This document shows positions 1 through 64,000 of a DNA stretch of 64,000 nucleotides, piece after piece. A program made the position numbers and the translations under genes. The notes under the pieces were generated by a model. The model had not been told where the DNA came from. It worked only from the letters and a program-made list of their open reading frames with translations, and did not search any database. The stretch lies in IMG/VR virus record IMGVR_UViG_3300048790_000078, positions 1-64,000 of that record. One strand, given 5' to 3'. How positions within the stretch are numbered: the stretch's first letter is position 1; each line of letters begins with the position of its first letter. Source of the stretch: a virus.

Positions 1-220
1 TCGGCTGCCCGGCGAGGTAGTCCTCAACCTGTTTGTTCGAGAGCGGAGCGATGTTGATCGAAGGACGGAACACGTTGACCGTGATGCCGGATGGAAGGGT
101 GCGGGTTTCTGGAGAGTTCATCGAGACCATCTTACCCCAAATACAAAGCGGGCCTTGCCGACTCTCCCCCGAGCGCCGCGCAAGACCCGCTTCCATGACC
201 AGAACAACCCTGAGAACAGT

Positions 221-1018
221 TTAACCCAAGGCTGAATAGAACGTCGAGACCAGTCCAGCGTTGTTCATCGCGGCTTCGCCGGAGATCTGGCACTTGCCGT
301 AATTATCGCGGGAGTTTTGGTACGAAACCTCGCTCAGCTTCGCGTTGGTGAGAGCGATCGTACCGTTCGCGGCGGCGAGAGTGCCCGCGATGTACGGATC
401 GTACAGGAACAGTTGGAGCGACGGCCCGAAGCCCTGGATCTGCCCATTGAACTGATACTGCGTGCCCGTCGCGGCCGACAGGTACTCGTAACTGATCTGG
501 ATCTTGGCGCTGGCGTCGCCGGAAAAGAAAGTGAAGACGCCCGTGCTTTCAACGACGCTGTACTGGCCGACAGCGGTAACCGAAGCGACCTTGATAAATC
601 TCCCGCCGAAAGCCCCAGCGTACTCGACGGCGAGTTCCTGAACGAAGGTGCCGGACCCGGGCGGCGCGATTGTGACGGTGTAGGTGCTGCTACCGGGGAT
701 TGTGTGGGCTTCGAGAACCGCTGCGATGTCACCGCCAGCGGCGAACGTATCCGAGTAGTACATCTGGTTCAGCGCAAAGAAGTCGCGCCGCCCCATCGAG
801 AACTTGAACTGCACGTCCTGATCCACCTTGGCAATGTCCTCGGCCACGTTGTAGAGACCCTGCAGTTTCTGGATCTTGCCCTTGACGGTGAGCTCGAAGT
901 CCTGCACGGTGAACGGGCGCAATGGTGTGGCGTTCGACGCCAAGTTGCCGCCGCTCGGCACGGCGAAGAGGTATCCGGTTCCGACGACGATATAAGGAGC
1001 AATTCCCGACATGGCCAA
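221..1018 (-). CDS. Putative major tail (tube) protein with inserted beta-rich domain
   Basis: Lies after the neck genes; 265 aa; beta-rich tail-tube-like N- and C-termini flank a GQYSV..TGVFTF insertion. Confidence 0.65.
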   Translation of the reverse strand: MAMSGIAPYIVVGTGYLFAVPSGGNLASNATPLRPFTVQDFELTVKGKIQKLQGLYNVAEDIAKVDQDVQFKFSMGRRDFFALNQMYYSDTFAAGGDIAAVLEAHTIPGSSTYTVTIAPPGSGTFVQELAVEYAGAFGGRFIKVASVTAVGQYSVVESTGVFTFFSGDASAKIQISYEYLSAATGTQYQFNGQIQGFGPSLQLFLYDPYIAGTLAAANGTIALTNAKLSEVSYQNSRDNYGKCQISGEAAMNNAGLVSTFYSALG

Positions 1019-1084
1019 AGCCGCCTTTCAAACAACGAATTAGGTGGATGGCCGGAAAGGAACTTCGCCTATAATCGTACCACT

Positions 1085-1687
1085 CTATTCGCCGGTGGTG
1101 ATCATGATCGACGCGCTGGCCCATACCTGGTTGCCGACGCGGTCGACCTGTTTCTTGATTGTGCCGCTCAGGAAGCAGCTCGCCACGATGCCGTTCAGGG
1201 TCTGCGGAACGCCGGCATCGCCGATCGGATTCGCCGACACGGCCCAGCCGAGAGAGTTCACCACCAGCGGCTGAGTGCCCGGTATCGTCAACAGCGCGAG
1301 GTCGAACGCATCGACCAGCGGATTCAGGATTGTCCCGGGACACGACGTCGACGCATCCGGAATCCAGCCGACCACGAAGAGCTTTGCCGCGGGCTTGTAC
1401 CTCTGGTTCGCCAGCACGTTCTGGTCGGTGTTCTCGTTCGCTTCCACCAGATACAGCGCGGGCATGTTGTCCTGCCCGATGTTTGGATTCGGCGGCAGAA
1501 TGCGGCTGACCATCCTGAATGGCGCCTCGGCCGTTACGGTCTGCTGGAAGACGGTTGGCGGCTGCGCGGCGATCGCAGTGAACCAGGCGGGATCGTATGG
1601 TGACGCCGGTACGATCGGAGAAGCCCCGGCGAGCGGCGTGAACTGCGCGAACAGCGCCTGCATCAGGATCTCCCGCGGCGTATTCAA
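1085..1687 (-). CDS. Putative tail completion/terminator protein
   Basis: Immediately upstream of the tail tube gene; 200 aa; synteny only. Confidence 0.45.
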   Translation of the reverse strand: MNTPREILMQALFAQFTPLAGASPIVPASPYDPAWFTAIAAQPPTVFQQTVTAEAPFRMVSRILPPNPNIGQDNMPALYLVEANENTDQNVLANQRYKPAAKLFVVGWIPDASTSCPGTILNPLVDAFDLALLTIPGTQPLVVNSLGWAVSANPIGDAGVPQTLNGIVASCFLSGTIKKQVDRVGNQVWASASIMITTGE

Positions 1688-1688
1688 G

Positions 1689-1976
1689 CTACTTCGTCTC
1701 CTGTGTCCGGACCACGGTCGCCGTCTCGGTGATGCTGTGCTCTCGGTTGCCTTGCGAATCGGACCTGATCGTGTCCACCTTCTGCGAGAGCGCCCCGAGC
1801 GAAGGGTTGATCGCCTTCACGTTGATACAGAGGTTATTCAGGAAGCGGTAATAGACTGCGTACCAGAACTCTCCGCGAGTCATGGACTTCCGTTCCTCTT
1901 CTCCCGGCATGGCGGCCACAACCGACATGAAGACCATGAAGACCAGGATGGTATCGAAATTGTCCACGCTCATCAC
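1689..1976 (-). CDS. Small membrane protein (possibly holin-like)
   Basis: Hydrophobic ILVFMVFMSVVAAM segment, charged C-terminus. Confidence 0.4.
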   Translation of the reverse strand: MMSVDNFDTILVFMVFMSVVAAMPGEEERKSMTRGEFWYAVYYRFLNNLCINVKAINPSLGALSQKVDTIRSDSQGNREHSITETATVVRTQETK

Positions 1977-2204
1977 CGCCTTTACGGAAGCGTACCTTTG
2001 GATGGCAGGACGGAAAGCCGGGCTTATACCGCTGAGGAAACGCTGGTAAGGCGTCTGCTACGGAGTGACCCGGCTCTTCGGAGCATGAACGGAGCACCTC
2101 TCGAACCTTCTCAGAATATCACTTCACGGGAGGCTTCGGCGCGGGCGGCGCCCGGCGCGGTAGAATTAAGGCTGAAGTGAATCGGCCTTCCGAGGGGCCT
2201 CATC

Positions 2205-3023
2205 ATGAACCAGATAGACCTGGAACTCCAGCCGGAACCAGCATACATCACGCCGATCACCTATATCTATGGCCTTGTAGATCCTGATAGCGGAATGGTC
2301 AGGTACGTCGGCAAATCAGACGAGCCAAAAGTTCGCTACCTCCGGCACATTGGGACGCAAGAATTGCGGGCCGACACCCACAAAGCCCGCTGGTTACGCG
2401 AACTGTTGGCAGAAAATAAGAAGCCTGTCCTTTTGGTCCTCGCCTGTGTCCCGAGTCTGCAGTGGCAGAACTACGAGCGGTATTGGATTGCACATCTAAA
2501 ACCTCTCGGTATGCTCACAAACACGACTGACGGCGGGGATGGAATTACCAAAGGAATGAAGCATCGGCCTGAATCTGTCGCCAAAATAATAAAGGCTCTC
2601 ACTGGTCGCAAGTTGTCCGCCGAGTCCATCGAAAAGATAAAACAATCCCTGAAAAATAAAACGGTTGTGACGCAAGAGCGCAGGGATAAACTGTCTGTCG
2701 CCATGATGCGCCACTGGCAGGATCTAACGGCAGACGAAAGGGCTGTCCAAGTGGCCCGGTTGCGGCACGATTGGACGCCAGAGATGAGGTCGCGATTGTC
2801 GATGTTTCATATGCGAAAGCCAAAACAGCCACGGTCGACCTCGCAATTTCGTGGTGTCTCCTGGTTCAAGAGGGATGGTTGCTGGAGAGCGTGGAGTAAG
2901 CGTCCGGATGGTCGTCAGTTTCATCTCGGCTACTATGCCGATGAAATAACCGCTGCGATCGCCCGCGACAGGTACGTGTTGACGCACCATCCGGAAGCGA
3001 TTCTCAATTTCCCAACATCTTAA
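2205..3023 (+). CDS. GIY-YIG homing endonuclease with NUMOD3-like repeats and C-terminal AP2 domain
   Basis: YIYGL..RYVGKS..R motif; KHRPESVAKI/KLSAESIEKI repeats; SQFRGVSW..WRA..HLGYY..AAIARD AP2 signature; antisense to the late operon, lower GC. Confidence 0.85.
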   Translation: MNQIDLELQPEPAYITPITYIYGLVDPDSGMVRYVGKSDEPKVRYLRHIGTQELRADTHKARWLRELLAENKKPVLLVLACVPSLQWQNYERYWIAHLKPLGMLTNTTDGGDGITKGMKHRPESVAKIIKALTGRKLSAESIEKIKQSLKNKTVVTQERRDKLSVAMMRHWQDLTADERAVQVARLRHDWTPEMRSRLSMFHMRKPKQPRSTSQFRGVSWFKRDGCWRAWSKRPDGRQFHLGYYADEITAAIARDRYVLTHHPEAILNFPTS

Positions 3024-3502
3024 CCGAAGACGAATTCAGGTAGTTCCTGAAGCTTCTGCTCCCAGAGTGGTACCTCTTCTTCGACCTGTTCAAAAATTCC
3101 GTAGGCTCTGGTGCCGGGATGATGCACCACGCGGGCAAATACCGTGTGGCCTCCCATCTCGAAGGCCAGGACTCCACCCTCTTTCGCTTCGATGATGTGC
3201 GGTGCCGTGCCCGTTTCAAGCCACTCCACTTCGGGCGCGGAGTCCCCGCCAGCTTCCACCGCCCCTACGGTGTACTCGCCATCCTCTTCGGCCGGGATCA
3301 CCTTTACCGAGTCTGCCGCGGCGCCGGTACGCCGCTGGACAATGCCGCCGGAGTAGGCTTCGCGCAGCGCGTCGGCCAAGGAGCCGTTGATCGCGTCGAC
3401 CTCTTCGAGGATGGCGGAGCGGAGCTTTCCGACCTGCTTCTTGGTGTACTCCGCGAAGGAACCTTCGGTGACGTCGACGGCGAACTCGACTGTTAGCGGC
3501 AT
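3020..3502 (-). CDS. HK97 gp10-like neck/tail morphogenesis protein
   Basis: RTG..ADS, LETGT.PH.I, VHHPGT motifs; start reassigned to ATG 3502. Confidence 0.7.
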   Translation of the reverse strand: MPLTVEFAVDVTEGSFAEYTKKQVGKLRSAILEEVDAINGSLADALREAYSGGIVQRRTGAAADSVKVIPAEEDGEYTVGAVEAGGDSAPEVEWLETGTAPHIIEAKEGGVLAFEMGGHTVFARVVHHPGTRAYGIFEQVEEEVPLWEQKLQELPEFVFG

Positions 3503-3504
3503 GG

Positions 3505-4269
3505 CTATGTTCCCACCCGCTCCGTGGTGCCTTCCCAGATGAACTCGCCATCCGGACCGACCGGGAAGTGATTCCGGCATGCGCAGCACATCGTCCCGCC
3601 ATAGAACGAGGGATCTCGTGCGTACGTCTCCGCCAGCGCCTGGCCCATCGTGGTGACGGTGTTGCAACCCTTGCCGACCCGGTCGAGTTGCGCTTGCGTC
3701 CAAAAGCGACCGTTGATGGTCTCTCCATCCGGATATTGCTCCCACTTCACGTAGCCGAACCTGTCGGCGATATGGCGCTGCTTCTGCTCGTCGGTGAGGT
3801 CTGCCAGCGGATACTGCGGGCCTGGAGCTCCGACGTGGCTGTATGCGCGGCGCACGTGGCGCACAAAGCCTTTGGCGCGCTCCTCGGCGCTCAGGACCAC
3901 GTAGCCTTTCTGCTGGCCTGTCGCCGGGTTGATCTCCTTGTGGTCGTCGGTTACCGGCGAGCCGTCCGTCAGCGTCTGTGCGCTGCGGTCGACGGGGATA
4001 TACGCCCCCGCGATTGCTCGACGGGCTTGATCGTGCTCCTCCTTGCTGCGCTGGGACATAACGGCGAGGTAGTCGTTCACGATCCGCTCACTGGCGGCGT
4101 CGATGCGCGCGGCGTCCTTCTCCGGTTGCGGGCCGAGCGGACGCCGATTCAGCGCGTTCAACCGCTGTTCGAGTTCCTCAATACGGGTGTTTGAGTGGTT
4201 CGAGACTTCCCGCAGAGCGCATTCCACAAGCGCGAGGCGCTTTTCGAGATCTTCAATTGTTGATGGCAT
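3505..4269 (-). CDS. Hypothetical phage protein, coiled coil plus Cys/His-containing domain
   Basis: YVVLSAEERAKGFVR..TTM..AETYARDP.FY..T.C..C..HFPV. Confidence 0.55.
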   Translation of the reverse strand: MPSTIEDLEKRLALVECALREVSNHSNTRIEELEQRLNALNRRPLGPQPEKDAARIDAASERIVNDYLAVMSQRSKEEHDQARRAIAGAYIPVDRSAQTLTDGSPVTDDHKEINPATGQQKGYVVLSAEERAKGFVRHVRRAYSHVGAPGPQYPLADLTDEQKQRHIADRFGYVKWEQYPDGETINGRFWTQAQLDRVGKGCNTVTTMGQALAETYARDPSFYGGTMCCACRNHFPVGPDGEFIWEGTTERVGT

Positions 4270-4504
4270 TCTTCGCTTTCTTCGCTCGCCGGATGATGTC
4301 GATGGCTGGCGCGATCACATCCCGGTAGGCTGGTGATTGTTTGACGAATTCGAGTTCACGGGAGGTCAGCTTGCGGACGGTGCCGCTCTCGTACAGAGAA
4401 ACCTCTTCGCAGGATTCGCAGACGATCGGCGCCATCTCCGGGATCTCGTTCGATCCGGCGATAGCGAAGACCCCGAAGTGAAAGTCGCAGTGCGGGCAGT
4501 TCAT
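4253..4504 (-). CDS. Small zinc-ribbon protein
   Basis: CPHC..CESC; overlaps both neighbours. Confidence 0.5.
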   Translation of the reverse strand: MNCPHCDFHFGVFAIAGSNEIPEMAPIVCESCEEVSLYESGTVRKLTSRELEFVKQSPAYRDVIAPAIDIIRRAKKAKNAINN

Positions 4505-4965
4505 TTGCGCAAGGCTCCCGCCCAGGGCTGGTACGACTGCATCAACTCTTCGACATAGATGACGCCTTCCCTGGATTCACGACGGGTAACCGGCCAGATG
4601 ATCCGGTAGAAGTCATCGCCGACTATCGCGGCCTCAATCAGATTCGGCGGACGCGCTTCCGCCCAGGCGTACTTACTGACAATCGCAACGCGAGAACTCG
4701 GCAGATACGTGGCCGCTGCCGCCGCGCCAAGCACTCCGAGGAATCCGCGGCGCGAGTACCCGACCATCGCCAGGCCACGCACTTCCTGCTTTTCCTCCGG
4801 TTTTGAGGGGATCGGCATCGCCTTCGAACCGGGCCACCCTTTCGGGCCCGGCACATCCCTGTAATGGCAGGCATCGCCGTCCCGGCAGGGACACGAAGGA
4901 TCGTTCCCGATGCAGGGCTCTGGTTTCTTTGGCGCGAAGATGCGGCCGATGCGCTCGAAGATCAC
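4501..4965 (-). CDS. Hypothetical protein with Cys cluster, internal Tat-like motif and a C-terminus resembling the MCP C-terminus
   Basis: CIGNDPSCPCRDGDACHY; SRRGFLGVLGAAAAA; DDFYRIIWPV..GVIYVEELMQSYQP. Confidence 0.55.
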   Translation of the reverse strand: MIFERIGRIFAPKKPEPCIGNDPSCPCRDGDACHYRDVPGPKGWPGSKAMPIPSKPEEKQEVRGLAMVGYSRRGFLGVLGAAAAATYLPSSRVAIVSKYAWAEARPPNLIEAAIVGDDFYRIIWPVTRRESREGVIYVEELMQSYQPWAGALRK

Positions 4966-5675
4966 GGACGCTCCTCGATCCGGAACTTCCCGTTAAGGTC
5001 GGCGTACTGACCTACGATGGCTTCGGCAAATGCAGAGGTCACAGCGGAGACATGCAGCACGTCGAGCGTCGGCTTCTCTCCGCAGGAAGTATGTAGCCTG
5101 TCTACCTCTAAAATTGCGATCTCGACCACCAGCACGCGCTTCACTTTACGGACGATGATCCGGCGACGGTCCGGACCGCACAGAAGCCAACCGTAACCCG
5201 GCCGCATGTCTCCTTCGGCAACATACGGACCCTCCAGCCGCATGTCTTTGCCTATTCCGTATTCACCCAGTCGTGCTTCCCGAAACCACTCTTCATGCTC
5301 CTGTCCTGCACGCTTAAATCCTTCCGGAATCGGAACCTGATAGAGATCGAGAACTCCGTAAATACTGTCTGGCTCAAGAACAATGCTGGCCTGCCGATGA
5401 GTTTCCGCCTCGCGGATATTCGGCGCTTGTAGGCTCATGCTTTTGACTTTGACACCCGGAGGAAGCCCACGCACCGGAAAGGCGGCTGGCCATGTTCTTG
5501 GCTCTTGTGCGCACTCGTTCCAAAGGCGCATGATCTGATCTGGCGGGATGGAAACGCGCCCGCCATCTTCGGTGTTGAAGATTACAAATGTGTCGGGACC
5601 GACTTTCGACGTCGGCGAAAGTCCTGTGATCTTTGGGCGATTGGTTCCGTGGATGGAAGGCATCATGCCGTCCAT
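4962..5675 (-). CDS. Hypothetical protein
   Basis: ORF fills the gap in the operon; start taken at ATG 5675. Confidence 0.45.
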   Translation of the reverse strand: MDGMMPSIHGTNRPKITGLSPTSKVGPDTFVIFNTEDGGRVSIPPDQIMRLWNECAQEPRTWPAAFPVRGLPPGVKVKSMSLQAPNIREAETHRQASIVLEPDSIYGVLDLYQVPIPEGFKRAGQEHEEWFREARLGEYGIGKDMRLEGPYVAEGDMRPGYGWLLCGPDRRRIIVRKVKRVLVVEIAILEVDRLHTSCGEKPTLDVLHVSAVTSAFAEAIVGQYADLNGKFRIEERP

Positions 5676-5679
5676 CGTA

Positions 5680-6579
5680 TCACTGCGCGGGGAGACGGTT
5701 CTTGTACTCTTCGAGCCGCATCTGCGCCAGCCGCGGGATCGCCAGCCGGGCAAAGCTGATGGTCGACTCGCCCATGACTTGCGAATCCTGGTCGATGTGC
5801 TGAGTCCGCCGGTACTCACTCGCCGCGATCTCACAAACCGCGTCCTGCAGGTCATACGGCGGCTGGCCGAACTGGTAGGTCACCGTCACCAGCAGCGCGT
5901 TGTCGGCCGAGTTGAAGCCGTACACCCCTGTCGCGCTCACTGTGTACTGCCCGGCTGCCGGCGCGCTCGGGACCAACTGCAGCACCTTCCCGACGTTCGG
6001 GCCCGACGCATAGACCACGCCGAAGTTCTGGACGAACGTCGCGCCATTGTTCAGCGTCACCGTTCCCGTGGTGATGGTCTGGTTCTCGGGGAACGTCTCG
6101 GTAAAGCCTGACAGGTAGTTCACGCTGACGTTGCGCGAGCCGTAAGGGAACGTATACCCGCCCACCAGCCGAATCGTTCCGGAGCCCGGCTCGAACACGT
6201 ACCCGGGCTGCCCATTAACCGATGGCGGAATCACAAATGGCTGAGAGGGGAAGACCGGCTGCGATCCGGACCAGCCACCGCACCACCCGGCGTATCCCTG
6301 CACCTGCAGGTTGGTGATCAGGATGATCGGCCAGTACCTCAGCACCAGAATCTGTGTCCCTGTCCCGTCATATAGATCGCCTACCCGCGGCGTGACGAAG
6401 AAGTTCCGGCCACAATAGACCTGCGCCGTCTTGCTGGCGGCTGTCACCAGCCGCTGCAGGAAGAAGTTCGAGACGTCGGCGGAAGTCCCCTGCTGCGCCG
6501 CTCCAATGTACTGCTGGAGGTACGCTACCGTCGTCAGATCGATAGGGGAAGGCCCGTTGGCAGGTGTTGGGCTCGGCAT
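5680..6579 (-). CDS. Head-tail adaptor (gp6/gp15-like) with inserted domain
   Basis: DLTTV..L, AAS..AQVYCGRNF, YDGTG, NVSVNY.SGF, PYDLQDAVCEIAA. Confidence 0.75.
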   Translation of the reverse strand: MPSPTPANGPSPIDLTTVAYLQQYIGAAQQGTSADVSNFFLQRLVTAASKTAQVYCGRNFFVTPRVGDLYDGTGTQILVLRYWPIILITNLQVQGYAGWCGGWSGSQPVFPSQPFVIPPSVNGQPGYVFEPGSGTIRLVGGYTFPYGSRNVSVNYLSGFTETFPENQTITTGTVTLNNGATFVQNFGVVYASGPNVGKVLQLVPSAPAAGQYTVSATGVYGFNSADNALLVTVTYQFGQPPYDLQDAVCEIAASEYRRTQHIDQDSQVMGESTISFARLAIPRLAQMRLEEYKNRLPAQ

Positions 6580-6580
6580 C

Positions 6581-6787
6581 TCAGAGAATCTCCAGTCGAC
6601 GCCCCATAAAGGTCATCGAAACGATCTTGTTGATCACGTCCATCGGCGATCGCGAGATCCGCCGCATCGAATCGCGCAGGTTCTCGTATTCCGAGCGGGT
6701 CACAGGAATCGGATCTTCCCGCTTCGGATCCGCCTGGTCCAGATCGAGGGCGTAGCGCGTGATGTCGGAGATCGTTCGCATCGGCAT
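6581..6787 (-). CDS. Hypothetical small protein
   Basis: Closely spaced in-operon ORF. Confidence 0.4.
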   Translation of the reverse strand: MPMRTISDITRYALDLDQADPKREDPIPVTRSEYENLRDSMRRISRSPMDVINKIVSMTFMGRRLEIL

Positions 6788-6791
6788 TTCC

Positions 6792-7013
6792 CTACGCTGG
6801 CTTCGCCATGATGATCGAGCCCGGCGCGTACCAAGTGGCTGCCTTGCCTTCCGCATCGAGGACGAAGACGCCCTGCGCATTGATTGCGTGGCAAGCGTCG
6901 ATGAAGCTGTCCTCATACACTTCGGTCGTGACGAACCCGGGCCGCGCATCCGCCGACCCGAACCCTGCCACCGCCGACATCCCGCCGGCCACCAGTACTT
7001 TCAGATTCACCAT
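6792..7013 (-). CDS. Hypothetical small protein
   Basis: Closely spaced in-operon ORF. Confidence 0.4.
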   Translation of the reverse strand: MVNLKVLVAGGMSAVAGFGSADARPGFVTTEVYEDSFIDACHAINAQGVFVLDAEGKAATWYAPGSIIMAKPA

Positions 7014-7015
7014 GA

Positions 7016-7357
7016 CTACGCTCTCGTGTACCCTTCCTCGAACGCGGCGGCCGGACTGAAGGATTTGTAGCCGTCCTTGTAGACCACGTAATACCCGCCG
7101 GGCTGAGGGTTGTGCTTGCGGAGGTACTCGCCGTCAACAAGGAATGGGGCGAAACAGCTTTCCGCCGGCACGAGGATAGCGCCCGCCGCTACAACGGCGC
7201 CGCCCATCGGATGCTCGCCTGTGGTCGCAGGGAATTCCTCTTTATGGATCTCCGCGATCTTCAGCGCCCAGACTTCCTTGTGGCACTTATAGAGAGGCAT
7301 CGGCGTGCCGTTGTTGGCCGCGAGGTCGGCCTGGTGTTTCGCTTCGGTGAAGGTCAT
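7016..7357 (-). CDS. Conserved phage protein (YYVVYxDGYxSFSPxxxFExGY family)
   Basis: Recognisable C-terminal motif; ATG 7357 has TAGAAT 7 nt upstream. Confidence 0.6.
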   Translation of the reverse strand: MTFTEAKHQADLAANNGTPMPLYKCHKEVWALKIAEIHKEEFPATTGEHPMGGAVVAAGAILVPAESCFAPFLVDGEYLRKHNPQPGGYYVVYKDGYKSFSPAAAFEEGYTRA

Positions 7358-7362
7358 TGACG

Positions 7363-8196
7363 CTATTCTACCGCCGTTGCCGTCAGAAGTGGAGACTCTA
7401 CGATGTCCGGGTGCCATAGCGGGTTGATTCCGCCGTTTGCCTGGTGACGGTGCGATACCCAGTTGCACATCTCGATGAAGTCGTCGATCGACATCTTGTT
7501 TTTCCCGGCGTTGCAGCGCCCGCAACAGGAGACTGTATTCTCGACCGTATAGCCGATCTCGTTCTTGACTCGGTCGATGCCGTTGTACGGAAACTTGCCG
7601 TTGCCTCTGGTTCTGCCCGGCCGGTGGATCTGAACGGGAGCCACGCCGCAATAGAAACAGTCGCCTGAGAAAAGCTCGCGGCATTGTTCGTCGGTGAGGG
7701 AGAATTCGTACCCGCGATTGGTGGCTTGGGCGCGATAATTACTGATCAGGTCGTTGAGATTAGCCTCGCCGGGTGGCAGACTGTTCGCCGCAATCAGACG
7801 TTCGCGGTGGAGGCACCCACAGCTTTCCGATTCACCGAAGCGAAGCGTAGTCCCACTGACGGACTTTTCTGTGCCGCATTCGCATCTGCAAATCCAACGG
7901 GCGGCTTTGCCCTTGGAAATAGAATCGAAGCGGAGAACAGTCCATCGCCCATAGGTCTTGCCCGCCTCGTCCTTGCCGTAAAACTTGATTCCCTTGACCC
8001 TTAGGTTTGTGATCTGGCGGGCGCAGCCACAACCAGCACTTTTCCCGTTTCTCAGCTCAACGCCGGATACAGCACGCTCTGTCCCGCAGTCACATCGGCA
8101 CAACCAAAGCGTGTCATGCCGATGTCTGGGCTTGTCATCTTTTTTCAAAACCGACCACGCGCCGTAACGGTGGCCGGTTTCGTCGATCTGTCTCAT
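7363..8196 (-). CDS. HNH-type homing endonuclease
   Basis: Two W.C.C.CG..SCGC repeats; CFYCG..GIDR..GY..EN.VSCC..CN nuclease domain. Confidence 0.8.
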   Translation of the reverse strand: MRQIDETGHRYGAWSVLKKDDKPRHRHDTLWLCRCDCGTERAVSGVELRNGKSAGCGCARQITNLRVKGIKFYGKDEAGKTYGRWTVLRFDSISKGKAARWICRCECGTEKSVSGTTLRFGESESCGCLHRERLIAANSLPPGEANLNDLISNYRAQATNRGYEFSLTDEQCRELFSGDCFYCGVAPVQIHRPGRTRGNGKFPYNGIDRVKNEIGYTVENTVSCCGRCNAGKNKMSIDDFIEMCNWVSHRHQANGGINPLWHPDIVESPLLTATAVE

Positions 8197-8261
8197 TCAT
8201 CCACAGTATCACAGATGAGTTACTGGGAATTACTAAGACGAGTGACTACAGGCGTCCAACC

Positions 8262-9767
8262 TTAAGTGATCCCGGCGCCCAAATCTGAGATAAGTCCCAT
8301 AGAATAAGGGACATAAAGTTGCAAACACTGATCCGAGTAGATTCCGTTCTGCCACTGACGAGTCACTACCGGCCAGGCCACCATGAAGTAATCGCGGCGG
8401 GTGCGGACGGCGCGGGCGATGGGGATGTTGGCGGTCGGATAGGGGTTGACTTCGCAGTCGAAGAAGATGTACCCGTCTGGCATGTTGGGGTGAAGTTCGA
8501 CGGGGATGGGCTTGGCGCCGCCCCATGCGTACTTGTTGACGTACTGCTGGATGACCGAGGAACCGGTCAGGCCGCCCACAGATTCGACGTCGTTCGAGAG
8601 ATTGACGCGGAAGCCCATGTTGCCGGCCGAGGAAGCGGTGCCGACGTTGGCGACGCAGCGGGTCAGATCGCGGATGACCTGCGAGCCGACGTACATCCGG
8701 GTGGGAGACGTCTTGTACGTGTCCCAGAAGTATTTCAGGGCCGTTTCCACCTCGACGGCGCCATTGGCTCCATCGGGCGACAGTGTGCCGCCGGCCAGCG
8801 AGTTGTAGTACCCGTTGGCGGACAGGGCCTGGGGAATGAGGCCATCGAAGCTGTACTGGTTCTGCGACCAGTCGGTGCCGTTGCCGGTATAGGCTGCGGT
8901 CTGACCGGTGGAAGGCTGCGAAGTGATCGTGATGGTGCAGATCGAAGAGAAGCCGAAGAAGTAGGCATTGGCTGCGCCGGCCGAGGAACCGACGAACCAG
9001 GCGTACCCGGCGGCGCCCTTGGTGCCGGTGACGATTGCAGCGATCGAACCGACGCTGCTGGCGGAAGTGACCGAGATGCCGGCGGAAGCGGCCGACAGGA
9101 TGGCCGAGCCACCGTTGAAGGTGAGTGTGGTGCCATCGGCGTTGGGGCGGGAGACTGAGGTCACAACCGAACCGGCCGTCTTCGAAAGCGAGGCACCCTG
9201 AAGCGTCAGAGCGACGCAGTACACGTAATAGGTGCCGGTGGCGAGTGCGCCGCCCGTGCCAGATCCTGTTCCGGTCGGAGTCGCTGTGGTGCCGAGGGCG
9301 ATCCCGGTGGGACCGTTACCCCAGAGCAGCTTGGGCTCTTCGGAGAGGATGAGCGAGTCGAGCGCCGTCCGCTGCGCGATGCCGCGGATGTCGTCGTACC
9401 CTTCGCCGGCGTACTCGGCTTCCCACGTCACGGCGTTTTCGAGGCCGATCCCGTGATAGGTCGAGAGCTTGCCAGCCGTAGCCGGAGTGATGACCCCGCC
9501 GCGCTGCCCTTCACCAAGTTCCGAAGTGACGTTGTTGGTGTTCGGGTTGGTGATGATATTCCAGTGGACCGCGAGGCCCTGACCGGCTTCCCGTTTGCCG
9601 ATACGAGGCATGCGTTTGCGAATGGGCGCGATGACCGGATAGAGAAGCTTCGCCTCCGCCTCCAGGTCGTAAAAGACCAGCCCTTGACTGGTCGAGATTC
9701 CAGCTTTATTCAGTCCGCCGGTCCGGAGTTCGGCCAGCCGCTGAAGAGCGGCGCTATCGAAGTTCAT
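8262..9767 (-). CDS. Major capsid protein with Ig/Fn3-like insertion
   Basis: Follows protease and scaffold; strong RBS GGAAAGGAAGG; GL.FYDLE.EAKLLYP and EE..LLWGN motifs; 501 aa. Confidence 0.85.
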   Translation of the reverse strand: MNFDSAALQRLAELRTGGLNKAGISTSQGLVFYDLEAEAKLLYPVIAPIRKRMPRIGKREAGQGLAVHWNIITNPNTNNVTSELGEGQRGGVITPATAGKLSTYHGIGLENAVTWEAEYAGEGYDDIRGIAQRTALDSLILSEEPKLLWGNGPTGIALGTTATPTGTGSGTGGALATGTYYVYCVALTLQGASLSKTAGSVVTSVSRPNADGTTLTFNGGSAILSAASAGISVTSASSVGSIAAIVTGTKGAAGYAWFVGSSAGAANAYFFGFSSICTITITSQPSTGQTAAYTGNGTDWSQNQYSFDGLIPQALSANGYYNSLAGGTLSPDGANGAVEVETALKYFWDTYKTSPTRMYVGSQVIRDLTRCVANVGTASSAGNMGFRVNLSNDVESVGGLTGSSVIQQYVNKYAWGGAKPIPVELHPNMPDGYIFFDCEVNPYPTANIPIARAVRTRRDYFMVAWPVVTRQWQNGIYSDQCLQLYVPYSMGLISDLGAGIT

Positions 9768-9868
9768 AATCTTCCCTTCCTTTCCGCCCAGCGGCGGTAC
9801 TACCAAATCTCTGGATGGATGGAGTAGAGAGGAACTTTATGCTCAGTCCCTCTCAAGGGAGAAACTGG

Positions 9869-10786
9869 TTAAGCCGCGTTGCCGAACTGTTCGGGAAACG
9901 GATTGCCGACCTGCGCCGGAACTTCTTTCACCGACTTCAGGAACGCGCTGCCGCCGTTATTGCCAAGCTGCCCGGATTCGACGGCCTTCAGGTATTCCGG
10001 ATTCGGCATACCGTATTCGTCGGTCGCGGGGATCTCCGCGCCAGTGGCAACCTTCGCCACCGGAGTGGGGCCGGGCTGACCTGCGACGGGCTGGCGCGCG
10101 CCGTCCGCGGCCTTTTCGAGCGACACCGTGCGCACCGGAATGGTCTTCTCGATATGCGGGGGGGCGGCGGGCACGGGAGCCAGAGCTTTGAGCAACTGGT
10201 TGAAGCCGTCCTGCACAGCGGTGATCTGAGCGTCGGCCTTCGCGGTGAGTTGCTTCACGAGAGCCGCCTGGCCGCGAGCGTTCTCGCGAGTGGCCTGCTT
10301 CTTGAACGCTTCGAGCTTGCGGTTGTAGCGCTTTTCGGTGCGTTCCGCAGCAGCGAGACCCTTGTCGCTCTCTTCGTCGGCCGAGTCCACCGCATCGTCG
10401 ATCGCGCCTTCGGCGTTGTCGAGGTGCTCTTCCTGGGAGGTGATGAGCTTGTCGAGGGCGCCGTGGTGGGTTTCCATGCCGCTCATGTGAGTGGTCATGT
10501 CCTTCGCTTCGCCGGCATCTTCCACCTTGCCGAGCTTGCCAGAGGCGATGGCCTTGCCCATGCAGTCCTTCATGTTGTCCAGGTGGCTGGCCATGCCGTC
10601 CATGTGCTCGCCCATCTTGTCGTGGGTCTCGATCGCCTTACCGATAGCCTTCGCCGCTTTGCCGAGGTGATCGGCGGCCTTCTTGAGCTTTTCAACGACT
10701 TCGGTGGTGAATTTCGCGAACTGAGCCGGGCCGTCCGGGCCTGCTGCGATCTTCTGCAGATCCTTTGTGAGTTTTTCGACGTCCAT
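9869..10786 (-). CDS. Capsid scaffolding protein
   Basis: Charged Ala/Lys-rich helical protein between protease and MCP. Confidence 0.65.
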   Translation of the reverse strand: MDVEKLTKDLQKIAAGPDGPAQFAKFTTEVVEKLKKAADHLGKAAKAIGKAIETHDKMGEHMDGMASHLDNMKDCMGKAIASGKLGKVEDAGEAKDMTTHMSGMETHHGALDKLITSQEEHLDNAEGAIDDAVDSADEESDKGLAAAERTEKRYNRKLEAFKKQATRENARGQAALVKQLTAKADAQITAVQDGFNQLLKALAPVPAAPPHIEKTIPVRTVSLEKAADGARQPVAGQPGPTPVAKVATGAEIPATDEYGMPNPEYLKAVESGQLGNNGGSAFLKSVKEVPAQVGNPFPEQFGNAA

Positions 10787-10844
10787 GATTGTTTGTTGCG
10801 GGCAGCGCCCGGCTTCCTTTCAAAAGTTGGTGGATGGACGATAC

Positions 10845-12422
10845 TTACGAAGCTTTTGCCAGCGCGAAGATACTGCCGATAGCGCTCAGTTCAAGTGCAC
10901 CTTCGTCGCTGGCAATCTTTTTCGCCGAACCGAAACCGAGAGATTTCAAATGATCGCTGAGTGACCGCACTCCGCTGCCGCGAGTGATCTGGCCGACAGG
11001 CCCACTTGGAATTTGCTGACCACGGTGCTCCCAACTCGCACCACTGTTTTTAGGATGGGCGCCTAGGTAAGACACCTTTACCCTGCTCGTGGGAGTGTAA
11101 AGCGGATGACCAACGGACGGCCTGTATTTGCCTGTGCCTGTGGACTCAAAACCTGCACCGCTTAAAGCCTCGCTGAACTTGCCGTCTTCGCCGTGGTTCT
11201 CGTTGAACTTCGCAAGATCGAAAATACCGAAAGTTCCCAGCTCAAGCGCATCGTCTTCGTCTCCGGCCTGCGAATCCCGAATCAGTTCGCCCACTTCCTC
11301 CGTCGCGAGATCGATAAAGATCTGCTTCAGCGGTTGCAGCGCGGAAAGTAACGCCGCCGGGATCTTCGAGTCATCGTCCTCGTAGATCGCTTCGTCGCGC
11401 AGACTCGATTCCATCCACGCCAGCGAGCAGAGGATATCCGCCAGGCGGCCGACATCCCACATGGACTTCGCGAGCGGCGCGCGGTCGGCGTCGACCACGA
11501 TGCCGCGCTTCGCCAGCGCGTTCGGGAAGCAGTCCATCACGGCTTTCTGGGCGAAGGTCTTCGCTTCGACACCGTGCTTGCGGGCCGCTGCGATGATGTG
11601 CTGCGCGACCACATGCTTCTTCTCGGGCGGAATGCCTTCGGTCTGGTTGAACCGCGCCATTGCGTTCTGCGCATGGGCGGCGTCCGGCGTCGGCAGTGAC
11701 CATGTGTCCGGCTTGGTCGGATCGCCGACGAAGGCGAAGTCTTTCGCCGTCAGTTCTTTCCCTGCCACGGCTTTCGTCTTCTGTCCGCTGGCCTTGACCA
11801 GTAGTTCGTCGAGCTCGGAATCGTTCAGCGTTTCGATACCGGCCTTGACCATCTTCGAAGCCAGGCTCTTCGCCAGTTCGTCAGTGCGGATGCAGGCGAA
11901 CTTCCGGAGCTCGGTACCGCCACCGGCCTTAACGACTTCGAAGGTCGCTCCCGGGATGCAGGGGGCGTCGACCAGTGAGAGCTCGGCGGGCGCGCCGGTA
12001 TAGCGCTTGAAGCCCTTGTGAACCGGATCTTCCCACTTCTGCCCGACGTAGTCGCCACCGATTGAAAAGCCGGTATAGACGCCTTCCTCGCACTTTTTCC
12101 ATTCGTTCTCATCAATCACTTTGGCGCCGACTTCGAAGCGCTTCAGTGCATCATTCGGCTTGAAGGAGATGAGCTTGCCGGCTGCGATCTTCGTGTGCAT
12201 CGACCGGAGGTTGCCGAGCGATGCGCCGTTGGTGGCGTCGACGAAAGACTGGGACCAGCGTTCGAAGTGTGGTTTCGAGGTGTCGTAGTCGAGAACCTCG
12301 CCAGCCCGGTCCGGCTCTTCGACGGCAGCCACGCCCCACACCTCATGTCGCTCGCGGTCGATCTTGGTGATCGGGATCCGCAAGACTGACCGCTGATCGG
12401 TGTTGGGTGTCTGGAAGAACAT
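10845..12422 (-). CDS. Prohead maturation protease fused to a DUF6582-like domain and an FNENH module
   Basis: NLRSMH..AAGK, GVYTGFSIGG, ELSLVD.P motifs; DFAF..LP.PDAAHAQNAMARFNQ; KFNENHGEDGKFSE. Confidence 0.8.
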   Translation of the reverse strand: MFFQTPNTDQRSVLRIPITKIDRERHEVWGVAAVEEPDRAGEVLDYDTSKPHFERWSQSFVDATNGASLGNLRSMHTKIAAGKLISFKPNDALKRFEVGAKVIDENEWKKCEEGVYTGFSIGGDYVGQKWEDPVHKGFKRYTGAPAELSLVDAPCIPGATFEVVKAGGGTELRKFACIRTDELAKSLASKMVKAGIETLNDSELDELLVKASGQKTKAVAGKELTAKDFAFVGDPTKPDTWSLPTPDAAHAQNAMARFNQTEGIPPEKKHVVAQHIIAAARKHGVEAKTFAQKAVMDCFPNALAKRGIVVDADRAPLAKSMWDVGRLADILCSLAWMESSLRDEAIYEDDDSKIPAALLSALQPLKQIFIDLATEEVGELIRDSQAGDEDDALELGTFGIFDLAKFNENHGEDGKFSEALSGAGFESTGTGKYRPSVGHPLYTPTSRVKVSYLGAHPKNSGASWEHRGQQIPSGPVGQITRGSGVRSLSDHLKSLGFGSAKKIASDEGALELSAIGSIFALAKAS

Positions 12423-12423
12423 G

Positions 12424-12666
12424 TTAGGCGCCGCCTTCCTCGGTAACTTCGACTTTCGGTGCTTCGATCTGAAGCGGTTCGTCGATCTCGACGGCAGTCA
12501 GCACGCAGGGAGGATCGAGATCCTCGACATTCGTGACGCGCAGCGCGGCGAACTGCCCGTGGCACTGGCCGCAGTCCGCATGAAGGTGGTTCGGCTGGGC
12601 TGGAACCGCGACGACTTCAACCGTCGCAGTGTGACTGCATTCGAGATCGACCGTGATGCGCTTCAT
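12424..12666 (-). CDS. Small Cys/His-containing protein
   Basis: LECSH..CGQC; coupled to neighbours. Confidence 0.45.
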   Translation of the reverse strand: MKRITVDLECSHTATVEVVAVPAQPNHLHADCGQCHGQFAALRVTNVEDLDPPCVLTAVEIDEPLQIEAPKVEVTEEGGA

Positions 12667-12668
12667 GA

Positions 12669-14114
12669 TTACTGGAGCACCTCGATGTGCAGGCTCAACA
12701 GGCGGACCGTGGTATCGGCTGCCACCAGCGGTTCGATTGCCAGCGTGTACCACTGCTGAGAGAACAGCCCGAGCGATCCGACCGCAGCGTTGCTGGTATC
12801 GGCGCCGACCGGGACAACCGTGCCGGCCGCGTAGGACGCGATGAACTGCGATTCAGGCTGAATCGACCCAACAGCGGTTGCGCCAACTGCGTTCGTTGTC
12901 ATCGTGCAGGTGAAATTCGTATCGGTATATGGCTGAGTTGCCCACACCACGCCGCTCACTGCGTTACAGACGGCGACGGGAAGTCCCGCCGTGACGCCGC
13001 CCGCCCAGCCGGTCATCAACTGAATGGAAAGCGTGCTCGACGCGCCGGCGGTCAGCAGGAGTTTGCCGGACACGCGAATCGTGCGCCCGATTACGTTCTG
13101 GAAGCCAGCGGGCAGATTGAAGCTGCCGAGAGGCGTAAGATCTGAAGCGGTTGCGCTGGCGATCGTGCCCGATCCGAACGGCCCATAATTGGTCTGGAAG
13201 CCGAAGCCAGGTTGCGCGGATGGCACGTAGCCGAAGGTCGTATGGCCCTGAGGTACCGGGTTGTTCGTATTGGTAACGCCGAGGGCGACCGGAGCCAGGT
13301 ACGTGGTCGTGGTGAAAGTCGTTGCCCAGGTACCGGTTGAAGTCAGGGCGCACGCGGCGATGGTGCTCACCAGCGTACTCAGCGTGCAGTTCGAAGAAGT
13401 TACCGGAAGCAGATACGAGGTCGCCGCGGAGGTGGTGCCAGCATACATTCGCCAGCCAACCGCGCCGGTCGCGCACGTCGGAGGAACTGGCACGGTCAGC
13501 GTGTAGTTGAGGGTCGGGGTCTGCGTGTAGTCGGCGGAGGCCGCACTTTCGCCGCCAAGCGCGTCAACGCATGTGGCCGTAAAGTGGGTCGAGGATGCCG
13601 CCCAGGTTCCAGTGGCCGAGGTGAAAACGATGTTCGTGGCCGTCAAGGTAGTCGGCGGCGCGATCACCGTCAGCGTGGTCGGCTGCATCGTGTAGAAGGA
13701 CGGCACTACGCCGTTCACGGATCTGTTGTCCCGGATCGTCACGTTCGAGAGTGGAGAGATGCCGGCGACGGTCGCATTGGTTCCGCCTGCGGTGGTCCAC
13801 GACTTGTCGATGATGACCTCGCCGCCACCGTTCGCGCCAACAGCGTTAACCGCTTCCTGGAGTCCGAACGTGGTGCTGGTGCTCGAAGCAAAATTGATCG
13901 CGTTGTTATTGTTGATTCCGGTCCAGAGGTTCGAGGTGGCTCCGCAGCCCAGGAGCGAAGATCCGTTCCATGTGAGAAGGGGGACGCCGACCTGATTGTT
14001 TGGTCCGAGACAGGGAGTGCCTGACGTCTGAGCCGAGGCGGGGACGGTCAGTGCCGCCATCAAGAAGAGCCCAACGAGGGCGGAGCGGAAGAGATTTGTC
14101 ATGTTCGAAACCAT
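12669..14114 (-). CDS. Thr/Gly/Ala-rich beta protein with Sec signal peptide (possible virion or surface protein)
   Basis: RBS AAAGGA; MTNLFRSALVGLFLMAALTVPASA|Q signal peptide. Confidence 0.65.
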   Translation of the reverse strand: MVSNMTNLFRSALVGLFLMAALTVPASAQTSGTPCLGPNNQVGVPLLTWNGSSLLGCGATSNLWTGINNNNAINFASSTSTTFGLQEAVNAVGANGGGEVIIDKSWTTAGGTNATVAGISPLSNVTIRDNRSVNGVVPSFYTMQPTTLTVIAPPTTLTATNIVFTSATGTWAASSTHFTATCVDALGGESAASADYTQTPTLNYTLTVPVPPTCATGAVGWRMYAGTTSAATSYLLPVTSSNCTLSTLVSTIAACALTSTGTWATTFTTTTYLAPVALGVTNTNNPVPQGHTTFGYVPSAQPGFGFQTNYGPFGSGTIASATASDLTPLGSFNLPAGFQNVIGRTIRVSGKLLLTAGASSTLSIQLMTGWAGGVTAGLPVAVCNAVSGVVWATQPYTDTNFTCTMTTNAVGATAVGSIQPESQFIASYAAGTVVPVGADTSNAAVGSLGLFSQQWYTLAIEPLVAADTTVRLLSLHIEVLQ

Positions 14115-14172
14115 CCTTTCAGTCTGGCGGCAGGAAGGATGGAATCGAAATCAGTTTACGACGAGAAGAATA

Positions 14173-14330
14173 ATGAACTTCTATCCGACTACACTAGCAT
14201 AGCCGCAATAGATTTTGAAGGGACTATCCCCGCAGCGCTCATCCCGAGCGCTTTGATATTCAGTCCAGAGTTGTGGTCGCGCCCGATTGTCAGCCCGCAG
14301 GAACAGGCGTGAATCCTGTCCGCCAGCGTC
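14173..14330 (-). ncRNA. Predicted omegaRNA/right end of the TnpB element
   Basis: TnpB omegaRNAs overlap the ORF 3' end; GAAGTTCA at about 14174-14181 resembles a right-end boundary; limits approximate. Confidence 0.35.
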
Positions 14331-15310
14331 TTCGGAACGACCGCACCGCAACCGGAACATCTCTGAGAAGTGCCGCGCGGATTCACCGGTACAGCCCATT
14401 TACCGGCGCTTTCAGCCTTGTAAATGATGCACCAGATCAACAGCCCCCAGGCGGCGTCCATGATCGATTTGGAAAGCTGGCGGTTGGCCGCCATGTTCTT
14501 TATTTTCAGGTCTTCGAAGGCGATCAGGTCATAGTTTTCGACCAGCCGCTTCGAGATGTGATGCAGGTAGTTCCTGCGGGCATCGGCAGCCCGTTGGTGA
14601 GCCCGGCGTAGCGTTTCAACCGTGCGCACTCGATTCTTCGATCGGCGCTGCTTCGTCGCCAGCCGCCGACCGGCCGCCGCGATCCGCGATTCATGTTTCC
14701 GCGTCCAGCGCGGATTCTCGATAACCGTCCCATCGCTCAACGTCGCGAGCGCGGTCAGACCAACGTCGATGCCAACCGGATTTGATACCGCGCATTTCTC
14801 TGGCGCGGGGCCTATGTCGCAGACAACCGAAGCGGTCCAGCGCTTGCCGTCACGCCTGATGGTGCAGGTTTTCGGCGTCCCGCTGATCGGGCGATTGCTG
14901 CGCGTACGGATATCACCGATAAGCGGAATCTTTATGGAGTGAGCGCGCACGACAGGATGGTGGTCGGCCAAAGTAAACGAGTTGTACCTCGACTTTGACC
15001 TGAAACGAGGATAGCCCGGCGTCTGGCCATTTCTTGAGCGCAGGAAAAACGCTTTGAATGCGCGATCCACGCGCCGTAATGGGTCGCGTTGTATCTCAGC
15101 GGCAATCCATTGAAACTGCGGGTCTTTCCTGAGATCGGAAATCTGCTTATATTGATCGTACAGGCTGATCGATTTGCGCTGCAATTTCCAGGCGTCACGC
15201 CGTTCTTGAAGAGCTGCATTATAAGTTTCGCAATTGTCCAGAAGGATGCGCTCTAGAGCTGAGCGCTCGCCAGCATTCGGCAACATCCTGAACTGATAAG
15301 TGCGAAACAT
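14189..15310 (-). mobile_element. tnpB: IS200/IS605-family TnpB RNA-guided endonuclease (solo, no TnpA)
   Basis: RTYQFRM.P N-terminus, YN.AL, GYPRFRS; RuvC motifs GIDVG, FEDL, RDHN; TSQRCSGCG..CSCG zinc finger. Confidence 0.92.
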
Positions 15311-15319
15311 GCGAAACGG

Positions 15320-15652
15320 TCACTGACCGATGCGCTGAGATTCGAGCTGCTGCAGTTGGCCCTGAAGCAAATTCAGTTCGCTCTGAGCTGAGCCGTGGGC
15401 GTCGGAAGCCATCGTGAAATCGTTCCGCACTTTGCCTTCTTTCATGCGGGCGGCCTTGAGCATTTCCTGAGCTTCAGCCACGTCGGCAGTGGCCTTGGCG
15501 ACCTCAACGCGCAGCGCATCGAAAGCCTCACGCCGAGCCTGGACTTTCGCCAGCGCGGCTTTGATGTTGGCCTTCAATTGGCTTTTCCGCTGTTCGTTCA
15601 GAGGGCCCTGCTGAAGGGGAATGGCTTGCTGTGTCTGCTGCGTGGTGATCAT
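15320..15652 (-). CDS. Coiled-coil hypothetical protein
   Basis: Heptad pattern; TAAATT 7 nt upstream of ATG. Confidence 0.55.
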   Translation of the reverse strand: MITTQQTQQAIPLQQGPLNEQRKSQLKANIKAALAKVQARREAFDALRVEVAKATADVAEAQEMLKAARMKEGKVRNDFTMASDAHGSAQSELNLLQGQLQQLESQRIGQ

Positions 15653-15657
15653 GGCTT

Positions 15658-15999
15658 CTAATTTACCACCGGTGGCGGCTCTTCGGCGGGAGGCTCATCG
15701 TCATCGGCGCCGGGCGCGGCAGCCGCGGGGACGGGCTCCTCGACCGGTTTCACTGGCAGCAACCGAAGCACGATCGTCTGGGCGGAGACAGCGCAGAGAA
15801 CGACTTGCCGCATACATCCGCCACAGATAGAAGGCCCGCAATGCTCCAGCACGATGATGCTGGTCTGAGGCAGATTCTGGAAGCGCGGCGGTTTGCATTC
15901 AACGCGGTTGACGTGACCGCATTCGCAGGGCACGTCGTACATGTTTGGGTCGGATGGAGCGGCGGGAAGGCCGGTTCGCGGATCGAGGATGGGAATCAC
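15658..15999 (-). CDS. Cys-containing hypothetical protein
   Basis: CECGH..CGGC; TATCAT 7 nt upstream of GTG. Confidence 0.5.
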   Translation of the reverse strand: MIPILDPRTGLPAAPSDPNMYDVPCECGHVNRVECKPPRFQNLPQTSIIVLEHCGPSICGGCMRQVVLCAVSAQTIVLRLLPVKPVEEPVPAAAAPGADDDEPPAEEPPPVVN

Positions 16000-16004
16000 G
16001 AAGT

Positions 16005-16313
16005 CTATGATACAGCAGACTCAACGGGAGTTGTCGGGTCCAGTTCCTCGCCCTGTTCTGCCAGCCATTCCTCCATTGAAGGAATCTTGTCCACGTCAGC
16101 CGGCGCGGAATCGACAGGCTCTTCTGGATGGTCGGCCTCGTACTGCGTCCCGGCTTTGATCATGGCGGCCAGCGTCGCGCGGTCCTGCTTGTCCTGCTCA
16201 TCCATCAGTTCATCCCAGTCGGATTGCGAGACGAAGTCTGGTTTGAGTTTATTCAATTCTGCCCGCAATGCGAGCCTGTGGGTGTCGTCGCTATTTGTAC
16301 TGGTAGCTTCCAC
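16005..16313 (-). CDS. Small acidic hypothetical protein
   Basis: D/E-rich; overlaps the end of the polyprotein gene. Confidence 0.45.
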   Translation of the reverse strand: MEATSTNSDDTHRLALRAELNKLKPDFVSQSDWDELMDEQDKQDRATLAAMIKAGTQYEADHPEEPVDSAPADVDKIPSMEEWLAEQGEELDPTTPVESAVS

Positions 16314-18558
16314 GATAACTTTCCTTCGCCGTTGGATTTTGCCAGCCGATATTTCCGTGGAACCCGCTGAAAACGTAAACGTCTGCGGTCTTTGTGTCCG
16401 TGTTGATGATCGTTGCCACCGTCAGGCCTGTGTACTTGCTTCCGGTCGCCTTGCTGGCCTGCTTCACCAGATTGGTCTTACGAAACAGGATCGCTTGCCG
16501 GAGTCGATCATTGAAGATCTTCTTCTCTGCTGCGGTTTTAAGCGCGAGGTAGGCTTTGGATGGACGTCCGATCTTGGCTACCCACTGCTGCGCGCCCTTC
16601 GAATTGCTGACCAGCCCGGCTTTTGATTCGACCAGCTTGTGGTCCGCAATGATGTCCACAGGATCTGAATCGGCTGTCGATTTGCCGGGCCGGAGCGGAC
16701 TCGCCTTCTTGCACCCGGGAATGTATTGCCGCGCGTACTGGATGGCGATCTTCTCTCCAAGTTCGCCGGTGCCGAGTTTGGATGCGCCGGTTTTCAGAGG
16801 AACCGGATCGCCGTGAAACACGCTACTGGCGGCTGGTTTGAGTGTTATGCCTGTCTCGAATGGAGATTCCGCGAACTTGCCGTCCGGCCCGTGGTTCGGG
16901 TTGAACTTGAAAAGCAGCGTGCCTTCGACGGCTTTTTCTGTAATAACCGCTTCCGGGTCGGTCGAAACAATGGTTGCCGCCTCTTCGACTGCGGACATCG
17001 GATAACGGCACTCATGGTCTGCAGGCGCTGCCTTTGTCACCACTTTATCCGACACCGTTTTGCCTGATTTCCAATCCGCGAAGATGGACTTCAAAGGCTT
17101 CAATCCTCCAGTCAAATCTCTCCCTGAAGTGTGCGCCATGAACGCCTCAGCGACCATCTCGCCAGGACTTGTTTTGGCATATTTCGTGAGAGTCCAGTTT
17201 TCTTTATCGGCAAAGACCTTGTTGACCAGCAGGCGATGTGGGTTTTCGATGATTTTCTGCCCTGGGCTCGGGATCGAATGCGAACCGCGTTGACTGTAAA
17301 TCTCGTCGAGATGGTGACCGTACTCGTGGTACAGGACAGCAGACGCCCCCGGGCCCTGCATGCCGCCCGTCTTGAACAGGTCCCGATTTATCTCTATACC
17401 TCCCCATGAAGTATGTCGGCCAGCCAAATCTTCCGGCATATCGGAAGACACAGAAAGTTCCTTTATCGCCGGAGCTTTCGGGTAGTCCTTGCGCAGTTTT
17501 TCAACTGCCCTGACGATAGACTTGGCCCGCCAATCGTCGATATCTCCGAGGTGGACCTTTTGAGCGAAACCCGTCTTTACAATCGCCTTCTCACTGGCAG
17601 AATTACTGCCTCCGCCGCTGGAAAACTCTCCATCGGAAGGGTCATGGTTGGGATTGAACTTCTCCAGTGCGCAGAGCAGCGTCCCCTTCACCGCTGCCGT
17701 GGTCATCTCTTTGCCAGCGCGGATCTCTTCGTCTTCGTCCTCGACGCCGACACCATAGGGGTCTTCGGACCGGTCGCTCGCGGCGGTCTTCGCATTGTCT
17801 GCCGCCGACACGCCGACATCTCCGGCACCGGACAGCGGGCTCGTGACCTGGGGATCGTCGAACTTCTTGCTGCCGATCGACTCCGGAGCCGGCAGGTTGC
17901 CGGGCCGTGTTGTCGGGTTGGTTTCATCCGGCGTCGACTCGATGCCTTGCGTGCTGACTTCCGGATCGCCTGTACCGGGCGCGGAGCATGACTCGCAGGT
18001 CTGTGCCGCTGCTGGCTTTCTTTCGCCGCACTTCGGGCATACGGTTACCGATTTCACCATCTTGTCGTAGGGGAGCGGCCAGGAAGATTTCTGGCGGTCC
18101 ACGTACAGGATTGCCTGTTCGAGTTTGTTGCGCCCGGTGCGCGCACCGGCGGGCCCGGCCTTGATGCTGAGGTATGGCTCGGGGTCGATTCCCGCGCGCC
18201 CGGCGATTCTCCTGATCGAGGCTACCGACAGGCGGGACATCGAAGATCCGCCATACGTGCCGTCTCCGATGAGAGATTCGTCGAGCACGCCAATTGGACG
18301 GGGCGACTTTCTTCCTCCCATGGCAGGTTGGCTTCTGGCTGTAGAAGACCACGCCCGGCTTGATACTTCTTTCAATTCCTCTGAAGTAAACCCACCAGAT
18401 GAGAACTCTCCTTTTTCGTCATGGTTCGGATTGAATTTCTCGACCCCAACACACAGCAGAACCTTGCCGACTGCGGTAAAAACTTCTGGGTGCGCCAGAA
18501 CCGGCACAGGCACGAACTCTTCAGCGAACGACTCGTGGAAACGATCATATTGAGGCAT
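16291..18558 (-). CDS. Multidomain head-associated polyprotein: three FNPNH modules, zinc ribbon, zincin metallopeptidase, PD-(D/E)XK-like nuclease
   Basis: KFNPNH three times; CPKC..CESC; HEYGH..YA....E..AEAF; GELGE..PVD..VESK. Confidence 0.7.
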   Translation of the reverse strand: MPQYDRFHESFAEEFVPVPVLAHPEVFTAVGKVLLCVGVEKFNPNHDEKGEFSSGGFTSEELKEVSSRAWSSTARSQPAMGGRKSPRPIGVLDESLIGDGTYGGSSMSRLSVASIRRIAGRAGIDPEPYLSIKAGPAGARTGRNKLEQAILYVDRQKSSWPLPYDKMVKSVTVCPKCGERKPAAAQTCESCSAPGTGDPEVSTQGIESTPDETNPTTRPGNLPAPESIGSKKFDDPQVTSPLSGAGDVGVSAADNAKTAASDRSEDPYGVGVEDEDEEIRAGKEMTTAAVKGTLLCALEKFNPNHDPSDGEFSSGGGSNSASEKAIVKTGFAQKVHLGDIDDWRAKSIVRAVEKLRKDYPKAPAIKELSVSSDMPEDLAGRHTSWGGIEINRDLFKTGGMQGPGASAVLYHEYGHHLDEIYSQRGSHSIPSPGQKIIENPHRLLVNKVFADKENWTLTKYAKTSPGEMVAEAFMAHTSGRDLTGGLKPLKSIFADWKSGKTVSDKVVTKAAPADHECRYPMSAVEEAATIVSTDPEAVITEKAVEGTLLFKFNPNHGPDGKFAESPFETGITLKPAASSVFHGDPVPLKTGASKLGTGELGEKIAIQYARQYIPGCKKASPLRPGKSTADSDPVDIIADHKLVESKAGLVSNSKGAQQWVAKIGRPSKAYLALKTAAEKKIFNDRLRQAILFRKTNLVKQASKATGSKYTGLTVATIINTDTKTADVYVFSGFHGNIGWQNPTAKESYRGSYQYK

Positions 18559-19906
18559 GGATTACCTTCCCATCGGAGTGCTTTTCGATCGACTTCACGC
18601 GAAGCTGTGTCTTTGGATTGAAGACTATCTCGTTTTCGTCACCGCGTAGCGCCAGGCCGGAATGCCCCTTCGGAACGTCAATTGCGAAGATCACCTTCGG
18701 ATCGTCGCTCATTGGTGAGAGGGCACCAAACTCACTGGCTATCGATGGACTTGTTGACGTGCTGAAGAATCCACGCTTCGTGATTACGTCTCCGACCTTT
18801 ATGCTATTGAGTTCCCCTTGTGTTATTCGCGGGCCATGGAAGACCGTGATGCCTTCCGGAAGGGACTGTTTCGATATTAGTGACTGCAACCGCTCAACGT
18901 GCGCGGCTTCTGAAGCGGCCTGAGAGGCAGTAACCTTCACGGGAGGCTTCGGGGTCCATACGGATTTCCCGTCTGGCCCTGCTTTGTAACTGCCTCCGCC
19001 CTGCCTGGTTGTCTCGCCACGTAAGGAAGCATTCATCCCGCGCCACCCTTCGTCCTGATAGTGGAGCGCGGTTTTAAGTTCCTTGGTGGTGCCTGCGACC
19101 TGGTCGCCGATGATCGAATCTCCGTTACCGAGAAGTTTACGATAAGCGGAATCGGCCGCCGCCTCGTGATTGGACATCGCCTGTTCCACGGTGATGCTGG
19201 CGGGCGAATACGTCTTACTGCCTGAGAGCCCTTCCGAGAAGCGCCCGTCCTGCCCATGATTTGGATTGAACTTCTCAACTCCGGTCGGCCCGGTGAGCAT
19301 GACCTTTGTCTTCGTGCCGTCCTTCGAGGAGATCGTCAGCGAGTCCACTTGCAGCGTGAGGCCGGCGACCGAGTCTTCGCCTATCCACTGATCCGCGGCG
19401 GCCGGGTCGATATAGGCGAGGGTGAGGTGGGGCTGGTACTTGAAGTCCTCGACCGTGAACGCCCCATGTTCCGCGAGCGCGGCGTTGAGGAGAACCAGTT
19501 CGGGCGATTCCACATCCACCACGACAATCGCCGCCCCCTCTGCGCCAACTGCTTTGGCAATGCTGCCGTCCGCGGCGAACACCATCGTTTTCCCGAGCGT
19601 GATTGTGAACGGTGCTTGCTCTGCCAGGAAGGCTGCAATCCGCGTTTCACTTTCCGAGTCTTCGATGCCGTAACGCAATGTGACATGAAGGTTTTCATCC
19701 GGCGTGCGTCCCTTCGCCATCAGGTCTTCGTCCGGGATCTCATCCCGCAGCGCGCGGAGTTGCTGGCCAGCTTCCGATTGCGGATCCACGTCGAACTGCA
19801 CGCTGCCGTAGGAGTACTTCAGGAGATCAAGGCTGCAAAGGAACCCTGTTCCGGTGCCGTCCACAAATGAGACAGACACGTTCTCGACGGCGCAGAGCAG
19901 GCTCAT
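18545..19906 (-). CDS. 2H phosphoesterase (Acb1/LigT-like) fused to an ADP-ribosyltransferase
   Basis: HVTL and HLTL (two HxT motifs); KFNPNH linker; Y..EGW..MN..LR, FSTS and ENE motifs of R-S-E ARTs. Confidence 0.8.
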   Translation of the reverse strand: MSLLCAVENVSVSFVDGTGTGFLCSLDLLKYSYGSVQFDVDPQSEAGQQLRALRDEIPDEDLMAKGRTPDENLHVTLRYGIEDSESETRIAAFLAEQAPFTITLGKTMVFAADGSIAKAVGAEGAAIVVVDVESPELVLLNAALAEHGAFTVEDFKYQPHLTLAYIDPAAADQWIGEDSVAGLTLQVDSLTISSKDGTKTKVMLTGPTGVEKFNPNHGQDGRFSEGLSGSKTYSPASITVEQAMSNHEAAADSAYRKLLGNGDSIIGDQVAGTTKELKTALHYQDEGWRGMNASLRGETTRQGGGSYKAGPDGKSVWTPKPPVKVTASQAASEAAHVERLQSLISKQSLPEGITVFHGPRITQGELNSIKVGDVITKRGFFSTSTSPSIASEFGALSPMSDDPKVIFAIDVPKGHSGLALRGDENEIVFNPKTQLRVKSIEKHSDGKVIHASI

Positions 19907-20124
19907 AAACCGTAAACCCTCCGGTATTTCTGCTTCGTCTCTTCCGAAGTCGGATAGACGCGGTCACCATGGCAGAGCCAGCATGTGTCCAGTTCCGGCG
20001 CGTCAGAGTTGCAGGCTGGACAGAGATTGCGCCTGATCCTGCCCGCAGCCTGCCTGGCAATCAGGAAACGCCGTATGCGCTCGAAAGTCCGCCGCCAAAC
20101 CGAACTGGTGAGTCTCACGGGCAC
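19903..20124 (-). CDS. Small zinc-finger protein
   Basis: CPAC..CWLC. Confidence 0.45.
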   Translation of the reverse strand: MPVRLTSSVWRRTFERIRRFLIARQAAGRIRRNLCPACNSDAPELDTCWLCHGDRVYPTSEETKQKYRRVYGL

Positions 20125-20459
20125 TCCATGTAACCGAATGTCAGCTCATCAGTTGTGGCCGGTGTTCCCTTCCCCCTGAGCAACACGATGCAGCACTCCG
20201 GCGGGCACTCATCGGCGATCTGCGCCCACGTCCGCTCCTCGGTGGAGTTCGTCCGGCGGATGAGTCGGTCAGTCTGTTCGGTTGCCAGTGCCCGGCACCA
20301 GGACGGCCCGACATACGTCACCTTTGGCTGGACAGTGTACGTCTCCCAGAAGTATTTCAGCGCAGCGTCGATCTCGCCGTTGACCCGCTGGGATATGCGG
20401 TCGCGGCGCTCTGGCGGCATGGCGTCGAGCAACTCCGTAAAGTTTCGCGTCCCTTCCAT
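20115..20459 (-). CDS. Hypothetical moron containing an MCP-like segment
   Basis: ALKYFWETY..P...YVG matches the MCP; TACACT 6 nt upstream of ATG 20459. Confidence 0.55.
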   Translation of the reverse strand: MEGTRNFTELLDAMPPERRDRISQRVNGEIDAALKYFWETYTVQPKVTYVGPSWCRALATEQTDRLIRRTNSTEERTWAQIADECPPECCIVLLRGKGTPATTDELTFGYMECP

Positions 20460-20481
20460 GCGTACAGTGTACCCGAAACGC

Positions 20482-20511
20482 AAAACAGCCTCCCGTGTTA
20501 CCGGAAGGCTG
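20482..20511 (-). terminator. Intrinsic terminator
   Basis: CAGCCTTCCG-GTAACA-CGGGAGGCTG followed by TTTT on the minus strand. Confidence 0.65.
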
Positions 20512-20547
20512 CGAGGATTTCAGAATGGCCAAAACCAGCGGTGAGGT

Positions 20548-20829
20548 CTATGCTGACGGTGCCTGAAGAAACGTCACCAAAGCGTTCACGTCGCTTTGAA
20601 GTTGTAGCGCCGAAGGCAGCAGTGCCGCTGAATCGGCGTTCAGTTGAGTGGTGGCTGACGTCAGCCCGGCTTGAGCGGCAGTCAGTGCGGCCTGCGCGGT
20701 GTTAACCTGCGCGGACGCATTGGCTACTGCGGTTTCGTCGTTTGCGATTGCGGTTTGGGCGCTCGCGAAAGTTTGCTCATCGGCAGCAACCGCTGCCAGC
20801 AGAGAAGCAAGAGATGGTGAAGGTGACAT
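20548..20829 (-). CDS. Ala-rich coiled-coil moron
   Basis: TATGCT 7 nt upstream of ATG 20829; terminator downstream. Confidence 0.5.
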   Translation of the reverse strand: MSPSPSLASLLAAVAADEQTFASAQTAIANDETAVANASAQVNTAQAALTAAQAGLTSATTQLNADSAALLPSALQLQSDVNALVTFLQAPSA

Positions 20830-20842
20830 CGGCTTCAGCATA

Positions 20843-21703
20843 TCAGGAAATTGACCGGGCAAGCCCGAAGATCGTCGCGTCCTTCGTCAGATCGAACACA
20901 CTGACGGCCTTCGTTGGTCGGATCGTGGTGGCCTTGCCACCGGTCTCCAGTTCGTCCAGGTAGTCCACGTCGAGGTCTTCGTTGGCGCGGACAGCGCCAA
21001 GCACACACAGGCAGCGCGGGTGGAACGCAGGGCCAAAGCCGAGTCCATTGAAGTTGCTGTCCAGATCGACCACGCCGTAACTTTCTGCTTCGTCACATGC
21101 GCATGGCTGTTCGTGCTCAGGGGACAGGATGACGTACTTCCCGGTGACCACGCCCGACGCGCGCCACGCTGCCAGATGTCCCTTTGTTGCCGCCCGCCGG
21201 CTCTCGTTGTCCGCGATTAGCGCCGACCGCTCCGAAGAAAAAGCGTACTGCGAAAGCAATTCCTCGGTCATCCGCGCCGTGTCGATCTCATCGATCTCGC
21301 CTTCGGTGAAGGCTTCGAGTACGTTCGACACCGCCTTGCCAATTCCCTCTTCGGTCAGATCGGTGATTGGCCAGTGCGCTTCTGGGTCGGCCGCCAGCAC
21401 GCCGTTCAGCCACTGCTTCCCAACCATCGAAGCCGCCCGGTCCTTCGCCCACTTCGCGATTTCGGCTTTGGCTTCGTTCAGGATGGCGGGGTCTTTGATT
21501 CCGAGCTGGCGCAACGCGGCTTCGGCATTGTCGTAGCCGACTTCGGCCAAAGCTTTCGCCACCTGCTCGACGATGGCTTCGAAGGGCTCGTTGATGTCCG
21601 CGATCGCCTGGCCGGTGGCGAAGGCGGCGTCCGGCGTCATCTGCAGGGCCTTGGTCGACGTCTGCGCCGCGGCGTTGCCGGCCCGCAACAGAGCCTGATC
21701 CAC
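20843..21703 (-). CDS. MuF/SPP1 gp7-like minor head protein (frame open up to the portal A9 run)
   Basis: FS.ERS.LIA.NE..RA, AWRASGVV.GK, C.CD, PAFHPRC.C signature. Confidence 0.85.
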   Translation of the reverse strand: MDQALLRAGNAAAQTSTKALQMTPDAAFATGQAIADINEPFEAIVEQVAKALAEVGYDNAEAALRQLGIKDPAILNEAKAEIAKWAKDRAASMVGKQWLNGVLAADPEAHWPITDLTEEGIGKAVSNVLEAFTEGEIDEIDTARMTEELLSQYAFSSERSALIADNESRRAATKGHLAAWRASGVVTGKYVILSPEHEQPCACDEAESYGVVDLDSNFNGLGFGPAFHPRCLCVLGAVRANEDLDVDYLDELETGGKATTIRPTKAVSVFDLTKDATIFGLARSIS

Positions 21704-21750
21704 CGAGGTTTCGATCTGAGCTACCTGATCGGCATCGAGTTCGGGCTCGG

Positions 21751-24700
21751 CTAATAGGGAGTCAGCAGTTTTTTTTTACGGAGAACCTGCTGGCCCGGCG
21801 CCGACAGCAACAGCTTGATCGTGGCTTGTTCGCCCGAGGCCTTCTCCCCTTGCGATTGCTCACCGCCGCCCGCTTCACCAGCGCCAATCTGCTTCTGTCC
21901 TCCGCCTGGCGCTGGTGGATGCAGAGCATTTTGCGCATTCGCCTGCGCCTGAGCGATCCCCGTCGCGAAAGGAGTATAGACGCCGGTTGCACCGTTGAGA
22001 ACGCCTGGTGGCAGGCCGAACGGATCATTGCCATCGTCCTCGCGGACTTCGTCGATCTGCAGCGTGCCGTTCTTCAGCTTGATGTCCTGAATCTGTGCCT
22101 GCTTCAGCGGATCCGGATCGGAGTCGAGATCGAAGTGCGCCGACACGCCAGGGATCTTCATGCCTTCCCGCGCGATCCGCGTCATCAGCGCTTCCAGCCA
22201 TTCGAGGTCGCCCATCGTGCCTTCTTCACGGGCGCTGTCGGCGTTCGACTGAGAGGTCGACCGGTTGAGCTGGCGGATGTAAGGCGTCGGCGAAATGTTC
22301 AGCGCATCGCAGAAGATCCGCGCCAGCCATTCATCGAAGTCGTCCTTCAACATCGCGCCCTTCGTCTCGAATGGCGAGGCTCCGGTGTGCGGGATGAACT
22401 TCACGCGGCGCCGCTTCGCGAGGTTGCCGGCAGCCTGATCGAAGATATCCTGGAATCGGCCGATCTGCAGTTCAGTCCACGTCTCCGGGACCTGGATGAT
22501 CATCTCCGGTGTGTTGCCGCTCGTGAAGTACTCGGTCTGGCTGACCATTCGATTGACGGCCATCACGGCGTAATCGAGACAACTCTGAACAGGAGAATTC
22601 CCACACCAAGATGGCTTGCCGTTGCGACGAACATACACGATTCCGTTCGGCACGGTGACGCAATGTATCGTTCCTGCGTAATGAACGGTCTTGGCGGTGA
22701 CCGACATCGCCGTCGAGTGACGCTCTGATACGACGAAACTTTCCCTACACGCTGACGTATATGGCTTTCCTCCATTTGGGAAAACGGTCTCGCATGGCGG
22801 TCTTCGACGAGTAGATGCCGAGAACCCCAGTTTTTGCGCGATCTCCACAAGGTCGGATTCCAATTTATGGCTAACAGTCGTAGCTCTCCAGGCGCTTCGC
22901 GGGTGTTTCCCGCGCCCTGATTTACTCGGCCTTTTTTCCAGGCCGCCATCTCCGGCCATGTAAAACTCCCAGAAAATACGCAGCTGGCGGGCCGTTGCTC
23001 CCTTAACTGCCAACGGCACATACTTGTCCGCCGCCTTGCCGAACGCTGCAAAGTAGCGCCCGACTTGCGCGTAACTGCAAATAAAGGCGTGCCCGTTGTA
23101 GCCGTCTTTCCCTGTGAGATTGATGCGCTTTAACAAAGCACTGAACACAGGGAACGCGGGAGATTTGGCGTCTTGATTTATTTCGATTCCTCCGGCAGAG
23201 CGCAGATTTCCTTCTGCCAGATATGCGCCAATCAAAGCACAGAAGTCATCGCCGCTTATCGAGAGAGACCGTTCCTTCGGTTTGGTTTTCGGGAAGTCGA
23301 CCATTCCTATCTCGACGCCACCGGACCAGACTGACGTGACGGGAATCTTTCGGACTGGGTTGTTTCCCTTCTGGAGCTCGGCCGCAGTCATTATTTTTTC
23401 GTAACGGCGACTCGTCTCCAGCCTGCCTGTCGGAGCCTCCACGAGCATTCTGTGCTCCGGCGTCACCATGATGTCCATGGATCGAGCGGTAAAGTGAATC
23501 ATCTCGCCGTCTCTGTCGTAATGGTGAATCGCGCTCGGGCGCTCCCATTCAAATTCTTTCGTGAGGGTGTTTCTGGTAGCTACCCGCTCCCCGTGCAGCA
23601 GATTCCGAAATAGTTGAAAACCTCTCGTCTCGGTCAGGATTTCCGTCTGATCGTCGTAACACTGCCCGTAAAGGAATGGCGCGCGCGGGTTTTGCACCGA
23701 ATAGAACAGCGGCATGCAGGTGCCGTCAACGCTCCGACCGTTCACGACGATCGTGTGATACCCATTCGTCTGGCACGACGGGCACTCGCCGGAGGTCATG
23801 TTCACCGATGGAGAATTACCGCACCACGCCGGTTTTCCGTTTCGACGCACATAGAGATTGCCATTCGGGACTGTCGCGCAATAGACCATGCCTGAGTAAT
23901 CAACGGTGCTTATATCTGGCAGGCATGTCTCTTTTTGAGACCGGAAACCTACGACGTAGTGGACTCCGCGATTGATCACGCGGCGTTCACCGTCTTCGAA
24001 AATTTCACTCTGTGTCGCCGGCTCTGTCCTGATAGAAGCCGACTTTCCAAGCTTAAGGGCGATCTCCTGAATTTGATCCGCAAGGCGCTTGCTGCTGGTC
24101 GAACATCGATCACGTCCAGCGTGCCCATCACCGAGGTGGAAGAATCTCCAAAAAATTCCCAGTTGCCTGCGCGTTGCGTTCATAACAACGTCCGGAATCC
24201 ACTTGTCGGTGGCGTGACCGAACTGCTTCAGATAGCGAATTAAGCTGACGGAATTGAAGACGTATGAATTTTCAATCCTACGCGTCCTGTTGCCTGTCAC
24301 TCGCTTCAGAAGTTCACCGTATTCGATGTCTCCGCGTCCGCCGTGGATTTGTGAAATAGCAACGACTGCGCCGCGAGGATCATCATTGCACGATCCCTCT
24401 GCCATGTAAGCCCCCATGAAGGCGCAGAAATCGTCTCCAGACATCGTGATCGGCAGGATGTCTTTTGGTTGGCGCCGTCTTCCACGAACAGAAATTACGG
24501 TAACGGCTTGATGCGCGGCGGCGAGGCTCAGCCCACACTTGGCTGCGATCTGCGAATACGAATCGCCGGCAGAGCGAAGATCCACGGCTTTCTGATCGAC
24601 AACAAGCCGAGCGAAATGCTTGTCGTCTTCGCGGCGGGGGAATCGCTGCGGGCCAATTTCAGTGCCATCCCATCCCGCCGTAAGCGGTACCCGTGTTGAA

Positions 24701-25704
24701 ACCGTATAGTTTGCAGCAAGATCATCGGCGCGCAAGAATAAACCCGTCGCAGTTCTTTCGGCTTGACGGAAGAGACTATGAGGAACCCGGGTCACCATCA
24801 TCCGGTGGTTGGGCGTAACAAGCAAGTCAACAAAACGAGACCCGAAAGACTGCATCGGACCGTCATACATGTACCCTGTCAAATCGGTAGGCGCTTGCCA
24901 CTCCAGAGAGCCAGCAGCGTTTCTTGTCGCGAATTCATCACTTTTGCTGGCCGCACTCCACGGTAGCCACCCGCGGCGTGTGAGAACTTCGCTGTCTTCC
25001 GAATAGCACCCCTTGATCTGCTGAGCATAGGCGGGGTTCGGCGCGTTCGGGGACCAGCCCTGTTCGTCCCACATCAATTTGATCGTGGCGCCGTCGAGAA
25101 TGCGGAGTGATTTGCAGACCCTCTGATCGTCCATCACCGGCCAGATGGCGAGCGCGTCGATCACGAGCACCTCTTCGAGCAGCATGCTCAGCCACGCCAT
25201 CCAGTCATGCTCCTGGTCTGGCTTCTCAAAGAACCGCGTCAGGTATTGCACGCGGGGATCGGCGGCCGACCGCTTGTCGAAGTCCTTCGACTTCTCGCCG
25301 GGCAGCTTATCAACCTTCCAGACCAGCGGGATCTTGACGATCTGCCGCTTCCGGCGGTTGATACAGAGGCGCATCACGTTGACAGCATCGGCGAACGCGC
25401 GAAGCTGCGGGAAGCTCGGGCCGCCCTGCTCTGTCCGAGGCTGAGAGTTCATGTTCAGCGTCATCGGATAGTCGGTCACGCGGGGAAGCGTGCCGGGAGG
25501 TGCCTGAGGCTTCAGCGGTTGCCCGGGCCCGAAGTATGACGCGCCGGTCACCGTGTCGATGTAGTCGCGCGCCACGTCGATGAACGACACCGTCCGCGGG
25601 TCGACCTGCACGGTCAGGGCGTTAGCGGGGATCGACGGCAGCCCGGTCTTTGTTCCTTCGAAGGCGCCTGTGGCGGCATCGAGAGCTTTTGCGAGGATAC
25701 TCAT
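21751..25704 (-). CDS. Portal protein with two inteins (about 564 aa after splicing)
   Basis: F.QLRAFAD, L.ILDGATIK, P.PAY.Q.IKG, YG.SP, YFT.GNTP portal motifs. Confidence 0.9.
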   Translation of the reverse strand: MSILAKALDAATGAFEGTKTGLPSIPANALTVQVDPRTVSFIDVARDYIDTVTGASYFGPGQPLKPQAPPGTLPRVTDYPMTLNMNSQPRTEQGGPSFPQLRAFADAVNVMRLCINRRKRQIVKIPLVWKVDKLPGEKSKDFDKRSAADPRVQYLTRFFEKPDQEHDWMAWLSMLLEEVLVIDALAIWPVMDDQRVCKSLRILDGATIKLMWDEQGWSPNAPNPAYAQQIKGCYSEDSEVLTRRGWLPWSAASKSDEFATRNAAGSLEWQAPTDLTGYMYDGPMQSFGSRFVDLLVTPNHRMMVTRVPHSLFRQAERTATGLFLRADDLAANYTVSTRVPLTAGWDGTEIGPQRFPRREDDKHFARLVVDQKAVDLRSAGDSYSQIAAKCGLSLAAAHQAVTVISVRGRRRQPKDILPITMSGDDFCAFMGAYMAEGSCNDDPRGAVVAISQIHGGRGDIEYGELLKRVTGNRTRRIENSYVFNSVSLIRYLKQFGHATDKWIPDVVMNATRRQLGIFWRFFHLGDGHAGRDRCSTSSKRLADQIQEIALKLGKSASIRTEPATQSEIFEDGERRVINRGVHYVVGFRSQKETCLPDISTVDYSGMVYCATVPNGNLYVRRNGKPAWCGNSPSVNMTSGECPSCQTNGYHTIVVNGRSVDGTCMPLFYSVQNPRAPFLYGQCYDDQTEILTETRGFQLFRNLLHGERVATRNTLTKEFEWERPSAIHHYDRDGEMIHFTARSMDIMVTPEHRMLVEAPTGRLETSRRYEKIMTAAELQKGNNPVRKIPVTSVWSGGVEIGMVDFPKTKPKERSLSISGDDFCALIGAYLAEGNLRSAGGIEINQDAKSPAFPVFSALLKRINLTGKDGYNGHAFICSYAQVGRYFAAFGKAADKYVPLAVKGATARQLRIFWEFYMAGDGGLEKRPSKSGRGKHPRSAWRATTVSHKLESDLVEIAQKLGFSASTRRRPPCETVFPNGGKPYTSACRESFVVSERHSTAMSVTAKTVHYAGTIHCVTVPNGIVYVRRNGKPSWCGNSPVQSCLDYAVMAVNRMVSQTEYFTSGNTPEMIIQVPETWTELQIGRFQDIFDQAAGNLAKRRRVKFIPHTGASPFETKGAMLKDDFDEWLARIFCDALNISPTPYIRQLNRSTSQSNADSAREEGTMGDLEWLEALMTRIAREGMKIPGVSAHFDLDSDPDPLKQAQIQDIKLKNGTLQIDEVREDDGNDPFGLPPGVLNGATGVYTPFATGIAQAQANAQNALHPPAPGGGQKQIGAGEAGGGEQSQGEKASGEQATIKLLLSAPGQQVLRKKKLLTPY
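22597..23661 (-). mobile_element. Intein 2 in portal (355 aa, LAGLIDADG endonuclease)
   Basis: Q|CYDDQTEILT..VRRNGKPSWCGN|S; LIGAYLAEGN and YMAGDG. Confidence 0.9.
23815..25008 (-). mobile_element. Intein 1 in portal (398 aa, LAGLIDADG endonuclease)
   Basis: G|CYSEDSEVLT..VRRNGKPAWCGN|S; FMGAYMAEGS and FHLGDG. Confidence 0.9.
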
Positions 25705-25907
25705 GCGGGTGTCAACTCCTGAAGGTCAGCATACGCCCGCTCCATTGCATGACGAGCAGAGAGCAAATCAGCGTGCCAATCGATATTGCCGTCGAATCGG
25801 CCGTTCCGCTCCACGAAGCGCGCCAGCCGCAACAGACGTGCCTTGGCATCGCGCGCGATCTTCAGGGCCGAATCGTAGGTTAGCGTCTCAACACTGGGGT
25901 ATCTCAT
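25701..25907 (-). CDS. Hypothetical protein
   Basis: ATGA overlaps with both neighbours. Confidence 0.5.
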   Translation of the reverse strand: MRYPSVETLTYDSALKIARDAKARLLRLARFVERNGRFDGNIDWHADLLSARHAMERAYADLQELTPA

Positions 25908-26158
25908 GCGGCAACTCCAGCGAGAGAGAGAACGTCGAGCGTCGCCGGACAGGCAGGGGAGTCCTGTCGATGTTTGTCGGCAACGGCCTCTTGCGCCCCA
26001 TGCAGCGTGGTCGGGATCCGGCTCAGCGGGATGTTGCCGCTGGCCTTGCAGTCGAGGCAGTTCCAGCGAACGTGCCGCTCGAACTCGCCGACATTGATCC
26101 GGCCGGGCTTCACAACCCGGTACGCGCTACCGTCTTCCATCACCCGAACGGTGTTCAT
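25904..26158 (-). CDS. Hypothetical zinc-binding protein
   Basis: CLDC..H..C; TATCAT 7 nt upstream of ATG. Confidence 0.5.
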   Translation of the reverse strand: MNTVRVMEDGSAYRVVKPGRINVGEFERHVRWNCLDCKASGNIPLSRIPTTLHGAQEAVADKHRQDSPACPATLDVLSLAGVAA

Positions 26159-26195
26159 GGAGACTATGATAAATCAGGCCGGGATGCTGCTGGGA

Positions 26196-26575
26196 CATAC
26201 CCCTCCTTTGGTCCTTCAGACCAAGCTGCCCTGATAGCAGTTCTTTGAAAGGGAATTGGCGATTCTTCTTCCTGCCCTGTCCCGGACCATTTTCGGGAGG
26301 GCCGCAGCTTTACCTGAGTCGCTATCCCAGGTAACTGCCCGCGCCGTCCCCGCGCGTGCGTCGCAAGTCTGCCGGTGAACCGAAGTGTCCCGGATTGCGT
26401 CTGGATTGAAGAATCGGCATAAACCCAACTATTGCGGGATTAGCTATCACTTGTGATTGGTCCCCGCTTTCGCCCCAAGGAATCTCCATAAAGCGAAACC
26501 TTGCGGGTGGATCGCCCGCTCGACGAAGTGGGTTTAAGGGTGATGCGGTTGATTTCCCGCGTGCTGCTTCACTTC
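26196..26575 (-). ncRNA. Candidate structured non-coding RNA of unknown family
   Basis: Intergenic; nested stems 26260-68/26408-16, 26420-27/26529-36 and 26196-204/26536-45; several internal hairpins; upstream TGCTATCAT. Confidence 0.55.
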
Positions 26576-26661
26576 GAAATCATGATAGCATAGAGGTGCT
26601 GCTTCACAATTCCGCCCGGCCGCCAGCCTGATAACCTGGAACACGGCCGGGTTTCGTTTCT

Positions 26662-26856
26662 TTACGAGAGCGAGATCCAGAGATCTTTCTGGAAGTGGAG
26701 CGGACAACCGCAAGGGCATTTGCCTGTCAGGTAGGTTGCCACCCAGTACGCTTTGAATTCGTTCGGCGTATTCTCCTGAGGTTTCAGGTGGATGGCTTTC
26801 AGGCGGAACTCGATCTCGTTGCCGCGCAGCGCCTGTGGTTCCTTCGGCTTTCTCAT
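26662..26856 (-). CDS. Hypothetical small protein
   Basis: ATGA overlap with upstream gene; CPCGC. Confidence 0.4.
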   Translation of the reverse strand: MRKPKEPQALRGNEIEFRLKAIHLKPQENTPNEFKAYWVATYLTGKCPCGCPLHFQKDLWISLS

Positions 26857-27107
26857 CGAAGCGGTTTCACGCTGATGGCCACCAGCAGGATCGTCAGAAC
26901 GCCGCCAGCGATCCACGCGGCTGGCACGGACCAGAAGTGAACTCCCCACGCAATCGCCCCGCACGCGGCCACCGTCGCGAAGTCTGTCAGCATGAACGTC
27001 ACGAGCTTGACGATTCCCAGCCCGGCGGTTCGGGACCAGCTCCGGCAGAGAACGAGCAAGGACTGCAGCATCGGTACTACGGTGGCGGAAAGTTTCTTTG
27101 CGATCAT
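26853..27107 (-). CDS. Small two-TM membrane protein
   Basis: GAIAWGVHFWSVPAAWIAGGVL; typical position between TerL and portal. Confidence 0.5.
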   Translation of the reverse strand: MIAKKLSATVVPMLQSLLVLCRSWSRTAGLGIVKLVTFMLTDFATVAACGAIAWGVHFWSVPAAWIAGGVLTILLVAISVKPLR

Positions 27108-27223
27108 TTTGTTCCTGTTCGAGTAGTTCCCATCGAGATCCGGATTCTGCCGCTTAACTACGACGAAACCACCGGCTGCGTATGACCTGGAGAAATGAGC
27201 CGCCCGCATACGGCCCGAGCAAT

Positions 27224-27502
27224 CTACCCGAACTTGAAGTTTGCTGGCAACACCGGCCGCACCTTGCGGACTTCCACTGCGATCGGTCGGCCCTGCGATC
27301 CTTCCGACAGGCGGAACTCAACCTGGTCGCCTTCGAGGATACTGCCATGGTCCGCCACGTTCTTGCTGTGGCAGAACACCTCGGAGCCGTCAGGGAGAAT
27401 AATGAAGCCGAAATTACGTTGTGGGTTTGGTTCGTTCCACTGAAACCACTTTACGGTTCCTCGGACACGAACTGCAGGATCGATGGATGTCGTTGAAGGC
27501 AT
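27224..27502 (-). CDS. Cold-shock domain protein
   Basis: GTVKWF..NFGFI (RNP1), VFCH (RNP2), L.EGDQVEF, GRP.A.EV. Confidence 0.9.
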   Translation of the reverse strand: MPSTTSIDPAVRVRGTVKWFQWNEPNPQRNFGFIILPDGSEVFCHSKNVADHGSILEGDQVEFRLSEGSQGRPIAVEVRKVRPVLPANFKFG

Positions 27503-27528
27503 GCAGCTTTGAGAACCATGTTACACCG

Positions 27529-29064
27529 TCAGAGCATAAAAGTGGAATTAGTGGAGATATCCTCGAATCCCGGTTGCTTGATTTCCGGTTCGTCGGAGAA
27601 GGGTTTGAAGACTCCGGAGACGGCCGTCTGGTTCTTGCGCGCGGCGGCATCGCTGTCGGCCTGCCCCTCATAGAACTTCATCAGCGCTTCAGCCGAAGAT
27701 AGATCGAAGAGCTTCGATACTGCGTACACCAGCACGTCCAGCCTGTTCGGAGATCGCCCGAGACGCTGTTTGATCTCCGGCGTGGTATCGCCCTGTTTGA
27801 CGGAGCACATCTCCTCTTCGAGCGCATAGAAGTTCCCGCAGTGAACGATCTTTGTCCCATCGTTCTGCGTGTACAGCAGGCTGACGGGCTCGGCTCGGAC
27901 TGCCTTCCCGTGCGAGGCGTTGACCATCTCGACCGGTGTGTTCGGGTTGGCATGCCGAAGGACTTCAAGGACCATCGCGCCGCCGTAGTTCTTTTCAGCG
28001 ACCACCAGATCGGCGCCCCACTTGATCCTGAGATCCTCCACCTTGCGCGCCCAGGCGGCCGGTGGCCCGTTCATTGTGCCATCTTCGAGCACGTAACCTC
28101 GATCGTCGATTCCCTTGCCAACCACGATGATGCCGACGTCGTCACCCTGCCCGATCCCTTCACCTGACGTGCCCGATGGATCGACGGCAATGATGATCCG
28201 CCGCATCGGCACCGGAAGCGATTGCGGAGTCGCCTGGTTGCCGCGGGCGGCCGAGATCGCACTCAGCGTCCATAGGGCGCCGGCGAGTTCATCCTGATCC
28301 ATCCCTTCGAGGAAGCGTAACCGCATTGCCAGCGGCATCGCGGCCAGCGACCGCATGTACTCTTCCGAGAGGTGCGGATTGTCTTTCGGGTTCATCCGCA
28401 AGCTGGCGTATAGGGACCGGTCCAATCTGCGCTCGCGTTCCATCGGGTCAAGCCCGAGATCGTACTCGACATATGACCAGTGGCTCTTGCCGACTGGGTT
28501 GAGATCGTCGTATTCCTTCTGCAGCAACCGGCCCTTTGGATTCTCCGACGTTGCCATGTCCGGATTGAAGACTTCCTGCGAAAGCCGGGTGCGCGTCTTC
28601 AGGATGGACTGGTAGGAGATCTGCGAGACTTCATTATGATGCAGCCCGACAAATTCACGGCCGAGGATCTTGTCCACGCGCTCTTTATCGTCGAGGCCGC
28701 CGATCCAGTATTCCGCTTTGTTCCAGAACTCCAGGCGCATCTCGCCGCGGGCGTTGACCTGCCGAATGTTTCCGTCAGCGGCGCTGAGGCCAGGGTAGAA
28801 GTTCGCGAGCACCTTGGGAATAGTGTCGAGCCACAAGCTGTTGACGGCATCGACCATGTGCAGCCGGAGACTTGCCTGCCGCGCGCTGGGGAAGTGAATG
28901 GCGCGGCCGATCATCTGGCGCACGATGATGGTTGTCTTCGTCGATCGCGCTCCACCCACGAGCTTGATGTACCGCTTCGTCGGGTCGCGCATCAGCCCCA
29001 GAGCTTCGTTCTGCTTTGGGGTGATCTGAAAGATCGGCGACGCCGTGAGGTTCGGAGGCGTCAC
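27529..29064 (-). CDS. terL: Terminase large subunit
   Basis: Walker A GGARSTKT, Walker B HHNE, DLNP, DNPHL, nuclease AVDP, SPNRLD. Confidence 0.9.
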   Translation of the reverse strand: MTPPNLTASPIFQITPKQNEALGLMRDPTKRYIKLVGGARSTKTTIIVRQMIGRAIHFPSARQASLRLHMVDAVNSLWLDTIPKVLANFYPGLSAADGNIRQVNARGEMRLEFWNKAEYWIGGLDDKERVDKILGREFVGLHHNEVSQISYQSILKTRTRLSQEVFNPDMATSENPKGRLLQKEYDDLNPVGKSHWSYVEYDLGLDPMERERRLDRSLYASLRMNPKDNPHLSEEYMRSLAAMPLAMRLRFLEGMDQDELAGALWTLSAISAARGNQATPQSLPVPMRRIIIAVDPSGTSGEGIGQGDDVGIIVVGKGIDDRGYVLEDGTMNGPPAAWARKVEDLRIKWGADLVVAEKNYGGAMVLEVLRHANPNTPVEMVNASHGKAVRAEPVSLLYTQNDGTKIVHCGNFYALEEEMCSVKQGDTTPEIKQRLGRSPNRLDVLVYAVSKLFDLSSAEALMKFYEGQADSDAAARKNQTAVSGVFKPFSDEPEIKQPGFEDISTNSTFML

Positions 29065-29255
29065 TGCTTTGGACCGAACCGAGCCCGAAGATCCGCCATG
29101 TCGCTGGCCCGCTGCACACGTTTGGCCTTGTCGGTCGAGAGCTCCTCTCCTGTTCGGCGTGACTTCCAGATGCGCCGGATGCCGCCAGGTACGACATCCT
29201 CACGTACCACGTCCCAGCCGCGCGAGTGGAGGTAATCTGTCGTCGGCAGTTTCAT
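29061..29255 (-). CDS. Hypothetical protein
   Basis: Stop/start overlaps with both neighbours. Confidence 0.45.
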   Translation of the reverse strand: MKLPTTDYLHSRGWDVVREDVVPGGIRRIWKSRRTGEELSTDKAKRVQRASDMADLRARFGPKQ

Positions 29256-29686
29256 TGGCCTGCGATGAAGTTCTCAACCAGAGCCGTGGTCTCCGCGCTG
29301 GGCACGTACTCTTCGCAGTTCTGGATCCCAGCATGGCGGTAGCTCGGCGAGCCCATGCCGACCGTCACCTTCAGCCAGCCGTCGCCTGGCCGCATCTCGC
29401 TGGACAGAACATGCCTGCCGTCGAAATCAGCTTCCTCCTCGACTCCACCGAACCCGCCCTGATTGTCGATATAGAACGTCTGCCCGCGGTACACGACCTT
29501 CACCGCCTCGCGGATCTGCCCTTCCATCCCTTCGCACCACCAGCCCGGCTTCGCGGCGCCCATGACCACCTTGACCTTCGAGCATTCCGCTGGCTCACCG
29601 TTCCAGAACGTGTGCGACATGCGCGCGGCCCGGGAGAACGGCTTCACCCGCTTTGGCTTCTTGAGGAACATGCGACTGGCGCTCAT
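29252..29686 (-). CDS. Hypothetical protein
   Basis: TFWNGEP...KV.V.MG...WW..G..G..REAV.V; in-operon. Confidence 0.5.
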   Translation of the reverse strand: MSASRMFLKKPKRVKPFSRAARMSHTFWNGEPAECSKVKVVMGAAKPGWWCEGMEGQIREAVKVVYRGQTFYIDNQGGFGGVEEEADFDGRHVLSSEMRPGDGWLKVTVGMGSPSYRHAGIQNCEEYVPSAETTALVENFIAGQ

Positions 29687-29750
29687 TGGCCAAAGCGCAA
29701 AAGAGGCCGGGGCCGCACCAGCCAGAACTTGTCAGGCGACACCGCAATTC

Positions 29751-30008
29751 TCATTTGTGCCCCGCGAAGAAGAGCGGCGGCGCCACCGCGTCAAAATTTC
29801 TCTTATGGATCTTCACCGTCCCTGCCGGCGTCGCCTCGCACGTCATCTGGAACCACTCATCGATCGTGGACATGCCGTCGATCTCGGAGCCGGACTTCAC
29901 CCGCATCATCCATCTCACCAGATTACCCTCGCGCGAAGTCACGGCCACCATGTCTTCGCCCTTGGTTAGCAGGTCGCCGGGCTGTGGGTCACGTCTTGAA
30001 TCAGCCAT
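29751..30008 (-). CDS. Hypothetical protein
   Basis: RBS GAGGTGG; TAATG coupling to upstream ORF. Confidence 0.45.
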   Translation of the reverse strand: MADSRRDPQPGDLLTKGEDMVAVTSREGNLVRWMMRVKSGSEIDGMSTIDEWFQMTCEATPAGTVKIHKRNFDAVAPPLFFAGHK

Positions 30009-30467
30009 TACTGACCACCTCTCGCTTTCAGGATCGCTTCGCTGGCCTCAAACGATTCGTCGGATTCCACCGTGGAGCACGTCGGACAGGGAATCCCGGC
30101 AGCGTATCCGTGCGGGCACTCGTTCGGCCCGCCGGCAGATTGCCATGGCACGAACTCTTTCGGGTCCACGCCGTCGATCGCCTTCGCGGCTACCGGGCGG
30201 GTTGGATCGAAGTCTTCCATCATCGATACCACCACGACCACACTGCGGTTCCTGCCACCATGAGCGCTACGCCGTAAACCACAAACATGACGAACGCAGG
30301 TATCAGATGGTCAAACGTCCGATTGAACGGCTCCCACGTTGCATCGAAGGCGGCTGTCTGCCGATCGGTTCCACGCGCTTTATTGAAGGCATCTATGGCT
30401 TTGCCGTGATCCCTTACCGCACGGGCCCACAGCCACGGCCCTTGCAGGAACACGATTACCTTTCTCA

Positions 30468-31220
30468 TTATTCCCTCCACCACTCAAACTCTGCGAGCGC
30501 CCACTCGCGAATCTGGGCAGCTATTTCCTCTTCGGTAGCGCCCTGATCGACCTCGATTTCATCATGGATTTTGCAACCCTGTAGGCGCATTGCGCAGCCC
30601 ACCTTGATCTTAACGGTCGTCAGTTGTCCGGTTTCAGCGGACGACTCGGCGATGTTCGGTAAAGCCCGTGAGGTTAATCGCGGGTTGTATTCCGTCCACG
30701 GCCCGTCTGCGCATGGGCCAGGCACCGCTTCTTCGACCTCCTCGAACTCAGCGTCGATGATCGTTTCGGCCGGACGCGGCGCGGCGGGCGCCGGTAGCGC
30801 GGCCAGCGGGCGATTGACCGATATGGGCGCGGCCTTTGCGACCGGCAACGCGCGAACACGAGGCTCTTCGTCGCTCTCCTGGTAGCCGGAAAGGAACTTG
30901 AGCGCTGAGGCGATGCCGTCCAAATCCGCTATTTTCGTCGTATTTGCCGCGAGCTGCATGTACTGCTGTGCGGTGCGATCCGATATCTTCGGGCAGTTCT
31001 GCTTCAGCCATGGAAGCCATTGACCGTGCTTGACTTGCTGTTTTGCCTCGATCAGCAATTCGCCGACATGGACAGCGCGTTTCAGCGCTCCTTGAAAGAA
31101 CTCTTCAACGCTGAAGTGCGCTGCGTTGATTCGCTCGGCCAGCGTCAACTTGGGTTCTGCCGCTGAGGACTCTCGCATCCGCCGCATTCGATCTGAAGTG
31201 GACTCGACAGCCTGCTTCAT
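30468..31220 (-). CDS. DUF3102-domain protein
   Basis: LAERINAAH..GELLIEAK....HGQWLPWL..N....RTAQ.YM.LA. Confidence 0.8.
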   Translation of the reverse strand: MKQAVESTSDRMRRMRESSAAEPKLTLAERINAAHFSVEEFFQGALKRAVHVGELLIEAKQQVKHGQWLPWLKQNCPKISDRTAQQYMQLAANTTKIADLDGIASALKFLSGYQESDEEPRVRALPVAKAAPISVNRPLAALPAPAAPRPAETIIDAEFEEVEEAVPGPCADGPWTEYNPRLTSRALPNIAESSAETGQLTTVKIKVGCAMRLQGCKIHDEIEVDQGATEEEIAAQIREWALAEFEWWRE

Positions 31221-31498
31221 TTCGCCCCTTTGATCGCATCGATGTAGCCTGCCGTCTGGTCCGGCTTTTCAGCTTTCGGTTTGCGTCTCTTCGGGGCGAA
31301 CACTTCACGCGCCGACGCCCTGACCAAAGCTTTCTTTCGAGCGCTCCGACCGCACGTCGCGACACCTGGACCGTTGAGGACTTCAGACAGGATATTGACG
31401 GCGAGCGTCGAATGCGGAATCCCGCGCTTCCCAGCTTCGTCCCGGAGGATGGCCAGATCCGATTCCGGCATCCGCATCTGTACTACAGGAGATGGCAT
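31217..31498 (-). CDS. Ribbon-helix-helix (Arc/CopG-like) DNA-binding protein
   Basis: VVQMRMP......L...A...G...S.L...IL. Confidence 0.65.
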   Translation of the reverse strand: MPSPVVQMRMPESDLAILRDEAGKRGIPHSTLAVNILSEVLNGPGVATCGRSARKKALVRASAREVFAPKRRKPKAEKPDQTAGYIDAIKGAK

Positions 31499-31538
31499 GC
31501 GTACAGCCTAACACCTTACCTGTAATACAAGCAAGCGC

Positions 31539-32183
31539 CTACCACTGCCCCTTATCGTCAGCGGGGCAAGACGCCATTTTAACGATTTGCACGTTCGTCT
31601 GGTTGATCTGCTGGTTCAGCGTCCGCGCGTCCACATTCACGCTCATCCCCTCCACGAAGCCCATCATCCGGCCGATCTGGTATTCGAGCGCACTCATCTC
31701 CTTCAGCAAGGCATTGTCCTGCCGGAGCTCGGGAACCGCGGTCTTGCCGACCATCCGCATCTCGATCACCACGAAGCCGGTTGTGATCCCCGGCAGCTTG
31801 CGCAAGTTCGGCATCTCGCCCTGTTTGGCGCCTGTCAGCCGGCGGACCATCTCGTTGGCCGGATCCGAGTAGTTCGCGATCCTGTCGTCGCGGATCTGGC
31901 AGAGCGCCTTCCACCGGTTGTACTTCTCGCGGACCTGGCCGTCCTTGTGCGCGATCGCAATCTCGGTGTTCGTGATGTCCGCTTCACCCCGAAGGCGCCG
32001 CGCGACGTCCGTCTGGAGTTCTGCAATTCTGGCAACAATTGCAGTCTTTTGTTGCAATTTCCAGGCACTTGCATGGGCAGCGTTGGCGCTGAACCCGGCA
32101 GCTATGTATGATTCTGCTGGAGTTAGCCCTTTTGCAATCCCGTTGCAAAAAAGCTCGTGACGTTGCTTTTCAAGTACAGGCAC
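31539..32183 (-). CDS. terS: Terminase small subunit
   Basis: MPVL...RHELFC.....G......YIAAGF......A.KL.....I.ARIAEL N-terminus. Confidence 0.8.
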   Translation of the reverse strand: MPVLEKQRHELFCNGIAKGLTPAESYIAAGFSANAAHASAWKLQQKTAIVARIAELQTDVARRLRGEADITNTEIAIAHKDGQVREKYNRWKALCQIRDDRIANYSDPANEMVRRLTGAKQGEMPNLRKLPGITTGFVVIEMRMVGKTAVPELRQDNALLKEMSALEYQIGRMMGFVEGMSVNVDARTLNQQINQTNVQIVKMASCPADDKGQW

Positions 32184-32245
32184 GTCACCAGATTACCCTG
32201 GAGCGGTTTCTGGCGCATCGTCCATGCCGCATCCCTGACCGAAAA

Positions 32246-32578
32246 TCAGTCCGTACTAACGCGATAGAAATACCGCGCGGTCACTGCCGCCCATGGCGCC
32301 GCGGCCTTGAATTCGGCCTTTGTGATCTGGCAAAGGATGTAGAACGGCTGGCTCTCGAACGTGTAGGTACGCCGGCCGTCCGAGACCTGAAACTCCACCA
32401 GATAGACCTCCTGGCGCGCGTATATCGCGGATCGTTTGCGGTTACGTGGCGAGCCCACCATCGACTGCAAGAGTTTCTGGTTGCTGGTGCATACCAGATA
32501 CGGCATCCGGTTGAGGATCTCGATGGCCTTCTCGCGCGACATTTGCGGCGAGAGGGCTGTGGCTGCGGCGGCGCTCAT
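32246..32578 (-). CDS. Hypothetical protein
   Basis: In-operon ORF. Confidence 0.4.
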   Translation of the reverse strand: MSAAAATALSPQMSREKAIEILNRMPYLVCTSNQKLLQSMVGSPRNRKRSAIYARQEVYLVEFQVSDGRRTYTFESQPFYILCQITKAEFKAAAPWAAVTARYFYRVSTD

Positions 32579-32587
32579 GCGTTCAGG

Positions 32588-32812
32588 TTAGCCGAAGAAC
32601 TTGTCCAGTGTTTCGCCATCGGACACCTCTTTCTTCGTTTTCGGCCGGCGTCGCACTTCCAGACCGATATCCGGCACTGCTTCGGCGAGCACGGCCCACG
32701 TATTGCCGACCTTGATGCCGCGGAGCTTTCCTTGTCGGAGAAGACGCTTTATCGACTCCGTGGTCTTGCCTACGTTCCGGGCCGCCACGGTGATGCTGAC
32801 GTAGTCAGGCAC
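32588..32812 (-). CDS. Excisionase/MerR-type HTH protein
   Basis: SITVAA..VG.....IKRLLRQGKL.G.KVG.TW.V. Confidence 0.7.
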   Translation of the reverse strand: MPDYVSITVAARNVGKTTESIKRLLRQGKLRGIKVGNTWAVLAEAVPDIGLEVRRRPKTKKEVSDGETLDKFFG

Positions 32813-33473
32813 TGATCCGCGCTCCACTGAATACCGCCACGCGCTTAGAGGCATTGCACAAAACAACAGTACATCACTATTTAGCGCCTTGCCGCAACAA
32901 AACATTCCAGGTTACACTCGGACTTGGACAACGAATCGAGAGGAGGGCCACCAACGTGCAGGATCAAAACCGCGATATGCAAATCCATCCTTCCGTCCAG
33001 CCGTCCACCCCGCGATACGTTGTTCGAGTGTCGCGGGTGTTGACGTGCGCCTCCGATCGCGGCACGGTGCAGATCCTGTCTCAGCCGTCGCCGACAGCTG
33101 AGCGCGAGCTCACCATCCAGCACGAGGACTTCGCTACCTGCCGGAAGTGCTTCGGTGAAGCGGGTCACCACCTCGACTCTTGCCCGGCGGTGCTGCAATG
33201 CCTGTGAAACCGGCCTGTACGACAGCCGAGCGGGTTTACGGGCCTTGCGCTTCCGGTGGCGGCGTCGAGGGCGCTCACTCCACCCCACCGGTCGCGCACG
33301 TTGTGGATGGGCACGCGTTCTGTCCTCAGTGCTGTCCGAACTGCGCCGCGCGGCCTTAAACCTGCCGCACCAGAATCGCTGAGTTCCTTCAAAGGGCCGG
33401 GAACCGGCCTTCGGGCGCTAACGTGGGCGTTGTAATGCCGTGCGTGGCCTGAGAAGCAAGATGATTTGCGTGT

Positions 33474-34112
33474 TCACTCCGTCATTTGTTGGCTTCGGAC
33501 AAATACCGCCGAATAATGCGTCATCTGCTGTGCCCATCCGCAGTGGTAGCAGGTCCAGTTTGAGATCCGGTACCCGCGGAGCCCCGCCAGCTTCTCCATC
33601 TGGAACCGGCATACCTCGGCATACCGCCTATGCAGGTGATCGTTACCGAAGTGGTCCACGGCGCCTGTCTTTTGCAGCGATTTAGATTCCCAGCCTGATT
33701 TCCCGCAGAGATACTGCCGCAGCCCATCGGTAACCACCATGGCGAGGATCGGCGGAAAGGCCCGCGACGACGTGAAGAAGCCTTCGAGAAGAGGATTCGG
33801 ATCACCCCATGGATCCACGTCGACGAAGTTGACCTGCAGGTGGGCCCCGGCGCCCTTTGCCACCGCGGCGACGCTGTCAGCCCGATAGACGGCCCAGCCC
33901 GGCCGCTGCTTTGCCAGCGCTTCGCACTTTTCCGGATCCTTCTCGATCACCACGCCGCTCTCCACGTCGCTGTAGCAGGCCTTCCAGATCTCTCCGAAGC
34001 CTCCGTTCGTCTCCATCACCACCGGACGCACCGGAAGCGCCCGGAGCGCGGCACGCCGCAGGTTCACTTTGAGCAGGATGGTCGCGTTGTCTTTTTTTGG
34101 CGCGGTCGGCAT
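33474..34112 (-). CDS. Putative class I SAM-dependent methyltransferase-like protein
   Basis: VMETNGGFGE, VIEKD, D.DPWG.P, VTDG motifs. Confidence 0.55.
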   Translation of the reverse strand: MPTAPKKDNATILLKVNLRRAALRALPVRPVVMETNGGFGEIWKACYSDVESGVVIEKDPEKCEALAKQRPGWAVYRADSVAAVAKGAGAHLQVNFVDVDPWGDPNPLLEGFFTSSRAFPPILAMVVTDGLRQYLCGKSGWESKSLQKTGAVDHFGNDHLHRRYAEVCRFQMEKLAGLRGYRISNWTCYHCGWAQQMTHYSAVFVRSQQMTE

Positions 34113-34760
34113 TACTGGAGGCTGATCCCGCCAACCTCGGCGTTCTTCGCTCGGATGTAGGCCTGGCAGATCTCCATCACCGCCGCCGCCCTGGTCGACT
34201 GCCCGGCCAACCTGATGGCTTCCTCGAACGCTGCCAGCGATTGCATGTACACCACCACATGCAGCATTTTATCCCGATCCGCGTTCCTCGAAGCATGCCC
34301 CGGGCCGGCGGCCGGGCCCCCAGCCGCGCCAGCGATCATCTCCCCGAGCTCCTCTGGGTCGAAGCCGGTTAACGACAAATCAAAGCCGATTTCACTCAGA
34401 TCCGCCATTTCGCCGGCGAGCAGGCCGACGTCGAACTCTGCTTCGGAGTGGGATCGGTTTTCCATTATCCGAAGCCCACGGATCTTCTCCGGCGACAGCC
34501 CGCGCGCGACGTGCACCGGCACGGTCTTCAGCCCCAGCTTGATCGAAGCCAGCCTTCTGACGTGCCCGATGACTATAACCCCGCTTTCCTCGACAACGAT
34601 CGGCTGCACGAACCCGTAGGCCTGAATGCTGGCGGCCACCTTGTCGATTGCCGATTGCGGTATCACCCGCGCATTTTTCTTGTACGGGCGTTAGACGTTC
34701 GATCTCCCAGATCTCGATGGACAGATCGGCGGATGGGGACGGCGGGCGCGCGGCTGACAT
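34112..34760 (-). CDS. ParB/Srx N-terminal domain protein, frameshifted near 34686
   Basis: Removing one C gives IERLTPYKKNAR..AIDKVAASI..YGFVQPI..IVIGH.R. Confidence 0.75.
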
Positions 34761-34949
34761 TCGACTTCCAGTATGTCCTGGTGATCATAGACGGCGCAAA
34801 CCTGGAGGGTTCCAAAGTCTTCCATTGGGCGGGTTTTCCAATGGCGCGATGGCGGGTTACCAAAGCAGGCCAGTTTCTACAAGCATAGGAGCCAATCCGT
34901 AGACGTACCGGCTCAAACCCACGCCAATTCACCTGTCGGACGGCTCCAA

Positions 34950-35232
34950 ACCTATCAAAACAAAGGGTTTACTGGAGTCCAAAATAAGGCTCTCAAGTCA
35001 CTCATTCTAAAGGGTTTAGAGATTTCCACAGTTTCGGCTAGTTTTCCACATTTCGGGCGGAATTGTGCACAGGAAATCCACAGTCAGCAGGCTGAAAATC
35101 GCTTCTAAGTAACTCAAAACAAAGCGTTTAACAAAACTTGTGGATAACTCAGAATTCTACAGCCAGGGCGGTTTTCATCCTCGGTTTCAGGGTATTCTAT
35201 AAGAGTAGTAAGTAATACAAAACAAACGGGTT
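34950..35232. promoter_or_regulatory. AT-rich origin-like region with DnaA-box-like and IHF-like repeats
   Basis: TGTGGATAA at 35139-47; near matches at 35022, 35042, 35063, 35074; four CAAAACAAAG(G/C)GTTTA-like repeats. Confidence 0.55.
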
Positions 35233-35302
35233 ACGACACGCGGCGCGGCTTTTTTTGCGCGTCGGGACGGCCAGGACGGCGTCTAGTGACTCCTCGGCAA
35301 TT

Positions 35303-35315
35303 TGATCTTTCACAA
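35303..35315 (+). promoter_or_regulatory. boxA-like antitermination element
   Basis: TGATCTTTCACAA resembles rrn/nut boxA; second copy AGATATTTGACAACTAAATA at 35681-35700. Confidence 0.45.
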
Positions 35316-35327
35316 TTCGACAACCAA

Positions 35328-36105
35328 AGCGAGACTAGGCGCATACGCGTCCTGTGGTCGCGGAAACCATTTCAACGGGTTTTAGATGTTGACGGGGAGA
35401 ATATCTCACTAACCTATCGTCATAAGTCCTGGCAGTCTCCAGGCTGGCGAGCAGGGCCCTGGATTAGAGAACACCCAAACCAACAGAATCTCAGTCCCAA
35501 GACTTTGCGGACGTCCTGAGAGATTGTTTCCTGCCCTGGGAAGTGACCAACTGTAAAGAGCGTATTTGAGCCTAACAAGGGCGTATATAGGGTAGTTTCC
35601 CAAGCGGGAGATATCGGGCGGATTCTTCGTTCGGTCCTACAGACTATAGCCTGGCACGCGTCGCGCGGGTTTGTCGAGACAGATATTTGACAACTAAATA
35701 GAGCTCTGAAATCATGGACTTAGAACGTATGAGTGCTTTTTGTCGCGGTTTGACAGAATGACAAGGCGGCGACTCCATGAGGCGAGCAAACCTTCAAATC
35801 AGCGTATAGGCGAGAGCCTTTTGATTCCGACGAAATGATGTATCCCTCGCGGGTGTTTTCGGTTATGTTGCGAGCATTGAGAGACAGGAAAAGTTTACTC
35901 CCAATAGCCAATAGCCGGAGCCTTCATAGTTGCGTCAACAGTAATCAGCGCGAGATTTGACGGCCGGTTGAGAGCCGGTCGAAATGTTCCAGGGCGGACG
36001 CATAAGGCGAAAGGCATCGCAGCGTCCAAACTGGAAAATGATCCGAGAAATTGCTACCTCCCCGTGGTTCGGATCGTAAACGTCAGCCGCGCGGCTTGAC
36101 GGCCA
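35328..36105 (+). ncRNA. Candidate long structured leader or ncRNA(s)
   Basis: No convincing ORF; dense run of hairpins, some with GNRA-like loops. Confidence 0.4.
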
Positions 36106-36134
36106 AATGCAAACCCTCCCGAAAGGCAAAATCC

Positions 36135-36263
36135 ATGAAACGAAATATCGCAATAGCTATGCAAGCCCGTGCTGCCAAAATCATCCGCCTGAATCAGATG
36201 CGGCGCAATTCCCGTGTAATCTCCAAGCATTCGGTCGTGCCAGCGACCCACGGAAAAGCGTAG
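36135..36263 (+). CDS. Small basic peptide (first early ORF)
   Basis: GAAAGG RBS; its stop lies within CGTAGACG. Confidence 0.4.
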   Translation: MKRNIAIAMQARAAKIIRLNQMRRNSRVISKHSVVPATHGKA

Positions 36264-36398
36264 ACGCGCCATGCGGGCCGGATGGCCGGTCCGCTTTCAA
36301 ATGTCCATCAAAACACCAGCTTCCCCGCAGCGATGGACGGGCAACGGAGCGTAGACGTTCCGGCAATGGTGAACCTTCCCGAAAGTGAACAAACGAAC

Positions 36399-36869
36399 AT
36401 GAAAACGACTGACCTGCAGTTCAAGAATGAAACCTCAGACAAGACCTATACCGTCGCGATCGACGGCCTGGAGGTGCTCTACATCTTCGGCAAGCGCGAA
36501 GGAACGAAGACGACCATGTTCCAGATCGCGGATGACAAGGCGGAAGCCCGCCAGCTCCATGACGATTGCGTCAAAGGCCTGCTGAAGAAAGGCTACACGC
36601 TGGCGGCCGGTTCGGTGGCGCCGAAGACTCCGACCGATATCGCGGAGTTCCGGCGGGCCGCGGCTCTGAAAGCATGGGCGACCATGCGCGCCAACGGCAT
36701 CAAGCCGGCGGAAGCGAAAGTGAAACGCTCGGAACCCATGACGGCGGAGGAACGCTCGGACGCAGCGAAGCGCGCCTGGATCACCATTCGGGCGAATCGC
36801 GAAGCGGCTGCCAAAGCGGTCAAGGCCGAGGCGCGCGCGGCGAAGAAGCTCGCGAAGGTCGCGGCGTAG
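36399..36869 (+). CDS. WGR-like domain protein with basic (K/R)AWxT(M/I)RAN repeats
   Basis: SDK.Y.V.......FGK......A.......LKKGY; two AAxxAWxTxRAN repeats. Confidence 0.65.
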   Translation: MKTTDLQFKNETSDKTYTVAIDGLEVLYIFGKREGTKTTMFQIADDKAEARQLHDDCVKGLLKKGYTLAAGSVAPKTPTDIAEFRRAAALKAWATMRANGIKPAEAKVKRSEPMTAEERSDAAKRAWITIRANREAAAKAVKAEARAAKKLAKVAA

Positions 36870-36889
36870 ACGTTTCGATCCTGTAGTGC

Positions 36890-36918
36890 CCGGGCGGTGA
36901 GTTTACCCGCCCGGTTTT
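36890..36918 (+). terminator. Intrinsic terminator
   Basis: CCGGGCGG-N9-CCGCCCGG-TTTT. Confidence 0.65.
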
Positions 36919-37004
36919 CCAATGCCTGCAAAATCGCAGCCTTCCCGTGGCGCAGGTGATCTGTTACCAATGCGAAACCTTCCGAAAGTGAGATCCATCC
37001 ATCC

Positions 37005-37214
37005 ATGACCGCTTCAATGAAATCCCGCGCGGATCGCGCGACCATCGACCTGATTCGCATGTCGGCGAGCAAGCTCGTAGACGACACGAAAATTCATCTG
37101 GTGACACCGCTTCGCCCGCCCATGAAGCCGGCGACGGCCACCATCGGCGAATGCCTGGCGTTTGCCGGCCGCCTGGGGCAGTTCTCCAGCGTCACGATTC
37201 AGGCGGTGCGCTGA
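37005..37214 (+). CDS. Hypothetical early protein
   Basis: In-operon; preceded by a CCGAAAG motif. Confidence 0.45.
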   Translation: MTASMKSRADRATIDLIRMSASKLVDDTKIHLVTPLRPPMKPATATIGECLAFAGRLGQFSSVTIQAVR

Positions 37215-37215
37215 C

Positions 37216-37581
37216 ATGGCGATTTCCTCCTTCCGCTCCGAAAGCATTATCGAACTCCTGCAGTATGAGGGGATCAAGAACGAACGGGACTTCGCCAACT
37301 GGTGCGCGGAGCGCCGGCAAAAAGGCGAGTCCCGCTTCTCGACTCTGAAGCGGATCTTCGGCGAGGTCAACGCTCACCGGATCATGCGCGTGGTCGAGGT
37401 CGCAAGCTGGAAGCTCGTAGACGTTCGCAAGAAGCGCGCGGCGATCAAGCGTACTGCCAGAACCATAGCGGCCACGCGGCGCGACCTGAAGGGCATCCGG
37501 CGCCAACTGATTCCGGCCGATGAGCGGTTGGATCTCAACCTGGTCGATTACTACTACACCCGCGAAATGGGCGGAGCGTAG
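37216..37581 (+). CDS. Hypothetical basic early protein
   Basis: RBS AGGCGG; in-operon. Confidence 0.5.
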   Translation: MAISSFRSESIIELLQYEGIKNERDFANWCAERRQKGESRFSTLKRIFGEVNAHRIMRVVEVASWKLVDVRKKRAAIKRTARTIAATRRDLKGIRRQLIPADERLDLNLVDYYYTREMGGA

Positions 37582-37586
37582 ACGTC

Positions 37587-37928
37587 ATGGCGATGCGTCC
37601 TTCGATCCGGCGGGAACTCAACAAAGCCCGCGAGCTGCTGCGCTTCATGCTGCGCGGCCAGCGCTGCTACTTCTGTCATGGCCCGCTCATCGAACCGGAG
37701 AAAGTGGTCCGGGACGGTGACGGGACGGCCGAACCGCTGGCCTTGGCGGTAACGATCCATCACAAATCGGGTGACCACTCAGATAACAGCGCGGGCAATA
37801 CCGTGCTGAGTCACTTCTCATGCCACAAAAGCCACCATGCAAAGCACATGGTCCGGGCCGGTGGCAAGTTCCACAAGCAGGGCGCGGCTGTTCTCGTAGA
37901 CGCGCCAAAACGGAGGAAAGCAGCATGA
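37587..37928 (+). CDS. Small HNH-motif protein
   Basis: CYFC..TIHH.....DN...N....H..CH..HH. Confidence 0.7.
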   Translation: MAMRPSIRRELNKARELLRFMLRGQRCYFCHGPLIEPEKVVRDGDGTAEPLALAVTIHHKSGDHSDNSAGNTVLSHFSCHKSHHAKHMVRAGGKFHKQGAAVLVDAPKRRKAA

Positions 37929-38281
37929 CGAAACCATGGGAATGCCCGCTCTGCTTCTGCGAAGGGAAGCACGCCGATAGGTGTGAGGCTGGACACCTGA
38001 CGAAACCTCCGGCCGCACCGACCGTTCACATGAACGGTACAGGCTGGAAGGATCTTTACAGTCAGATGGAGGATGCCGCACAGGCGCTCAGCGCAGCAAT
38101 CGTTACGATGCGCGCAGCCTGCCCGAATGGCCGGGACTACTATGTACAGTCCCCCGGCGCCACGGAGATCGCGCAGAACGAACACTGGGAACGCATCCGT
38201 AAAATCATGGCCGTCAAAACTGAGCTCGAACTGGTATGGATGGCGATCTCGGATCAGGAACCGAAACGGAGGACAACGTAG
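37925..38281 (+). CDS. Hypothetical early protein
   Basis: PTVHMNGT...L...........PNGRDYY. Confidence 0.55.
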   Translation: MTKPWECPLCFCEGKHADRCEAGHLTKPPAAPTVHMNGTGWKDLYSQMEDAAQALSAAIVTMRAACPNGRDYYVQSPGATEIAQNEHWERIRKIMAVKTELELVWMAISDQEPKRRTT

Positions 38282-38285
38282 ACGC

Positions 38286-38477
38286 ATGAACTTCACGCTC
38301 ACCCTGAACCTGAATCCCGGCACCACGTATGCCGAAATCCAGCGGCAAGTGTTCATCGCAGCAAGCAAGCTGCCGGTGGATTCGAGCAAGCCGGGCGGCA
38401 AAGAAGAGATCCACTTCTTCTGGCCGGGCCGCGACGGAGCCGAAGACGTATCCGGCCAGTGGGTAATCGACAAGTGA
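38286..38477 (+). CDS. Hypothetical early protein
   Basis: RBS GGAGG; in-operon. Confidence 0.5.
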   Translation: MNFTLTLNLNPGTTYAEIQRQVFIAASKLPVDSSKPGGKEEIHFFWPGRDGAEDVSGQWVIDK

Positions 38478-38902
38478 AAACCCCGCGCATCATCTCTATT
38501 CGCCAGCCTTGGGCATGGGCGATAACCTCGGGCGATATCCCTGCGGACCTGCGGAAGGATTTGGAGAACCGCAACTGGAAAACGAACTACCGCGGGCCGC
38601 TTCTGGTCCATGCCAGCCTGAAACCGGATCGGCGTATCCCCGAAGTGGTATCGTTTCTCGAAATGGCAACGGGCCTTGAACTGCCGGCGCCCGCGGATCT
38701 CCCGCTCGGCGGCATCGTTGGGCGGACCAATCTCGTAGACGTTGTGAGCAAATCGAAGTCGCACTGGTTCTTTGGCCGGTACGGCTTCGTTCTGCGCGAC
38801 TCGAAACCTCTGCCGTTCATCCCCTGCAAAGGGCAGCTCGGCATCTATTACCCCGACAGCGAACTGCTGGTCGCACTTCGCAAGAAAGGAATCATCCGAT
38901 GA
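38474..38902 (+). CDS. ASCH domain protein
   Basis: ISIRQPWAW.I..G..K.LENRNW.T.YRG.LLVHAS; KGQLG. Confidence 0.9.
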   Translation: MKTPRIISIRQPWAWAITSGDIPADLRKDLENRNWKTNYRGPLLVHASLKPDRRIPEVVSFLEMATGLELPAPADLPLGGIVGRTNLVDVVSKSKSHWFFGRYGFVLRDSKPLPFIPCKGQLGIYYPDSELLVALRKKGIIR

Positions 38903-39123
38903 CATCGCAAATGCCGGCGCTTCCAACCGATCTGCCGCTGTTCGCTGAGCCGGAATGTCCCTGCGGCTTCGCGCACGCCACACTGAAGCGCCTCATGCTG
39001 CGCGAGCGCCGCACGCTGGCCGAATGCCAGGCCAGTAACCATCCGGCAGCCGAAGACATGGCCGCTGGCGTAGACGCCCGCTGCGCGAAGCTGCAATGGC
39101 ATCTGGACGGTGGCTGCGCATGA
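38899..39123 (+). CDS. Hypothetical protein
   Basis: ATGA coupling. Confidence 0.4.
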   Translation: MTSQMPALPTDLPLFAEPECPCGFAHATLKRLMLRERRTLAECQASNHPAAEDMAAGVDARCAKLQWHLDGGCA

Positions 39124-39406
39124 GCTACCCTGTCCATCCTGCGAGCTGACGGCCCCGCTGAGGACTGGCGGGATCGTTGGGCACGTTCTGGAGTGCTTCG
39201 GATGCGGGCGCAAGGTTTGCGTCCCGGTCGGCACGCCGGTATTCGATCTGGGAACGCAGCGGATCGTAGACGCTGCGCCTCCCGTCGAGCATACCGACTT
39301 CAGCTATCTCCGCTTCACCTGGCGGAAAGGCAAGGGCACTGTACGGCGCATGGTGTCCGGTAAAGATCGCGCCGCTCAACTCGATTACCTTCTGGAGGCT
39401 GCATGA
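39110..39406 (+). CDS. Zinc-ribbon protein
   Basis: CPSC..CFGC. Confidence 0.45.
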   Translation: MAAHELPCPSCELTAPLRTGGIVGHVLECFGCGRKVCVPVGTPVFDLGTQRIVDAAPPVEHTDFSYLRFTWRKGKGTVRRMVSGKDRAAQLDYLLEAA

Positions 39407-39563
39407 ACTCGTTACCGATCTGGCGCATCTTTAACTACCTCGCGAAAACATGGTACGACCTGCCGACCGCGCGGATGGATGAATTCGACGGCTGGTATCC
39501 TCCGGCCATAAGCGCCGTCTGGAGCATGGCCAACGCTCAGGAACTCGAAAGACGGGCAACCTC

Positions 39564-39944
39564 ATGAACCGCGCCATCGTTCCCGAACCCATCCGCCAGG
39601 TGCTCGACTCGTTCCGCCACCTAGCAAGCAATCCGCCCCTGTATCGGGCCAGCGTAGACGCGCTCAACTTCGCCGTGATGGAGATCGCGGCCGAGGTCGG
39701 GCCGTGTCCATCGTGCGGCGCGGACAGCGGGGTGAAACCGAACCGCTTCCCGCTGAAGGTCGAATCCGAACGCGGCTCTGAATACTGCGCCGTGTGCGGT
39801 GAGCCGGCGCGGGAGTTTCCGGTTCCGGTCCCTGTCGGCATGCCTTCGGACTTTGACCCGGAAGACTACCGCATCCGCCACGCGGAAGCCCGCGCCTACT
39901 TCTGCGGACTCGGCGAATCCCCCATGGAGCGCGACCGCCGATGA
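39564..39944 (+). CDS. Zinc-ribbon protein
   Basis: CPSC..CAVC. Confidence 0.45.
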   Translation: MNRAIVPEPIRQVLDSFRHLASNPPLYRASVDALNFAVMEIAAEVGPCPSCGADSGVKPNRFPLKVESERGSEYCAVCGEPAREFPVPVPVGMPSDFDPEDYRIRHAEARAYFCGLGESPMERDRR

Positions 39945-40406
39945 ACGCCATCGGCCGCGATTTCCTCGTCGCAATCGTCTTGATCGCCTTCGGTATCTGC
40001 ATCCTCGCCAAAGGCAAACTGTAACCCGTCAACCGAAAGGACAAACGAAATGCTCGCACTTCTAATGTCGATCCTGCTTCCGCTGCTTCCGCCAATCGGG
40101 CCGCCCTCGCCGATCGATCCCGGTCACGGCTTGCACGCCATCGGGCCTGCGCGGCCATGCGTCAACTGTCGGCACCTGCGCTAACGGACATGGAAAGCCC
40201 AACACTGTCTGCCCGCGTGGTAGTCGTCACGCCCCTGCATCCGTACTGGGGCGAAACCTGCTACATCGTCCGAAGCCGTAAAAAACCGGACTGCTTTCTC
40301 TGCGAGGTCATCGGGCAACCGAAATGCCGCGCATGGTTCGCAGAGTACGACCTGATGGACGAACGCAATTACAACGATCTTGCCGACCGGCAATAAAAGG
40401 AGAACC

Positions 40407-41906
40407 ATGCCATCCACCCTGAACATCGCAAATTACGCCGATGCGGGCTTTCCCGCAGTGGCAATCGCAACCGCCGACGAAGACAGATCCATCGCCCACT
40501 GTCTCTCGCAACTGAACAGGCCGAACGCCTGGCGCATCGCGGCGTCCGGCGGCCTGCTCGACGCCCGCACCGGCCGGGCCGTAGACGAAAAGGGCAACTA
40601 CACCACGGCCCTGCTGAAAATGCGCACGCTGAAGCAGAACGAAGCCCCGCAGTGCGTCCTGTTCATGCTGGACTACCAGCATGTCATCCGCAACGCGGCG
40701 GCGTACCGGGCGCTCCGGGACACCATGACAACCTGCAAAGCGCTCGGGGCAATGATCGTGCTCGTGTCTCCGGCATGGCAACTGCCGGCGGAACTGGAAC
40801 ACGATATCCCGGTCGTGAACGACGCGCTGCCATCGCGGGAAGAACTGAACGCATCGCTCACGATCTGCGCAAACGGCGCGGGCGCAGTGGTCGATGACGC
40901 AACCCGCACGGCCATCCTCGACGCCGCTTCCGGCCTGACCCTGGGCGAAGCGGAAGGCGCGATCGCACTCAGCTTCAACGGCACCAGCTTCGATCCCGGA
41001 CTGGTCACCGAAGAGAAGATGAAGCTGGTCCGGCAGTCCGGTTACCTCGAAGTCTCCGCACCGGCGAACATCGCGGACCTGGGCGGGCTCGGCGGGTTCC
41101 GCAGCTACATCGAACAGGAAGTCGTTCCCGTGCTGCATGAACCGGACCTGAGAGTTCGCGGCGTGTTGCTGGTCGGAATTCCTGGCACGGGAAAGTCGCT
41201 TGCGGCCCGCGTCATGTCGGCGATGCTCAACCGCCCTATTCTCCGATGCGATATCGGGTCTCTCCAGGGGTCTCTGGTCGGCGAATCTGAACGCAAAATG
41301 GCCGCGATGTTCAAGCTGGCCGAAGCCGTCGCACCTATCACGTTATGGTTTGACGAGCTTGAGAAGGCAGTCGGCGGCTATGCGTCATCGGCCAATACCG
41401 ATGGCGGCGTGAAGCTCGGGATGGTCGGCATGCTGCTTACCTTCCTGCAAGAACACCGAAGCGACATTATCGTAGTCGCGACGGTCAACGACTACCAGAA
41501 ACTCCCCGCCGAACTGACACGCGCAGGCCGCTTCGATGAACGGTTCTTCGTGAACCTGCCATCGTGGGCGGAGCGGGTCGAGATCGCCGCAGTCCATCTC
41601 CGCAAATACGGAATCGCTGGCGGGACATGCGCGGAGCGCGCGGCGGACCTCAGCTCTGAATGGACGGGCGCGGAGATCGAGCAATTGGTCCGCTCGGCTG
41701 CCCGGCGCACGCGGCGCGCCATCACACCGGAAGCTCTTGAAGCTTGCGCTCCAGACATTCGCCCGATCTCCAAAGTCCGAGGGCCGGAGATCGCAGCCCT
41801 TCGCGAATGGGGCACGGCGAACCTTCGCCTGGCAAACACGGTGGAAGCAACGCAGCCGGTAGCGTCGGGCCGGAAGATTGGTGCGCGCGTCGCAAAGGCA
41901 AGCTGA
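40407..41906 (+). CDS. Ycf46-like AAA+ ATPase
   Basis: Degenerate N-terminal AAA domain; GIPGTGKS, LWFDELEK, LTRAGRFDE.FFV.LP. Confidence 0.85.
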   Translation: MPSTLNIANYADAGFPAVAIATADEDRSIAHCLSQLNRPNAWRIAASGGLLDARTGRAVDEKGNYTTALLKMRTLKQNEAPQCVLFMLDYQHVIRNAAAYRALRDTMTTCKALGAMIVLVSPAWQLPAELEHDIPVVNDALPSREELNASLTICANGAGAVVDDATRTAILDAASGLTLGEAEGAIALSFNGTSFDPGLVTEEKMKLVRQSGYLEVSAPANIADLGGLGGFRSYIEQEVVPVLHEPDLRVRGVLLVGIPGTGKSLAARVMSAMLNRPILRCDIGSLQGSLVGESERKMAAMFKLAEAVAPITLWFDELEKAVGGYASSANTDGGVKLGMVGMLLTFLQEHRSDIIVVATVNDYQKLPAELTRAGRFDERFFVNLPSWAERVEIAAVHLRKYGIAGGTCAERAADLSSEWTGAEIEQLVRSAARRTRRAITPEALEACAPDIRPISKVRGPEIAALREWGTANLRLANTVEATQPVASGRKIGARVAKAS

Positions 41907-42226
41907 TGATTTGCGACTTCTGTTCGGAACCTCAGCCTGCAATCGCCTTCGAATATCCCTGCCGGGACTTCGTAGCGCTGGACCCGGATGAAAACCATCT
42001 GGGCTTGGGGCTTGGAATGAATGGGTCGTGGCTGGCCTGTTCGTCCTGCTCGGAACTGATCGAGCGCGGCATGCTGTCCGAACTGGCAACCCGCCAGCTT
42101 GCCGCCCGCGATGACCTGCCCGAAGATCTCGACTTCCAATGCGAGATCATCGGCCTGCTGGTGCAAACCTTCATGCGGTTCCAGTCTCTTCGCATGGGAC
42201 CGCGCCGCGAACTTCAACCCGCATAA
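41906..42226 (+). CDS. Zinc-finger protein
   Basis: CDFCS..WLAC..C..LI. Confidence 0.55.
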   Translation: MICDFCSEPQPAIAFEYPCRDFVALDPDENHLGLGLGMNGSWLACSSCSELIERGMLSELATRQLAARDDLPEDLDFQCEIIGLLVQTFMRFQSLRMGPRRELQPA

Positions 42227-42251
42227 TCGAAACCGAAAGGAAACCTTCACC

Positions 42252-43235
42252 ATGAGCACAATTAACGAACGGGCCATGCTCGTTACCCTGAACATCAGCA
42301 TGTGGACTGCGGCGGTCGGAGATTCCGAAGCCGCGAAAGAAGCCATGCGCGCAATCGGCGCGGATGAGAAATTCGAATCGGGCTCCGAAACCGGACGCCT
42401 GACGAAGTTCCTCATCGATCCGAAAGCGCTCGCACCTGGCAATAAGCTGGCGGGCGCGGCGCGCAAACAGCACAAGAAACTGACGTCGCCGTACTCTGAC
42501 GACAGCACGCGCATCATCGCAGGCGCGGGCTACCGGAAATACATGGACGGCATGGCGGAAGCCGAGCGGGACTTCTGGAACTGGTACCAGCACACGTTCA
42601 AGCCGGCGTACCCGGGACTGGTGGCCAAAGCGCGGACCACGCGCAAAGGCGACTTCCGGCTGAGCGAGTATCCCGATGCGCACCTGATCGATATCGACCG
42701 TGGGGAATGGCGGGACAGGACGCCATCGACCAAGCTCGATCGCAAGTTCGGATTCGCAGTCACCCCGGCGCCGGTCCCTGAAGCGAATCACTTCTCGAAC
42801 CTGATCGGAGTCAGCGCGGCGGACATGGCTCTGATTCAGCAGTCGGCCATGAACGACGCCAACGCCCGCATCGAGCGCGCGGTGAACGACGTGTGGCAGC
42901 GGCTTCTGGTAGTGGTCGAAGCCATGGTGGAACGGCTCACCGTGTTCGGTACGCCGCTCGTAGACGAAAACGGACAGGAAACTGGCAAACGGGCTTTCTT
43001 CCTCGATACGCTCGTGACCAACATCACCGGGCTTCTCGATCTGGTCCCGATCCTGAACGTGACGGCGGATCCGGAGATCACGGCGACGGCGCGGGAGATC
43101 GAGCAGCGCCTGACGCAATACAGCCCGCAGGTGCTCAGGAGCTCGCCGCAGATCCGCACTGACGTACTCAGGTCGGCAACTCAGATCATGAGCTCTATCC
43201 GCGGCACTCGCCGGATCGTTGCGAGGGCGGCGTAA
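42252..43235 (+). CDS. DUF3150-like helical protein
   Basis: AMLV.L.IS.W..K.LI..T.P.......YP...YP..LN.T.DP pattern; adjacent to the AAA gene. Confidence 0.55.
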   Translation: MSTINERAMLVTLNISMWTAAVGDSEAAKEAMRAIGADEKFESGSETGRLTKFLIDPKALAPGNKLAGAARKQHKKLTSPYSDDSTRIIAGAGYRKYMDGMAEAERDFWNWYQHTFKPAYPGLVAKARTTRKGDFRLSEYPDAHLIDIDRGEWRDRTPSTKLDRKFGFAVTPAPVPEANHFSNLIGVSAADMALIQQSAMNDANARIERAVNDVWQRLLVVVEAMVERLTVFGTPLVDENGQETGKRAFFLDTLVTNITGLLDLVPILNVTADPEITATAREIEQRLTQYSPQVLRSSPQIRTDVLRSATQIMSSIRGTRRIVARAA

Positions 43236-43474
43236 TGGCGGCAATCGCAAAGGTGCGCAGCGGGGAACTGCGCACCGTGTACGACGATCGGTGGGCCGGC
43301 ATCCTGTCGGCCATCGGCAAAGTCACCATCGAACGCGCGTCGGATGTCGAGTACGACCACGGCGCGGGTGAATGGGTCGCAACGCATCACGCCACGGGCG
43401 TAGTCATAGCGCGTGGCGCAAACCGCAGCGAAGTTATCGCCGCCGAAGTTCGGTGGCTCGAAGAGAGGATCTGA
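43235..43474 (+). CDS. Conserved small protein (I.RAS.VE motif)
   Basis: G....VY.D.......G...IERASDVE......W..........R.E...AEV.WL. Confidence 0.6.
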   Translation: MAAIAKVRSGELRTVYDDRWAGILSAIGKVTIERASDVEYDHGAGEWVATHHATGVVIARGANRSEVIAAEVRWLEERI

Positions 43475-43981
43475 ATGTCGCACACCGTCAAAATCGCAAT
43501 CGAGTTTCAGAACCGCACGGCGCTTTCCGCAGCCGTAGAAGCCATCGGGGGCACCGTCAGGGGCGAGGGCACTCACTACCTGTTCGCTGGGCAGGAGCAA
43601 GGCTTCTGCTTCGAGCTGCCAGGCTGGCGCTACCCGCTGGTACTCCGCAGCGACAACACGCTGGCCTTCGATGACTATCACGGCTCCTGGGGCAACGTGA
43701 AGGACATCGACAAGCTGAAGGGCGCCTATGCCATCGAAGCCGCGCATCAGGCGGCATCGGAGCAAGGCTGGATCTCGGAGCGGCAGGCGGACGGCACTCT
43801 GCTGATCTATCACCCGTCCGGCGGGACGTTCACCGTAACGAACGAGGGCGTGATGGACGCAACCGGGTTTGTCGGGACCAGTTGCGACGTGGCCGCCGTC
43901 ATCGAAGCTGCACTCGGTCCTGTGTCCGAACGGCAGAACAAAGCGGATTACTACGTGGAGTCGGTTCACATTCGAGAATAG
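43475..43981 (+). CDS. DUF1257 (Ycf35)-like domain fused to DUF2997-like domain
   Basis: MSH........AL..A...IG N-terminus; GF.G..C......E.ALG......K.DYY C-terminus. Confidence 0.65.
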   Translation: MSHTVKIAIEFQNRTALSAAVEAIGGTVRGEGTHYLFAGQEQGFCFELPGWRYPLVLRSDNTLAFDDYHGSWGNVKDIDKLKGAYAIEAAHQAASEQGWISERQADGTLLIYHPSGGTFTVTNEGVMDATGFVGTSCDVAAVIEAALGPVSERQNKADYYVESVHIRE

Positions 43982-44010
43982 AGCGCTTCCCCTTTCCGAA
44001 GGGGCCTGAA

Positions 44011-44052
44011 TGGCTCTGGCTCTGGCTCTGGCTATGGCTATGGCGATGGCTA
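44011..44052 (+). repeat. Hexamer tandem repeat (TGGCTN) x7
   Basis: tggctc x3, tggcta x2, tggcga, tggcta. Confidence 0.85.
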
Positions 44053-44240
44053 AAAACTTCCAGCCGGGGGATTCCCGGCATCCTAACGCGCTTCAGGCAA
44101 CGGCAGAGGCCCGCGCCATTGACGAACTCGACCACGTACTTTCGCTGCGGTTGGCCGGTGGCAGCTACAAGGCCATCGCCGAAGCGACCGGCTGGAGCGT
44201 TGCGAAAGTCCGGAAGGTATGCAAACAGGAGGACTGTTAA
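44046..44240 (+). CDS. Small HTH protein
   Basis: LRLAG.SY.AIAEATGWS..KVRK. Confidence 0.65.
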   Translation: MAKNFQPGDSRHPNALQATAEARAIDELDHVLSLRLAGGSYKAIAEATGWSVAKVRKVCKQEDC

Positions 44241-44506
44241 TGCCGAAATCGAAACCGAAGGGACGCCGAGTTACATCGCTCCAGCGTGCTCAGGACTTGC
44301 GGATGTTCCTCGCCGCGATTCAGGAAGCCGGTGACCGCTATGGCTTCCGCATCGAATCGGAGGACGTTGGCCGCAATCTGGCCATCTTCGACGAACGCGA
44401 GGAGCGGCCGGCAACCTGGCCCGTGGTGGCCTTCGCCGAAAGCATCGGCGCAAAGGTCAAAGGGCTGAACATGCAGTCCATCATGCCAACGACCATGGAG
44501 GAGTGA
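44240..44506 (+). CDS. Hypothetical protein
   Basis: RBS AGGAGG; TAATG coupling. Confidence 0.5.
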   Translation: MPKSKPKGRRVTSLQRAQDLRMFLAAIQEAGDRYGFRIESEDVGRNLAIFDEREERPATWPVVAFAESIGAKVKGLNMQSIMPTTMEE

Positions 44507-44513
44507 AAGCCCG

Positions 44514-45062
44514 ATGGAAACGACTCTGTACTACAGGGACGAAGAGAACAATTCCGACAAGTTCTACCGTGCCCGTCTCGATTTGATAGCCGCGACCGTC
44601 ACTTTCACTTGGGGGCGGCGCGGCACGGTCGGACAATCGAAAACGGAGACGTTCGGTGGGGCCGCATGGAGGGCGGAGGAAGCCTACCGTTCAAAGCTGG
44701 CAGAGAAGCGGGCGAAGGGCTACCAGGAAGACTACCGCGACGTTTCCGGTGCCCGGCGGTGCTGCATCACCGGCTGCACCGTAACGGCTGAATCTCCAAG
44801 CGCCTATTGCAGCCGTCATCGTTCCGCTGCCGGGATTTCTCCGCCCAATCCAGTACCTTTTCATCGCCCGACTGGATCCCCGCCGCCGTCATTCGATCCG
44901 CCTCAGGTCCGCTCCAATTACCGCGTTCCTGCTCGGCCACTGCAACGAACGGCAGTTCCTGAACCACCCACTCCCGAACCCGCGCCGATCATGCTGTTTG
45001 GCGGTCGGCGCATCATCAAAGCAAACAGGTCACTGCAAAAGAAAGAGGACACGAACCCATGA
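44514..45062 (+). CDS. WGR domain protein with Pro-rich tail
   Basis: SDKFY........V.F.WGRRGT.GQ........K..EK.AKGY. Confidence 0.85.
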   Translation: METTLYYRDEENNSDKFYRARLDLIAATVTFTWGRRGTVGQSKTETFGGAAWRAEEAYRSKLAEKRAKGYQEDYRDVSGARRCCITGCTVTAESPSAYCSRHRSAAGISPPNPVPFHRPTGSPPPSFDPPQVRSNYRVPARPLQRTAVPEPPTPEPAPIMLFGGRRIIKANRSLQKKEDTNP

Positions 45063-46357
45063 CAACCACGACACCGATCAAATTCCTCCGCCTTGAAGCC
45101 TTCAGCGCTTCGGGAAGCAAGTTCTACTCCATCGAAATCAACGAAGACCCGGACTGGGTCGAGAAGACAGGCATCGCCACTCAGCGATTCACCGTGGACT
45201 TCAGCTACGGCGCAGTCGGCGGCTCGATCAAGAGCGGCACGAAGACTCCTAGGCCGGTCGCTCTCGACAAGGCCGAAGCCATCATGGACAAGCTGCGGAT
45301 GGAGAAGCAGAACGGCGAGAGCCACTATCATTTCGTCGAAGAGCGCAACGCTGGAGTTCCGGCCTTCGCTCATCCCAGCCTCGACTGCCCGCCGGCCGCC
45401 GCATCGCGCTTCCCCGATTTGGCTGAACGCAAGTATGCCAACTACCAGATGAACAAAGCCGCGTTCGGTGCGATAGGGATTGACGCTCCGCCGAAACCGC
45501 TTCCGGCCTGCATCCCGCCGCGACTGCTCAACGACGTAGACCACGACGCCATCCTGAACCTGACCAAGCTCGATAACTGGTGGGTCCAGATCAAGCACGA
45601 CGGAGACCGGGTGCAATTGCACTGGGACCACGAAACGCAGTCCATCGTCCTATACTCCGGCCGGTCGGCAAAGACCAGGGCATGCCCGGCGGCCATCGCG
45701 GAGGCCTGCGCTGGCATCACCGATGAATCCTTCGTCCTTGACGGCGAGCTCGTCGGCGAAACGCTCTGGGTCTTCGATCTCCTGAAGTCTCGCTCCAAGG
45801 TCCACACGTTCGACCTGATCGCGGCCGAGGCGTCGTACAAGGACCGCTACGCACTGCTCATCCGGTCACTGGCAAGCTGGTCCCGGCAATCTCCCCGCTT
45901 CGCTGCCGGTGCTATCCGGCTGGTGATCGCGGCGCAAACCTACGAAGAGAAGGCCGAACTAATCCTGAAGGCGAAAGAGGAGCACGCCGAAGGCGTCGTG
46001 TTCGTAAATAACCGGGCTCCATACCGCGCCGGGCGCCCGAACCGCGGCGGGGACAATCTCCGCTGGAAGTTCATCGCATCCGGCTCTTTCATCGTCCACT
46101 CGCACAACATGGACAAGGGGAAGATGTCGATCGACGTCGCGCTCTATGACGGCACCGTAATCGGCACCTGTTCTGTGATCGGCAAGGAGGTTCCTGCAAT
46201 CGGTGCGATCTGCGAAATCGCCTACCTTTACTGCCTTGAAAAGCTGGTGCAGGCCCGGCTGAAAGGCGTCCGCACCGACGTTCCACGCATCGCCTGTAAC
46301 CGCCGCCAGTTGAAGTTTCGGGACGGGATCGACCCGTCGAAAGGACGTGCGCGATGA
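45059..46357 (+). CDS. WGR-fused ATP-dependent DNA ligase
   Basis: N-terminal WGR-like domain; ligase motifs KHDGDR, LDGEL, FDLL, EGVV, WK; OB-fold C-terminus. Confidence 0.85.
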   Translation: MTTTTPIKFLRLEAFSASGSKFYSIEINEDPDWVEKTGIATQRFTVDFSYGAVGGSIKSGTKTPRPVALDKAEAIMDKLRMEKQNGESHYHFVEERNAGVPAFAHPSLDCPPAAASRFPDLAERKYANYQMNKAAFGAIGIDAPPKPLPACIPPRLLNDVDHDAILNLTKLDNWWVQIKHDGDRVQLHWDHETQSIVLYSGRSAKTRACPAAIAEACAGITDESFVLDGELVGETLWVFDLLKSRSKVHTFDLIAAEASYKDRYALLIRSLASWSRQSPRFAAGAIRLVIAAQTYEEKAELILKAKEEHAEGVVFVNNRAPYRAGRPNRGGDNLRWKFIASGSFIVHSHNMDKGKMSIDVALYDGTVIGTCSVIGKEVPAIGAICEIAYLYCLEKLVQARLKGVRTDVPRIACNRRQLKFRDGIDPSKGRAR

Positions 46358-46848
46358 AGATGCTCTTGAAGTGCGTCTGCAGCAACGAATTCAGCGATGG
46401 ATACGACTACGCCGTCGTGGACCTCGACCCGGACCTGGCCAACCTGCTCCTGCAACGGATCGAGATGTTCCAGATGCTGACCGCTCACCCGGCGTTCTTT
46501 ATCTCGTCGCCGGCTGCCGCCAATTCTCTGTATGAGATGCGCTTCCATGACTGCTCGGTCCAGTACCTCAACGATGAATGCACGATGACCGACGATGATT
46601 CGCCAACGGTCGATGATATCGATTTCGGCGAAAAGGAATTCACTCAACTGCCGGACGGCTTCGAGATCCGCGAGGACTGGCACGCCCGCTCCGAAGGTGA
46701 CTACATGGTCATCCGCAATCAGGGTGTGACCGAACCACGCTTTGAAGTCTGCTGGGTCTGCCGCCCGAAACACACCTCGGACCATGTTGAGACGGCAGAT
46801 CTCGACCTGGAAACCATCAAGATCGCAGCGAAAGGACAGAACCTGTGA
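46354..46848 (+). CDS. Acidic hypothetical protein
   Basis: ATGA coupling; D/E-rich. Confidence 0.5.
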   Translation: MKMLLKCVCSNEFSDGYDYAVVDLDPDLANLLLQRIEMFQMLTAHPAFFISSPAAANSLYEMRFHDCSVQYLNDECTMTDDDSPTVDDIDFGEKEFTQLPDGFEIREDWHARSEGDYMVIRNQGVTEPRFEVCWVCRPKHTSDHVETADLDLETIKIAAKGQNL

Positions 46849-47468
46849 AATTCCAACTGACCGTCAACATCGATTCGGACCCGCTCAACCACGTCAACGA
46901 CGTGCTCGGGGCCATGCACGAGGTCTCCATGGATCTCGAAGACCTGCGCGGCGAACCTCTGCCGCCAACCGGCACGGTCAAGTATCCGCTCGGCAAGGAC
47001 CGCGCCACATGGACGTTCCGGGCGCCGCTGGCCGCTGGGTCGTCCTTCCCGCTTGACCAGCAGGCCATCTTCACCGCCAACGCCATGGACAACATGGCGA
47101 CCGCACTTCGCGAACATGCCAACGACTTGCGGGCTAGTTCTCCTGGTGAGCCGAACTTCACGGCGCGGGAAGCCTGTACGGTCCTCGCGGCACTGCGCTG
47201 CTTTCAGGAGATCGTTGCTGCGGCGAAGCCTGGCTTCAACAAAGACGTGATCTTCAATGCGTCGGCCGTCATCGCCATGGAGCACTTTGAAGACGCCGAA
47301 CCTCTGACGCTCGACGAAATCGATTCGCTCTGCGAACGCATCAACGTGGAGTGGACAAGCCCGTTCGACCGCATCCGCCGATGCCTTAAATGCAATGAGA
47401 CCTACCTGCTGCCGACCGATGGCGATCCTCACCGATGCCCGAAAGAGGACGCCGATGCCACGGTATAG
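46845..47468 (+). CDS. Hypothetical protein
   Basis: TVLAALR..Q..HF....PL...EID.LCE.IN motif. Confidence 0.55.
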   Translation: MKFQLTVNIDSDPLNHVNDVLGAMHEVSMDLEDLRGEPLPPTGTVKYPLGKDRATWTFRAPLAAGSSFPLDQQAIFTANAMDNMATALREHANDLRASSPGEPNFTAREACTVLAALRCFQEIVAAAKPGFNKDVIFNASAVIAMEHFEDAEPLTLDEIDSLCERINVEWTSPFDRIRRCLKCNETYLLPTDGDPHRCPKEDADATV

Positions 47469-47710
47469 ACTCCTCTGGGAGATCGACATCGAAGCTGGCA
47501 CGCCGGAGCAAGCTGCTCGCCAGGCTCTGGCCATACAGCGCGATCCGCAATCGACGGCCACGGCGTTCACGGTCCGCATGGTCGGGCCTTGCCCAAGCTG
47601 CCATGCCATGGCTGTTCACAAAGCTAAATGCAACACGCTGGCGAAGCTGTTCGGCTCGGGAACCGATAACGAACTGGAGCTTGCACCATCGATTCCTGTG
47701 GAGGTTGCCG

Positions 47711-47932
47711 ATGCCAAAGCGTGACCACACCCCGCACATCAACGGAGACCGAGCCCGCTGCGCCTGCACAAAGTGGCAAGGGCTGTTCCGCGGGCCGGAT
47801 GAAGCTGCTGGCGTTTTCACCCTGCGCGCGTCCGATGCTCACCGGGAGCACGTCGAGCGCGCCCGCCAGATGGTCGAGCAAACGGAACTATTCGGCCAGC
47901 AACCGGACCTGTTCGGCCAGGAGGCTGCATGA
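47711..47932 (+). CDS. Small Cys/His protein with tandem QxxLF motifs
   Basis: CAC.KW...H..HV; QTELF and QPDLF. Confidence 0.45.
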   Translation: MPKRDHTPHINGDRARCACTKWQGLFRGPDEAAGVFTLRASDAHREHVERARQMVEQTELFGQQPDLFGQEAA

Positions 47933-48168
47933 AAATGACACGTCGAAACCAGGCCCGGTTCGTCCGGGAGCTATGCGACAGTATTCGCCATAGCGTCATC
48001 GAACTGATCGGATCCGGCGCGATTCCCGACACATGGAATGGCGCTGAACTTCGGGTTCTGCTCGCCGGTAAGTTCGCGGAATCGGCCAGTATGGTTCCCG
48101 ATCTGCTCGACAAGCGCACTGCGCGCCGCCGGCAGTTCGACAACGATGTTCTCACGAGGAACCTATGA
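47929..48168 (+). CDS. Hypothetical protein
   Basis: IP.TW.G.ELR motif; coupled. Confidence 0.5.
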   Translation: MKMTRRNQARFVRELCDSIRHSVIELIGSGAIPDTWNGAELRVLLAGKFAESASMVPDLLDKRTARRRQFDNDVLTRNL

Positions 48169-48467
48169 CGGACCTGCAACCCGAAGCGATTCGTGGTGGC
48201 ACAACACCGGAAGACCTGCTCGTGCAGGCCTGCGCTGCCCAGCACTACTTCTGGGATCTGCTCGGGGCACTCGAAGACGCCTTGGGCGGAATTGAGATTT
48301 CTGCCGATCAGGATCTCGACAACGTGACCATCGAAAGCCTTATCGCAGCGGCGGACGATGACGAAGAGGATGACGAACCTGCCGAAGAGTTCTGCGAGTG
48401 CGGACGTGCTCCGGCAGACTGCACCTATACTCTCGACAACCTGGTCCATGGAGACAGAACGGAATGA
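48165..48467 (+). CDS. Acidic hypothetical protein
   Basis: Very D/E-rich; coupled. Confidence 0.45.
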   Translation: MTDLQPEAIRGGTTPEDLLVQACAAQHYFWDLLGALEDALGGIEISADQDLDNVTIESLIAAADDDEEDDEPAEEFCECGRAPADCTYTLDNLVHGDRTE

Positions 48468-48650
48468 CGCCCCGCGAGGCTCTCCATGCGGCACTGAAGC
48501 GCGGCGGCAATGCCGACATCCTGGCTGCTGCCGCATACCACCTCGCAGTGGTCGACAAGCCCGGATTCGCAGAGCACGCCCGCAGCGTAGTTGGTTCCTC
48601 GGCCGCACAGTGGACGTTCGGCCTGTTCGTTCTGAAAGAAGAGGAGACAA

Positions 48651-49442
48651 ATGCAACAGCAGCTTGTTGACAAGTACGCTCCGCGCCGTATCGGAGACTT
48701 CGTTGGGCTTGCAGCGCCGAAGGCGATGTTCTCGCGTCTGGTGGCCGATCCATACCAGTCATCCTGGTTGAGCCTGGGAAATCCTGGGGTCGGCAAAACG
48801 GCCATGTCATTCGCGGCGGCGCACGCGATGAAAGCGGCCATCCACCACGTCCCCGCCCGCCAGTGCGATCTCGAAGAGGTGGACCGCATCTGCCGGATGT
48901 GCGCGGGCTATCCCATGATCGGCGAACGCTGGGTCGTAATTATCGACGAAGCGGACGTGATCACCGGGCCGGCGCAACTCGCCCTGCTCTCCGTCCTCGA
49001 CGGCACGGCTGGCCTGAAGGACGTCGTCTTTCTCATGACTGCCAACTCGACGAAGCTCCTCCATGACCGCTTCCTTAGCCGAGTGCGGACACTCCACTTC
49101 AACGCGCCGTCAGACGATGAGGTCGCGGAGTTCCTTCAGCGGGTCTTCAAGGCGGAACGCGGCAAGGGCAGACCGGACTTCACCGCGATCGCCGCGGCCG
49201 CCCGGGGGAATGTCCGATCAGCGTTAATGACACTCGAAACTGAGCTTCTGGTTCCGGGCTCTTTCGTCCCACTTCCACCCGCACCTATCCCGATGGTTTC
49301 CGCGACTACATCCGCCGCCGGATCATCCAATAACCATGCGCAACCCAGTGAAATCACAGAGTTACAGCAGCGGCGCTCAGACGCAGCCAAAAGAGCATGG
49401 GCGAGCAGTCCGAAGCTGCAAGCGTTAAGAAAGCGAGCGTAA
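48651..49442 (+). CDS. Clamp-loader-clade AAA+ ATPase (DnaX/RFC/RarA-like)
   Basis: L.DKY.P....DFVG, GNPGVGKT, IIDEAD, SR, GNVR.AL. Confidence 0.8.
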   Translation: MQQQLVDKYAPRRIGDFVGLAAPKAMFSRLVADPYQSSWLSLGNPGVGKTAMSFAAAHAMKAAIHHVPARQCDLEEVDRICRMCAGYPMIGERWVVIIDEADVITGPAQLALLSVLDGTAGLKDVVFLMTANSTKLLHDRFLSRVRTLHFNAPSDDEVAEFLQRVFKAERGKGRPDFTAIAAAARGNVRSALMTLETELLVPGSFVPLPPAPIPMVSATTSAAGSSNNHAQPSEITELQQRRSDAAKRAWASSPKLQALRKRA

Positions 49443-49488
49443 AATCCAGAAATTCCCCGCCGAAATTGATACAATGGCCCAATACACA

Positions 49489-50049
49489 ATGAGGGTCATA
49501 AAACGCAACGAAGAATTTGTATACCAGGCCGTCATCAACGGAGACCTGGAGATCCGCGAAGACGGGACGATTTGGAGACTGAGAAAACGCAGCGGGCAGA
49601 AAACCGGCGGCGCTGTCAGTTATCCATGTAAGCCTGTACGTGCGGAAAGACCATTCGGGCCATACCTCCAGGTGCGCGCCATGATCGACGGCAAGCGCCT
49701 AAGCGCACTCGCTCACAGACTGGTTTACAAGCATTTCAAAGGACCGATACCTGAAGGCCTCACAATCAACCATGAGGACGGAAAGAAGCGCAATAACAGG
49801 CCGGATAACTTAGAAAAGGCAACAGATTCAGAGCAACAGATTCACGCCACTAGGGTATTAAAAGTAAGCCACGCCGCTCACCAAGACGGTCCTCAAAATT
49901 ACATGTGCAAACTCACAACTGCACAAGTGGAAGAAATCAAACGCCGCCGCCTTGGCGGAGAAAAACTTAACTCTATTGCTGCGGACTTCGATGTCCGCTT
50001 CCAGCAAATCTCAAGAATCGCGCGCGGAGACAGGCGCGCTAAAGCATAA
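49489..50049 (+). CDS. HNH homing endonuclease with C-terminal HTH
   Basis: AHRLVY..F.G.IP.GL.INH.DG.K.NN..DNLE; KLT..QV.EI; lower GC. Confidence 0.85.
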   Translation: MRVIKRNEEFVYQAVINGDLEIREDGTIWRLRKRSGQKTGGAVSYPCKPVRAERPFGPYLQVRAMIDGKRLSALAHRLVYKHFKGPIPEGLTINHEDGKKRNNRPDNLEKATDSEQQIHATRVLKVSHAAHQDGPQNYMCKLTTAQVEEIKRRRLGGEKLNSIAADFDVRFQQISRIARGDRRAKA

Positions 50050-50063
50050 ACAGGAGAACATCA

Positions 50064-51038
50064 TTGCCGAACAAAACAATCATCGCGTGGGCCTCGTATA
50101 CCGTGAATCCATCTCACGGATGTTCAAAGCCTGCCGCCGCTCCACTCGAAGCTATCCTCGATCTTAACGCCTTCGATACGACCCTCAAAGACCGCCTTTA
50201 TCCGCACGGCATTCCGCTCAAATGGGGCAAGCCGGACACCAGCCTCGAATGTAGTAGATGTTATGCAGAATTACTCAGCAACCGCCGCGGCTGGACTCCG
50301 AAGCCATGGCTCGAAGCGAACGCCGAAGAGAACCTGACGCTCCGGCCTGAACGCTTTCGGGAGTTCACCAAGGTAAAGGTGAAGGACGTCACGCTTCCAC
50401 CATCGCAACGCGAGCGCTTCTTCGTGTGCAGCATGTCCGACGTGTTCCATAAACTCATCCCGGACGAACACATCCACCGCATGCTCGACGCCATGGCTGC
50501 CACACCGCACATCTACCAGGTGCTGACGAAGCGCCCTGAACGCGCCTACAACTTTCCGCACTCTTGGCCGGCAAACATCTGGCTCGGCACCACCTGCGGG
50601 CACCCGATCACGAAATGGCGTCTCGAATACCTTCGCCGCTCACTGGCGAAGACCCGCTTCGTGAGCATGGAGCCGCTTCTCGATTCCATGCTGCCTCTCG
50701 ACCTTACCGGAATCGACCAACTCATCATCGGCGGAGAATCCGGTGCCGGCTACCGCAAAATGGAAATGTCCTGGGCCCGCGAGATGCGCGATCTGTGCGC
50801 GGAGACTAAGACTGCGTACTTCTATAAACAGGACGCGGCCTTCGTTACGGAGCGCCGATGCTACCTCATGGAAACGGACGGGCGATGCCTCCAGTACCGG
50901 CAGTTCCCCGGCGAGCTCACCGCTCCGGTAGAAGTTCAGCCAGACAATGCTGCCTACCATCGCACTCTGTTTCCGAACTGGAGACCAGGCGCCGCGCCCG
51001 CCGCGCAGCCGGCGGATCTCTTCCCGGTGCTGCCATGA
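50064..51038 (+). CDS. DUF5131 (phage Gp37/Gp68) family protein
   Basis: NP.HGC.K-[insert]-S.EC..CYAE; FVCSMSD.FH; LTKRP; EPLL; IIGGESG; KQ. Confidence 0.85.
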   Translation: MPNKTIIAWASYTVNPSHGCSKPAAAPLEAILDLNAFDTTLKDRLYPHGIPLKWGKPDTSLECSRCYAELLSNRRGWTPKPWLEANAEENLTLRPERFREFTKVKVKDVTLPPSQRERFFVCSMSDVFHKLIPDEHIHRMLDAMAATPHIYQVLTKRPERAYNFPHSWPANIWLGTTCGHPITKWRLEYLRRSLAKTRFVSMEPLLDSMLPLDLTGIDQLIIGGESGAGYRKMEMSWAREMRDLCAETKTAYFYKQDAAFVTERRCYLMETDGRCLQYRQFPGELTAPVEVQPDNAAYHRTLFPNWRPGAAPAAQPADLFPVLP

Positions 51039-51147
51039 ACCGGGCCGAGCATCTTCAATGGGCGAAAGACCGCGCCCTTGCCTACCTCCCGCACGATCCG
51101 GCCAACGCCTGGGCGTCATTCGCTTCCGACATCGAACCGGACGAACC

Positions 51148-51459
51148 ATGAACGACGAAAGCGAAGTCTTCACCGAGCAACTGCAGGCCGCCCGGATCGC
51201 GCAGATGGCGGACTGGGTCCATGTTCTGCCGCGCGTCCCTGCCAGCGTCACAGGAATCGAAATGCTGGTCACCTACGATGACGCCGGGCAGATCAAAGTC
51301 AGCGTCGGCTTGGACCGGCGGGACGAATACCTGCACGCTGGCCTGCAAGACGAACCGGCGCCGCCGAAACCGCGAACGTACTGGATCGCCTCAGCGACCA
51401 TGCTGGGCGCTGTCGTTCTCGGCACCGTTATCGGATTCTGGCTGGAACAGGTTTTGTAA
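51148..51459 (+). CDS. Hypothetical protein with C-terminal TM helix
   Basis: WIASATMLGAVVLGTVIGFWL. Confidence 0.45.
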   Translation: MNDESEVFTEQLQAARIAQMADWVHVLPRVPASVTGIEMLVTYDDAGQIKVSVGLDRRDEYLHAGLQDEPAPPKPRTYWIASATMLGAVVLGTVIGFWLEQVL

Positions 51460-51460
51460 C

Positions 51461-52282
51461 ATGGCCAAATCCGTCCATCCACCCGCTCCGCTCACCAGCC
51501 TGGCAAAACTCATTGAGTCCGTCAGCTACCGGCGGCACAACCATGAAGTGTTTTCGGACTTCGTTGAGATGTCCGCGATCGCCATCAGCAATGCCGTGGA
51601 CCTCGGCCAGCGCGAGAAGCGCGAAGCCGACTACATGCGCATCGTCAAGAAGTACGAACCGCAGGAGATCGAGAAGTTTCCGGAGATGCTGGCCTCTCTG
51701 GTCACTGCGCTCGACGTTCACGAGGACGGCCTGTCGGACGTGCTCGGCAAGACCTATCACGATCTGGAGCTTCACAACAAATGGGTCGGGCAATACTTCA
51801 CCCCGTTAGAGATCTGCCGCATGATAGCGAAGATGACCATCGGCGACAACGGGCCCACGCTTCCCGAATGCGGTTACCTGACCGTCATGGAGCCAGCGGC
51901 GGGCAGCGGCGCCATGGTCCTTGCCTTCGCAGCGGAGATGAAGGCGGCGGGCCTCAACTACCAGACCCAGCTTCACGTCACCGCCGTCGACGTCGATCTG
52001 AAGTGCTGCGCAATGACCTATATTCAACTCTCTCTATTGCATATCCCGGCCGTGATCGTCCACGGCAATTCGCTCAGCCTGGAAGAATGGAGTCGGTGGT
52101 ACACGCCGGCTCACATCCTCAATCGGTGGGATTATAAGCTCCGCCGTAAGCGCGAGACTGACCCTCTAGCTACACTCCTGCCGAACGATGAAGGCATTGC
52201 GCCGAAATCGTTCAGCCTGCAGGAGGAACCGACAATCACGCTTCCCGTGGCTGACAAGCGCGGGCAGTTCTCACTGTTTTGA
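51461..52282 (+). CDS. N6-adenine DNA methylase-like protein (no NPPY motif seen)
   Basis: VF.DF.EM.A, DVLG..Y, GQYFTP, EPAAGSG.M, HGNSL. Confidence 0.75.
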   Translation: MAKSVHPPAPLTSLAKLIESVSYRRHNHEVFSDFVEMSAIAISNAVDLGQREKREADYMRIVKKYEPQEIEKFPEMLASLVTALDVHEDGLSDVLGKTYHDLELHNKWVGQYFTPLEICRMIAKMTIGDNGPTLPECGYLTVMEPAAGSGAMVLAFAAEMKAAGLNYQTQLHVTAVDVDLKCCAMTYIQLSLLHIPAVIVHGNSLSLEEWSRWYTPAHILNRWDYKLRRKRETDPLATLLPNDEGIAPKSFSLQEEPTITLPVADKRGQFSLF

Positions 52283-52292
52283 AAGGACCACC

Positions 52293-52576
52293 ATGAAACG
52301 CCTCGCCGTTCTCTTCTTCTGGCCGTCGCGCTGCTGCTGGCCGCCCCGCGCTATCGCCACACCTACCCGCGCAGCCGCGCTGTCACCCGCGAGTTCCAGC
52401 GTCTGAATCCGTGCCCGTCAACAGGCAAGAGGTACGGCGCATGCCCGGGCTATGTGAAAGACCACGTTCGCGCCCTGTGCAAAGGCGGATCCGATGCACC
52501 ATGGCAAATGCAGTGGCAGTCAGTCGAACAAGCCAAGATTAAGGACCGCTGGGAGCGGAGCATTTGCCGCCGATGA
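52293..52576 (+). CDS. Secreted HNH-like protein, frameshifted near 52318 (absent from the ORF track)
   Basis: MKRLAVLF leader, then in the next frame RSRAV.REFQ..NPCPSTG...GACPGYV.DH...L..GG.D....MQWQ....AK.KD..E. Confidence 0.65.
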
Positions 52577-53206
52577 ACGCCTGAGCGGTGGTCGCGATTG
52601 AACATTGGCAATTGACTGTTCGAGCGTGTAACCGCGCCGCCGATAATATCCGTGAAGCCGAAAGTAACCTAGATGGAGTCGATTGGCTAATTGCTTTAGC
52701 GTCATCGTCTCGCCGAGATAAGTGACAATCACGTTTTTGGAAGTGTTCTGCCCTTGCTCTTCCCTTGTTGCCCAGCGGACGTTTCCCGGCTCGTAATTGC
52801 CGTCTTTGTTTGGCCATCGATCTAGCGAATGTAGCGGCGTTGGCCGCTGGCCGACATAGGACAAGAAGGCCGTAAAGTTTTCCACCCATTCCTGACACAT
52901 CGTTATTCCGCGTCCGCCGTAACGGTGATACTCGTTGTGCTTAGGATAGAAGCAGCGCTGTTTCGCCCCTGCCCAAGATTGATATTCCAATTGGTGCGTG
53001 TTCTTGATTGCATTCGGCCTCAAGGCCCCGCACGGTTGGCATGATCTGCTCTTCCCTGAGCGCAAATCGTTCGTGCCTACCTCCTTAACGGTTCCGCATT
53101 CGCACCTGCACAGCCATCGCACCCTCTTCTTCTGCGCTGTCCTCTCGATAACGAACCACTTCCCGAACGTCTGCCCTGTTACGTCAATAAAGTTGTCTCT
53201 GCCCAT
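52520..53206 (-). CDS. HNH-type homing endonuclease
   Basis: WLCRCECG; W...KQRC......Y..YGGRGI..C..W; SLDR....GNYEPGN.RWAT. Confidence 0.85.
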   Translation of the reverse strand: MGRDNFIDVTGQTFGKWFVIERTAQKKRVRWLCRCECGTVKEVGTNDLRSGKSRSCQPCGALRPNAIKNTHQLEYQSWAGAKQRCFYPKHNEYHRYGGRGITMCQEWVENFTAFLSYVGQRPTPLHSLDRWPNKDGNYEPGNVRWATREEQGQNTSKNVIVTYLGETMTLKQLANRLHLGYFRLHGYYRRRGYTLEQSIANVQSRPPLRRSSAANAPLPAVLNLGLFD

Positions 53207-53238
53207 AGGAATGAGTATATACTAACCATACCGCATAT

Positions 53239-53406
53239 ATGCGAACAAAATTACTTATCTCTCTCGAAAAAGAACTCCTGGACCGGATCGAAGAGCACCG
53301 GTACAAAAACCGCATACCCAGCCGCGCTGAGGCGATGCGCTCGCTCATGGTGACAGCCCTCGACAAGGCTGCGCCGCCTCCAACAAAAAGGAAGGTCCGC
53401 AAATGA
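53239..53406 (+). CDS. CopG/RHH transcriptional regulator (absent from the ORF track)
   Basis: MRTKLLISLEKELLDRIEEHRYKNRIPSRAEAMRSL. Confidence 0.75.
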   Translation: MRTKLLISLEKELLDRIEEHRYKNRIPSRAEAMRSLMVTALDKAAPPPTKRKVRK

Positions 53407-54071
53407 AACGATCAGACCGCCGCTTTTATTACGAGACCCCGCAGCACCTCACAGATGCCGCGCTGTCCATCTGCGTAGAACTCGACCGGGAGTATCCGTA
53501 CCTGGCCGAGTTCCACCTCGAAAACGACGGCACTTACCGGCTGTTCAGCCTGCACACCGTCAGCCGTTCAATCGCCAACACCGGCAAGGAGTATGTTGGC
53601 AAAACCGGCTGGGACGTGGCATGGATCGAGCGCGACGGAACCTACGCCTACCATCAGTCGAGCGGCGGCGGCGGGCTGCGTCACAAGGTCAGCGGGATCT
53701 ACTGGCGGCATCCGGACATGCCGCACATGGTCCGCGAAGAGACGGCGACGTATTGCGATAAGGCTTTCAGGAAGCGCAACAAGACCCGGCGTTTGCGGCG
53801 GATTCCGGATGACCTGCTGCGAGACCATTACGGGAGAGGCAAGTACGACTGCCTCATGGAAATGCTGGAAAGCACTGCCATCGACAGCGACGTGTATTAT
53901 TGCGCGATCTGCGAACAGGACCTGCCGGATCGGCCGGAATCTCTCTGCCAGCATGTCTGGTGGTGCGACGAAACCGGTGCGCTTCGCGGGCCCGGCTCTG
54001 ACGAATACACGGAACCATGCGAGGACGAAGACTGCTACGATTGCTCGCGCGCAAAGGAACGGGCGGCATGA
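53403..54071 (+). CDS. Cys-rich hypothetical protein
   Basis: ATGA coupling; C..C..C.H.WWC. Confidence 0.5.
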   Translation: MKRSDRRFYYETPQHLTDAALSICVELDREYPYLAEFHLENDGTYRLFSLHTVSRSIANTGKEYVGKTGWDVAWIERDGTYAYHQSSGGGGLRHKVSGIYWRHPDMPHMVREETATYCDKAFRKRNKTRRLRRIPDDLLRDHYGRGKYDCLMEMLESTAIDSDVYYCAICEQDLPDRPESLCQHVWWCDETGALRGPGSDEYTEPCEDEDCYDCSRAKERAA

Positions 54072-54351
54072 GGAAGACTCCGCAAGCGCGCCGCTACAAA
54101 TGCCGCAACGCTGGGTGCTCAAACCACTACGATGACATCATCGGCGGCGATACCGCATTCGGCAATCACAAGGCCGGCGCCGTCTGCATCCCGTGCCTGT
54201 ACGCGGACCAGATGGTCAGCCACGGCCAGACCATCGAACAGGTCGAAGCCGTCCCTCTCCTGATGGCGCAATTCTCCGGGCTGTTGGCGAGGACAGGCTG
54301 GACGTGGGAGCATGTCAAAGAGTCCCACAAGCGAATGGCTGGAGCCGTCCA

Positions 54352-54819
54352 ATGAGCGCCGACCGTGTACCCGTCCCGATATTCTATGGCGACATCGGGA
54401 ACGGCAAGATCAATCTCGGTGATGATCGCGCCTTTTTTTCAAACCTCCTGAAAGCCCTTGAAGGCAAAGAGATCGCCATCGCAATGTGGGAACGGTTCGA
54501 CCCCGAAGATATCCTGCAACTCAGGGGATATTTTCATGGGTATGTTCTCCCCGCTATTGCCCTGGCCAGCGGGGAAAATAAAATCACGCCAGAGGTTTTG
54601 GATCGGGTGAAACGCGGGCTGAAAATTCTCTTCCTCACTGACCCGGCGACAGGCAAAGTCCCGAGCACGGAGAGCCTCAAGAAGGGCCAGTATTGGCAGT
54701 TCATTGAGAACTGTCGGCAGTACTCAGCTGAGACCCTGTGCCACTACATCGACGACCCGGACAGGGCGCGGCTCCAGCGTGCGGTCAACAGGCGGACGCC
54801 ACCGGAGGTCGCATCGTGA
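54352..54819 (+). CDS. NinB-like recombination-associated protein
   Basis: Y.HG.V...IA, LK..FL, ST..L....Y..FIE.....A......I.DP. Confidence 0.5.
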   Translation: MSADRVPVPIFYGDIGNGKINLGDDRAFFSNLLKALEGKEIAIAMWERFDPEDILQLRGYFHGYVLPAIALASGENKITPEVLDRVKRGLKILFLTDPATGKVPSTESLKKGQYWQFIENCRQYSAETLCHYIDDPDRARLQRAVNRRTPPEVAS

Positions 54820-55679
54820 AGGACTGCACGCCTCACGCCGACCCAATGGAGCTTTGGCGCAAAGGCGTTCCCTTGCGCGAGATTCCGATCTGCATCACCA
54901 CGCCGATCTGCCAGCGGTGCCAGCGTTGCATCGTTCATTGCCTTTGTCCGCCGCCTGCCGAACGCGCGACCACTGACGAATGGAAGCGCAACGGCAGAGG
55001 CAATCTGGTGCTCAAGTCATGAAGGCCGTGGTCACGAAGCGCGGGCGAGGACAGCGCGGCGGCTGCACGAAGCTCGACGACCCGAGCAGGATGCCGTGGC
55101 CGGCGGATTACTTCGAGACCCGGCCACCATCCTGCGGCAGCTCCCTCGACGGATTGGGACCGCCGCCGGAACCGATTCCCCAGCGCAGACCACGAACACG
55201 GAAAGGACGATCTCTCAATGGCGATGAGCCCATGCAAATGCGGTAAGAACCGATGGGAATACCGGCTCGACGAAACCGACTACCGAATCCACGCGACATG
55301 CAAAGCATGCAAACGAGTGGTTTCATTCCTCAGCAAGAAGGGCAAGAAACTCGCCTCCGGCTGGGTTCCGCCGCCGCTGACCAAAGGCGTTCACGCCCAC
55401 GACTACAAAGCAATCGAACACGGCCCGGGCCCGGACGCTACCGGTGACGAGCTCTGGCCACCATGGATTCCGTTCAGCGATCGCGTTGGAGTTCCTGCTC
55501 AATGACAGGCCGGACACTACGCGATCATCTGAATCTGGTTCCTGACTCATGGCTCGATCTTGAGGTGGAACTGTCGGTCGCCTCAGTGGAACGCCCGCTG
55601 CAGCACGTCCAGCTTCACGAAGAGTTCGACGAAAGCCAACCATTCGGCACCGTCATTTCGACGCGCCGGGTGCTTCAGC

Positions 55680-56520
55680 TTACGGACGTTTGACCAGCGG
55701 TATAACCTGGCTGGCCAACAGATACGGCGCGTTCTCGTCGAACCCATGCGCCCGCATCCACGCGACCCGCTGCCCGACTTCGAAGGTTACGACAAGGTAG
55801 TAGTTGCCATCGAGCGCTGCCGAACTGCGGTCCTTTGCGACTGCTTCGGAACTCCGCTCTGAACGGGCTCGCCGTTGCGATCTCCTGCAACTGGTCAATG
55901 ACCGGCTGCGCGGCGGCCTGTTCCTGCGCGAAGATCCCCGCGATCTCCGGCAACCGGCCAAACTCGATCTCCATGTCGATCCGCGTCATCCCCGCCTCGG
56001 CCAAGTCCAGCGACCCATCGGCAATCATGGCGAGGAACGGGTCTTTATCGAACTGGCCTTGTGACTGACGATTGTTGAGCTGGACGTTCATCTCCCGCTC
56101 GGTCTTCTCGTCGACGTCGATCGCCATGACCCCGACGATGTAGGACTGGCTCCCTTCGAGCTCATCGAGGATCGACAATCTCTGATGACCGCCTACGACT
56201 AGGCCGCTGCGCCTGTTCCATGTGATCGGCGTGACGCAGCCAACCGTCTCCAGCTTCTTCTTGAGCAAGCCACGCGCGTATGAGCTGATGCGGCGCGGGT
56301 TCCACGGGGCTCCTTGAATTTGATCCCTGCGGATTTCCATATAGACGCCGCTCTGGTGCTCGGTGCGCGACAGGACGACTTCCGGCTTGGGCGGCTTCGG
56401 CGCTTTGACATTGCGCTCCTTGCGCGAAGCATTCGGGTTTGGTGGCGCCTTCTCGCGCTTCTCCCGTACTTTCTTCTCGGCCCGCTCCGGCCTGACGTTC
56501 GGATTTCGTTCAGCCACCAA
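55680..56520 (-). CDS. ParB/Srx-like protein 2, probable frameshift at about 55830-55880
   Basis: I.GAPWNPR.I, ITWN..SG.VVGGHQRL, LNN...QG.FD; the alternative frame encodes YYLVVTF..WM..HGF like the paralogue's C-terminus. Confidence 0.75.
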
Positions 56521-57226
56521 AGAACTCCTTGCTCGACCAGAAACGGCCGCCCGGATCCAGCCCGACAGATTCCAGCCAGGCGTTTCGCTCGGCAGTAGAA
56601 GGCCACACCACCATCAGCGCGTCCGTCTCTTCTTTCGGCGGTGCTGCGGTATGCGTGGCCTGCTTCTCGCTGTGGATGGCCACCACGGCTTCGACAGGCG
56701 CCAGCGGCCCGGCACCCGCCGCCGGCAACGTCGCGCCCGGGAACATCGCCGCCAGATCCTCCTCGCCCATGCCGACTTCTTCGAGGTCTAGCCCTTCGGC
56801 CACCATCTGCAGCAGCGCTTCGCTGAAGTTGCCCTGCGCTGCCGCGTTGTTCATGAAGACGTTGAGCGCCCGCTCCTGCTTCTCTGACAGCCGGACCACG
56901 GCGACACCGACCAGGTAGTCGTTCTTCAGCGGGAGGTCTTCAAAGGGCGGTTCGTAGTGGTTGAGATCGTCCAGGATGCTCAGACGCAAATGACCCGAGA
57001 CCAGTACCCCGCTCCGCTCATTCCAGCAAAGGGTCTCGACAAGCCCGTTCTTCTCGATCTGCTTCTTCAGCAGCCGCCGGGACTTCTCTGTGACCAAGCG
57101 CGGATTGTATGCTGCGGTGCGGATCGTGGAGCGCTGGATCTCCCTGTAGGAGAACGTCTGGTGTTTGCTTTTTGCTGACCCGCTTGGGGCGCTCGGGGCG
57201 GTTTCGTTTGGCAAGCTCTCGCTCAA
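56510..57226 (-). CDS. ParB/Srx-like protein 1
   Basis: I..AAYNPR, GLVETL.WN..SG.LVSGH.RL, E..LNV.MNN..AQG.F. Confidence 0.8.
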   Translation of the reverse strand: MSESLPNETAPSAPSGSAKSKHQTFSYREIQRSTIRTAAYNPRLVTEKSRRLLKKQIEKNGLVETLCWNERSGVLVSGHLRLSILDDLNHYEPPFEDLPLKNDYLVGVAVVRLSEKQERALNVFMNNAAAQGNFSEALLQMVAEGLDLEEVGMGEEDLAAMFPGATLPAAGAGPLAPVEAVVAIHSEKQATHTAAPPKEETDALMVVWPSTAERNAWLESVGLDPGGRFWSSKEFFGG

Positions 57227-57869
57227 TTTCTTTTTGTCTCTGTAATTCCAGTGCTCGATCTGCCTGTGCTGCGGCGCCCGGAAAGACTTGTAGCACCCGG
57301 TCGTAGTCCGAAGGCCAGTTCTCCCTCAAGTAGAGCATACTGCTCGGGAGCACGTTCACGCCAACGCTGCGGCCGTAAGACAGGTTCGGGATGATGATGC
57401 CGGACCGTGACAGGTAGGCTTTTACGTCCTTCTCGGACCAGTCCTTGATCGGAGCGAAGCGCTTTTCTTTCGCGTTGATGCCGTCGACATACATCGAGAG
57501 GATGCCGCGGCGCTCCAGTGAATCGCGGGACTTATAGCCGTATCCGATCCACTCGCAGCCGGACTCGCGCTTCGCCATGGCTTCGACTTCTTTAACAGAG
57601 ACGGCGGGGACGTCGACCGGCGATCGGAAGATGCCGTTGCGGAGGTAGTTAGAGGTATTCCAGTGCTGATACTGGCGGACTTTGACGTGGAAAGTGTCGG
57701 CGGCGTACTCACACCAGAACCGGGAGAAGTCCAGGCCAGGTATGAAAAACATGTACATGCAGGAAAACCTGCGGCCAGCATCTTTGAGTATCTGGCAACA
57801 GGCCAAACTGTCCTTCCCGCCGCTGTAGCTGATCAAAAGCTCATCGGCGGCAGGAAGGATACTCGGCAT
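57018..57869 (-). CDS. PAPS reductase-like (PP-loop) protein
   Basis: SYSGGKDS, MFFIPGL, G.K..DSL.RR, PIKDW, P.DY......FP. Confidence 0.85.
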   Translation of the reverse strand: MPSILPAADELLISYSGGKDSLACCQILKDAGRRFSCMYMFFIPGLDFSRFWCEYAADTFHVKVRQYQHWNTSNYLRNGIFRSPVDVPAVSVKEVEAMAKRESGCEWIGYGYKSRDSLERRGILSMYVDGINAKEKRFAPIKDWSEKDVKAYLSRSGIIIPNLSYGRSVGVNVLPSSMLYLRENWPSDYDRVLQVFPGAAAQADRALELQRQKEIERELAKRNRPERPKRVSKKQTPDVLLQGDPALHDPHRSIQSALGHREVPAAAEEADREERACRDPLLE

Positions 57870-57881
57870 GCTTGAAGTTTA

Positions 57882-58067
57882 CTACTCGTGGGAGCCGGCG
57901 GTCGCAGCCTTTGCGGCGGAAGCCAGACGGCTCGCAGCCCGGAGACGCGCAGGGCTATAACGCCCACCACCAGCAGCGGCGGCACGCCGGACACCGGCAC
58001 CAGCCTGTTTCGTAGCAGCCCGGCCAGCGGCTCGTCCGCGGGCGGCAGCACTTACTTTTTTAGCCAT
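57882..58067 (-). CDS. Small Ala/Arg/Gly-rich basic peptide
   Basis: RBS AAAGGA; 61 aa, low complexity. Confidence 0.6.
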   Translation of the reverse strand: MAKKVSAAARGRAAGRAATKQAGAGVRRAAAAGGGRYSPARLRAASRLASAAKAATAGSHE

Positions 58068-58185
58068 AAGTCGATAGTTCCTTTCAGGAATGAGATGTGG
58101 ACGGATGGCCGAAACTGGTTTCAGCATAGCAAACATTATGGTCCCGCGAAATCAAATCGTTCGCGACCCTGATTCTATTGGTGAT

Positions 58186-58896
58186 TTAATAGTCCGGATC
58201 GTCAGGAGTCAGCAGACCGCGAGAGGGAAGCTTCGCTGGAACGATCTTCGCTGGCGGTGCGATCGGCGGCGCTTCGGACGGTTCCTCGGCGGCGAACAGG
58301 CCTTCCTGGACTGCTTCCTCGTCGAACGTGGCGATCGTGATCTCCACCCTGGGCCGCGCGGAGTCCTTCAGAAGCCGGCTGCCGTCCGTGGATTTGATCT
58401 GTGAATCGTCCAGGATGATGCCCATACCTTCTCGGCTCTGCCTCCCTTGGTGGAGCGGCCGTCGACACTCCGAGCACTTCACCCCGGCGACCGTTGGTGA
58501 GAGCGTCTTCTTTTTGCATACCGCGCAGGGGAAGGCGTACATCGGTGCCTGCAGTCCGTCTGCGATCGCGTCGTAATACCCGAACAAATCGCCCACTGCG
58601 GCCTTCCTGAAGATCAACATCTTGACCGAAACAGGGACATCGATCGGCAGCTTTACGCCAGCCTTCTGCAAGGCAAATCGGATCGCAGGAGCCTGAAGGA
58701 TTGCTTCGTCCAGCCACTTCTTGAAAGCGTCAGACGGCAACAGCTTATTGAATCCGCTGGCCCGGCCAACCTCTTGACCGCATTCCGAGCACTTCCGGTA
58801 TTCCTCGGTGCGCTTGCCCGGAATATGCACAATGTTCGGACTGTTTTTTTTGGTCCGTGGAATTCCTTCGACAACCAGACGGCAAATCTCGCTCAT
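58186..58896 (-). CDS. RusA-like Holliday junction resolvase with zinc-ribbon insertions
   Basis: G.P.TKKNS; DL.....AI.D.L; GII.DD..I; PRVEITI. Confidence 0.75.
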   Translation of the reverse strand: MSEICRLVVEGIPRTKKNSPNIVHIPGKRTEEYRKCSECGQEVGRASGFNKLLPSDAFKKWLDEAILQAPAIRFALQKAGVKLPIDVPVSVKMLIFRKAAVGDLFGYYDAIADGLQAPMYAFPCAVCKKKTLSPTVAGVKCSECRRPLHQGRQSREGMGIILDDSQIKSTDGSRLLKDSARPRVEITIATFDEEAVQEGLFAAEEPSEAPPIAPPAKIVPAKLPSRGLLTPDDPDY

Positions 58897-59716
58897 GAAG
58901 CCTCGGTAACGCAAGCGGTCGCTTCAGTTCCGTTCTCTTCATTTTCCTGGTGCTGCCAGAACTGTGCTAGCGCGGCCTGTTTCCGTAGCTCCGTAAGCTC
59001 GGCGAGAAGATCGTTTATTTCTTCCGTGTTCGAGTGTGAGCCTTGAATGTGGCCAAACAGCCACGAAAGAAAGCACGCGACCAGCCACGCGATACCAACG
59101 ATTACTTGCACGCGCGCTCCACGGCTACGATGCGGGTCTGGCACATGCCGAGATCGATAGCGTGACGGATCAGCCGGTGCTTCATGGCGTAGATTGCCGC
59201 GTTGCAGTCGGTCATGTTCCGCCGCTGGTCGTGACTGACCCGGGCGAAGCTGTTCAGCTTGGCGACCGCCGGAAGTGCTTCGAGGATCTGACGCTCGGTC
59301 ACAGTTTGAGTTTCTCCTTTGAGTGCTTCGGGCAGACATCCGTATCCGGTTCCGTGTGCACCGCGCAGCCACCACATAGCGGCTTGTCGCATGTCTTCCC
59401 GCCGCCCATTGGGAAGTCGCACAGCTTGTCACCGGGCTTGCCACAGACCGAGCACGGCTTACTCCGACTACGACCGCCGCAGACGATTGCAAACTTCCCG
59501 TTGGCAAAGCCAACCGTTCGGCACGGCATCAGATCTCCTCGCTGGCTTTCTCAGCCTTAAGCAAATCGATGGCCCGCGAAGCCTCCGCGACCGTCAGTTC
59601 GTCGGCATAGGACTTTCCGGGGAACCGAAGCTGAATCCAGCCGCGCCGCTGCGCACTGGTGTCGTAACCGCAATCAACGAAGAGGATGGCCAGGAACTCG
59701 GCCTGTGTCATCTTGC

Positions 59717-60502
59717 TCAAAGCTCTACGACCTCCGTTCTCCTGTCCTGCGCGGCGATCGTCAGGCTGGCGTTCGACCCGCGCCGCAACAGCGCTTCCTG
59801 TGCCCGCTCCCGAACTGCCGCCGGATCGTTGCAAGTTCGACTCAAATGGGCCAACATGACGTGGCGCACAGCCCGCCCCAGGTCACCGCGGAGGTACTCT
59901 TCGGTGTCGCCGTTCGACAGATGCCCGAGCTCGCCAGAGACCCGCAGCTTGACGTTGTGCGGGTGCGGTCCGGCCATCAGCATCGCCAGATCGTGATTGG
60001 ACTCGATCATCAGTGCGTCGATACTGCGGAAGGTCCAGCGGAGCGCGTCCGGGATGTACCCGAGGTCTGTCGCTACCCCGATCTTCGCGTGGTTCGATTC
60101 GACGATGAAGCCCACGGCGTCAACGCAGTCGTGCGGAACACTCCATGGCTGGATCCGCAGATCGCCAACCTCGAACGCCTTACCCGCCTCGAAGTACCGC
60201 ACCGGCGGCCGCTCCAGATCGCCCCACTTGATGAGCGCATTGGTCGCCTCGGTCACATACACCGGAAGCGCCACGCCTCTGCTGATGCAGTGCCGGACAG
60301 CCCGCACTACTCCTGAGACATGATCGGTGTGCGCGTGCGACAGAACGATCCCGGACAGGCCTTCAATGGTCTCGCCGATCTCGCGGAGTCGCGCTGCCAG
60401 CGTCTTCATGGGTAGGCCGTTGTCTATGAGGATCTTCGTGGTGCCGCTCGACAAGAACGTCGCGTTGCCGGCCGACCCGCTCGCGAGAGAACATAGTCTC
60501 AC
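59717..60502 (-). CDS. MBL-fold metallo-hydrolase (YycJ/WalJ-like)
   Basis: LASGSAGN, SHAHTDH, PHD, TDLG, ESNHD, GHLSN, LAHLS. Confidence 0.9.
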   Translation of the reverse strand: MRLCSLASGSAGNATFLSSGTTKILIDNGLPMKTLAARLREIGETIEGLSGIVLSHAHTDHVSGVVRAVRHCISRGVALPVYVTEATNALIKWGDLERPPVRYFEAGKAFEVGDLRIQPWSVPHDCVDAVGFIVESNHAKIGVATDLGYIPDALRWTFRSIDALMIESNHDLAMLMAGPHPHNVKLRVSGELGHLSNGDTEEYLRGDLGRAVRHVMLAHLSRTCNDPAAVRERAQEALLRRGSNASLTIAAQDRRTEVVEL

Positions 60503-60712
60503 AAGGCCGCCGCCTTCGATGTATGGAATGGCGGGTTGGGTATTTCCTCAACCGTGCAGCGGAAGAACCGGCAAAGCTCTGACTCCAGTTCCGCGGTGTC
60601 GTTGGTCGCAGCAATCCAGCCACGCGCCTGCATGTCCCTGATCGGGTACTCGAAGAGCAACCTGTCCGGTAGCTGCCGCTTGCAGGGCTGCGCGAGACAG
60701 AAGTGGGTACCT

Positions 60713-61057
60713 TCAGCCATTTCCGTTCTCTCCGTACATGTCCGCCCGCATCTCTGCGGCGGCTTTCTGGATCTCTTCCTTCGTGTCTTCCTTTAATCGT
60801 TCTGCAGGCGGCATGTAATCGTTGTACGCTTTGCGGAACGCCGGGTCGCAGAACTGAAGTACCAGCTTGCAGTCTCGAATAAACTGCTGCTTCCCTGCTT
60901 CGTCGAGAGAGGCGAAGTAGCTCATGGACCGCTCGTACTCGGTCGGATCGGCCTTACGGCGCCGCCCGGCGTCAATACGCTTCTTGCGGACCTTCCGGGG
61001 CTTTACTGTGCCGGTAGCTTCGAGGAGCGGGTGTGGTTGAGTTTCAGTGTCGGTCAT
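60713..61057 (-). CDS. Hypothetical protein
   Basis: RBS GAGG; basic RKKRIDAG.RR segment. Confidence 0.45.
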   Translation of the reverse strand: MTDTETQPHPLLEATGTVKPRKVRKKRIDAGRRRKADPTEYERSMSYFASLDEAGKQQFIRDCKLVLQFCDPAFRKAYNDYMPPAERLKEDTKEEIQKAAAEMRADMYGENGNG

Positions 61058-61228
61058 TTTGTGTCAAACCTCGTCTGACAGCGCGGGCATTTCATGGACC
61101 CGCCTGGTTTCCGCGTCTTCCAAACGTGCTTGCAGGACGGTGACGGACAGGTGGCTATCTCGGCCTGTCCCATCTGCTTTAACTTGGGCTTCATGCTTTG
61201 ACTAGACTACGGTAGAGTGGTCAACTTG

Positions 61229-61597
61229 TCAAGCGCCGCGAAGCAACTCGAACAGAGCGAAGTGCGCCGCCGCTTCCTTCTCTCGTGAGAAGCCGTAGCG
61301 TTTCTCAAAGTCTGGCCAGCCAATCGAATGCTGCTGTTCATGATGAAACCTGCACAAAGGGACCGCCCCGCTATCTGTGCCCTTCAAGCCCTTCCCCGCG
61401 CTCGGACCATGGGCGGGGTCAATCGGGTAGCTATGGTACTCGCCTTCGCCCGACACGAGACATTCCCGCTCCTTCAGCCAATCGAGATACGGACGGCACC
61501 TGAAGACGGTGGTTCGCCGCGGCTTCGCGCGCTTCGCCCGTATCGGCTTCGTCGCCTTTGGCATCGGAGTGCGCCGGAGTGGACCGCCGCGCTTCAC
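61229..61597 (-). CDS. DUF968/HNH-like putative nuclease
   Basis: YL.WL....C...G......PAH.....G.G.K..D..AVPLC..HH..QH. Confidence 0.7.
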   Translation of the reverse strand: MKRGGPLRRTPMPKATKPIRAKRAKPRRTTVFRCRPYLDWLKERECLVSGEGEYHSYPIDPAHGPSAGKGLKGTDSGAVPLCRFHHEQQHSIGWPDFEKRYGFSREKEAAAHFALFELLRGA

Positions 61598-62196
61598 CGG
61601 ATAGACTCCAGGTGTCCACGTCCAGCTTGCGTGATGCGCCATCCCCAACTACTGCTGCCGGACGTCCACTCCACGTAACCGCTACCTGCAAGACGCCTGA
61701 GTATCCTGGACGCGCTCCCGCCGAAACCCTGGGATGTCATTTGAACGCCTGGCCATATTTCCATCCCAATGGCATTTGCCGGAATCAGTTCGCGTCTGTC
61801 TTTTGTCGCAAGATACGTCAGGGCACGCAATGTGGCAGTGGCGAGATCCACTGGATATCCAACGCGCCTCACAACACCGTCTCCCAGAGCGCCCGCGCCG
61901 GCCGCTTCTTGTCTGGCTCCAGATTCACCTTGGGGCGCTTGAAACAACCTGTCGCCGCCGACTTCGCCTCTTCCATCGTCTTCCCCACCGCGAACGCATA
62001 CGGGCCGTGTTTGGCCGGGTAGAACAGGTGCTCCCTGTAGGCGCCAAATGTGCCCGGCGTTTGCTTTACTCCCATCGGCCAATCTTGTGGAGCATCTTCC
62101 GGGATCTCATGGACGTACACCACGAACTCGCCGCTGCAGAAATACTGCACGCCGGAAGAATCCGACCCGGTTGACCAGTCGATGAAGGTTGCCCGC

Positions 62197-64000
62197 TCAG
62201 TCTGCATGTTGCCACTCCTGTTGCTCTGGTGGAATATCCCCGAGATCTTCCGCTCTGCTCTCGAACTTTTGCATTGCTGCCATCCACGCGAGATCGATCG
62301 TCCCAACGCTTCCGTTGCGCTGCTTTGCGAGAATAAGTTCTGCCAGCCCGCGAAGATCTTCGCGATCTTTTTTGTACATCTCCTCGCGAAAGATGAACGC
62401 CACTAGGTCAGCATCCTGCTCCAGTGAGTTGTGGACATAGATGTCGTTGGCTACATAGTTTTCATTTCCCGGTACCGTCAAATCGAACGTCTCCTGAACA
62501 CCGGACGGCTCTACTGAGACCACCTCATCCCAGTAGATATCGCTGGCTGCTAGCTTTCCGAGTCGTTCGCATCCAGATGCCGATGCGAACTTTGCGGCCC
62601 GCTCACGGCTCATGTTTTGATGGTGGGTAGAAACTCCAGAATAAGAACAACCTGACAACTCCGCCAGTTGCCGCGAATCGAGTCCTTTGGAACGCATCGC
62701 TGCGTCCACCTCAGTCCACATAGAGGCAGGGATAATGTCGCGATTCGTATTGTGCTCGATCATGTCCAGATGCTCGACGATAAGCTCCAGTTGACGCTTG
62801 TGTCTCTCGCTCATGGCACCTATAGAGTTGGCGAACCGTGTCATGTCCGGCTTCCCGCTGAGGGTAACGTGATAATTCACAAGGCCTTTTTTCTGCGGTA
62901 CAGGAACAGTCCTTGCATTGATAGACAACCTCAGCAGCGCCGATTGAATCTGGCAGGCCAGCTTCTGACTGCTGGTGGAGTAATAAACATTCGGCCCGTC
63001 GTCGAATGAAATACAGCCATCCGTTGACCATAGATGAGCAAGAAACTTTGCGATGGCCGTTACTGGCTGCATAAATATAGCTTCCGGCATCTTCTTGTCC
63101 GGCGCCCTCAACCCGAACAGTCCCATCGGTTCAAGCCACGCCCGCACAGGCGTCATACGGCCACGTGCTAACCGAAATGAAGCTGACAGGTAAACCTGTA
63201 TCCATGTTCTCTCCCGTGAAATGCGCGGAGAGATACGGTCGCCAAACATTCGGCTGGCGCACGCTGCCACCATATCGGCGAGTTCTGGATGCGGGGTCGT
63301 GTACTGCACAATATGCCGCGGAAGGGTACATCCATTACCGATCAGATGCCCGAGGAGCATCAACTCGTCGTCAGACATCGTTTGAGACTGCGAGCATGCT
63401 CTTGTAACGCGAGGCACGCCAATTCTCGTCCCCGTAGTGATTTCATCAAGCCTGAGCCACCCCTGGAAGCCCATAAATTTCTGGTTGGCGGTAGCGACAA
63501 TGGAGCGCCCGAGCTGAGTAGTAAGTCTGAAAGTTGGCTTCATCCCTGTGCTGAACGCCCGCACAGCAATGCCACACTCCTGCTTTAGCGTATCCTTCCC
63601 GCTCGTCAAAACAGGTAAAGGCCCCATGTTTAGCGTTGAGGATATTTCGAGGCGCGCGCCTGATGAGGCGACCGTCACAAGAGACGCTCCTGCCAGACAG
63701 CCAGACTCCTTCAGGTCAATCAGCCGCGGCCGCATGTCGCCGGTCCGCTTCTCGCTCTCCCTGCTCACCTGGGACAGCGCCACGATCGCCATGTCGAGCT
63801 GGTCCGACCCGGTGAGCATCTTCAGCCCGCGGGAGATCTTTGAGACCTCCTGGTTCCGGCTCTCGCCCTTGCCTGCCATCAACTGCAGGTAGTCGATCAC
63901 CGCCAGGCAGAACTTGATCTTGTTTTTCTGCTGGCACTGCCGGACCTTCGCGTGGAAGTCCATCACCGTAAGATTCGAGGAATCGTCCACGTAAAGCGGG
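62197..64000 (-). CDS. dnaB: Replicative DNA helicase DnaB (5'-truncated by the window edge) with intein
   Basis: IDYLQL, ISR.LK, ALSQ.SR, RP.L.DL.ESG|..|SLEQDAD, AKQRNG. Confidence 0.95.
   Translation of the reverse strand, partial: PLYVDDSSNLTVMDFHAKVRQCQQKNKIKFCLAVIDYLQLMAGKGESRNQEVSKISRGLKMLTGSDQLDMAIVALSQVSRESEKRTGDMRPRLIDLKESGCLAGASLVTVASSGARLEISSTLNMGPLPVLTSGKDTLKQECGIAVRAFSTGMKPTFRLTTQLGRSIVATANQKFMGFQGWLRLDEITTGTRIGVPRVTRACSQSQTMSDDELMLLGHLIGNGCTLPRHIVQYTTPHPELADMVAACASRMFGDRISPRISRERTWIQVYLSASFRLARGRMTPVRAWLEPMGLFGLRAPDKKMPEAIFMQPVTAIAKFLAHLWSTDGCISFDDGPNVYYSTSSQKLACQIQSALLRLSINARTVPVPQKKGLVNYHVTLSGKPDMTRFANSIGAMSERHKRQLELIVEHLDMIEHNTNRDIIPASMWTEVDAAMRSKGLDSRQLAELSGCSYSGVSTHHQNMSRERAAKFASASGCERLGKLAASDIYWDEVVSVEPSGVQETFDLTVPGNENYVANDIYVHNSLEQDADLVAFIFREEMYKKDREDLRGLAELILAKQRNGSVGTIDLAWMAAMQKFESRAEDLGDIPPEQQEWQHAD
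62428..63699 (-). mobile_element. Intein in DnaB (424 aa, LAGLIDADG endonuclease)
   Basis: ESG|CLAG..VHN|SLEQ; LLGHLIGNG and LWSTDG. Confidence 0.92.

Follow-up and report, generated by a model that had tools for sequence, protein, structure and literature searches.

Capsid proteins are known triggers of bacterial immunity: Lit responds to the Gol region of T4 gp23, and CapRel is a second case. Major capsid proteins (MCPs) are also targets of the host immune sensors Avs7/Dsr1, together with EF-Tu (PMC13581612). In all of these systems the recognised element is a short, highly conserved MCP stretch, as is the element considered here, and a stand-alone copy of such a stretch is therefore a plausible decoy; the difference is that their segment acts from within the full MCP. 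We know of no phage-encoded free copy of an MCP segment described for Gol/Lit, CapRel or Avs7/Dsr1, and our literature search found no paper on a phage gene that offers free copies of recognised capsid segments.

Capsid-derived products with an export signal have a precedent in the hepatitis B precore protein, or e-antigen, in which a signal peptide followed by capsid-protein sequence yields a secreted, non-assembling capsid derivative. We draw on it as an analogy only: it belongs to a eukaryotic virus, contains the whole core domain, takes the Sec/ER route, has its effect on adaptive immunity and has no evolutionary link to phage genes. Among phage satellites, the capsid-binding proteins P4 Sid, SaPI CpmB and PLE TcaP have been demonstrated to redirect capsid size (PMC10945586, PMC12409344). 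They provide the comparison of small accessory proteins acting on a tailed-phage MCP, but they are encoded by the satellite rather than by the phage and are not derived from MCP sequence.

Here we describe frag1, a short ORF of a phage whose genome (G000) is an IMG/VR virus record of 86,259 bp, linear and estimated to be 76% complete. The window, that is, the whole stretch of 64,000 nucleotides that was analysed, is part of this record. Judging from sequence comparison, frag1 is probably a real accessory gene that arose from a design of leader plus capsid piece, with a second ORF of the window, frag2, as its partner (Table 1). Neither capsid-fragment genes nor Tat-tagged phage mini-proteins were described in the literature that we searched.

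Table 1. Features of the two fragment genes, of the capsid gene and of their surroundings, in window coordinates.
Feature	Position	Strand	Details and support
83-aa zinc-ribbon ORF	4253..4504	-	start overlaps frag2 stop (ATGA)
frag2	4501..4965	-	154-aa ORF; GTG at 4965; GAGGAG Shine-Dalgarno 5 nt before
MCP-derived part of frag2, residues 96-152	4510..4680	-	BLASTP, hhalign
MCP (predicted HK97 fold), 514 aa	8262..9806	-	phrog_13692, E 8e-95; AF2; Foldseek; gene position
MCP region copied in frag2, residues 423-505	8292..8540	-	C-terminal hairpin region
MCP segment copied in frag1, residues 350-381	8664..8759	-	BLASTP, six-frame search, hhalign, model
73-aa CxxC...CxxC zinc-ribbon ORF	19903..20124	-	overlaps frag1 stop and start of next gene
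frag1	20115..20459	-	114 aa; ATG at 20459; stop at 20115-20117 (stop codon included)
MCP-derived segment of frag1, residues 27-58	20286..20381	-	hhalign and BLASTP
17-nt exact word TCCCAGAAGTATTTCAG	20344..20360	.	identical to 8722-8738
-10-like hexamer TACACT	20466..20471	-	6 nt 5' of frag1 ATG
Terminator-like hairpin	20485..20512	-	11 bp, 7 G-C; T-rich tail; 3' of upstream 104-aa ORF

The capsid-like segment of frag1

frag1 matches nothing significantly in Pfam, PHROGs, PADLOC or NCBIfam, its region has no Rfam match to a non-coding RNA, and no close match at the DNA or protein level was found among GenBank phages. From its coding character it looks like a real gene: of the six reading frames, that of frag1 scores best in codon usage, its GC3 is 0.79 (0.65-0.78 in large virion genes), and both GC3 and codon use are typical across the whole ORF, beyond the copied part too. 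The AF2 model of its product is poor, with a pLDDT of 53.

The MCP gene lies in an order of terminase, portal, prohead protease, scaffold-like protein, MCP and head-tail adaptor. The AF2 model of the protein, built on 38 relatives, reaches a pLDDT of 79.8 and matches the capsids of SPO1, Pa223, SU10 and HK97, as well as encapsulins, with Foldseek E values down to 4.5e-9. Going by this model, the 514-residue protein is a genuine HK97-fold MCP.

BLASTP aligns residues 29-58 of frag1 with MCP residues 352-381, with 15/30 identities and an E value of 4e-8. When all six frames of the 86-kb record are searched, the MCP site is the only other match (E 1.3e-5). At the profile level, a family of three small proteins of the frag1 type matches the MCP family over 32 columns, with a probability of 96.4% and an E value of 1.1e-9 (hhalign profile-profile comparison), and an HMM of the small family picks the same MCP position in most related MCP loci. 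In the MCP model, the copied segment comprises helix 351-364, strand 370-373 and helix 375-386, which we take, by known HK97 topology, to be the helix-strand-helix of the A-domain. The preliminary description had called the ORF a diverged internal fragment of the phage's own MCP and had pointed to 17 identical bp in the two genes; the first claim is borne out, with significant profile similarity, and the second is exact.

The 17-nt word TCCCAGAAGTATTTCAG is the sole word of at least 16 nt common to the frag1 region and the rest of the genome; we put the chance expectation for such an exact word at about 0.004. In the 90-nt core, frag1 and the MCP gene agree at 55 nt, distributed over codon positions 1, 2 and 3 as 21/30, 20/30 and 14/30. 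Because of this pattern, we regard the copy as old and kept at the protein level, not as a recent duplication.

E, L, W and P, found in all three frag1-type proteins, occupy invariant or nearly invariant MCP-family positions. Across 38 MCPs, W361 and D362 are invariant, and E352, L357, K358, P368 and S375 nearly so; among the five closest MCPs, the core ALKYFWD does not vary. Of all 30-residue stretches of the MCP, 469-498 and 339-368 rank second and third in conservation, and the copied pieces fall there. Among the 38 MCPs, the segments of frag1 and of its relative P0002 are closest to those of the clade that contains G000 and two related phages, G001 and G002.

This homology is local, to the conserved A-domain helix-strand-helix: with no PHROG match and only 32 columns in hhalign, frag1 is not a full-length member of the MCP family (PHROG 13692), and the MCP-derived share amounts to only about 32 of its 114 residues. 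Unlike HK97-fold MCPs, it has no N-arm, E-loop, P-domain or complete A-domain, and therefore cannot form a shell. Its Cys-rich C-terminal half is unrelated, no MCP similarity having been found in it; reading this half as a contracted copy of MCP residues 382-514 was rejected at an hhalign probability of 0.1%.

Relatives, a second fragment gene and leader-like N-termini

A search for stand-alone homologues, named as a check in the preliminary description, was rewarded with two. Exhaustive phmmer comparison with 1.84 billion representatives of about 15 billion proteins returned only P0002, a protein of 130 aa that is 51% identical to frag1 across residues 25-114 (E 6.4e-15). The second, P0003, has 66 aa and is encoded in G001, a complete 56-kb relative whose MCP is 63% identical to that of G000. 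A profile word search over 5.8 billion clusters at 90% identity gave three frag1-type proteins in all. The family is thus tiny, with three sequences from the two very large protein searches together; scans of viral, metagenome and genome contigs gave no further small homologues, and five further related phage records have the MCP only, with no fragment gene.

P0002 and frag1 have in common the MCP-like segment and also a C-terminal part, in which the five cysteines occupy the same positions. In ENA metagenomes P0002 is represented by four variants with at least 90% identity, of which one occurs on 8 contigs and each of the rest on a single contig; there are no frame breaks, and all cysteines are retained across different samples. 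P0003 matches frag1 in the N-terminal region and the MCP-like segment only and has no Cys tail.

The second ORF, frag2, consists of a Cys-rich N-terminal part, the motif SRRGFL with an Ala/Gly-rich hydrophobic stretch (residues 71-88), and a contracted copy of the MCP C-terminus. This copy corresponds to MCP residues 423-505, with E values of 6e-7 in BLASTP and 2.9e-5 in hhalign; a search for other frag2-type sequences returned the query alone. In G000, both frag1 and frag2 lie in blocks that are absent from G001 and G002, and for this reason we consider them optional. frag1 is in this sense a small optional phage gene with a segment homologous to the phage's own MCP.

If the Shine-Dalgarno start of frag2 is used, its residues 1-66 (4768-4965) present a CxxxxxxCxC...CH cluster ahead of the RRGFL hydrophobic stretch. 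With the same start, this stretch would anchor the protein in the membrane and would not be a leader that is cleaved off.

The relative G001 has a pair of its own. When all ORFs shorter than 330 aa in 85 loci were compared with an HMM of 38 MCPs, four matched and no others: the two fragment ORFs of G000 and the two of G001. G001 frag2, a 128-aa ORF at L007:1052-1438, stands directly before P0003 (G001 frag1) and overlaps it; it matches the last 49 MCP residues with a probability of 97.9% and an E value of 3.7e-13, in a match that reaches the final MCP residue. Side by side, the two genes form a 604-bp cassette bounded by a 17-nt direct repeat, CGCGCGATAATC and 5 further nt, at L007:1035-1051 and L007:1639-1655 (15/17 identical, 604 nt spacing). 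The repeat contains GATAAT, each copy is placed 6-9 nt before a start codon, and its 12-mer core is found nowhere else in the 56-kb genome. Either a leaderless-type promoter was duplicated here, or the repeat is the scar of an insertion.

The tail of G001 frag2 (residues 66-128) is weakly similar to the middle of the adaptor that is encoded next after the MCP (E 0.007-0.06 over all comparisons, 0.007-0.02 with BLASTP). Such a tail could stem from a captured MCP-to-adaptor junction that underwent internal deletions. We did not accept the tail as a head-tail connector fragment, the similarity being weak only.

A Tat-like leader, with a twin-arginine motif and then a hydrophobic stretch, is seen in three of the five proteins. 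P0002 starts with SRR, followed by an Ala-rich hydrophobic stretch with an AxA-like end; G001 frag2 has NRRAFF and a hydrophobic stretch behind it; the third is frag2. In G001 frag1 the motif is TRRGFL and the hydrophobic stretch is weak. Two leader models were used, Pfam TAT_signal (PF10518) and NCBIfam TIGR01409, and all scores are below the curated cut-offs: frag2 reaches 18.3 bits against 22.7 with the former and 16.0 against 16.7 with the latter, P0002 a Tat-model score of 16 bits. The likeness to Tat signal peptides and small Tat substrates thus lies in the S/T-R-R-x-F-L-type motifs of P0002, frag2 and the G001 genes, and the differences lie in these scores, in the missing leader of frag1 and in the position of the frag2 motif, which is internal if the Shine-Dalgarno start is used. 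No significant match was found for the leaders as copies of another virion protein.

frag1 itself has no twin arginine with a hydrophobic stretch and no Tat-model match; averaged over 12 residues, its hydropathy peaks at 1.02, at residue 85. Aligned with P0002, frag1 shows a 15-column gap where the P0002 leader has its hydrophobic core, and the flanks (M...R and A-V/M-P-P) line up. The N-terminal alignment is weak, and suggests that the core was deleted in frag1. The absence of a leader could mean decay rather than a new location.

Gene neighbourhood and rival origins

From the layout of the genes, frag1 is the apparent first cistron of a co-directional overlapping operon behind a terminator-like hairpin. 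It overlaps the zinc-ribbon ORF, which in turn overlaps a 2H-phosphoesterase/ADP-ribosyltransferase gene, and hence it is not an isolated moron; no terminator was found downstream of it. The preliminary description had proposed a moron with an upstream terminator and its own -10-like hexamer. The 11-bp hairpin agrees with the terminator. The moron stands as far as the gene is absent at the same position in G001 and G002 and follows a hairpin, but not as a free-standing unit, since it heads an overlapping operon. As for the hexamer, TACACT is present, but a consensus scan called no sigma-70 promoter upstream of frag1. Its layout is shared with G001, GATAAT, 6 nt and ATG there and TACACT, 6 nt and ATG here, from which we infer that the messages may be leaderless.

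The block that bears frag1, an extra 9.3 kb or so between portal and prohead protease within 10845-21703 of the window, is specific to G000: nothing is found there in G001 and G002, where the portal directly adjoins the protease. It comprises a MuF-like gene, the 104-aa Ala/Gln-rich ORF, frag1, the zinc ribbon, the 2H-phosphoesterase/ADP-ribosyltransferase fusion, a 755-aa ORF, a transposase and a 481-aa ORF. The fusion (18545-19906) is a protein of 453 aa that joins a 2H phosphoesterase part (2_5_RNA_ligase2, E 9e-11; weak Acb1) to an ADP-ribosyltransferase (ADPrib_exo_Tox, E 1.5e-8), and may be a packaged effector. The transposase gene (14189-15310; phrog_506, E 5e-90) is located within the head-gene module. 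The portal ORF (21751-25704) has 1317 aa, with the portal match confined to residues ~1020-1295; other portions match PHROGs named thymidylate synthase and ribonucleotide reductase. Such a composition fits inserted intein or endonuclease modules.

Each capsid-fragment gene overlaps a small downstream ORF, either a zinc ribbon (19903-20124, 4253-4504) or an HNH ORF (L007:1657-2007). The latter, in G001, encodes a true HNH endonuclease, with a match to Pfam HNH at E 4e-9, and neither 19903-20124 nor 4253-4504 has an HNH match in Pfam. We rejected the three ORFs as one mobile cassette: they show no significant mutual similarity. In G000, another HNH endonuclease gene (7363-8196; phrog_374, E 1e-28) lies next to the MCP gene on its downstream side; in G001 this place is without a gene.

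The preliminary description had offered three candidate readings of frag1: a capsid decoy, an assembly interference factor and a recombination relic. The fragments may be relics, left behind by illegitimate recombination or by gene conversion that an endonuclease drove around the capsid gene, and kept open mainly for translational coupling to the zinc-ribbon and HNH ORFs, with frag1 decaying after the loss of its leader. This reading, which we find unlikely, draws on the overlap of every fragment gene with such an ORF, the intact HNH gene directly after the MCP, the direct repeat that bounds the G001 cassette, the G001 frag2 match that runs to the very last MCP residue before a weakly adaptor-like tail, the missing frag1 leader and the great rarity of the family. 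The conserved homologue weakens it, as do the existence of frag2 and the fact that a related phage has both kinds of gene as a pair. A relic would hardly be expected to have a 51% identical homologue with an unbroken frame and all of its cysteines across samples, nor GC3 and codon use typical over the whole ORF; third-position divergence marks the copy as old, yet it is still open. In addition, leader-like N-termini recur, and the three downstream ORFs have no detectable relation to each other.

The sole element common to the three frag1-type proteins is the leader region with the MCP piece, and the 66-aa version of G001 does without the Cys tail. Both facts count against exaptation, in which the 32 MCP-derived residues were raw material, a helix-strand scaffold for a functional Cys-rich protein, metal- or disulfide-bonded, whose job is unrelated to capsids. 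So do the retention of MCP-invariant or nearly invariant residues and the second, unrelated gene, which contains a copy of a different conserved piece of the MCP and accompanies the first in G001. Although the small MCP-like share of frag1, the conserved CPxxCC...C tail with no similarity to MCP and the lack of a family match in the four databases searched are what exaptation would predict, we judge it improbable.

A chance or convergent short-motif similarity, with no common origin with the MCP, is nearly excluded: the match is short (30-32 residues), but its pairwise, six-frame and profile E values, the recurrence of the same position in most related MCP loci, the 17-nt exact word and the closeness to MCPs of the same clade all oppose it. 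Equally hard to credit is an XRE/HigA-type antitoxin or small DNA-binding regulator, which the preliminary description had read by eye from the N-terminal residues and which finds, beyond sub-threshold HTH-like leads in the ESM Atlas (scores 0.76-0.78, meaningful level 0.9; P0002 has no usable match there), no HTH (HTH_3, HTH_31, HTH_37) or antitoxin match in Pfam, NCBIfam or PADLOC at E up to 0.1-1, no significant match among PDB sequences (conotoxin-like CPPxCC and Myb being noise) and no evident toxin-like neighbour, the frag1 N-terminus aligning instead with the P0002 leader region, its hydrophobic core missing.

Mimicry of the capsid surface as a candidate role

We now propose a reading in which two optional genes carry captured capsid pieces and their product acts as an MCP mimic; taken as a whole, its prospects of being right or wrong appear evenly balanced. 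The captured pieces are the A-domain helix-strand-helix (350-381) in frag1 and the C-terminal hairpin region (423-505) in frag2. The older design would be a Tat-type leader followed by the capsid piece, as in P0002, frag2 and both G001 genes; frag1 appears to have lost the hydrophobic core of its leader, and its product should stay cytoplasmic.

The mimic would engage whatever normally docks on the copied MCP element. One candidate partner is a host factor that recognises the MCP, which would give frag1 a decoy or anti-defence role; the other is the MCP itself or its folding intermediates, in which case assembly would be modulated. Mimicry of the MCP surface is the best-supported mechanism because the capsid piece is the conserved core, among the most conserved parts of the MCP. 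That the frag1 product does work as a mimic of this highly conserved surface is nevertheless a tentative proposal, somewhat short of an even chance. Against it, it is not obvious what a capsid mimic would bind once exported from the cytoplasm. PADLOC gave no match for the ORFs examined.

A broader conjecture, which we consider rather doubtful, would place frag1 and frag2 in a widespread and undescribed class of phage mini-proteins, in which a Tat-type leader precedes the most conserved portions of core virion proteins and the product serves as a decoy for capsid-recognising host receptors. Forms with a leader would drag receptors, or surplus decoy, to the Tat translocon or the membrane, and the leader-less frag1 would act in the cytoplasm. 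The two pieces, which both come from the C-terminal third of the MCP chain and are close together there, may pair into a split mini-domain.

Altogether, of the three capsid stretches that are most conserved, two are copied by a pair of optional genes, for the most part behind leaders of the export type; this points to an undescribed counter-measure or to assembly control. Should the genes be neutral, they would still record the capture and movement of structural-gene fragments within phage genomes.

Follow-up and report, generated by a model that had tools for sequence, protein, structure and literature searches.

Genomic context

The window, a stretch of 64,000 nucleotides, opens an IMG/VR phage record that is 86 kb long. 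Between 26661 and 26159 it has no gene, and the resulting gap of about 500 bases separates the terminase from the portal region, with all of the neighboring genes and the candidate features read from the minus strand (Table 1). The unannotated gap had been taken as non-coding in an earlier sequence-only reading, and this is borne out: third-position GC is flat over 26500-26200, stop codons occur in all six frames, and the small ORFs found by six-frame translation of 26661-26159 have no Pfam match. A decayed methyltransferase or other gene was also considered, and no trace of one was found in the gap by tblastn, six-frame translation or Pfam.

Table 1. Genes and candidate features between the large terminase and the portal (window coordinates).
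Feature	Position	Strand	Description
Large terminase	29064-27529	-	RNaseH-like nuclease domain, classical type
o92, cold-shock-domain protein	27502-27224	-	Pfam CSD, 2.9e-13; encoded just after the terminase
o118, membrane protein	between o92 and o100	-	
o100, upstream neighbor	26662..26856	-	likely 64 aa from ATG at 26856
Left-edge hairpin	26615..26664	-	A-rich tract 26664-26652; two-tier GC-rich hairpin CCCGGCCG...CGGCCGGG, 26651-26615
Promoter-like site	26582..26609	-	-35 TTGTGA 26609-26604; 16-nt spacer; extended -10 TGcTATCAT 26590-26582
5' leader	26538..26576	-	hairpin P0, GCGG-loop-CCGC, 26560-26545; terminal-stem 5' strand GCAU, 26546-26543
Domain 1 (variable)	26418..26537	-	three hairpins; closing stem UAAACCCA/UGGGUUUA uncertain
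Domain 2 (conserved core)	26258..26416	-	9-bp closing stem CGAUUCUUC/GAAGAAUCG; four hairpin branches
3' tail	26195..26257	-	hairpins CUGCU..GGCAG and UUGGUC..GACCAA, enclosed by CCCUUUC 26253-26247 / GGAGGGG 26206-26200
23-codon ORF	26127..26198	-	AUG within the terminal stem; overlaps the start of o84 out of frame
o84, downstream neighbor	25904..26158	-	84 aa, Cys-containing; outside the RNA element; third-position GC up to 0.93
o68	between o84 and portal	-	
Portal	21751-25704	-	1,317 aa; inserts with LAGLIDADG/Hint domains

Upstream of the gap, the stop codon of o100 abuts the left edge of the element described below, and o100 is syntenic with L035:2754-3002 in a related phage. The o92 product is an RNA chaperone-type protein encoded two genes upstream of the element, and is kept in two terminase relatives, L034 (67%) and L035 (48%). 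Downstream, o84 has no Pfam family match; its homologue P0135, a stand-alone protein of 87 aa, begins at the same N-terminus. The Cys-containing segment of o84 (about residues 29-75) has 16 separate matches in P0134 (3,288 aa) and six in P0136 (1,821 aa). The portal owes its length to the LAGLIDADG and Hint inserts; relatives that have no intein measure 560-568 aa and show 78-84% identity across the N-extein. These closest portal relatives and the o84 homologue (97,670-bp contig) were found in ENA/Logan only, and no relatives of o84 or o68 were found in IMG/VR. ARAGORN found no tRNA in the window. Most of the confidently called genes of the phage, among them o92, o118, o84 and a MuF-like gene, are without a Shine-Dalgarno sequence, and the perfect AAAGGAGG in the tail of the candidate RNA is thus exceptional for this genome.

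Folding and homologue searches

The minimum-energy fold of the minus strand reproduces domains 1 and 2 at the positions of Table 1, and every stem listed in the sequence-only reading is present on that strand. Relative to dinucleotide shuffles, the z-scores are -2.6 for domain 1 and -3.1 for domain 2, with plus-strand equivalents of -2.65 and -2.62, and the folding energy of the whole gap is -187.9 kcal/mol for the minus strand as compared with -188.0 kcal/mol for the plus strand. Among about 1,600 windows of this 59%-GC genome, those of the gap rank from 63rd to about 1,480th in folding energy. Folding of one sequence alone, for either copy of the element, is not clearly beyond chance.

With the 4,227 models of Rfam 15, the whole window gave no hit at gathering threshold. 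The element and its homologue (below) gave, at E<=10, noise only, of 13-17 bits, to unrelated eukaryotic families, so that neither copy matches a known family, tmRNA and RNase P included, as had been anticipated from the sequence. A scan of IMG/VR with a 16-mer taken from the domain 2 UUCG hairpin gave six loci, one of which, L039, is a true homologue. L039 lies in G001, a complete phage of 94,480 bp with terminal repeats. Covariance models for the test of this locus were built from the window sequence alone; that of domain 2 matched L039:5812-5651 over its full length (144.5 bits, E 2.6e-32), and that of domain 1 matched the directly adjoining L039:5948-5814 (22.3 bits, E 4e-4). Beyond L039, no further members were found in IMG/VR word scans, GTDB genomes, INPHARED phages or PLSDB plasmids, and no paralogue was found in the same phage.

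Relatives of the terminase were inspected for what they carry at the same site. In L003-L005 (46-47% identity) the RNA was not found with nhmmer or the covariance model, and the sequence of L034 (74%) ends before the slot. L035 (62%) keeps o92-o118-o100, followed in the slot by a reverse-strand DNA methyltransferase gene, which indicates that the site is a variable insertion slot. The slot sequence at L035:2913-3245 (-) is the 3' end of that methyltransferase gene, and overlaps the end of the o100 homologue by about 90 nt.

Parts of the cassette and their conservation

Two members are known, and every covariation count given here is thus a single pairwise comparison of the window with L039. 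Identity to L039 is 53% in the promoter, 55% in the leader with P0, 53% in domain 1, 81% in domain 2 (about 90% inside the closing stem) and 83% in the tail, and falls to 31-38% in the flanks, 31% being the downstream value. The drop at both flanks delimits a module spanning 26664 to about 26195. It is best read, from sequence and its comparison, as a cassette composed of the left-edge hairpin, a promoter-like site and a candidate RNA of about 380 nt extending from about 26575 to about 26195.

The left-edge hairpin sits upstream of the promoter-like site and is 65% identical to its L039 counterpart, where the stem is rebuilt with different bases (GCCCGCCAG/CUGGCGGGC). Read on the plus strand, it resembles an intrinsic terminator, with a GC stem followed by a T-run, TTTCGTTTCTTT in the window and TTTTTCGTTTTTC in L039, and a terminator scan calls it on that strand in both phages (26615-26664; L039:6030-6085). 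The L039 plus-strand terminator stops 3 nt short of the ATG that begins a 2,812-aa gene.

An element at about 26582-26590 had been noticed upstream of the RNA, and this sequence, TGCTATCAT at 26590-26582, is identified, by consensus match only, as the extended -10 element within TTGTGA-16-TATCAT, a promoter-like site. The predicted transcription start, at about 26576-26573, falls inside the conserved CGAAGUGA. At the equivalent position L039 has TAGTGA-15-TGgTATCAT followed by CGAAGTGA, with a -35 that is below the promoter-scan cutoff. A 14-mer spanning the -35 of the RNA promoter (GGCGGAATTGTGAA, 26605-26618, -) recurs at 35054-35067 (+), near the leader of the early region; with a BLAST E of 0.13 this may be chance, or possibly a promoter-upstream element that the two places share.

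In the leader, the P0 stem is invariant between the two copies and the P0 loop differs. Domain 2, whose hairpins include c(UUCG)g, UUACCUGGG/CUCAGGUAA and GCCCUCCCG/CGGG..GGGC, provides the clearest comparison. In seven of its 52 pairs both bases are replaced and pairing is kept: four in the 9-bp closing stem, the strands of which are 150 nt apart, two in CGCAA/UUGCG and one in GCCC/GGGC. Overall, 96% of the domain 2 cells pair, versus 32-45% pairing and zero to two double changes when the partners are slid by one to three columns, and the loops and junctions are almost invariant. In domain 1, with an alignment that was fitted to the model, four double-changed pairs are kept, 95% of cells pair, and U-G pairs of hairpin 2 become C-G. 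Slid controls for both domains give 31-51% pairing. Covariation shuffles gave 4/500 and 30/500, which is near the strongest result that two rows allow. Together, domains 1 and 2 hold 11 compensatory, double-changed pairs between the two sequences. With 96% of cells paired and seven double changes in domain 2 against zero to two in the controls, the L039 homologue places the structure beyond chance.

The tail pairs its Shine-Dalgarno-like GGAGGGG with CCCUUUC. Next comes UAUGU, which supplies the 3' side of the terminal stem, and beyond it similarity to L039 stops. All three helix changes in the tail are switches between G-U and Watson-Crick pairs that retain pairing. A -10 hexamer that had been assigned to the next gene (CTGCTATCAG, 26240-26231) is instead a conserved hairpin of this tail. 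The terminal stem, GCAU/AUGU in the window, is GCAAU/AUUGU in L039, with a 1-nt insertion on each strand; of the outer stem originally proposed (CAUCACCCUU/AGGGGUAUG), this GCA(A)U/AU(U)GU end is therefore kept, and the ACCCUU/AGGGGU part is lost.

The closing stem of domain 1 is less certain. In L039 it has two mismatches, A.A and C.A, and an alternative pairing of the domain 1 closing strand with the tail covaries, GGG/CCC becoming GAG/CUC. As the same G-to-A change that weakens the closing stem is compensated in the alternative pairing, the region may be dynamic or mis-assigned.

The strand assignment was evaluated with L039, since that copy did not define the structure. G-U outnumber A-C cells by 12 to 4, favoring the window minus strand; the earlier argument from wobble pairs in this way holds, with moderate strength only. 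The conserved extended -10 (ATG[C/G]TATCAT) and the CGAAGUGA that follows it agree with the minus strand. As for coding, the two copies have no ORF in common, and the 39 substitutions in domain 2 and the tail (26195-26416 in the window, L039:5588-5812, both minus strand) are distributed 13/13/13 over codon positions; on these two counts a type I toxin (hok-like) mRNA was rejected. A CsrA sponge was likewise rejected, as a hand count of about 10 GGA motifs, with about 7.5 expected, is no enrichment. The 23-codon ORF at the end of the tail is probably not a gene. Its AUG is only 3 nt from AGGAGG, and L039 has in its place a UUG start with 6 codons, followed by a terminator-like hairpin.

Setting of the second copy

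The two phages that carry the element have little else in common. The capsid protein of G001 is 68% identical in amino acids to that of the window phage, with few and weak matches otherwise and no detectable match to the window terminase; at the DNA level only three segments align, the RNA being the best at 84%. In L039 the element has on one side a real gene of 541 aa, Q/A-rich, and on the other the 2,812-aa gene, which encodes a multidomain, head-cargo-type protein with 2H phosphoesterase and methyltransferase domains, and L039 has no gene equivalent to o84. The element is antisense to both neighbors, convergent with the 541-aa gene and divergent from the 2,812-aa gene, an arrangement that leaves no gene downstream of it. 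The only minus-strand ORF downstream is junk that is antisense to a real gene. The position between terminase and portal, given for the element in the sequence-only reading, is thus true of the window and is not a property of the element, which in L039 occupies another site and runs the other way; in L035, as described above, the slot is occupied by the methyltransferase gene. An antisense copy that has kept its promoter argues against a plain 5' UTR. The proposal of a new phage ncRNA that is more than a UTR therefore gains support from covariation, from the lack of a family match, and from the L039 context.

Interpretation of the element

Taken together, these findings are interpreted, at roughly even confidence, as an autonomous, trans-acting gene for a structured ncRNA of about 380 nt that belongs to an undescribed family. 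The cassette would carry its own sigma-70-type extended -10 promoter, and the RNA made from it would comprise the short P0 leader, a fast-evolving, three-hairpin domain 1, a nearly invariant domain 2 built on a five-way junction, and a 3' tail that would lock the Shine-Dalgarno-like AAAGGAGGGG in a helix, with a short stem joining the 5' and 3' ends. The cassette may have been moved between, or retained in, phages otherwise dissimilar, in either orientation and in head-gene regions; horizontal movement is the best reading of the comparison. The RNA would presumably act in trans, with domain 2 offering its invariant loops and junctions as a working surface that may bind a protein or another RNA, and domain 1 as a probable scaffold. 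The masked Shine-Dalgarno-like tail could have a partner in the translation apparatus, or could be a simple structural clamp. That the element is without a gene to regulate in L039, yet keeps promoter, core and tail there, favors the autonomous, trans-acting form. Set against an autonomous gene are the 3' edge, with a Shine-Dalgarno-like sequence and start codon as in a cis-acting leader, and the opposite-facing intrinsic terminator conserved at the 5' edge, for which this interpretation has no explanation; in addition, what L039 has could be an orphan of recent acquisition and not a working gene.

The main rival, considered unlikely but the strongest of the alternatives, holds that the element is a regulatory leader acting in cis, either like a riboswitch or under the control of a protein, with domains 1 and 2 serving as sensor and the tail as expression platform. 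Under this scheme AGGAGG and the AUG would be masked by CCCUUUC and freed when its CCC pairs instead with the GGG of the domain 1 closing strand, which would control translation of the short ORF and, through coupling, that of o84, o68 and the portal; the L039 copy would then be an orphan whose gene was lost. Several findings agree with this. Similarity stops exactly at the Shine-Dalgarno sequence and start codon, the former is paired in a conserved helix, the competing GGG/CCC to GAG/CUC pairing covaries while the closing stem of domain 1 gains a mismatch, the first codons are similar (AUG UCC in the window and UUG UCU in L039), and the window element lies in sense, directly upstream of head genes. 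However, nothing lies downstream in L039, where the tail is nonetheless 83% identical and the promoter intact; the 3-nt spacing of AGGAGG to AUG is poor for initiation; a Shine-Dalgarno sequence is absent from most genes of this phage; o84 is complete as a gene and has a conserved start of its own; and the known riboswitch classes in Rfam are unmatched. A selfish or decaying mobile DNA cassette, that is a moron remnant or non-autonomous element, conserved through recent transfer or for a DNA-level function (terminator, promoter, protein-binding sites), is improbable. It would accommodate the difference in site and orientation between the two phages, the variability of the slot among relatives, the plus-strand intrinsic terminator at one edge, and the equal folding of the two strands. 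Yet neither recent transfer nor DNA-level sites predict the strongly uneven divergence (domain 1 is 53% identical, the inside of domain 2 about 90%) or the compensation of stem changes, which argues against such a cassette, as do G-U/Watson-Crick switches that are sensible only for an RNA of one strand; by eye, terminal inverted repeats and target duplications were not seen at the edges.

The remaining explanations have little probability. Self-splicing or self-cleaving RNA, whether a group I intron, an HDV-like or another ribozyme, is very doubtful. Portal inteins next door do mean that mobile elements are present, a few words resembling R/S (UUCAC..AGACU, AUAGUCU) are visible on inspection by eye, and at least one HDV-like motif occurs elsewhere in the phage. 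Against these, both copies failed to match Rfam intron and ribozyme models even at E 10, an HDV-type descriptor scan of the gap was negative, the ORFs on either side are not two parts of a single gene, given that o84 starts like its stand-alone homologue; the L039 copy, being antisense to the surrounding genes, could not be spliced from their mRNA. A group I intron was accordingly rejected (no RF00028 signal, conserved o84 start, antisense L039 copy), as was an HDV-like ribozyme, with nothing found on either strand of 26159-26661 in a permissive descriptor scan and no Rfam HDV-type hit. HDV-like and theta ribozymes are a nested double pseudoknot, P1-P2-P3-P1.1, with the catalytic C in J4/2 (Kienbeck et al. 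2024, PMC10879173). The motif elsewhere in the phage, a clean candidate from the same descriptor scan at 36303-36371 (+), has P1 GTCCATC/GATGGAC, L3 TCCCCGC, J4/2 GCAA, and a P4 with the octamer CGTAGACG, and was not called by the Rfam gathering search. Least probable of all is chance folding of GC-rich intergenic DNA, with a shared stretch that is coincidental or conserved only as sequence. The z-scores are indeed modest and the same on both strands, and by the authors' own estimate perfect inverted repeats of 8-9 bp are expected about once per 500 nt at such composition, but a 480-nt match with an E of 2.6e-32, sharp edges and structure-preserving double substitutions essentially refute it.

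Beyond the autonomous, trans-acting gene favored here, a broader and more tentative proposal can be made, possible but held with distinctly less confidence: that the two copies are the first members of a new class of large phage RNA with tertiary structure, which would pass among unrelated phages in the form of a promoter-plus-RNA cassette and would act on the host in trans, either through the ribosome or an RNA-targeting defence, or by being loaded into capsids. If the ribosome or defence version is true, engagement would be through the invariant five-way-junction core and the masked Shine-Dalgarno mimic; if the capsid version is true, the RNA would be loaded with head cargo proteins that are encoded beside it. 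A packaging role like that of the phi29 pRNA is pure speculation, the sole hint being that both copies lie among head genes. With its clean boundaries, a promoter motif, an almost invariant core of about 160 nt with covarying stems around it, and its occurrence in two phages of little other similarity, the candidate is a well-defined object for RNA biology and for phage-host work, and the seemingly empty gap of a phage head-gene cluster would hold a gene.

Comparison with known systems

The phi29 pRNA (RF00044), the analogy drawn in the sequence-only reading, is also a phage ncRNA found among head and packaging genes. The present element differs in that RF00044 is unmatched, it is twice the size of the pRNA, it keeps no fixed place with respect to terminase and portal, and the phage has a classical large terminase and not a phi29-like packaging ATPase. 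Translational riboswitches and RNA thermometers share with it a Shine-Dalgarno-like AGGAGG that is paired upstream, with a start codon next to it and a possible competing helix; unlike riboswitches, it matches no known aptamer class, has in L039 a copy without a gene to regulate, and has poor spacing from the Shine-Dalgarno sequence to the AUG. The hok-type type I toxin mRNAs resemble it in a length of about 400 nt, in 5'-3' pairing, in a masked Shine-Dalgarno-like sequence and in cassette-like mobility, whereas the element has no conserved small ORF, no hydrophobic peptide and no codon pattern, and no promoter for an antisense RNA was seen.

Large RNAs that are structured but have no assigned function are rare, and of these ROOL and GOLLD are phage-borne and architecturally remarkable. 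Compared with these, and with HEARO and OLE as further comparators of size, the element has no Rfam 15 match and is smaller, at about 380 nt; in contrast to ROOL and GOLLD it is not beside tRNAs, and two members are known. ROOL and GOLLD are nevertheless the closest in kind. They likewise are multi-branch ncRNAs of several hundred nucleotides in phage genomes, have no known function, and also combine conserved junctions and loops with covarying stems.

Follow-up and report, generated by a model that had tools for sequence, protein, structure and literature searches.

Our analysis revealed that the asymmetric 8-bp sequence CGTAGACG of an uncultured peat-soil phage is a selected, strictly oriented cis-acting nucleotide word, and that codon and amino-acid choice is bent to write it into the early genes. 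Fifteen copies are present on the + strand of the 86,259-bp record, which comprises 76% of the phage genome, and the - strand has none throughout. The word is exact, restricted to the early block, evenly spaced and close to saturating the usable sites. With low confidence, we interpret the array as a set of oriented DNA recognition sites through which one protein, probably encoded by the phage, would act on the early operon; reading of the word in the early mRNA and one-strand nicking of the T5/tf type are close rivals.

Results

The window, that is, the whole 64,000-nt stretch analyzed, contains all 15 exact + copies and none on the - strand, and the earlier claim of fifteen same-strand copies with none elsewhere thus extends to the full record. 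All copies lie within 34898-42966, or 9% of the record, a clustering with a probability of 3.9e-15 when calculated as (span/genome)^14. Shuffled controls gave 1.69 +/- 1.12 occurrences on both strands of the 64 kb (maximum 4), and the reversed control word gave 0/3 in the whole record. A Markov-3 background predicts 0.22 copies per 10 kb per strand (p about 5e-21), and CGTAGACG was the sole outlier in the genome when all 6- to 9-mers were compared.

The earlier note also described a density that drops with distance, and this was borne out: 12 copies occupy 36259-39653, followed by single copies at 40580 and 42959. The spacing is about 300 bp, and the gaps are more even than under random placement (CV 0.42 vs 0.93, P 0.002). 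Of the 11 early genes, nine contain the word (P 0.025), roughly one copy per small early gene, and the end of the array coincides with the transition from small early genes to replication genes. Every copy has the orientation of a single operon; no copy is present on either strand of the minus-strand operons or in the 1.35-kb non-coding stretch 34906-36258. One-mismatch variants showed no excess (only 4 on the + strand in 9 kb), and no conservation of flanking positions was found beyond the 8 bp. RNA structure prediction found no hairpin common to the copies, and predicted RNA accessibility was not unusual compared with control positions (p 0.58). The copies, all on the + strand, are as follows.

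34898-34905, +, copy 1: non-coding, about 50 bp left of the iteron/DnaA-box (origin-like) region; probably outside the + transcript
36259-36266, +, copy 2: early-operon leader, ATG 36270 4 nt downstream
36350-36357, +, copy 3: leader, 42 nt upstream of ATG 36399; Ser-Val-Asp-Val if the start is 36282
36865-36872, +, copy 4: TAG stop of the first early gene (WGR-like protein)
37076-37083, +, copy 5: gene 37005-37214, CTC-GTA-GAC-GAC
37416-37423, +, copy 6: gene 37216-37581, CTC-GTA-GAC-GTT
37577-37584, +, copy 7: TAG stop of 37216-37581, between GGAG and ATG 37587 (HNH-like gene)
37895-37902, +, copy 8: HNH-like gene, CTC-GTA-GAC-GCG; ATG 37925 23 nt downstream
38277-38284, +, copy 9: TAG stop of 37925-38281, between GGAGG and ATG 38286
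38734-38741, +, copy 10: ASCH-domain gene; Leu-Val-Asp-Val conserved in homologues
39069-39076, +, copy 11: gene 38899-39123; lost in a near-identical peat strain
39265-39272, +, copy 12: gene 39110-39406
39653-39660, +, copy 13: gene 39564-39944
40580-40587, +, copy 14: AAA+ ATPase gene, codon 67; in homologues Val is not conserved, Asp mostly is
42959-42966, +, copy 15: gene 42099-43235

Nine copies lie inside genes, as the earlier note had counted, or ten if 36282 instead of 36399 is taken as the start of the first early gene (GC3 is 0.60 upstream of 36399 and 0.80 downstream). Their overprinting on coding sequence survived codon-aware controls: against 10 observed, genome codon usage predicts 0.31 and synonymous permutation within genes 1.0, and 1000 trials yielded at most 3-4 in-gene copies. 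Every in-gene copy is read as xxC-GTA-GAC-Gxx. Val-Asp is spelled GTA-GAC at 10/12 positions in the region vs 3/71 elsewhere (Fisher 7e-9), and all ten of these complete the full octamer; once CGTAGACG is set aside, GTA usage in the region is ordinary. Amino-acid choice is affected as well, in that the residues flanking Val-Asp allow the full octamer in 11/12 cases in the region vs 17/71 elsewhere (Fisher 1.3e-5), and Val-Asp itself occurs 10 times in the early block vs 3.8 expected. The genes of the region contain no Arg-Arg-Arg, and the lock to the GTA-GAC frame is therefore a matter of availability. Copy 10 arose by synonymous spelling, since homologues conserve Leu-Val-Asp-Val.

Five copies had been thought to supply the TAG stop of an ORF. 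Three of these end convincing genes (TAG 36867, gene 36399/36282-36869; TAG 37579, gene 37216-37581; TAG 38279, gene 37925-38281), and the start of the next gene directly follows each of these working stops; therefore, the A of the word is real. The other two did not hold: TAG 36261 ends only a doubtful ORF (GC3 0.56), and TAG 36352 closes no ORF of at least 40 aa. TAG 34900 closes a non-coding ORF (GC3 0.50).

Contigs from an independent peat DNA study carry CGTAGACG at 39265, 40580 and 42959. In a near-identical strain from another peat study, a G at 39072 yields the synonymous codon GTG and the word is lost (depth 2).

The surroundings of the array contain an origin-like region, a promoter match and three candidate readers, listed below.

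34112-34666, -: ParB N-terminal-domain protein, first gene of the divergent operon (PF02195, E 1.4e-6); candidate reader only
34947-35233, no strand assigned: origin-like region with four 25-nt iterons
35687-35715, +: best match to a sigma-70-like promoter ahead of the early operon (TTGACA, 17 nt, TG-AATCAT); consensus match only
37587-37928, +: small HNH-like endonuclease inside the array (phrog_7545, E 2e-4; CxxC...HH...N...H); candidate reader only
38459-38902, +: ASCH-domain protein inside the array; candidate reader only, at the RNA level

The statement that one copy precedes an origin-like region was confirmed, as both the iterons and DnaA-box cores lie to the right of 34898; of the four such cores, located at 35025-35147, one on the - strand is a perfect TTATCCACA. 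About 800 bp separate copy 34898, which is non-coding, from the best promoter match downstream of it. The match of the ParB_N neighbour covers only part of that domain. A second HNH-like gene is located at 61229-61648, and the early operon also encodes an ATP-dependent DNA ligase adjoining a WGR-domain protein; a WGR-like domain is likewise part of the first early protein. A terminase small-subunit-like gene (31539-32183) lies about 2.7 kb before the array, with the origin-like region between them. Neither a repressor or sigma factor nor a tyrosine or serine integrase was found in the 86,259-bp record (76% of the genome).

Discussion

Selection that overrides codon choice and even protein sequence indicates that a sequence-specific reader must exist. 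We infer that this reader would be a phage-encoded protein recognizing the word on DNA rather than RNA, with an effect on transcription. A single sequence-specific protein would recognize CGTAGACG and act on the early operon as a whole, its sites having been placed approximately every 300 bp where the coding cost is low, namely at TAG stops and Val-Asp. The most likely effect would be control of transcription through the early genes: after the early phase, the bound protein may block or silence co-directional RNA polymerase. Oriented asymmetric repressor sites are able to halt elongation in one orientation only (PMC9283540). By stopping co-directional polymerase in this way, the array would act like stoperators without being one.

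The stoperators of Cluster A mycobacteriophages are 13-mers with some degeneracy that are bound by the L5 gp71-type immunity repressor, a two-domain monomeric protein, and they are located in promoters and short intergenic spaces throughout the genomes of temperate phages (PMC9283540, PMC6550527). The analogy with stoperators drawn in the earlier note was partly upheld. Both systems consist of many copies of an asymmetric word that overlaps gene ends and stop codons. Stoperators follow the direction of transcription on both genome arms and function in an orientation-dependent manner; the present copies all share the orientation of a single operon. In contrast, the present phage is apparently lytic, its word is an exact 8-mer found in only 8 kb, and the record yielded no repressor or integrase. 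Membership in the stoperator class was rejected on the length of the site (8 bp vs 13 bp) and on the 9 or 10 of 15 copies in coding sequence. We also rejected parS/ParB sites, which are palindromic, about 16 bp long and read by a ParB with HTH and CTPase, whereas CGTAGACG is asymmetric and the neighbouring protein matches only part of ParB_N.

The best reading places recognition on DNA rather than RNA, given the position of copy 34898 upstream of the promoter match and beside the origin-like region, and the lack of a signal in predicted RNA structure and accessibility. The candidate ParB_N and HNH-like proteins beside and inside the array are consistent with DNA sites. Several observations point the other way. 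Eight exact base pairs with unconserved flanks and few one-mismatch copies suit the specificity of an enzyme or of base pairing more than that of an operator; the copies are mostly in genes, not at promoters or junctions; the empty non-coding stretch 34906-36258 would have been the cheapest room for extra sites; no repressor, sigma factor or integrase was found in the 76% of the genome that the record covers; and the near-identical strain (depth 2) loses one copy by a synonymous change.

Alternatively, an endoribonuclease or RNA-binding protein specific for CGUAGACG could read the early polycistronic mRNA and inactivate or process each early cistron, which we consider only slightly less likely than DNA sites. 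Fourteen of the 15 copies fall on the sense strand of a single operon, evenly spaced at about one per cistron; two lie between a Shine-Dalgarno sequence and the next ATG, and 5/14 are no more than 45 nt upstream of a start (binomial 0.009). Nearness to starts, however, largely results from the TAG of the word serving as a stop in a tightly packed operon, and the frame lock to GTA-GAC is likewise explained by availability. The demand for an exact match suits RNase-like or base-pairing specificity, although we know of no bacterial or phage RNase with 8-nt single-strand specificity. T4 RegB, which contributes to early shut-off, reads 4 nt and cuts GGAG in early messages within Shine-Dalgarno sequences; the present word resembles RegB sites as a short sense-strand word of early messages with some copies in translation-initiation regions. 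Unlike in T4, no RegB homologue was found (PF10715, 86,259-bp record), and copy 34898 lies outside the operon, upstream of the only promoter match and probably outside the + transcript (a stray copy would arise there with a probability of about 0.04). The gene for an ASCH-domain protein lies within the array, and one member of this RNA-associated fold was reported to have ssRNA ribonuclease activity (PMC5615036). The end of the array where replication genes replace the small early genes also fits reading of the message, while predicted accessibility equal to that of control positions and the absence of a shared hairpin do not. It is unlikely that the word instead marks sites at which a phage nickase cuts one strand of the packaged DNA, the cuts being sealed after entry. 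WGR domains in PARP enzymes sense DNA breaks, and here a WGR-domain protein shares its operon with an ATP-dependent DNA ligase, and the first early protein is WGR-like; ligases, however, are common in large lytic phages for replication. Localized one-strand nicks occur in phages tf/LUZ24, phiKMV and T5, with 5'-TACT/RTGMC-3' as the tf/LUZ24-like word; the 14 sites of tf share a near-exact 9-mer on one strand, 11/14 lie in the early half, one-mismatch copies are few, and the word varies between relatives (PMC3517423). The present array has the same signature, being a near-exact one-strand word (15/0) that is concentrated in the early arm, located in genes and private to its lineage, and an HNH-like gene lies inside it, with the second at 61229-61648 (their site specificity is only putative). 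In contrast, the tf sites, which are about 1.5-3 kb apart, extend over 80% of the genome (PMC3517423), known nick sites in general being spread genome-wide, whereas the putative nicks here would be about five times denser (one per 300 bp) and limited to 9% of the genome.

A polar octamer for a DNA motor, similar to Chi, KOPS or SRS, would tame a host helicase-nuclease that enters at a DNA end, or guide a translocase or the packaging motor; we regard this as very unlikely. As with those octamers, the word has eight letters, is exact and orientation-dependent, and would be effective in numbers, its usable sites being nearly saturated as if more were better. The terminase small-subunit-like gene, about 2.7 kb away across the origin-like region, means that the array could lie near the packaging start or the first-ejected end. 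However, Chi, KOPS and SRS are distributed genome-wide and over-represented in the host, and known Chi words are G-rich, which the TAG-containing CGTAGACG does not resemble. None of four genomes taken as candidate host types (MAGs of Bryobacterales, Terriglobia and Abditibacterium) was enriched in the word: it was 2 to 5 times rarer than the reversed control in three and about equal to it in the fourth, and it was about at chance level in 1.37 Mb of bacterial loci. That there is no signal at all, and that the array reflects codon bias, avoidance of GTCGAC (SalI/AccI-type), a sequencing artefact or chance, has a negligible probability. GTCGAC, with 28 copies in the genome, is indeed absent from 34.5-43.5 kb, where about 3 are expected. 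Its avoidance alone is insufficient because Val-Asp would then be spread among GTG-GAC, GTC-GAT and other spellings, whereas 10/12 are GTA-GAC with fixed flanks, and because 5 or 6 copies are non-coding. The codon-aware expectations of only 0.3 to 1.0, the three working stops and the copies shared with independent peat contigs likewise contradict this explanation.

The marking and shut-down of early genes in large lytic phages without their own RNA polymerase are poorly understood beyond a few models. It is quite possible, at somewhat under even confidence, that the array represents an undescribed phage cis-code: a lineage-private, strand-polar exact octamer that is written about once per early cistron even though this requires rare codons and amino-acid changes, and by which a dedicated phage factor switches, cuts or marks the early block, with other uncultured phages using other words. 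Identification of the reader would open a new approach to early-gene control, or to site-specific phage nicks, which have been a puzzle for 50 years, and the reader could supply a compact, orthogonal 8-bp recognition module.

Two other kinds of array were compared. A SprT-like gene, the partner of GTTTAAAC arrays, was sought with PF10263, which matched nothing in the record. An unrelated uncultured 113-kb IMG/VR phage, which has neither TerL nor the ATPase in common with the present phage, also packs an exact, strand-biased octamer into its early genes. Its word is different, GCACACGG (38 forward, 4 reverse), and the density is much higher, with 37 copies within 3 kb.

A strand-specific octamer at the start of the early operon

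The octamer CGTAGACG (the word) occurs 15 times on the plus strand and not once on the minus strand of the whole record, and all copies lie within 34898-42966, which bears out the earlier note's claim of same-strand copies found only at the start of the early operon. Dinucleotide shuffles gave 1.7 copies per 64 kb on both strands, and a third-order Markov background gave 0.22 copies per 10 kb per strand. When k-mer enrichment was scanned over the record without bias (all 6- to 9-mers, 10-kb windows), the word and its sub-words were the only strong outliers. The word is also exact: each of the 15 GTAGAC hexamers in the array region is flanked by C and G, only four one-mismatch copies lie on the plus strand in 9 kb, and no conservation extends to the flanking positions. 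Outside the array, the word is not significantly avoided (0 copies against 1.9 expected, P 0.16). Three near-copies were noticed in the non-coding flank, at 34691 (CGTTAGACG, with one inserted T), 34786 (CATAGACG) and 36075 (CGTAAACG), and these may be decayed copies or chance.

Genome setting of the array

The record is a linear IMG/VR phage of 86,259 bp from peat metagenomes, estimated to be 76% complete. Its head and packaging genes run leftwards on the minus strand from about 34.7 kb, and a 1.6-kb stretch of lower G+C without a convincing gene separates them from the divergent early operon, which begins on the plus strand at about 36.3 kb.

Features around the array
27529-29064, minus strand: TerL
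31539-32183, minus strand: TerS-like gene
34112-34666, minus strand: ParB_N-domain gene
34947-35233: origin-like region with four 25-nt iterons
35025-35147: four DnaA-box cores, one of them a perfect TTATCCACA on the minus strand
35687-35715, plus strand: the one good sigma-70-like promoter match
36399-36869: WGR-type protein 1, the first early protein, with a weak WGR-like N-terminal domain
44514-46357: WGR-type protein 2, with a clear Pfam WGR domain, directly upstream of the ATP-dependent DNA ligase

The copy at 34898 adjoins the iterons that start at 34947, in line with the proposal that one copy precedes the origin-like region. The iterons, the DnaA-box cores and the promoter match all fall in the 1.6-kb stretch. 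The operon opens with eleven tightly packed small genes that have almost no database relatives; several of their products are Cys-rich, one is HNH-like and one has an ASCH domain. Downstream lies a replication-type set comprising an AAA+ ATPase, the WGR protein adjoining the ligase, a clamp-loader-like protein and an N6-methylase-like protein. Searches of the 86,259 bp (an estimated 76% of the genome) found neither an integrase nor sigma-70 region 2 or RegB, and no SprT-like gene was found in the record, so the word has no SprT link. An Rfam search and a tRNA scan returned no matches. The first early protein contains two copies of an AA-x-K/R-AW-x-T-x-RAN motif.

Selection on the nucleotide word

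Every in-gene copy reads xxC-GTA-GAC-Gxx and so encodes Val-Asp, as the earlier note had it. Among the 12 Val-Asp pairs in the genes of the region, 10 are spelled GTA-GAC and all ten carry the full word; elsewhere the spelling is GTA-GAC in 3 of 71, none with the full word (Fisher 7e-9). Against the 10 in-gene copies observed, synonymous resampling from genome codon usage predicted 0.31 and permutation of each gene's own codons 1.0, with a maximum of 3-4 copies in 1000 trials; the enrichment thus persists under a codon-aware null. GTA usage in the region, with the word excluded, equals the genome average. The word is selected at the nucleotide level.

The protein sequence, too, has yielded to the word. 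Neighbouring residues permit the full octamer at 11 of the 12 Val-Asp pairs of the region vs 17 of 71 elsewhere (Fisher 1.3e-5), and the early block holds 10 Val-Asp pairs where 3.8 are expected (rest of the genome, 73 vs 70.6). In the ASCH protein, Leu-Val-Asp-Val is conserved among homologues, and therefore the copy in this gene arose through synonymous spelling; the Val encoded by the ATPase copy is not conserved in homologues.

Neither GTCGAC, with 28 copies in the record, nor CGTCGACG, with 7, occurs within 34500-43500, probably because the Val-Asp codons there are taken by the word. Avoidance of GTCGAC alone fails as an explanation of the array: it would scatter the Val-Asp spellings, 10 of 12 of which are GTA-GAC, and the absence is thus a consequence and not a cause. 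The fixed frame of the in-gene copies is no evidence of reading by the ribosome, since the other open frame needs Arg-Arg-Arg, which is absent here.

Layout along the early block

The dense part of the array, 36259-39653, holds 12 copies at gaps of 91-515 bp, and the two large genes beyond it have one copy apiece, which agrees with the fall in density with distance described previously. One usable Val-Asp in the ATPase is left without the word. Spacing is more even than random (gap CV 0.42 vs 0.93 for random placement, P 0.002), and 9 of the 11 early genes have a copy (P 0.025). Five copies had been thought to supply TAG stops; three do so for convincing genes, and the remaining two did not hold up. 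Two of these three fall downstream of a Shine-Dalgarno sequence and ahead of the following gene's ATG. Since copies fall at stop codons and at Val-Asp, placement tracks cost and not a fixed position within genes, and the outcome amounts to about one copy for each cistron, or one every 300 bp.

Structure, promoter and host tests

No shared RNA fold or hairpin was found, and accessibility at the word equalled that at control positions. An exposed anti-word seed in the minus-strand leader was rejected, as the anti-word proved to be paired, in a fold without significance. By eye, the contexts show neither a fixed -10 or -35 partner nor an ECF-type -35, and they lack the G that the pause consensus has at position -10. 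Compared with its reversed control, the word was rarer in three of four candidate host-type genomes and about equally frequent in the fourth; coming from candidate genomes, these counts are weak evidence against a host-enriched word. In 1.37 Mb of bacterial loci, the word stands at about chance level.

Relatives and strains

Searches by TerL and the AAA+ ATPase yielded only distant relatives in IMG/VR (at most 37% identity) and matches of at most 38% among isolated phages. The best identities were 47-54% in a metagenome scan, on 2.4-kb contigs, and 50% in a genome scan, in a MAG; none of the distant relatives from IMG/VR, the metagenome contigs or the genome matches has the word as an array. 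The closest homologues, on ENA contigs, are 75% identical for the ATPase and 72% for the ASCH protein. Judged by these identities, the phage lineage is isolated among retrievable relatives.

Two copies of the word 60-90 bp apart occur in at least 118 IMG/VR loci; among the matches listed, none has more than four copies, and these were dismissed as chance antisense matches in high-GC genomes. Strong one-strand k-mers in three IMG/VR loci (L073, L097, L044) proved to be tandem repeats, and CGGCGGAT in L009, a 37% ATPase relative, was too weak (7/0); its sites lie at 5844-12604, around the ATPase gene. In L021, a distant ATPase relative, GTGGCGTT has 11 sites on one strand between 2790 and 20729, several within a common longer context, tcGGTGGCGTTAnaag, and two then followed by the palindrome TGGAAACGTTTCCA. 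It was set aside as a promoter-like intergenic motif, and its sites look like a phage-specific promoter set. A GCACACGG array in a 113-kb phage has 38 forward and 4 reverse copies; that phage is unrelated to the present one.

In a DNA run of another peat study, near-identical short contigs keep the word at 39265, 40580 and 42959, and the word at 39069 is lost by a synonymous A-to-G change (one contig, depth 2). The run comparisons rest on assembled contigs, and stretches without cover in the two runs X2 and X3 are uninformative. Near-identical contigs of a peat metatranscriptome cover 38725-38916, 39977-40189 and 43121-43327. The deepest among those matched (382 nt, 2 differences) covers 35477-35858, a stretch without a convincing gene that spans the best promoter match and folds no better than shuffles on either strand. 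This contig may represent a leader or a small RNA, or else DNA carried over.

Possible mechanisms

The evidence requires an orientation-sensitive reader that needs all eight letters, and the effect of this reader must grow with copy number and evenness over the early block. Three mechanisms fit. Our leading reading, held tentatively, is that the word forms oriented DNA sites for a phage protein, and that the putative bound protein would block or silence early-operon transcription, working as at stoperators, the oriented repressor sites of Cluster A mycobacteriophages (PMC9283540). Precedent for oriented DNA sites is ample, the 34898 copy falls beyond the likely transcript and adjoins the origin-like region, and a ParB_N gene stands beside the array with an HNH-like gene inside it; however, the exactness of the word, the copies inside genes and 1.35 kb of non-coding DNA empty of copies argue against such sites. 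Alternatively, the word might be read in early transcripts, as RegB reads its sites. With 14 of the 15 copies on the sense strand of the operon, about one copy per cistron and an ASCH gene within the array, this is possible, if somewhat doubtful, given the copy at 34898 and an 8-nt RNase specificity for which no precedent is known.

Nicking of one strand at the word, as in phage tf, is the third mechanism and an unlikely one. Phage tf has 14 near-exact 9-mers, all on one strand and 11 of them in the early half (PMC3517423), a signature strikingly close to ours, and the present operon encodes a ligase, WGR proteins and an HNH-like gene; the very local and dense distribution of the word speaks against nicking. 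A Chi- or KOPS-like role seems very unlikely, an artefact can practically be discounted, and the remaining probability falls to something outside these readings.

Comparison with known systems

The stoperator analogy of the earlier note stands for the oriented sites and the overlap with stop codons, whereas the array departs from stoperators in site length, site position and lifestyle. At the sequence level, it shows the characters of nick-site words of the tf type, a kind defined by physical nicks. A full-text literature search found no paper discussing this word in phages. We rate oriented short-site arrays in phage genomes as a known kind, of which the present array is a variant; the chance that it stands for a class not yet described is nevertheless substantial.

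Other genes of the record

Three ParB_N/Srx-like genes are present, at 34112-34666 and 55675-57226 of the window and at 69336-70289 of the record, and two of them resemble ParB-methyltransferase families. They are accompanied by a PAPS-reductase-like gene and an N6-methylase-like gene (51221-52282), with which they may form a DNA-modification module. One further gene crosses the end of the window, which takes in the first 64 kb of the record:

62197-64000, minus strand, continuing to 64866 of the record (197-2866 of L307, a later stretch of the same record): DnaB-like helicase, 889 aa

Its family match is split between residues 12-389 and 813-868, and the approximately 420 unmatched residues between them suggest an inserted element such as an intein.
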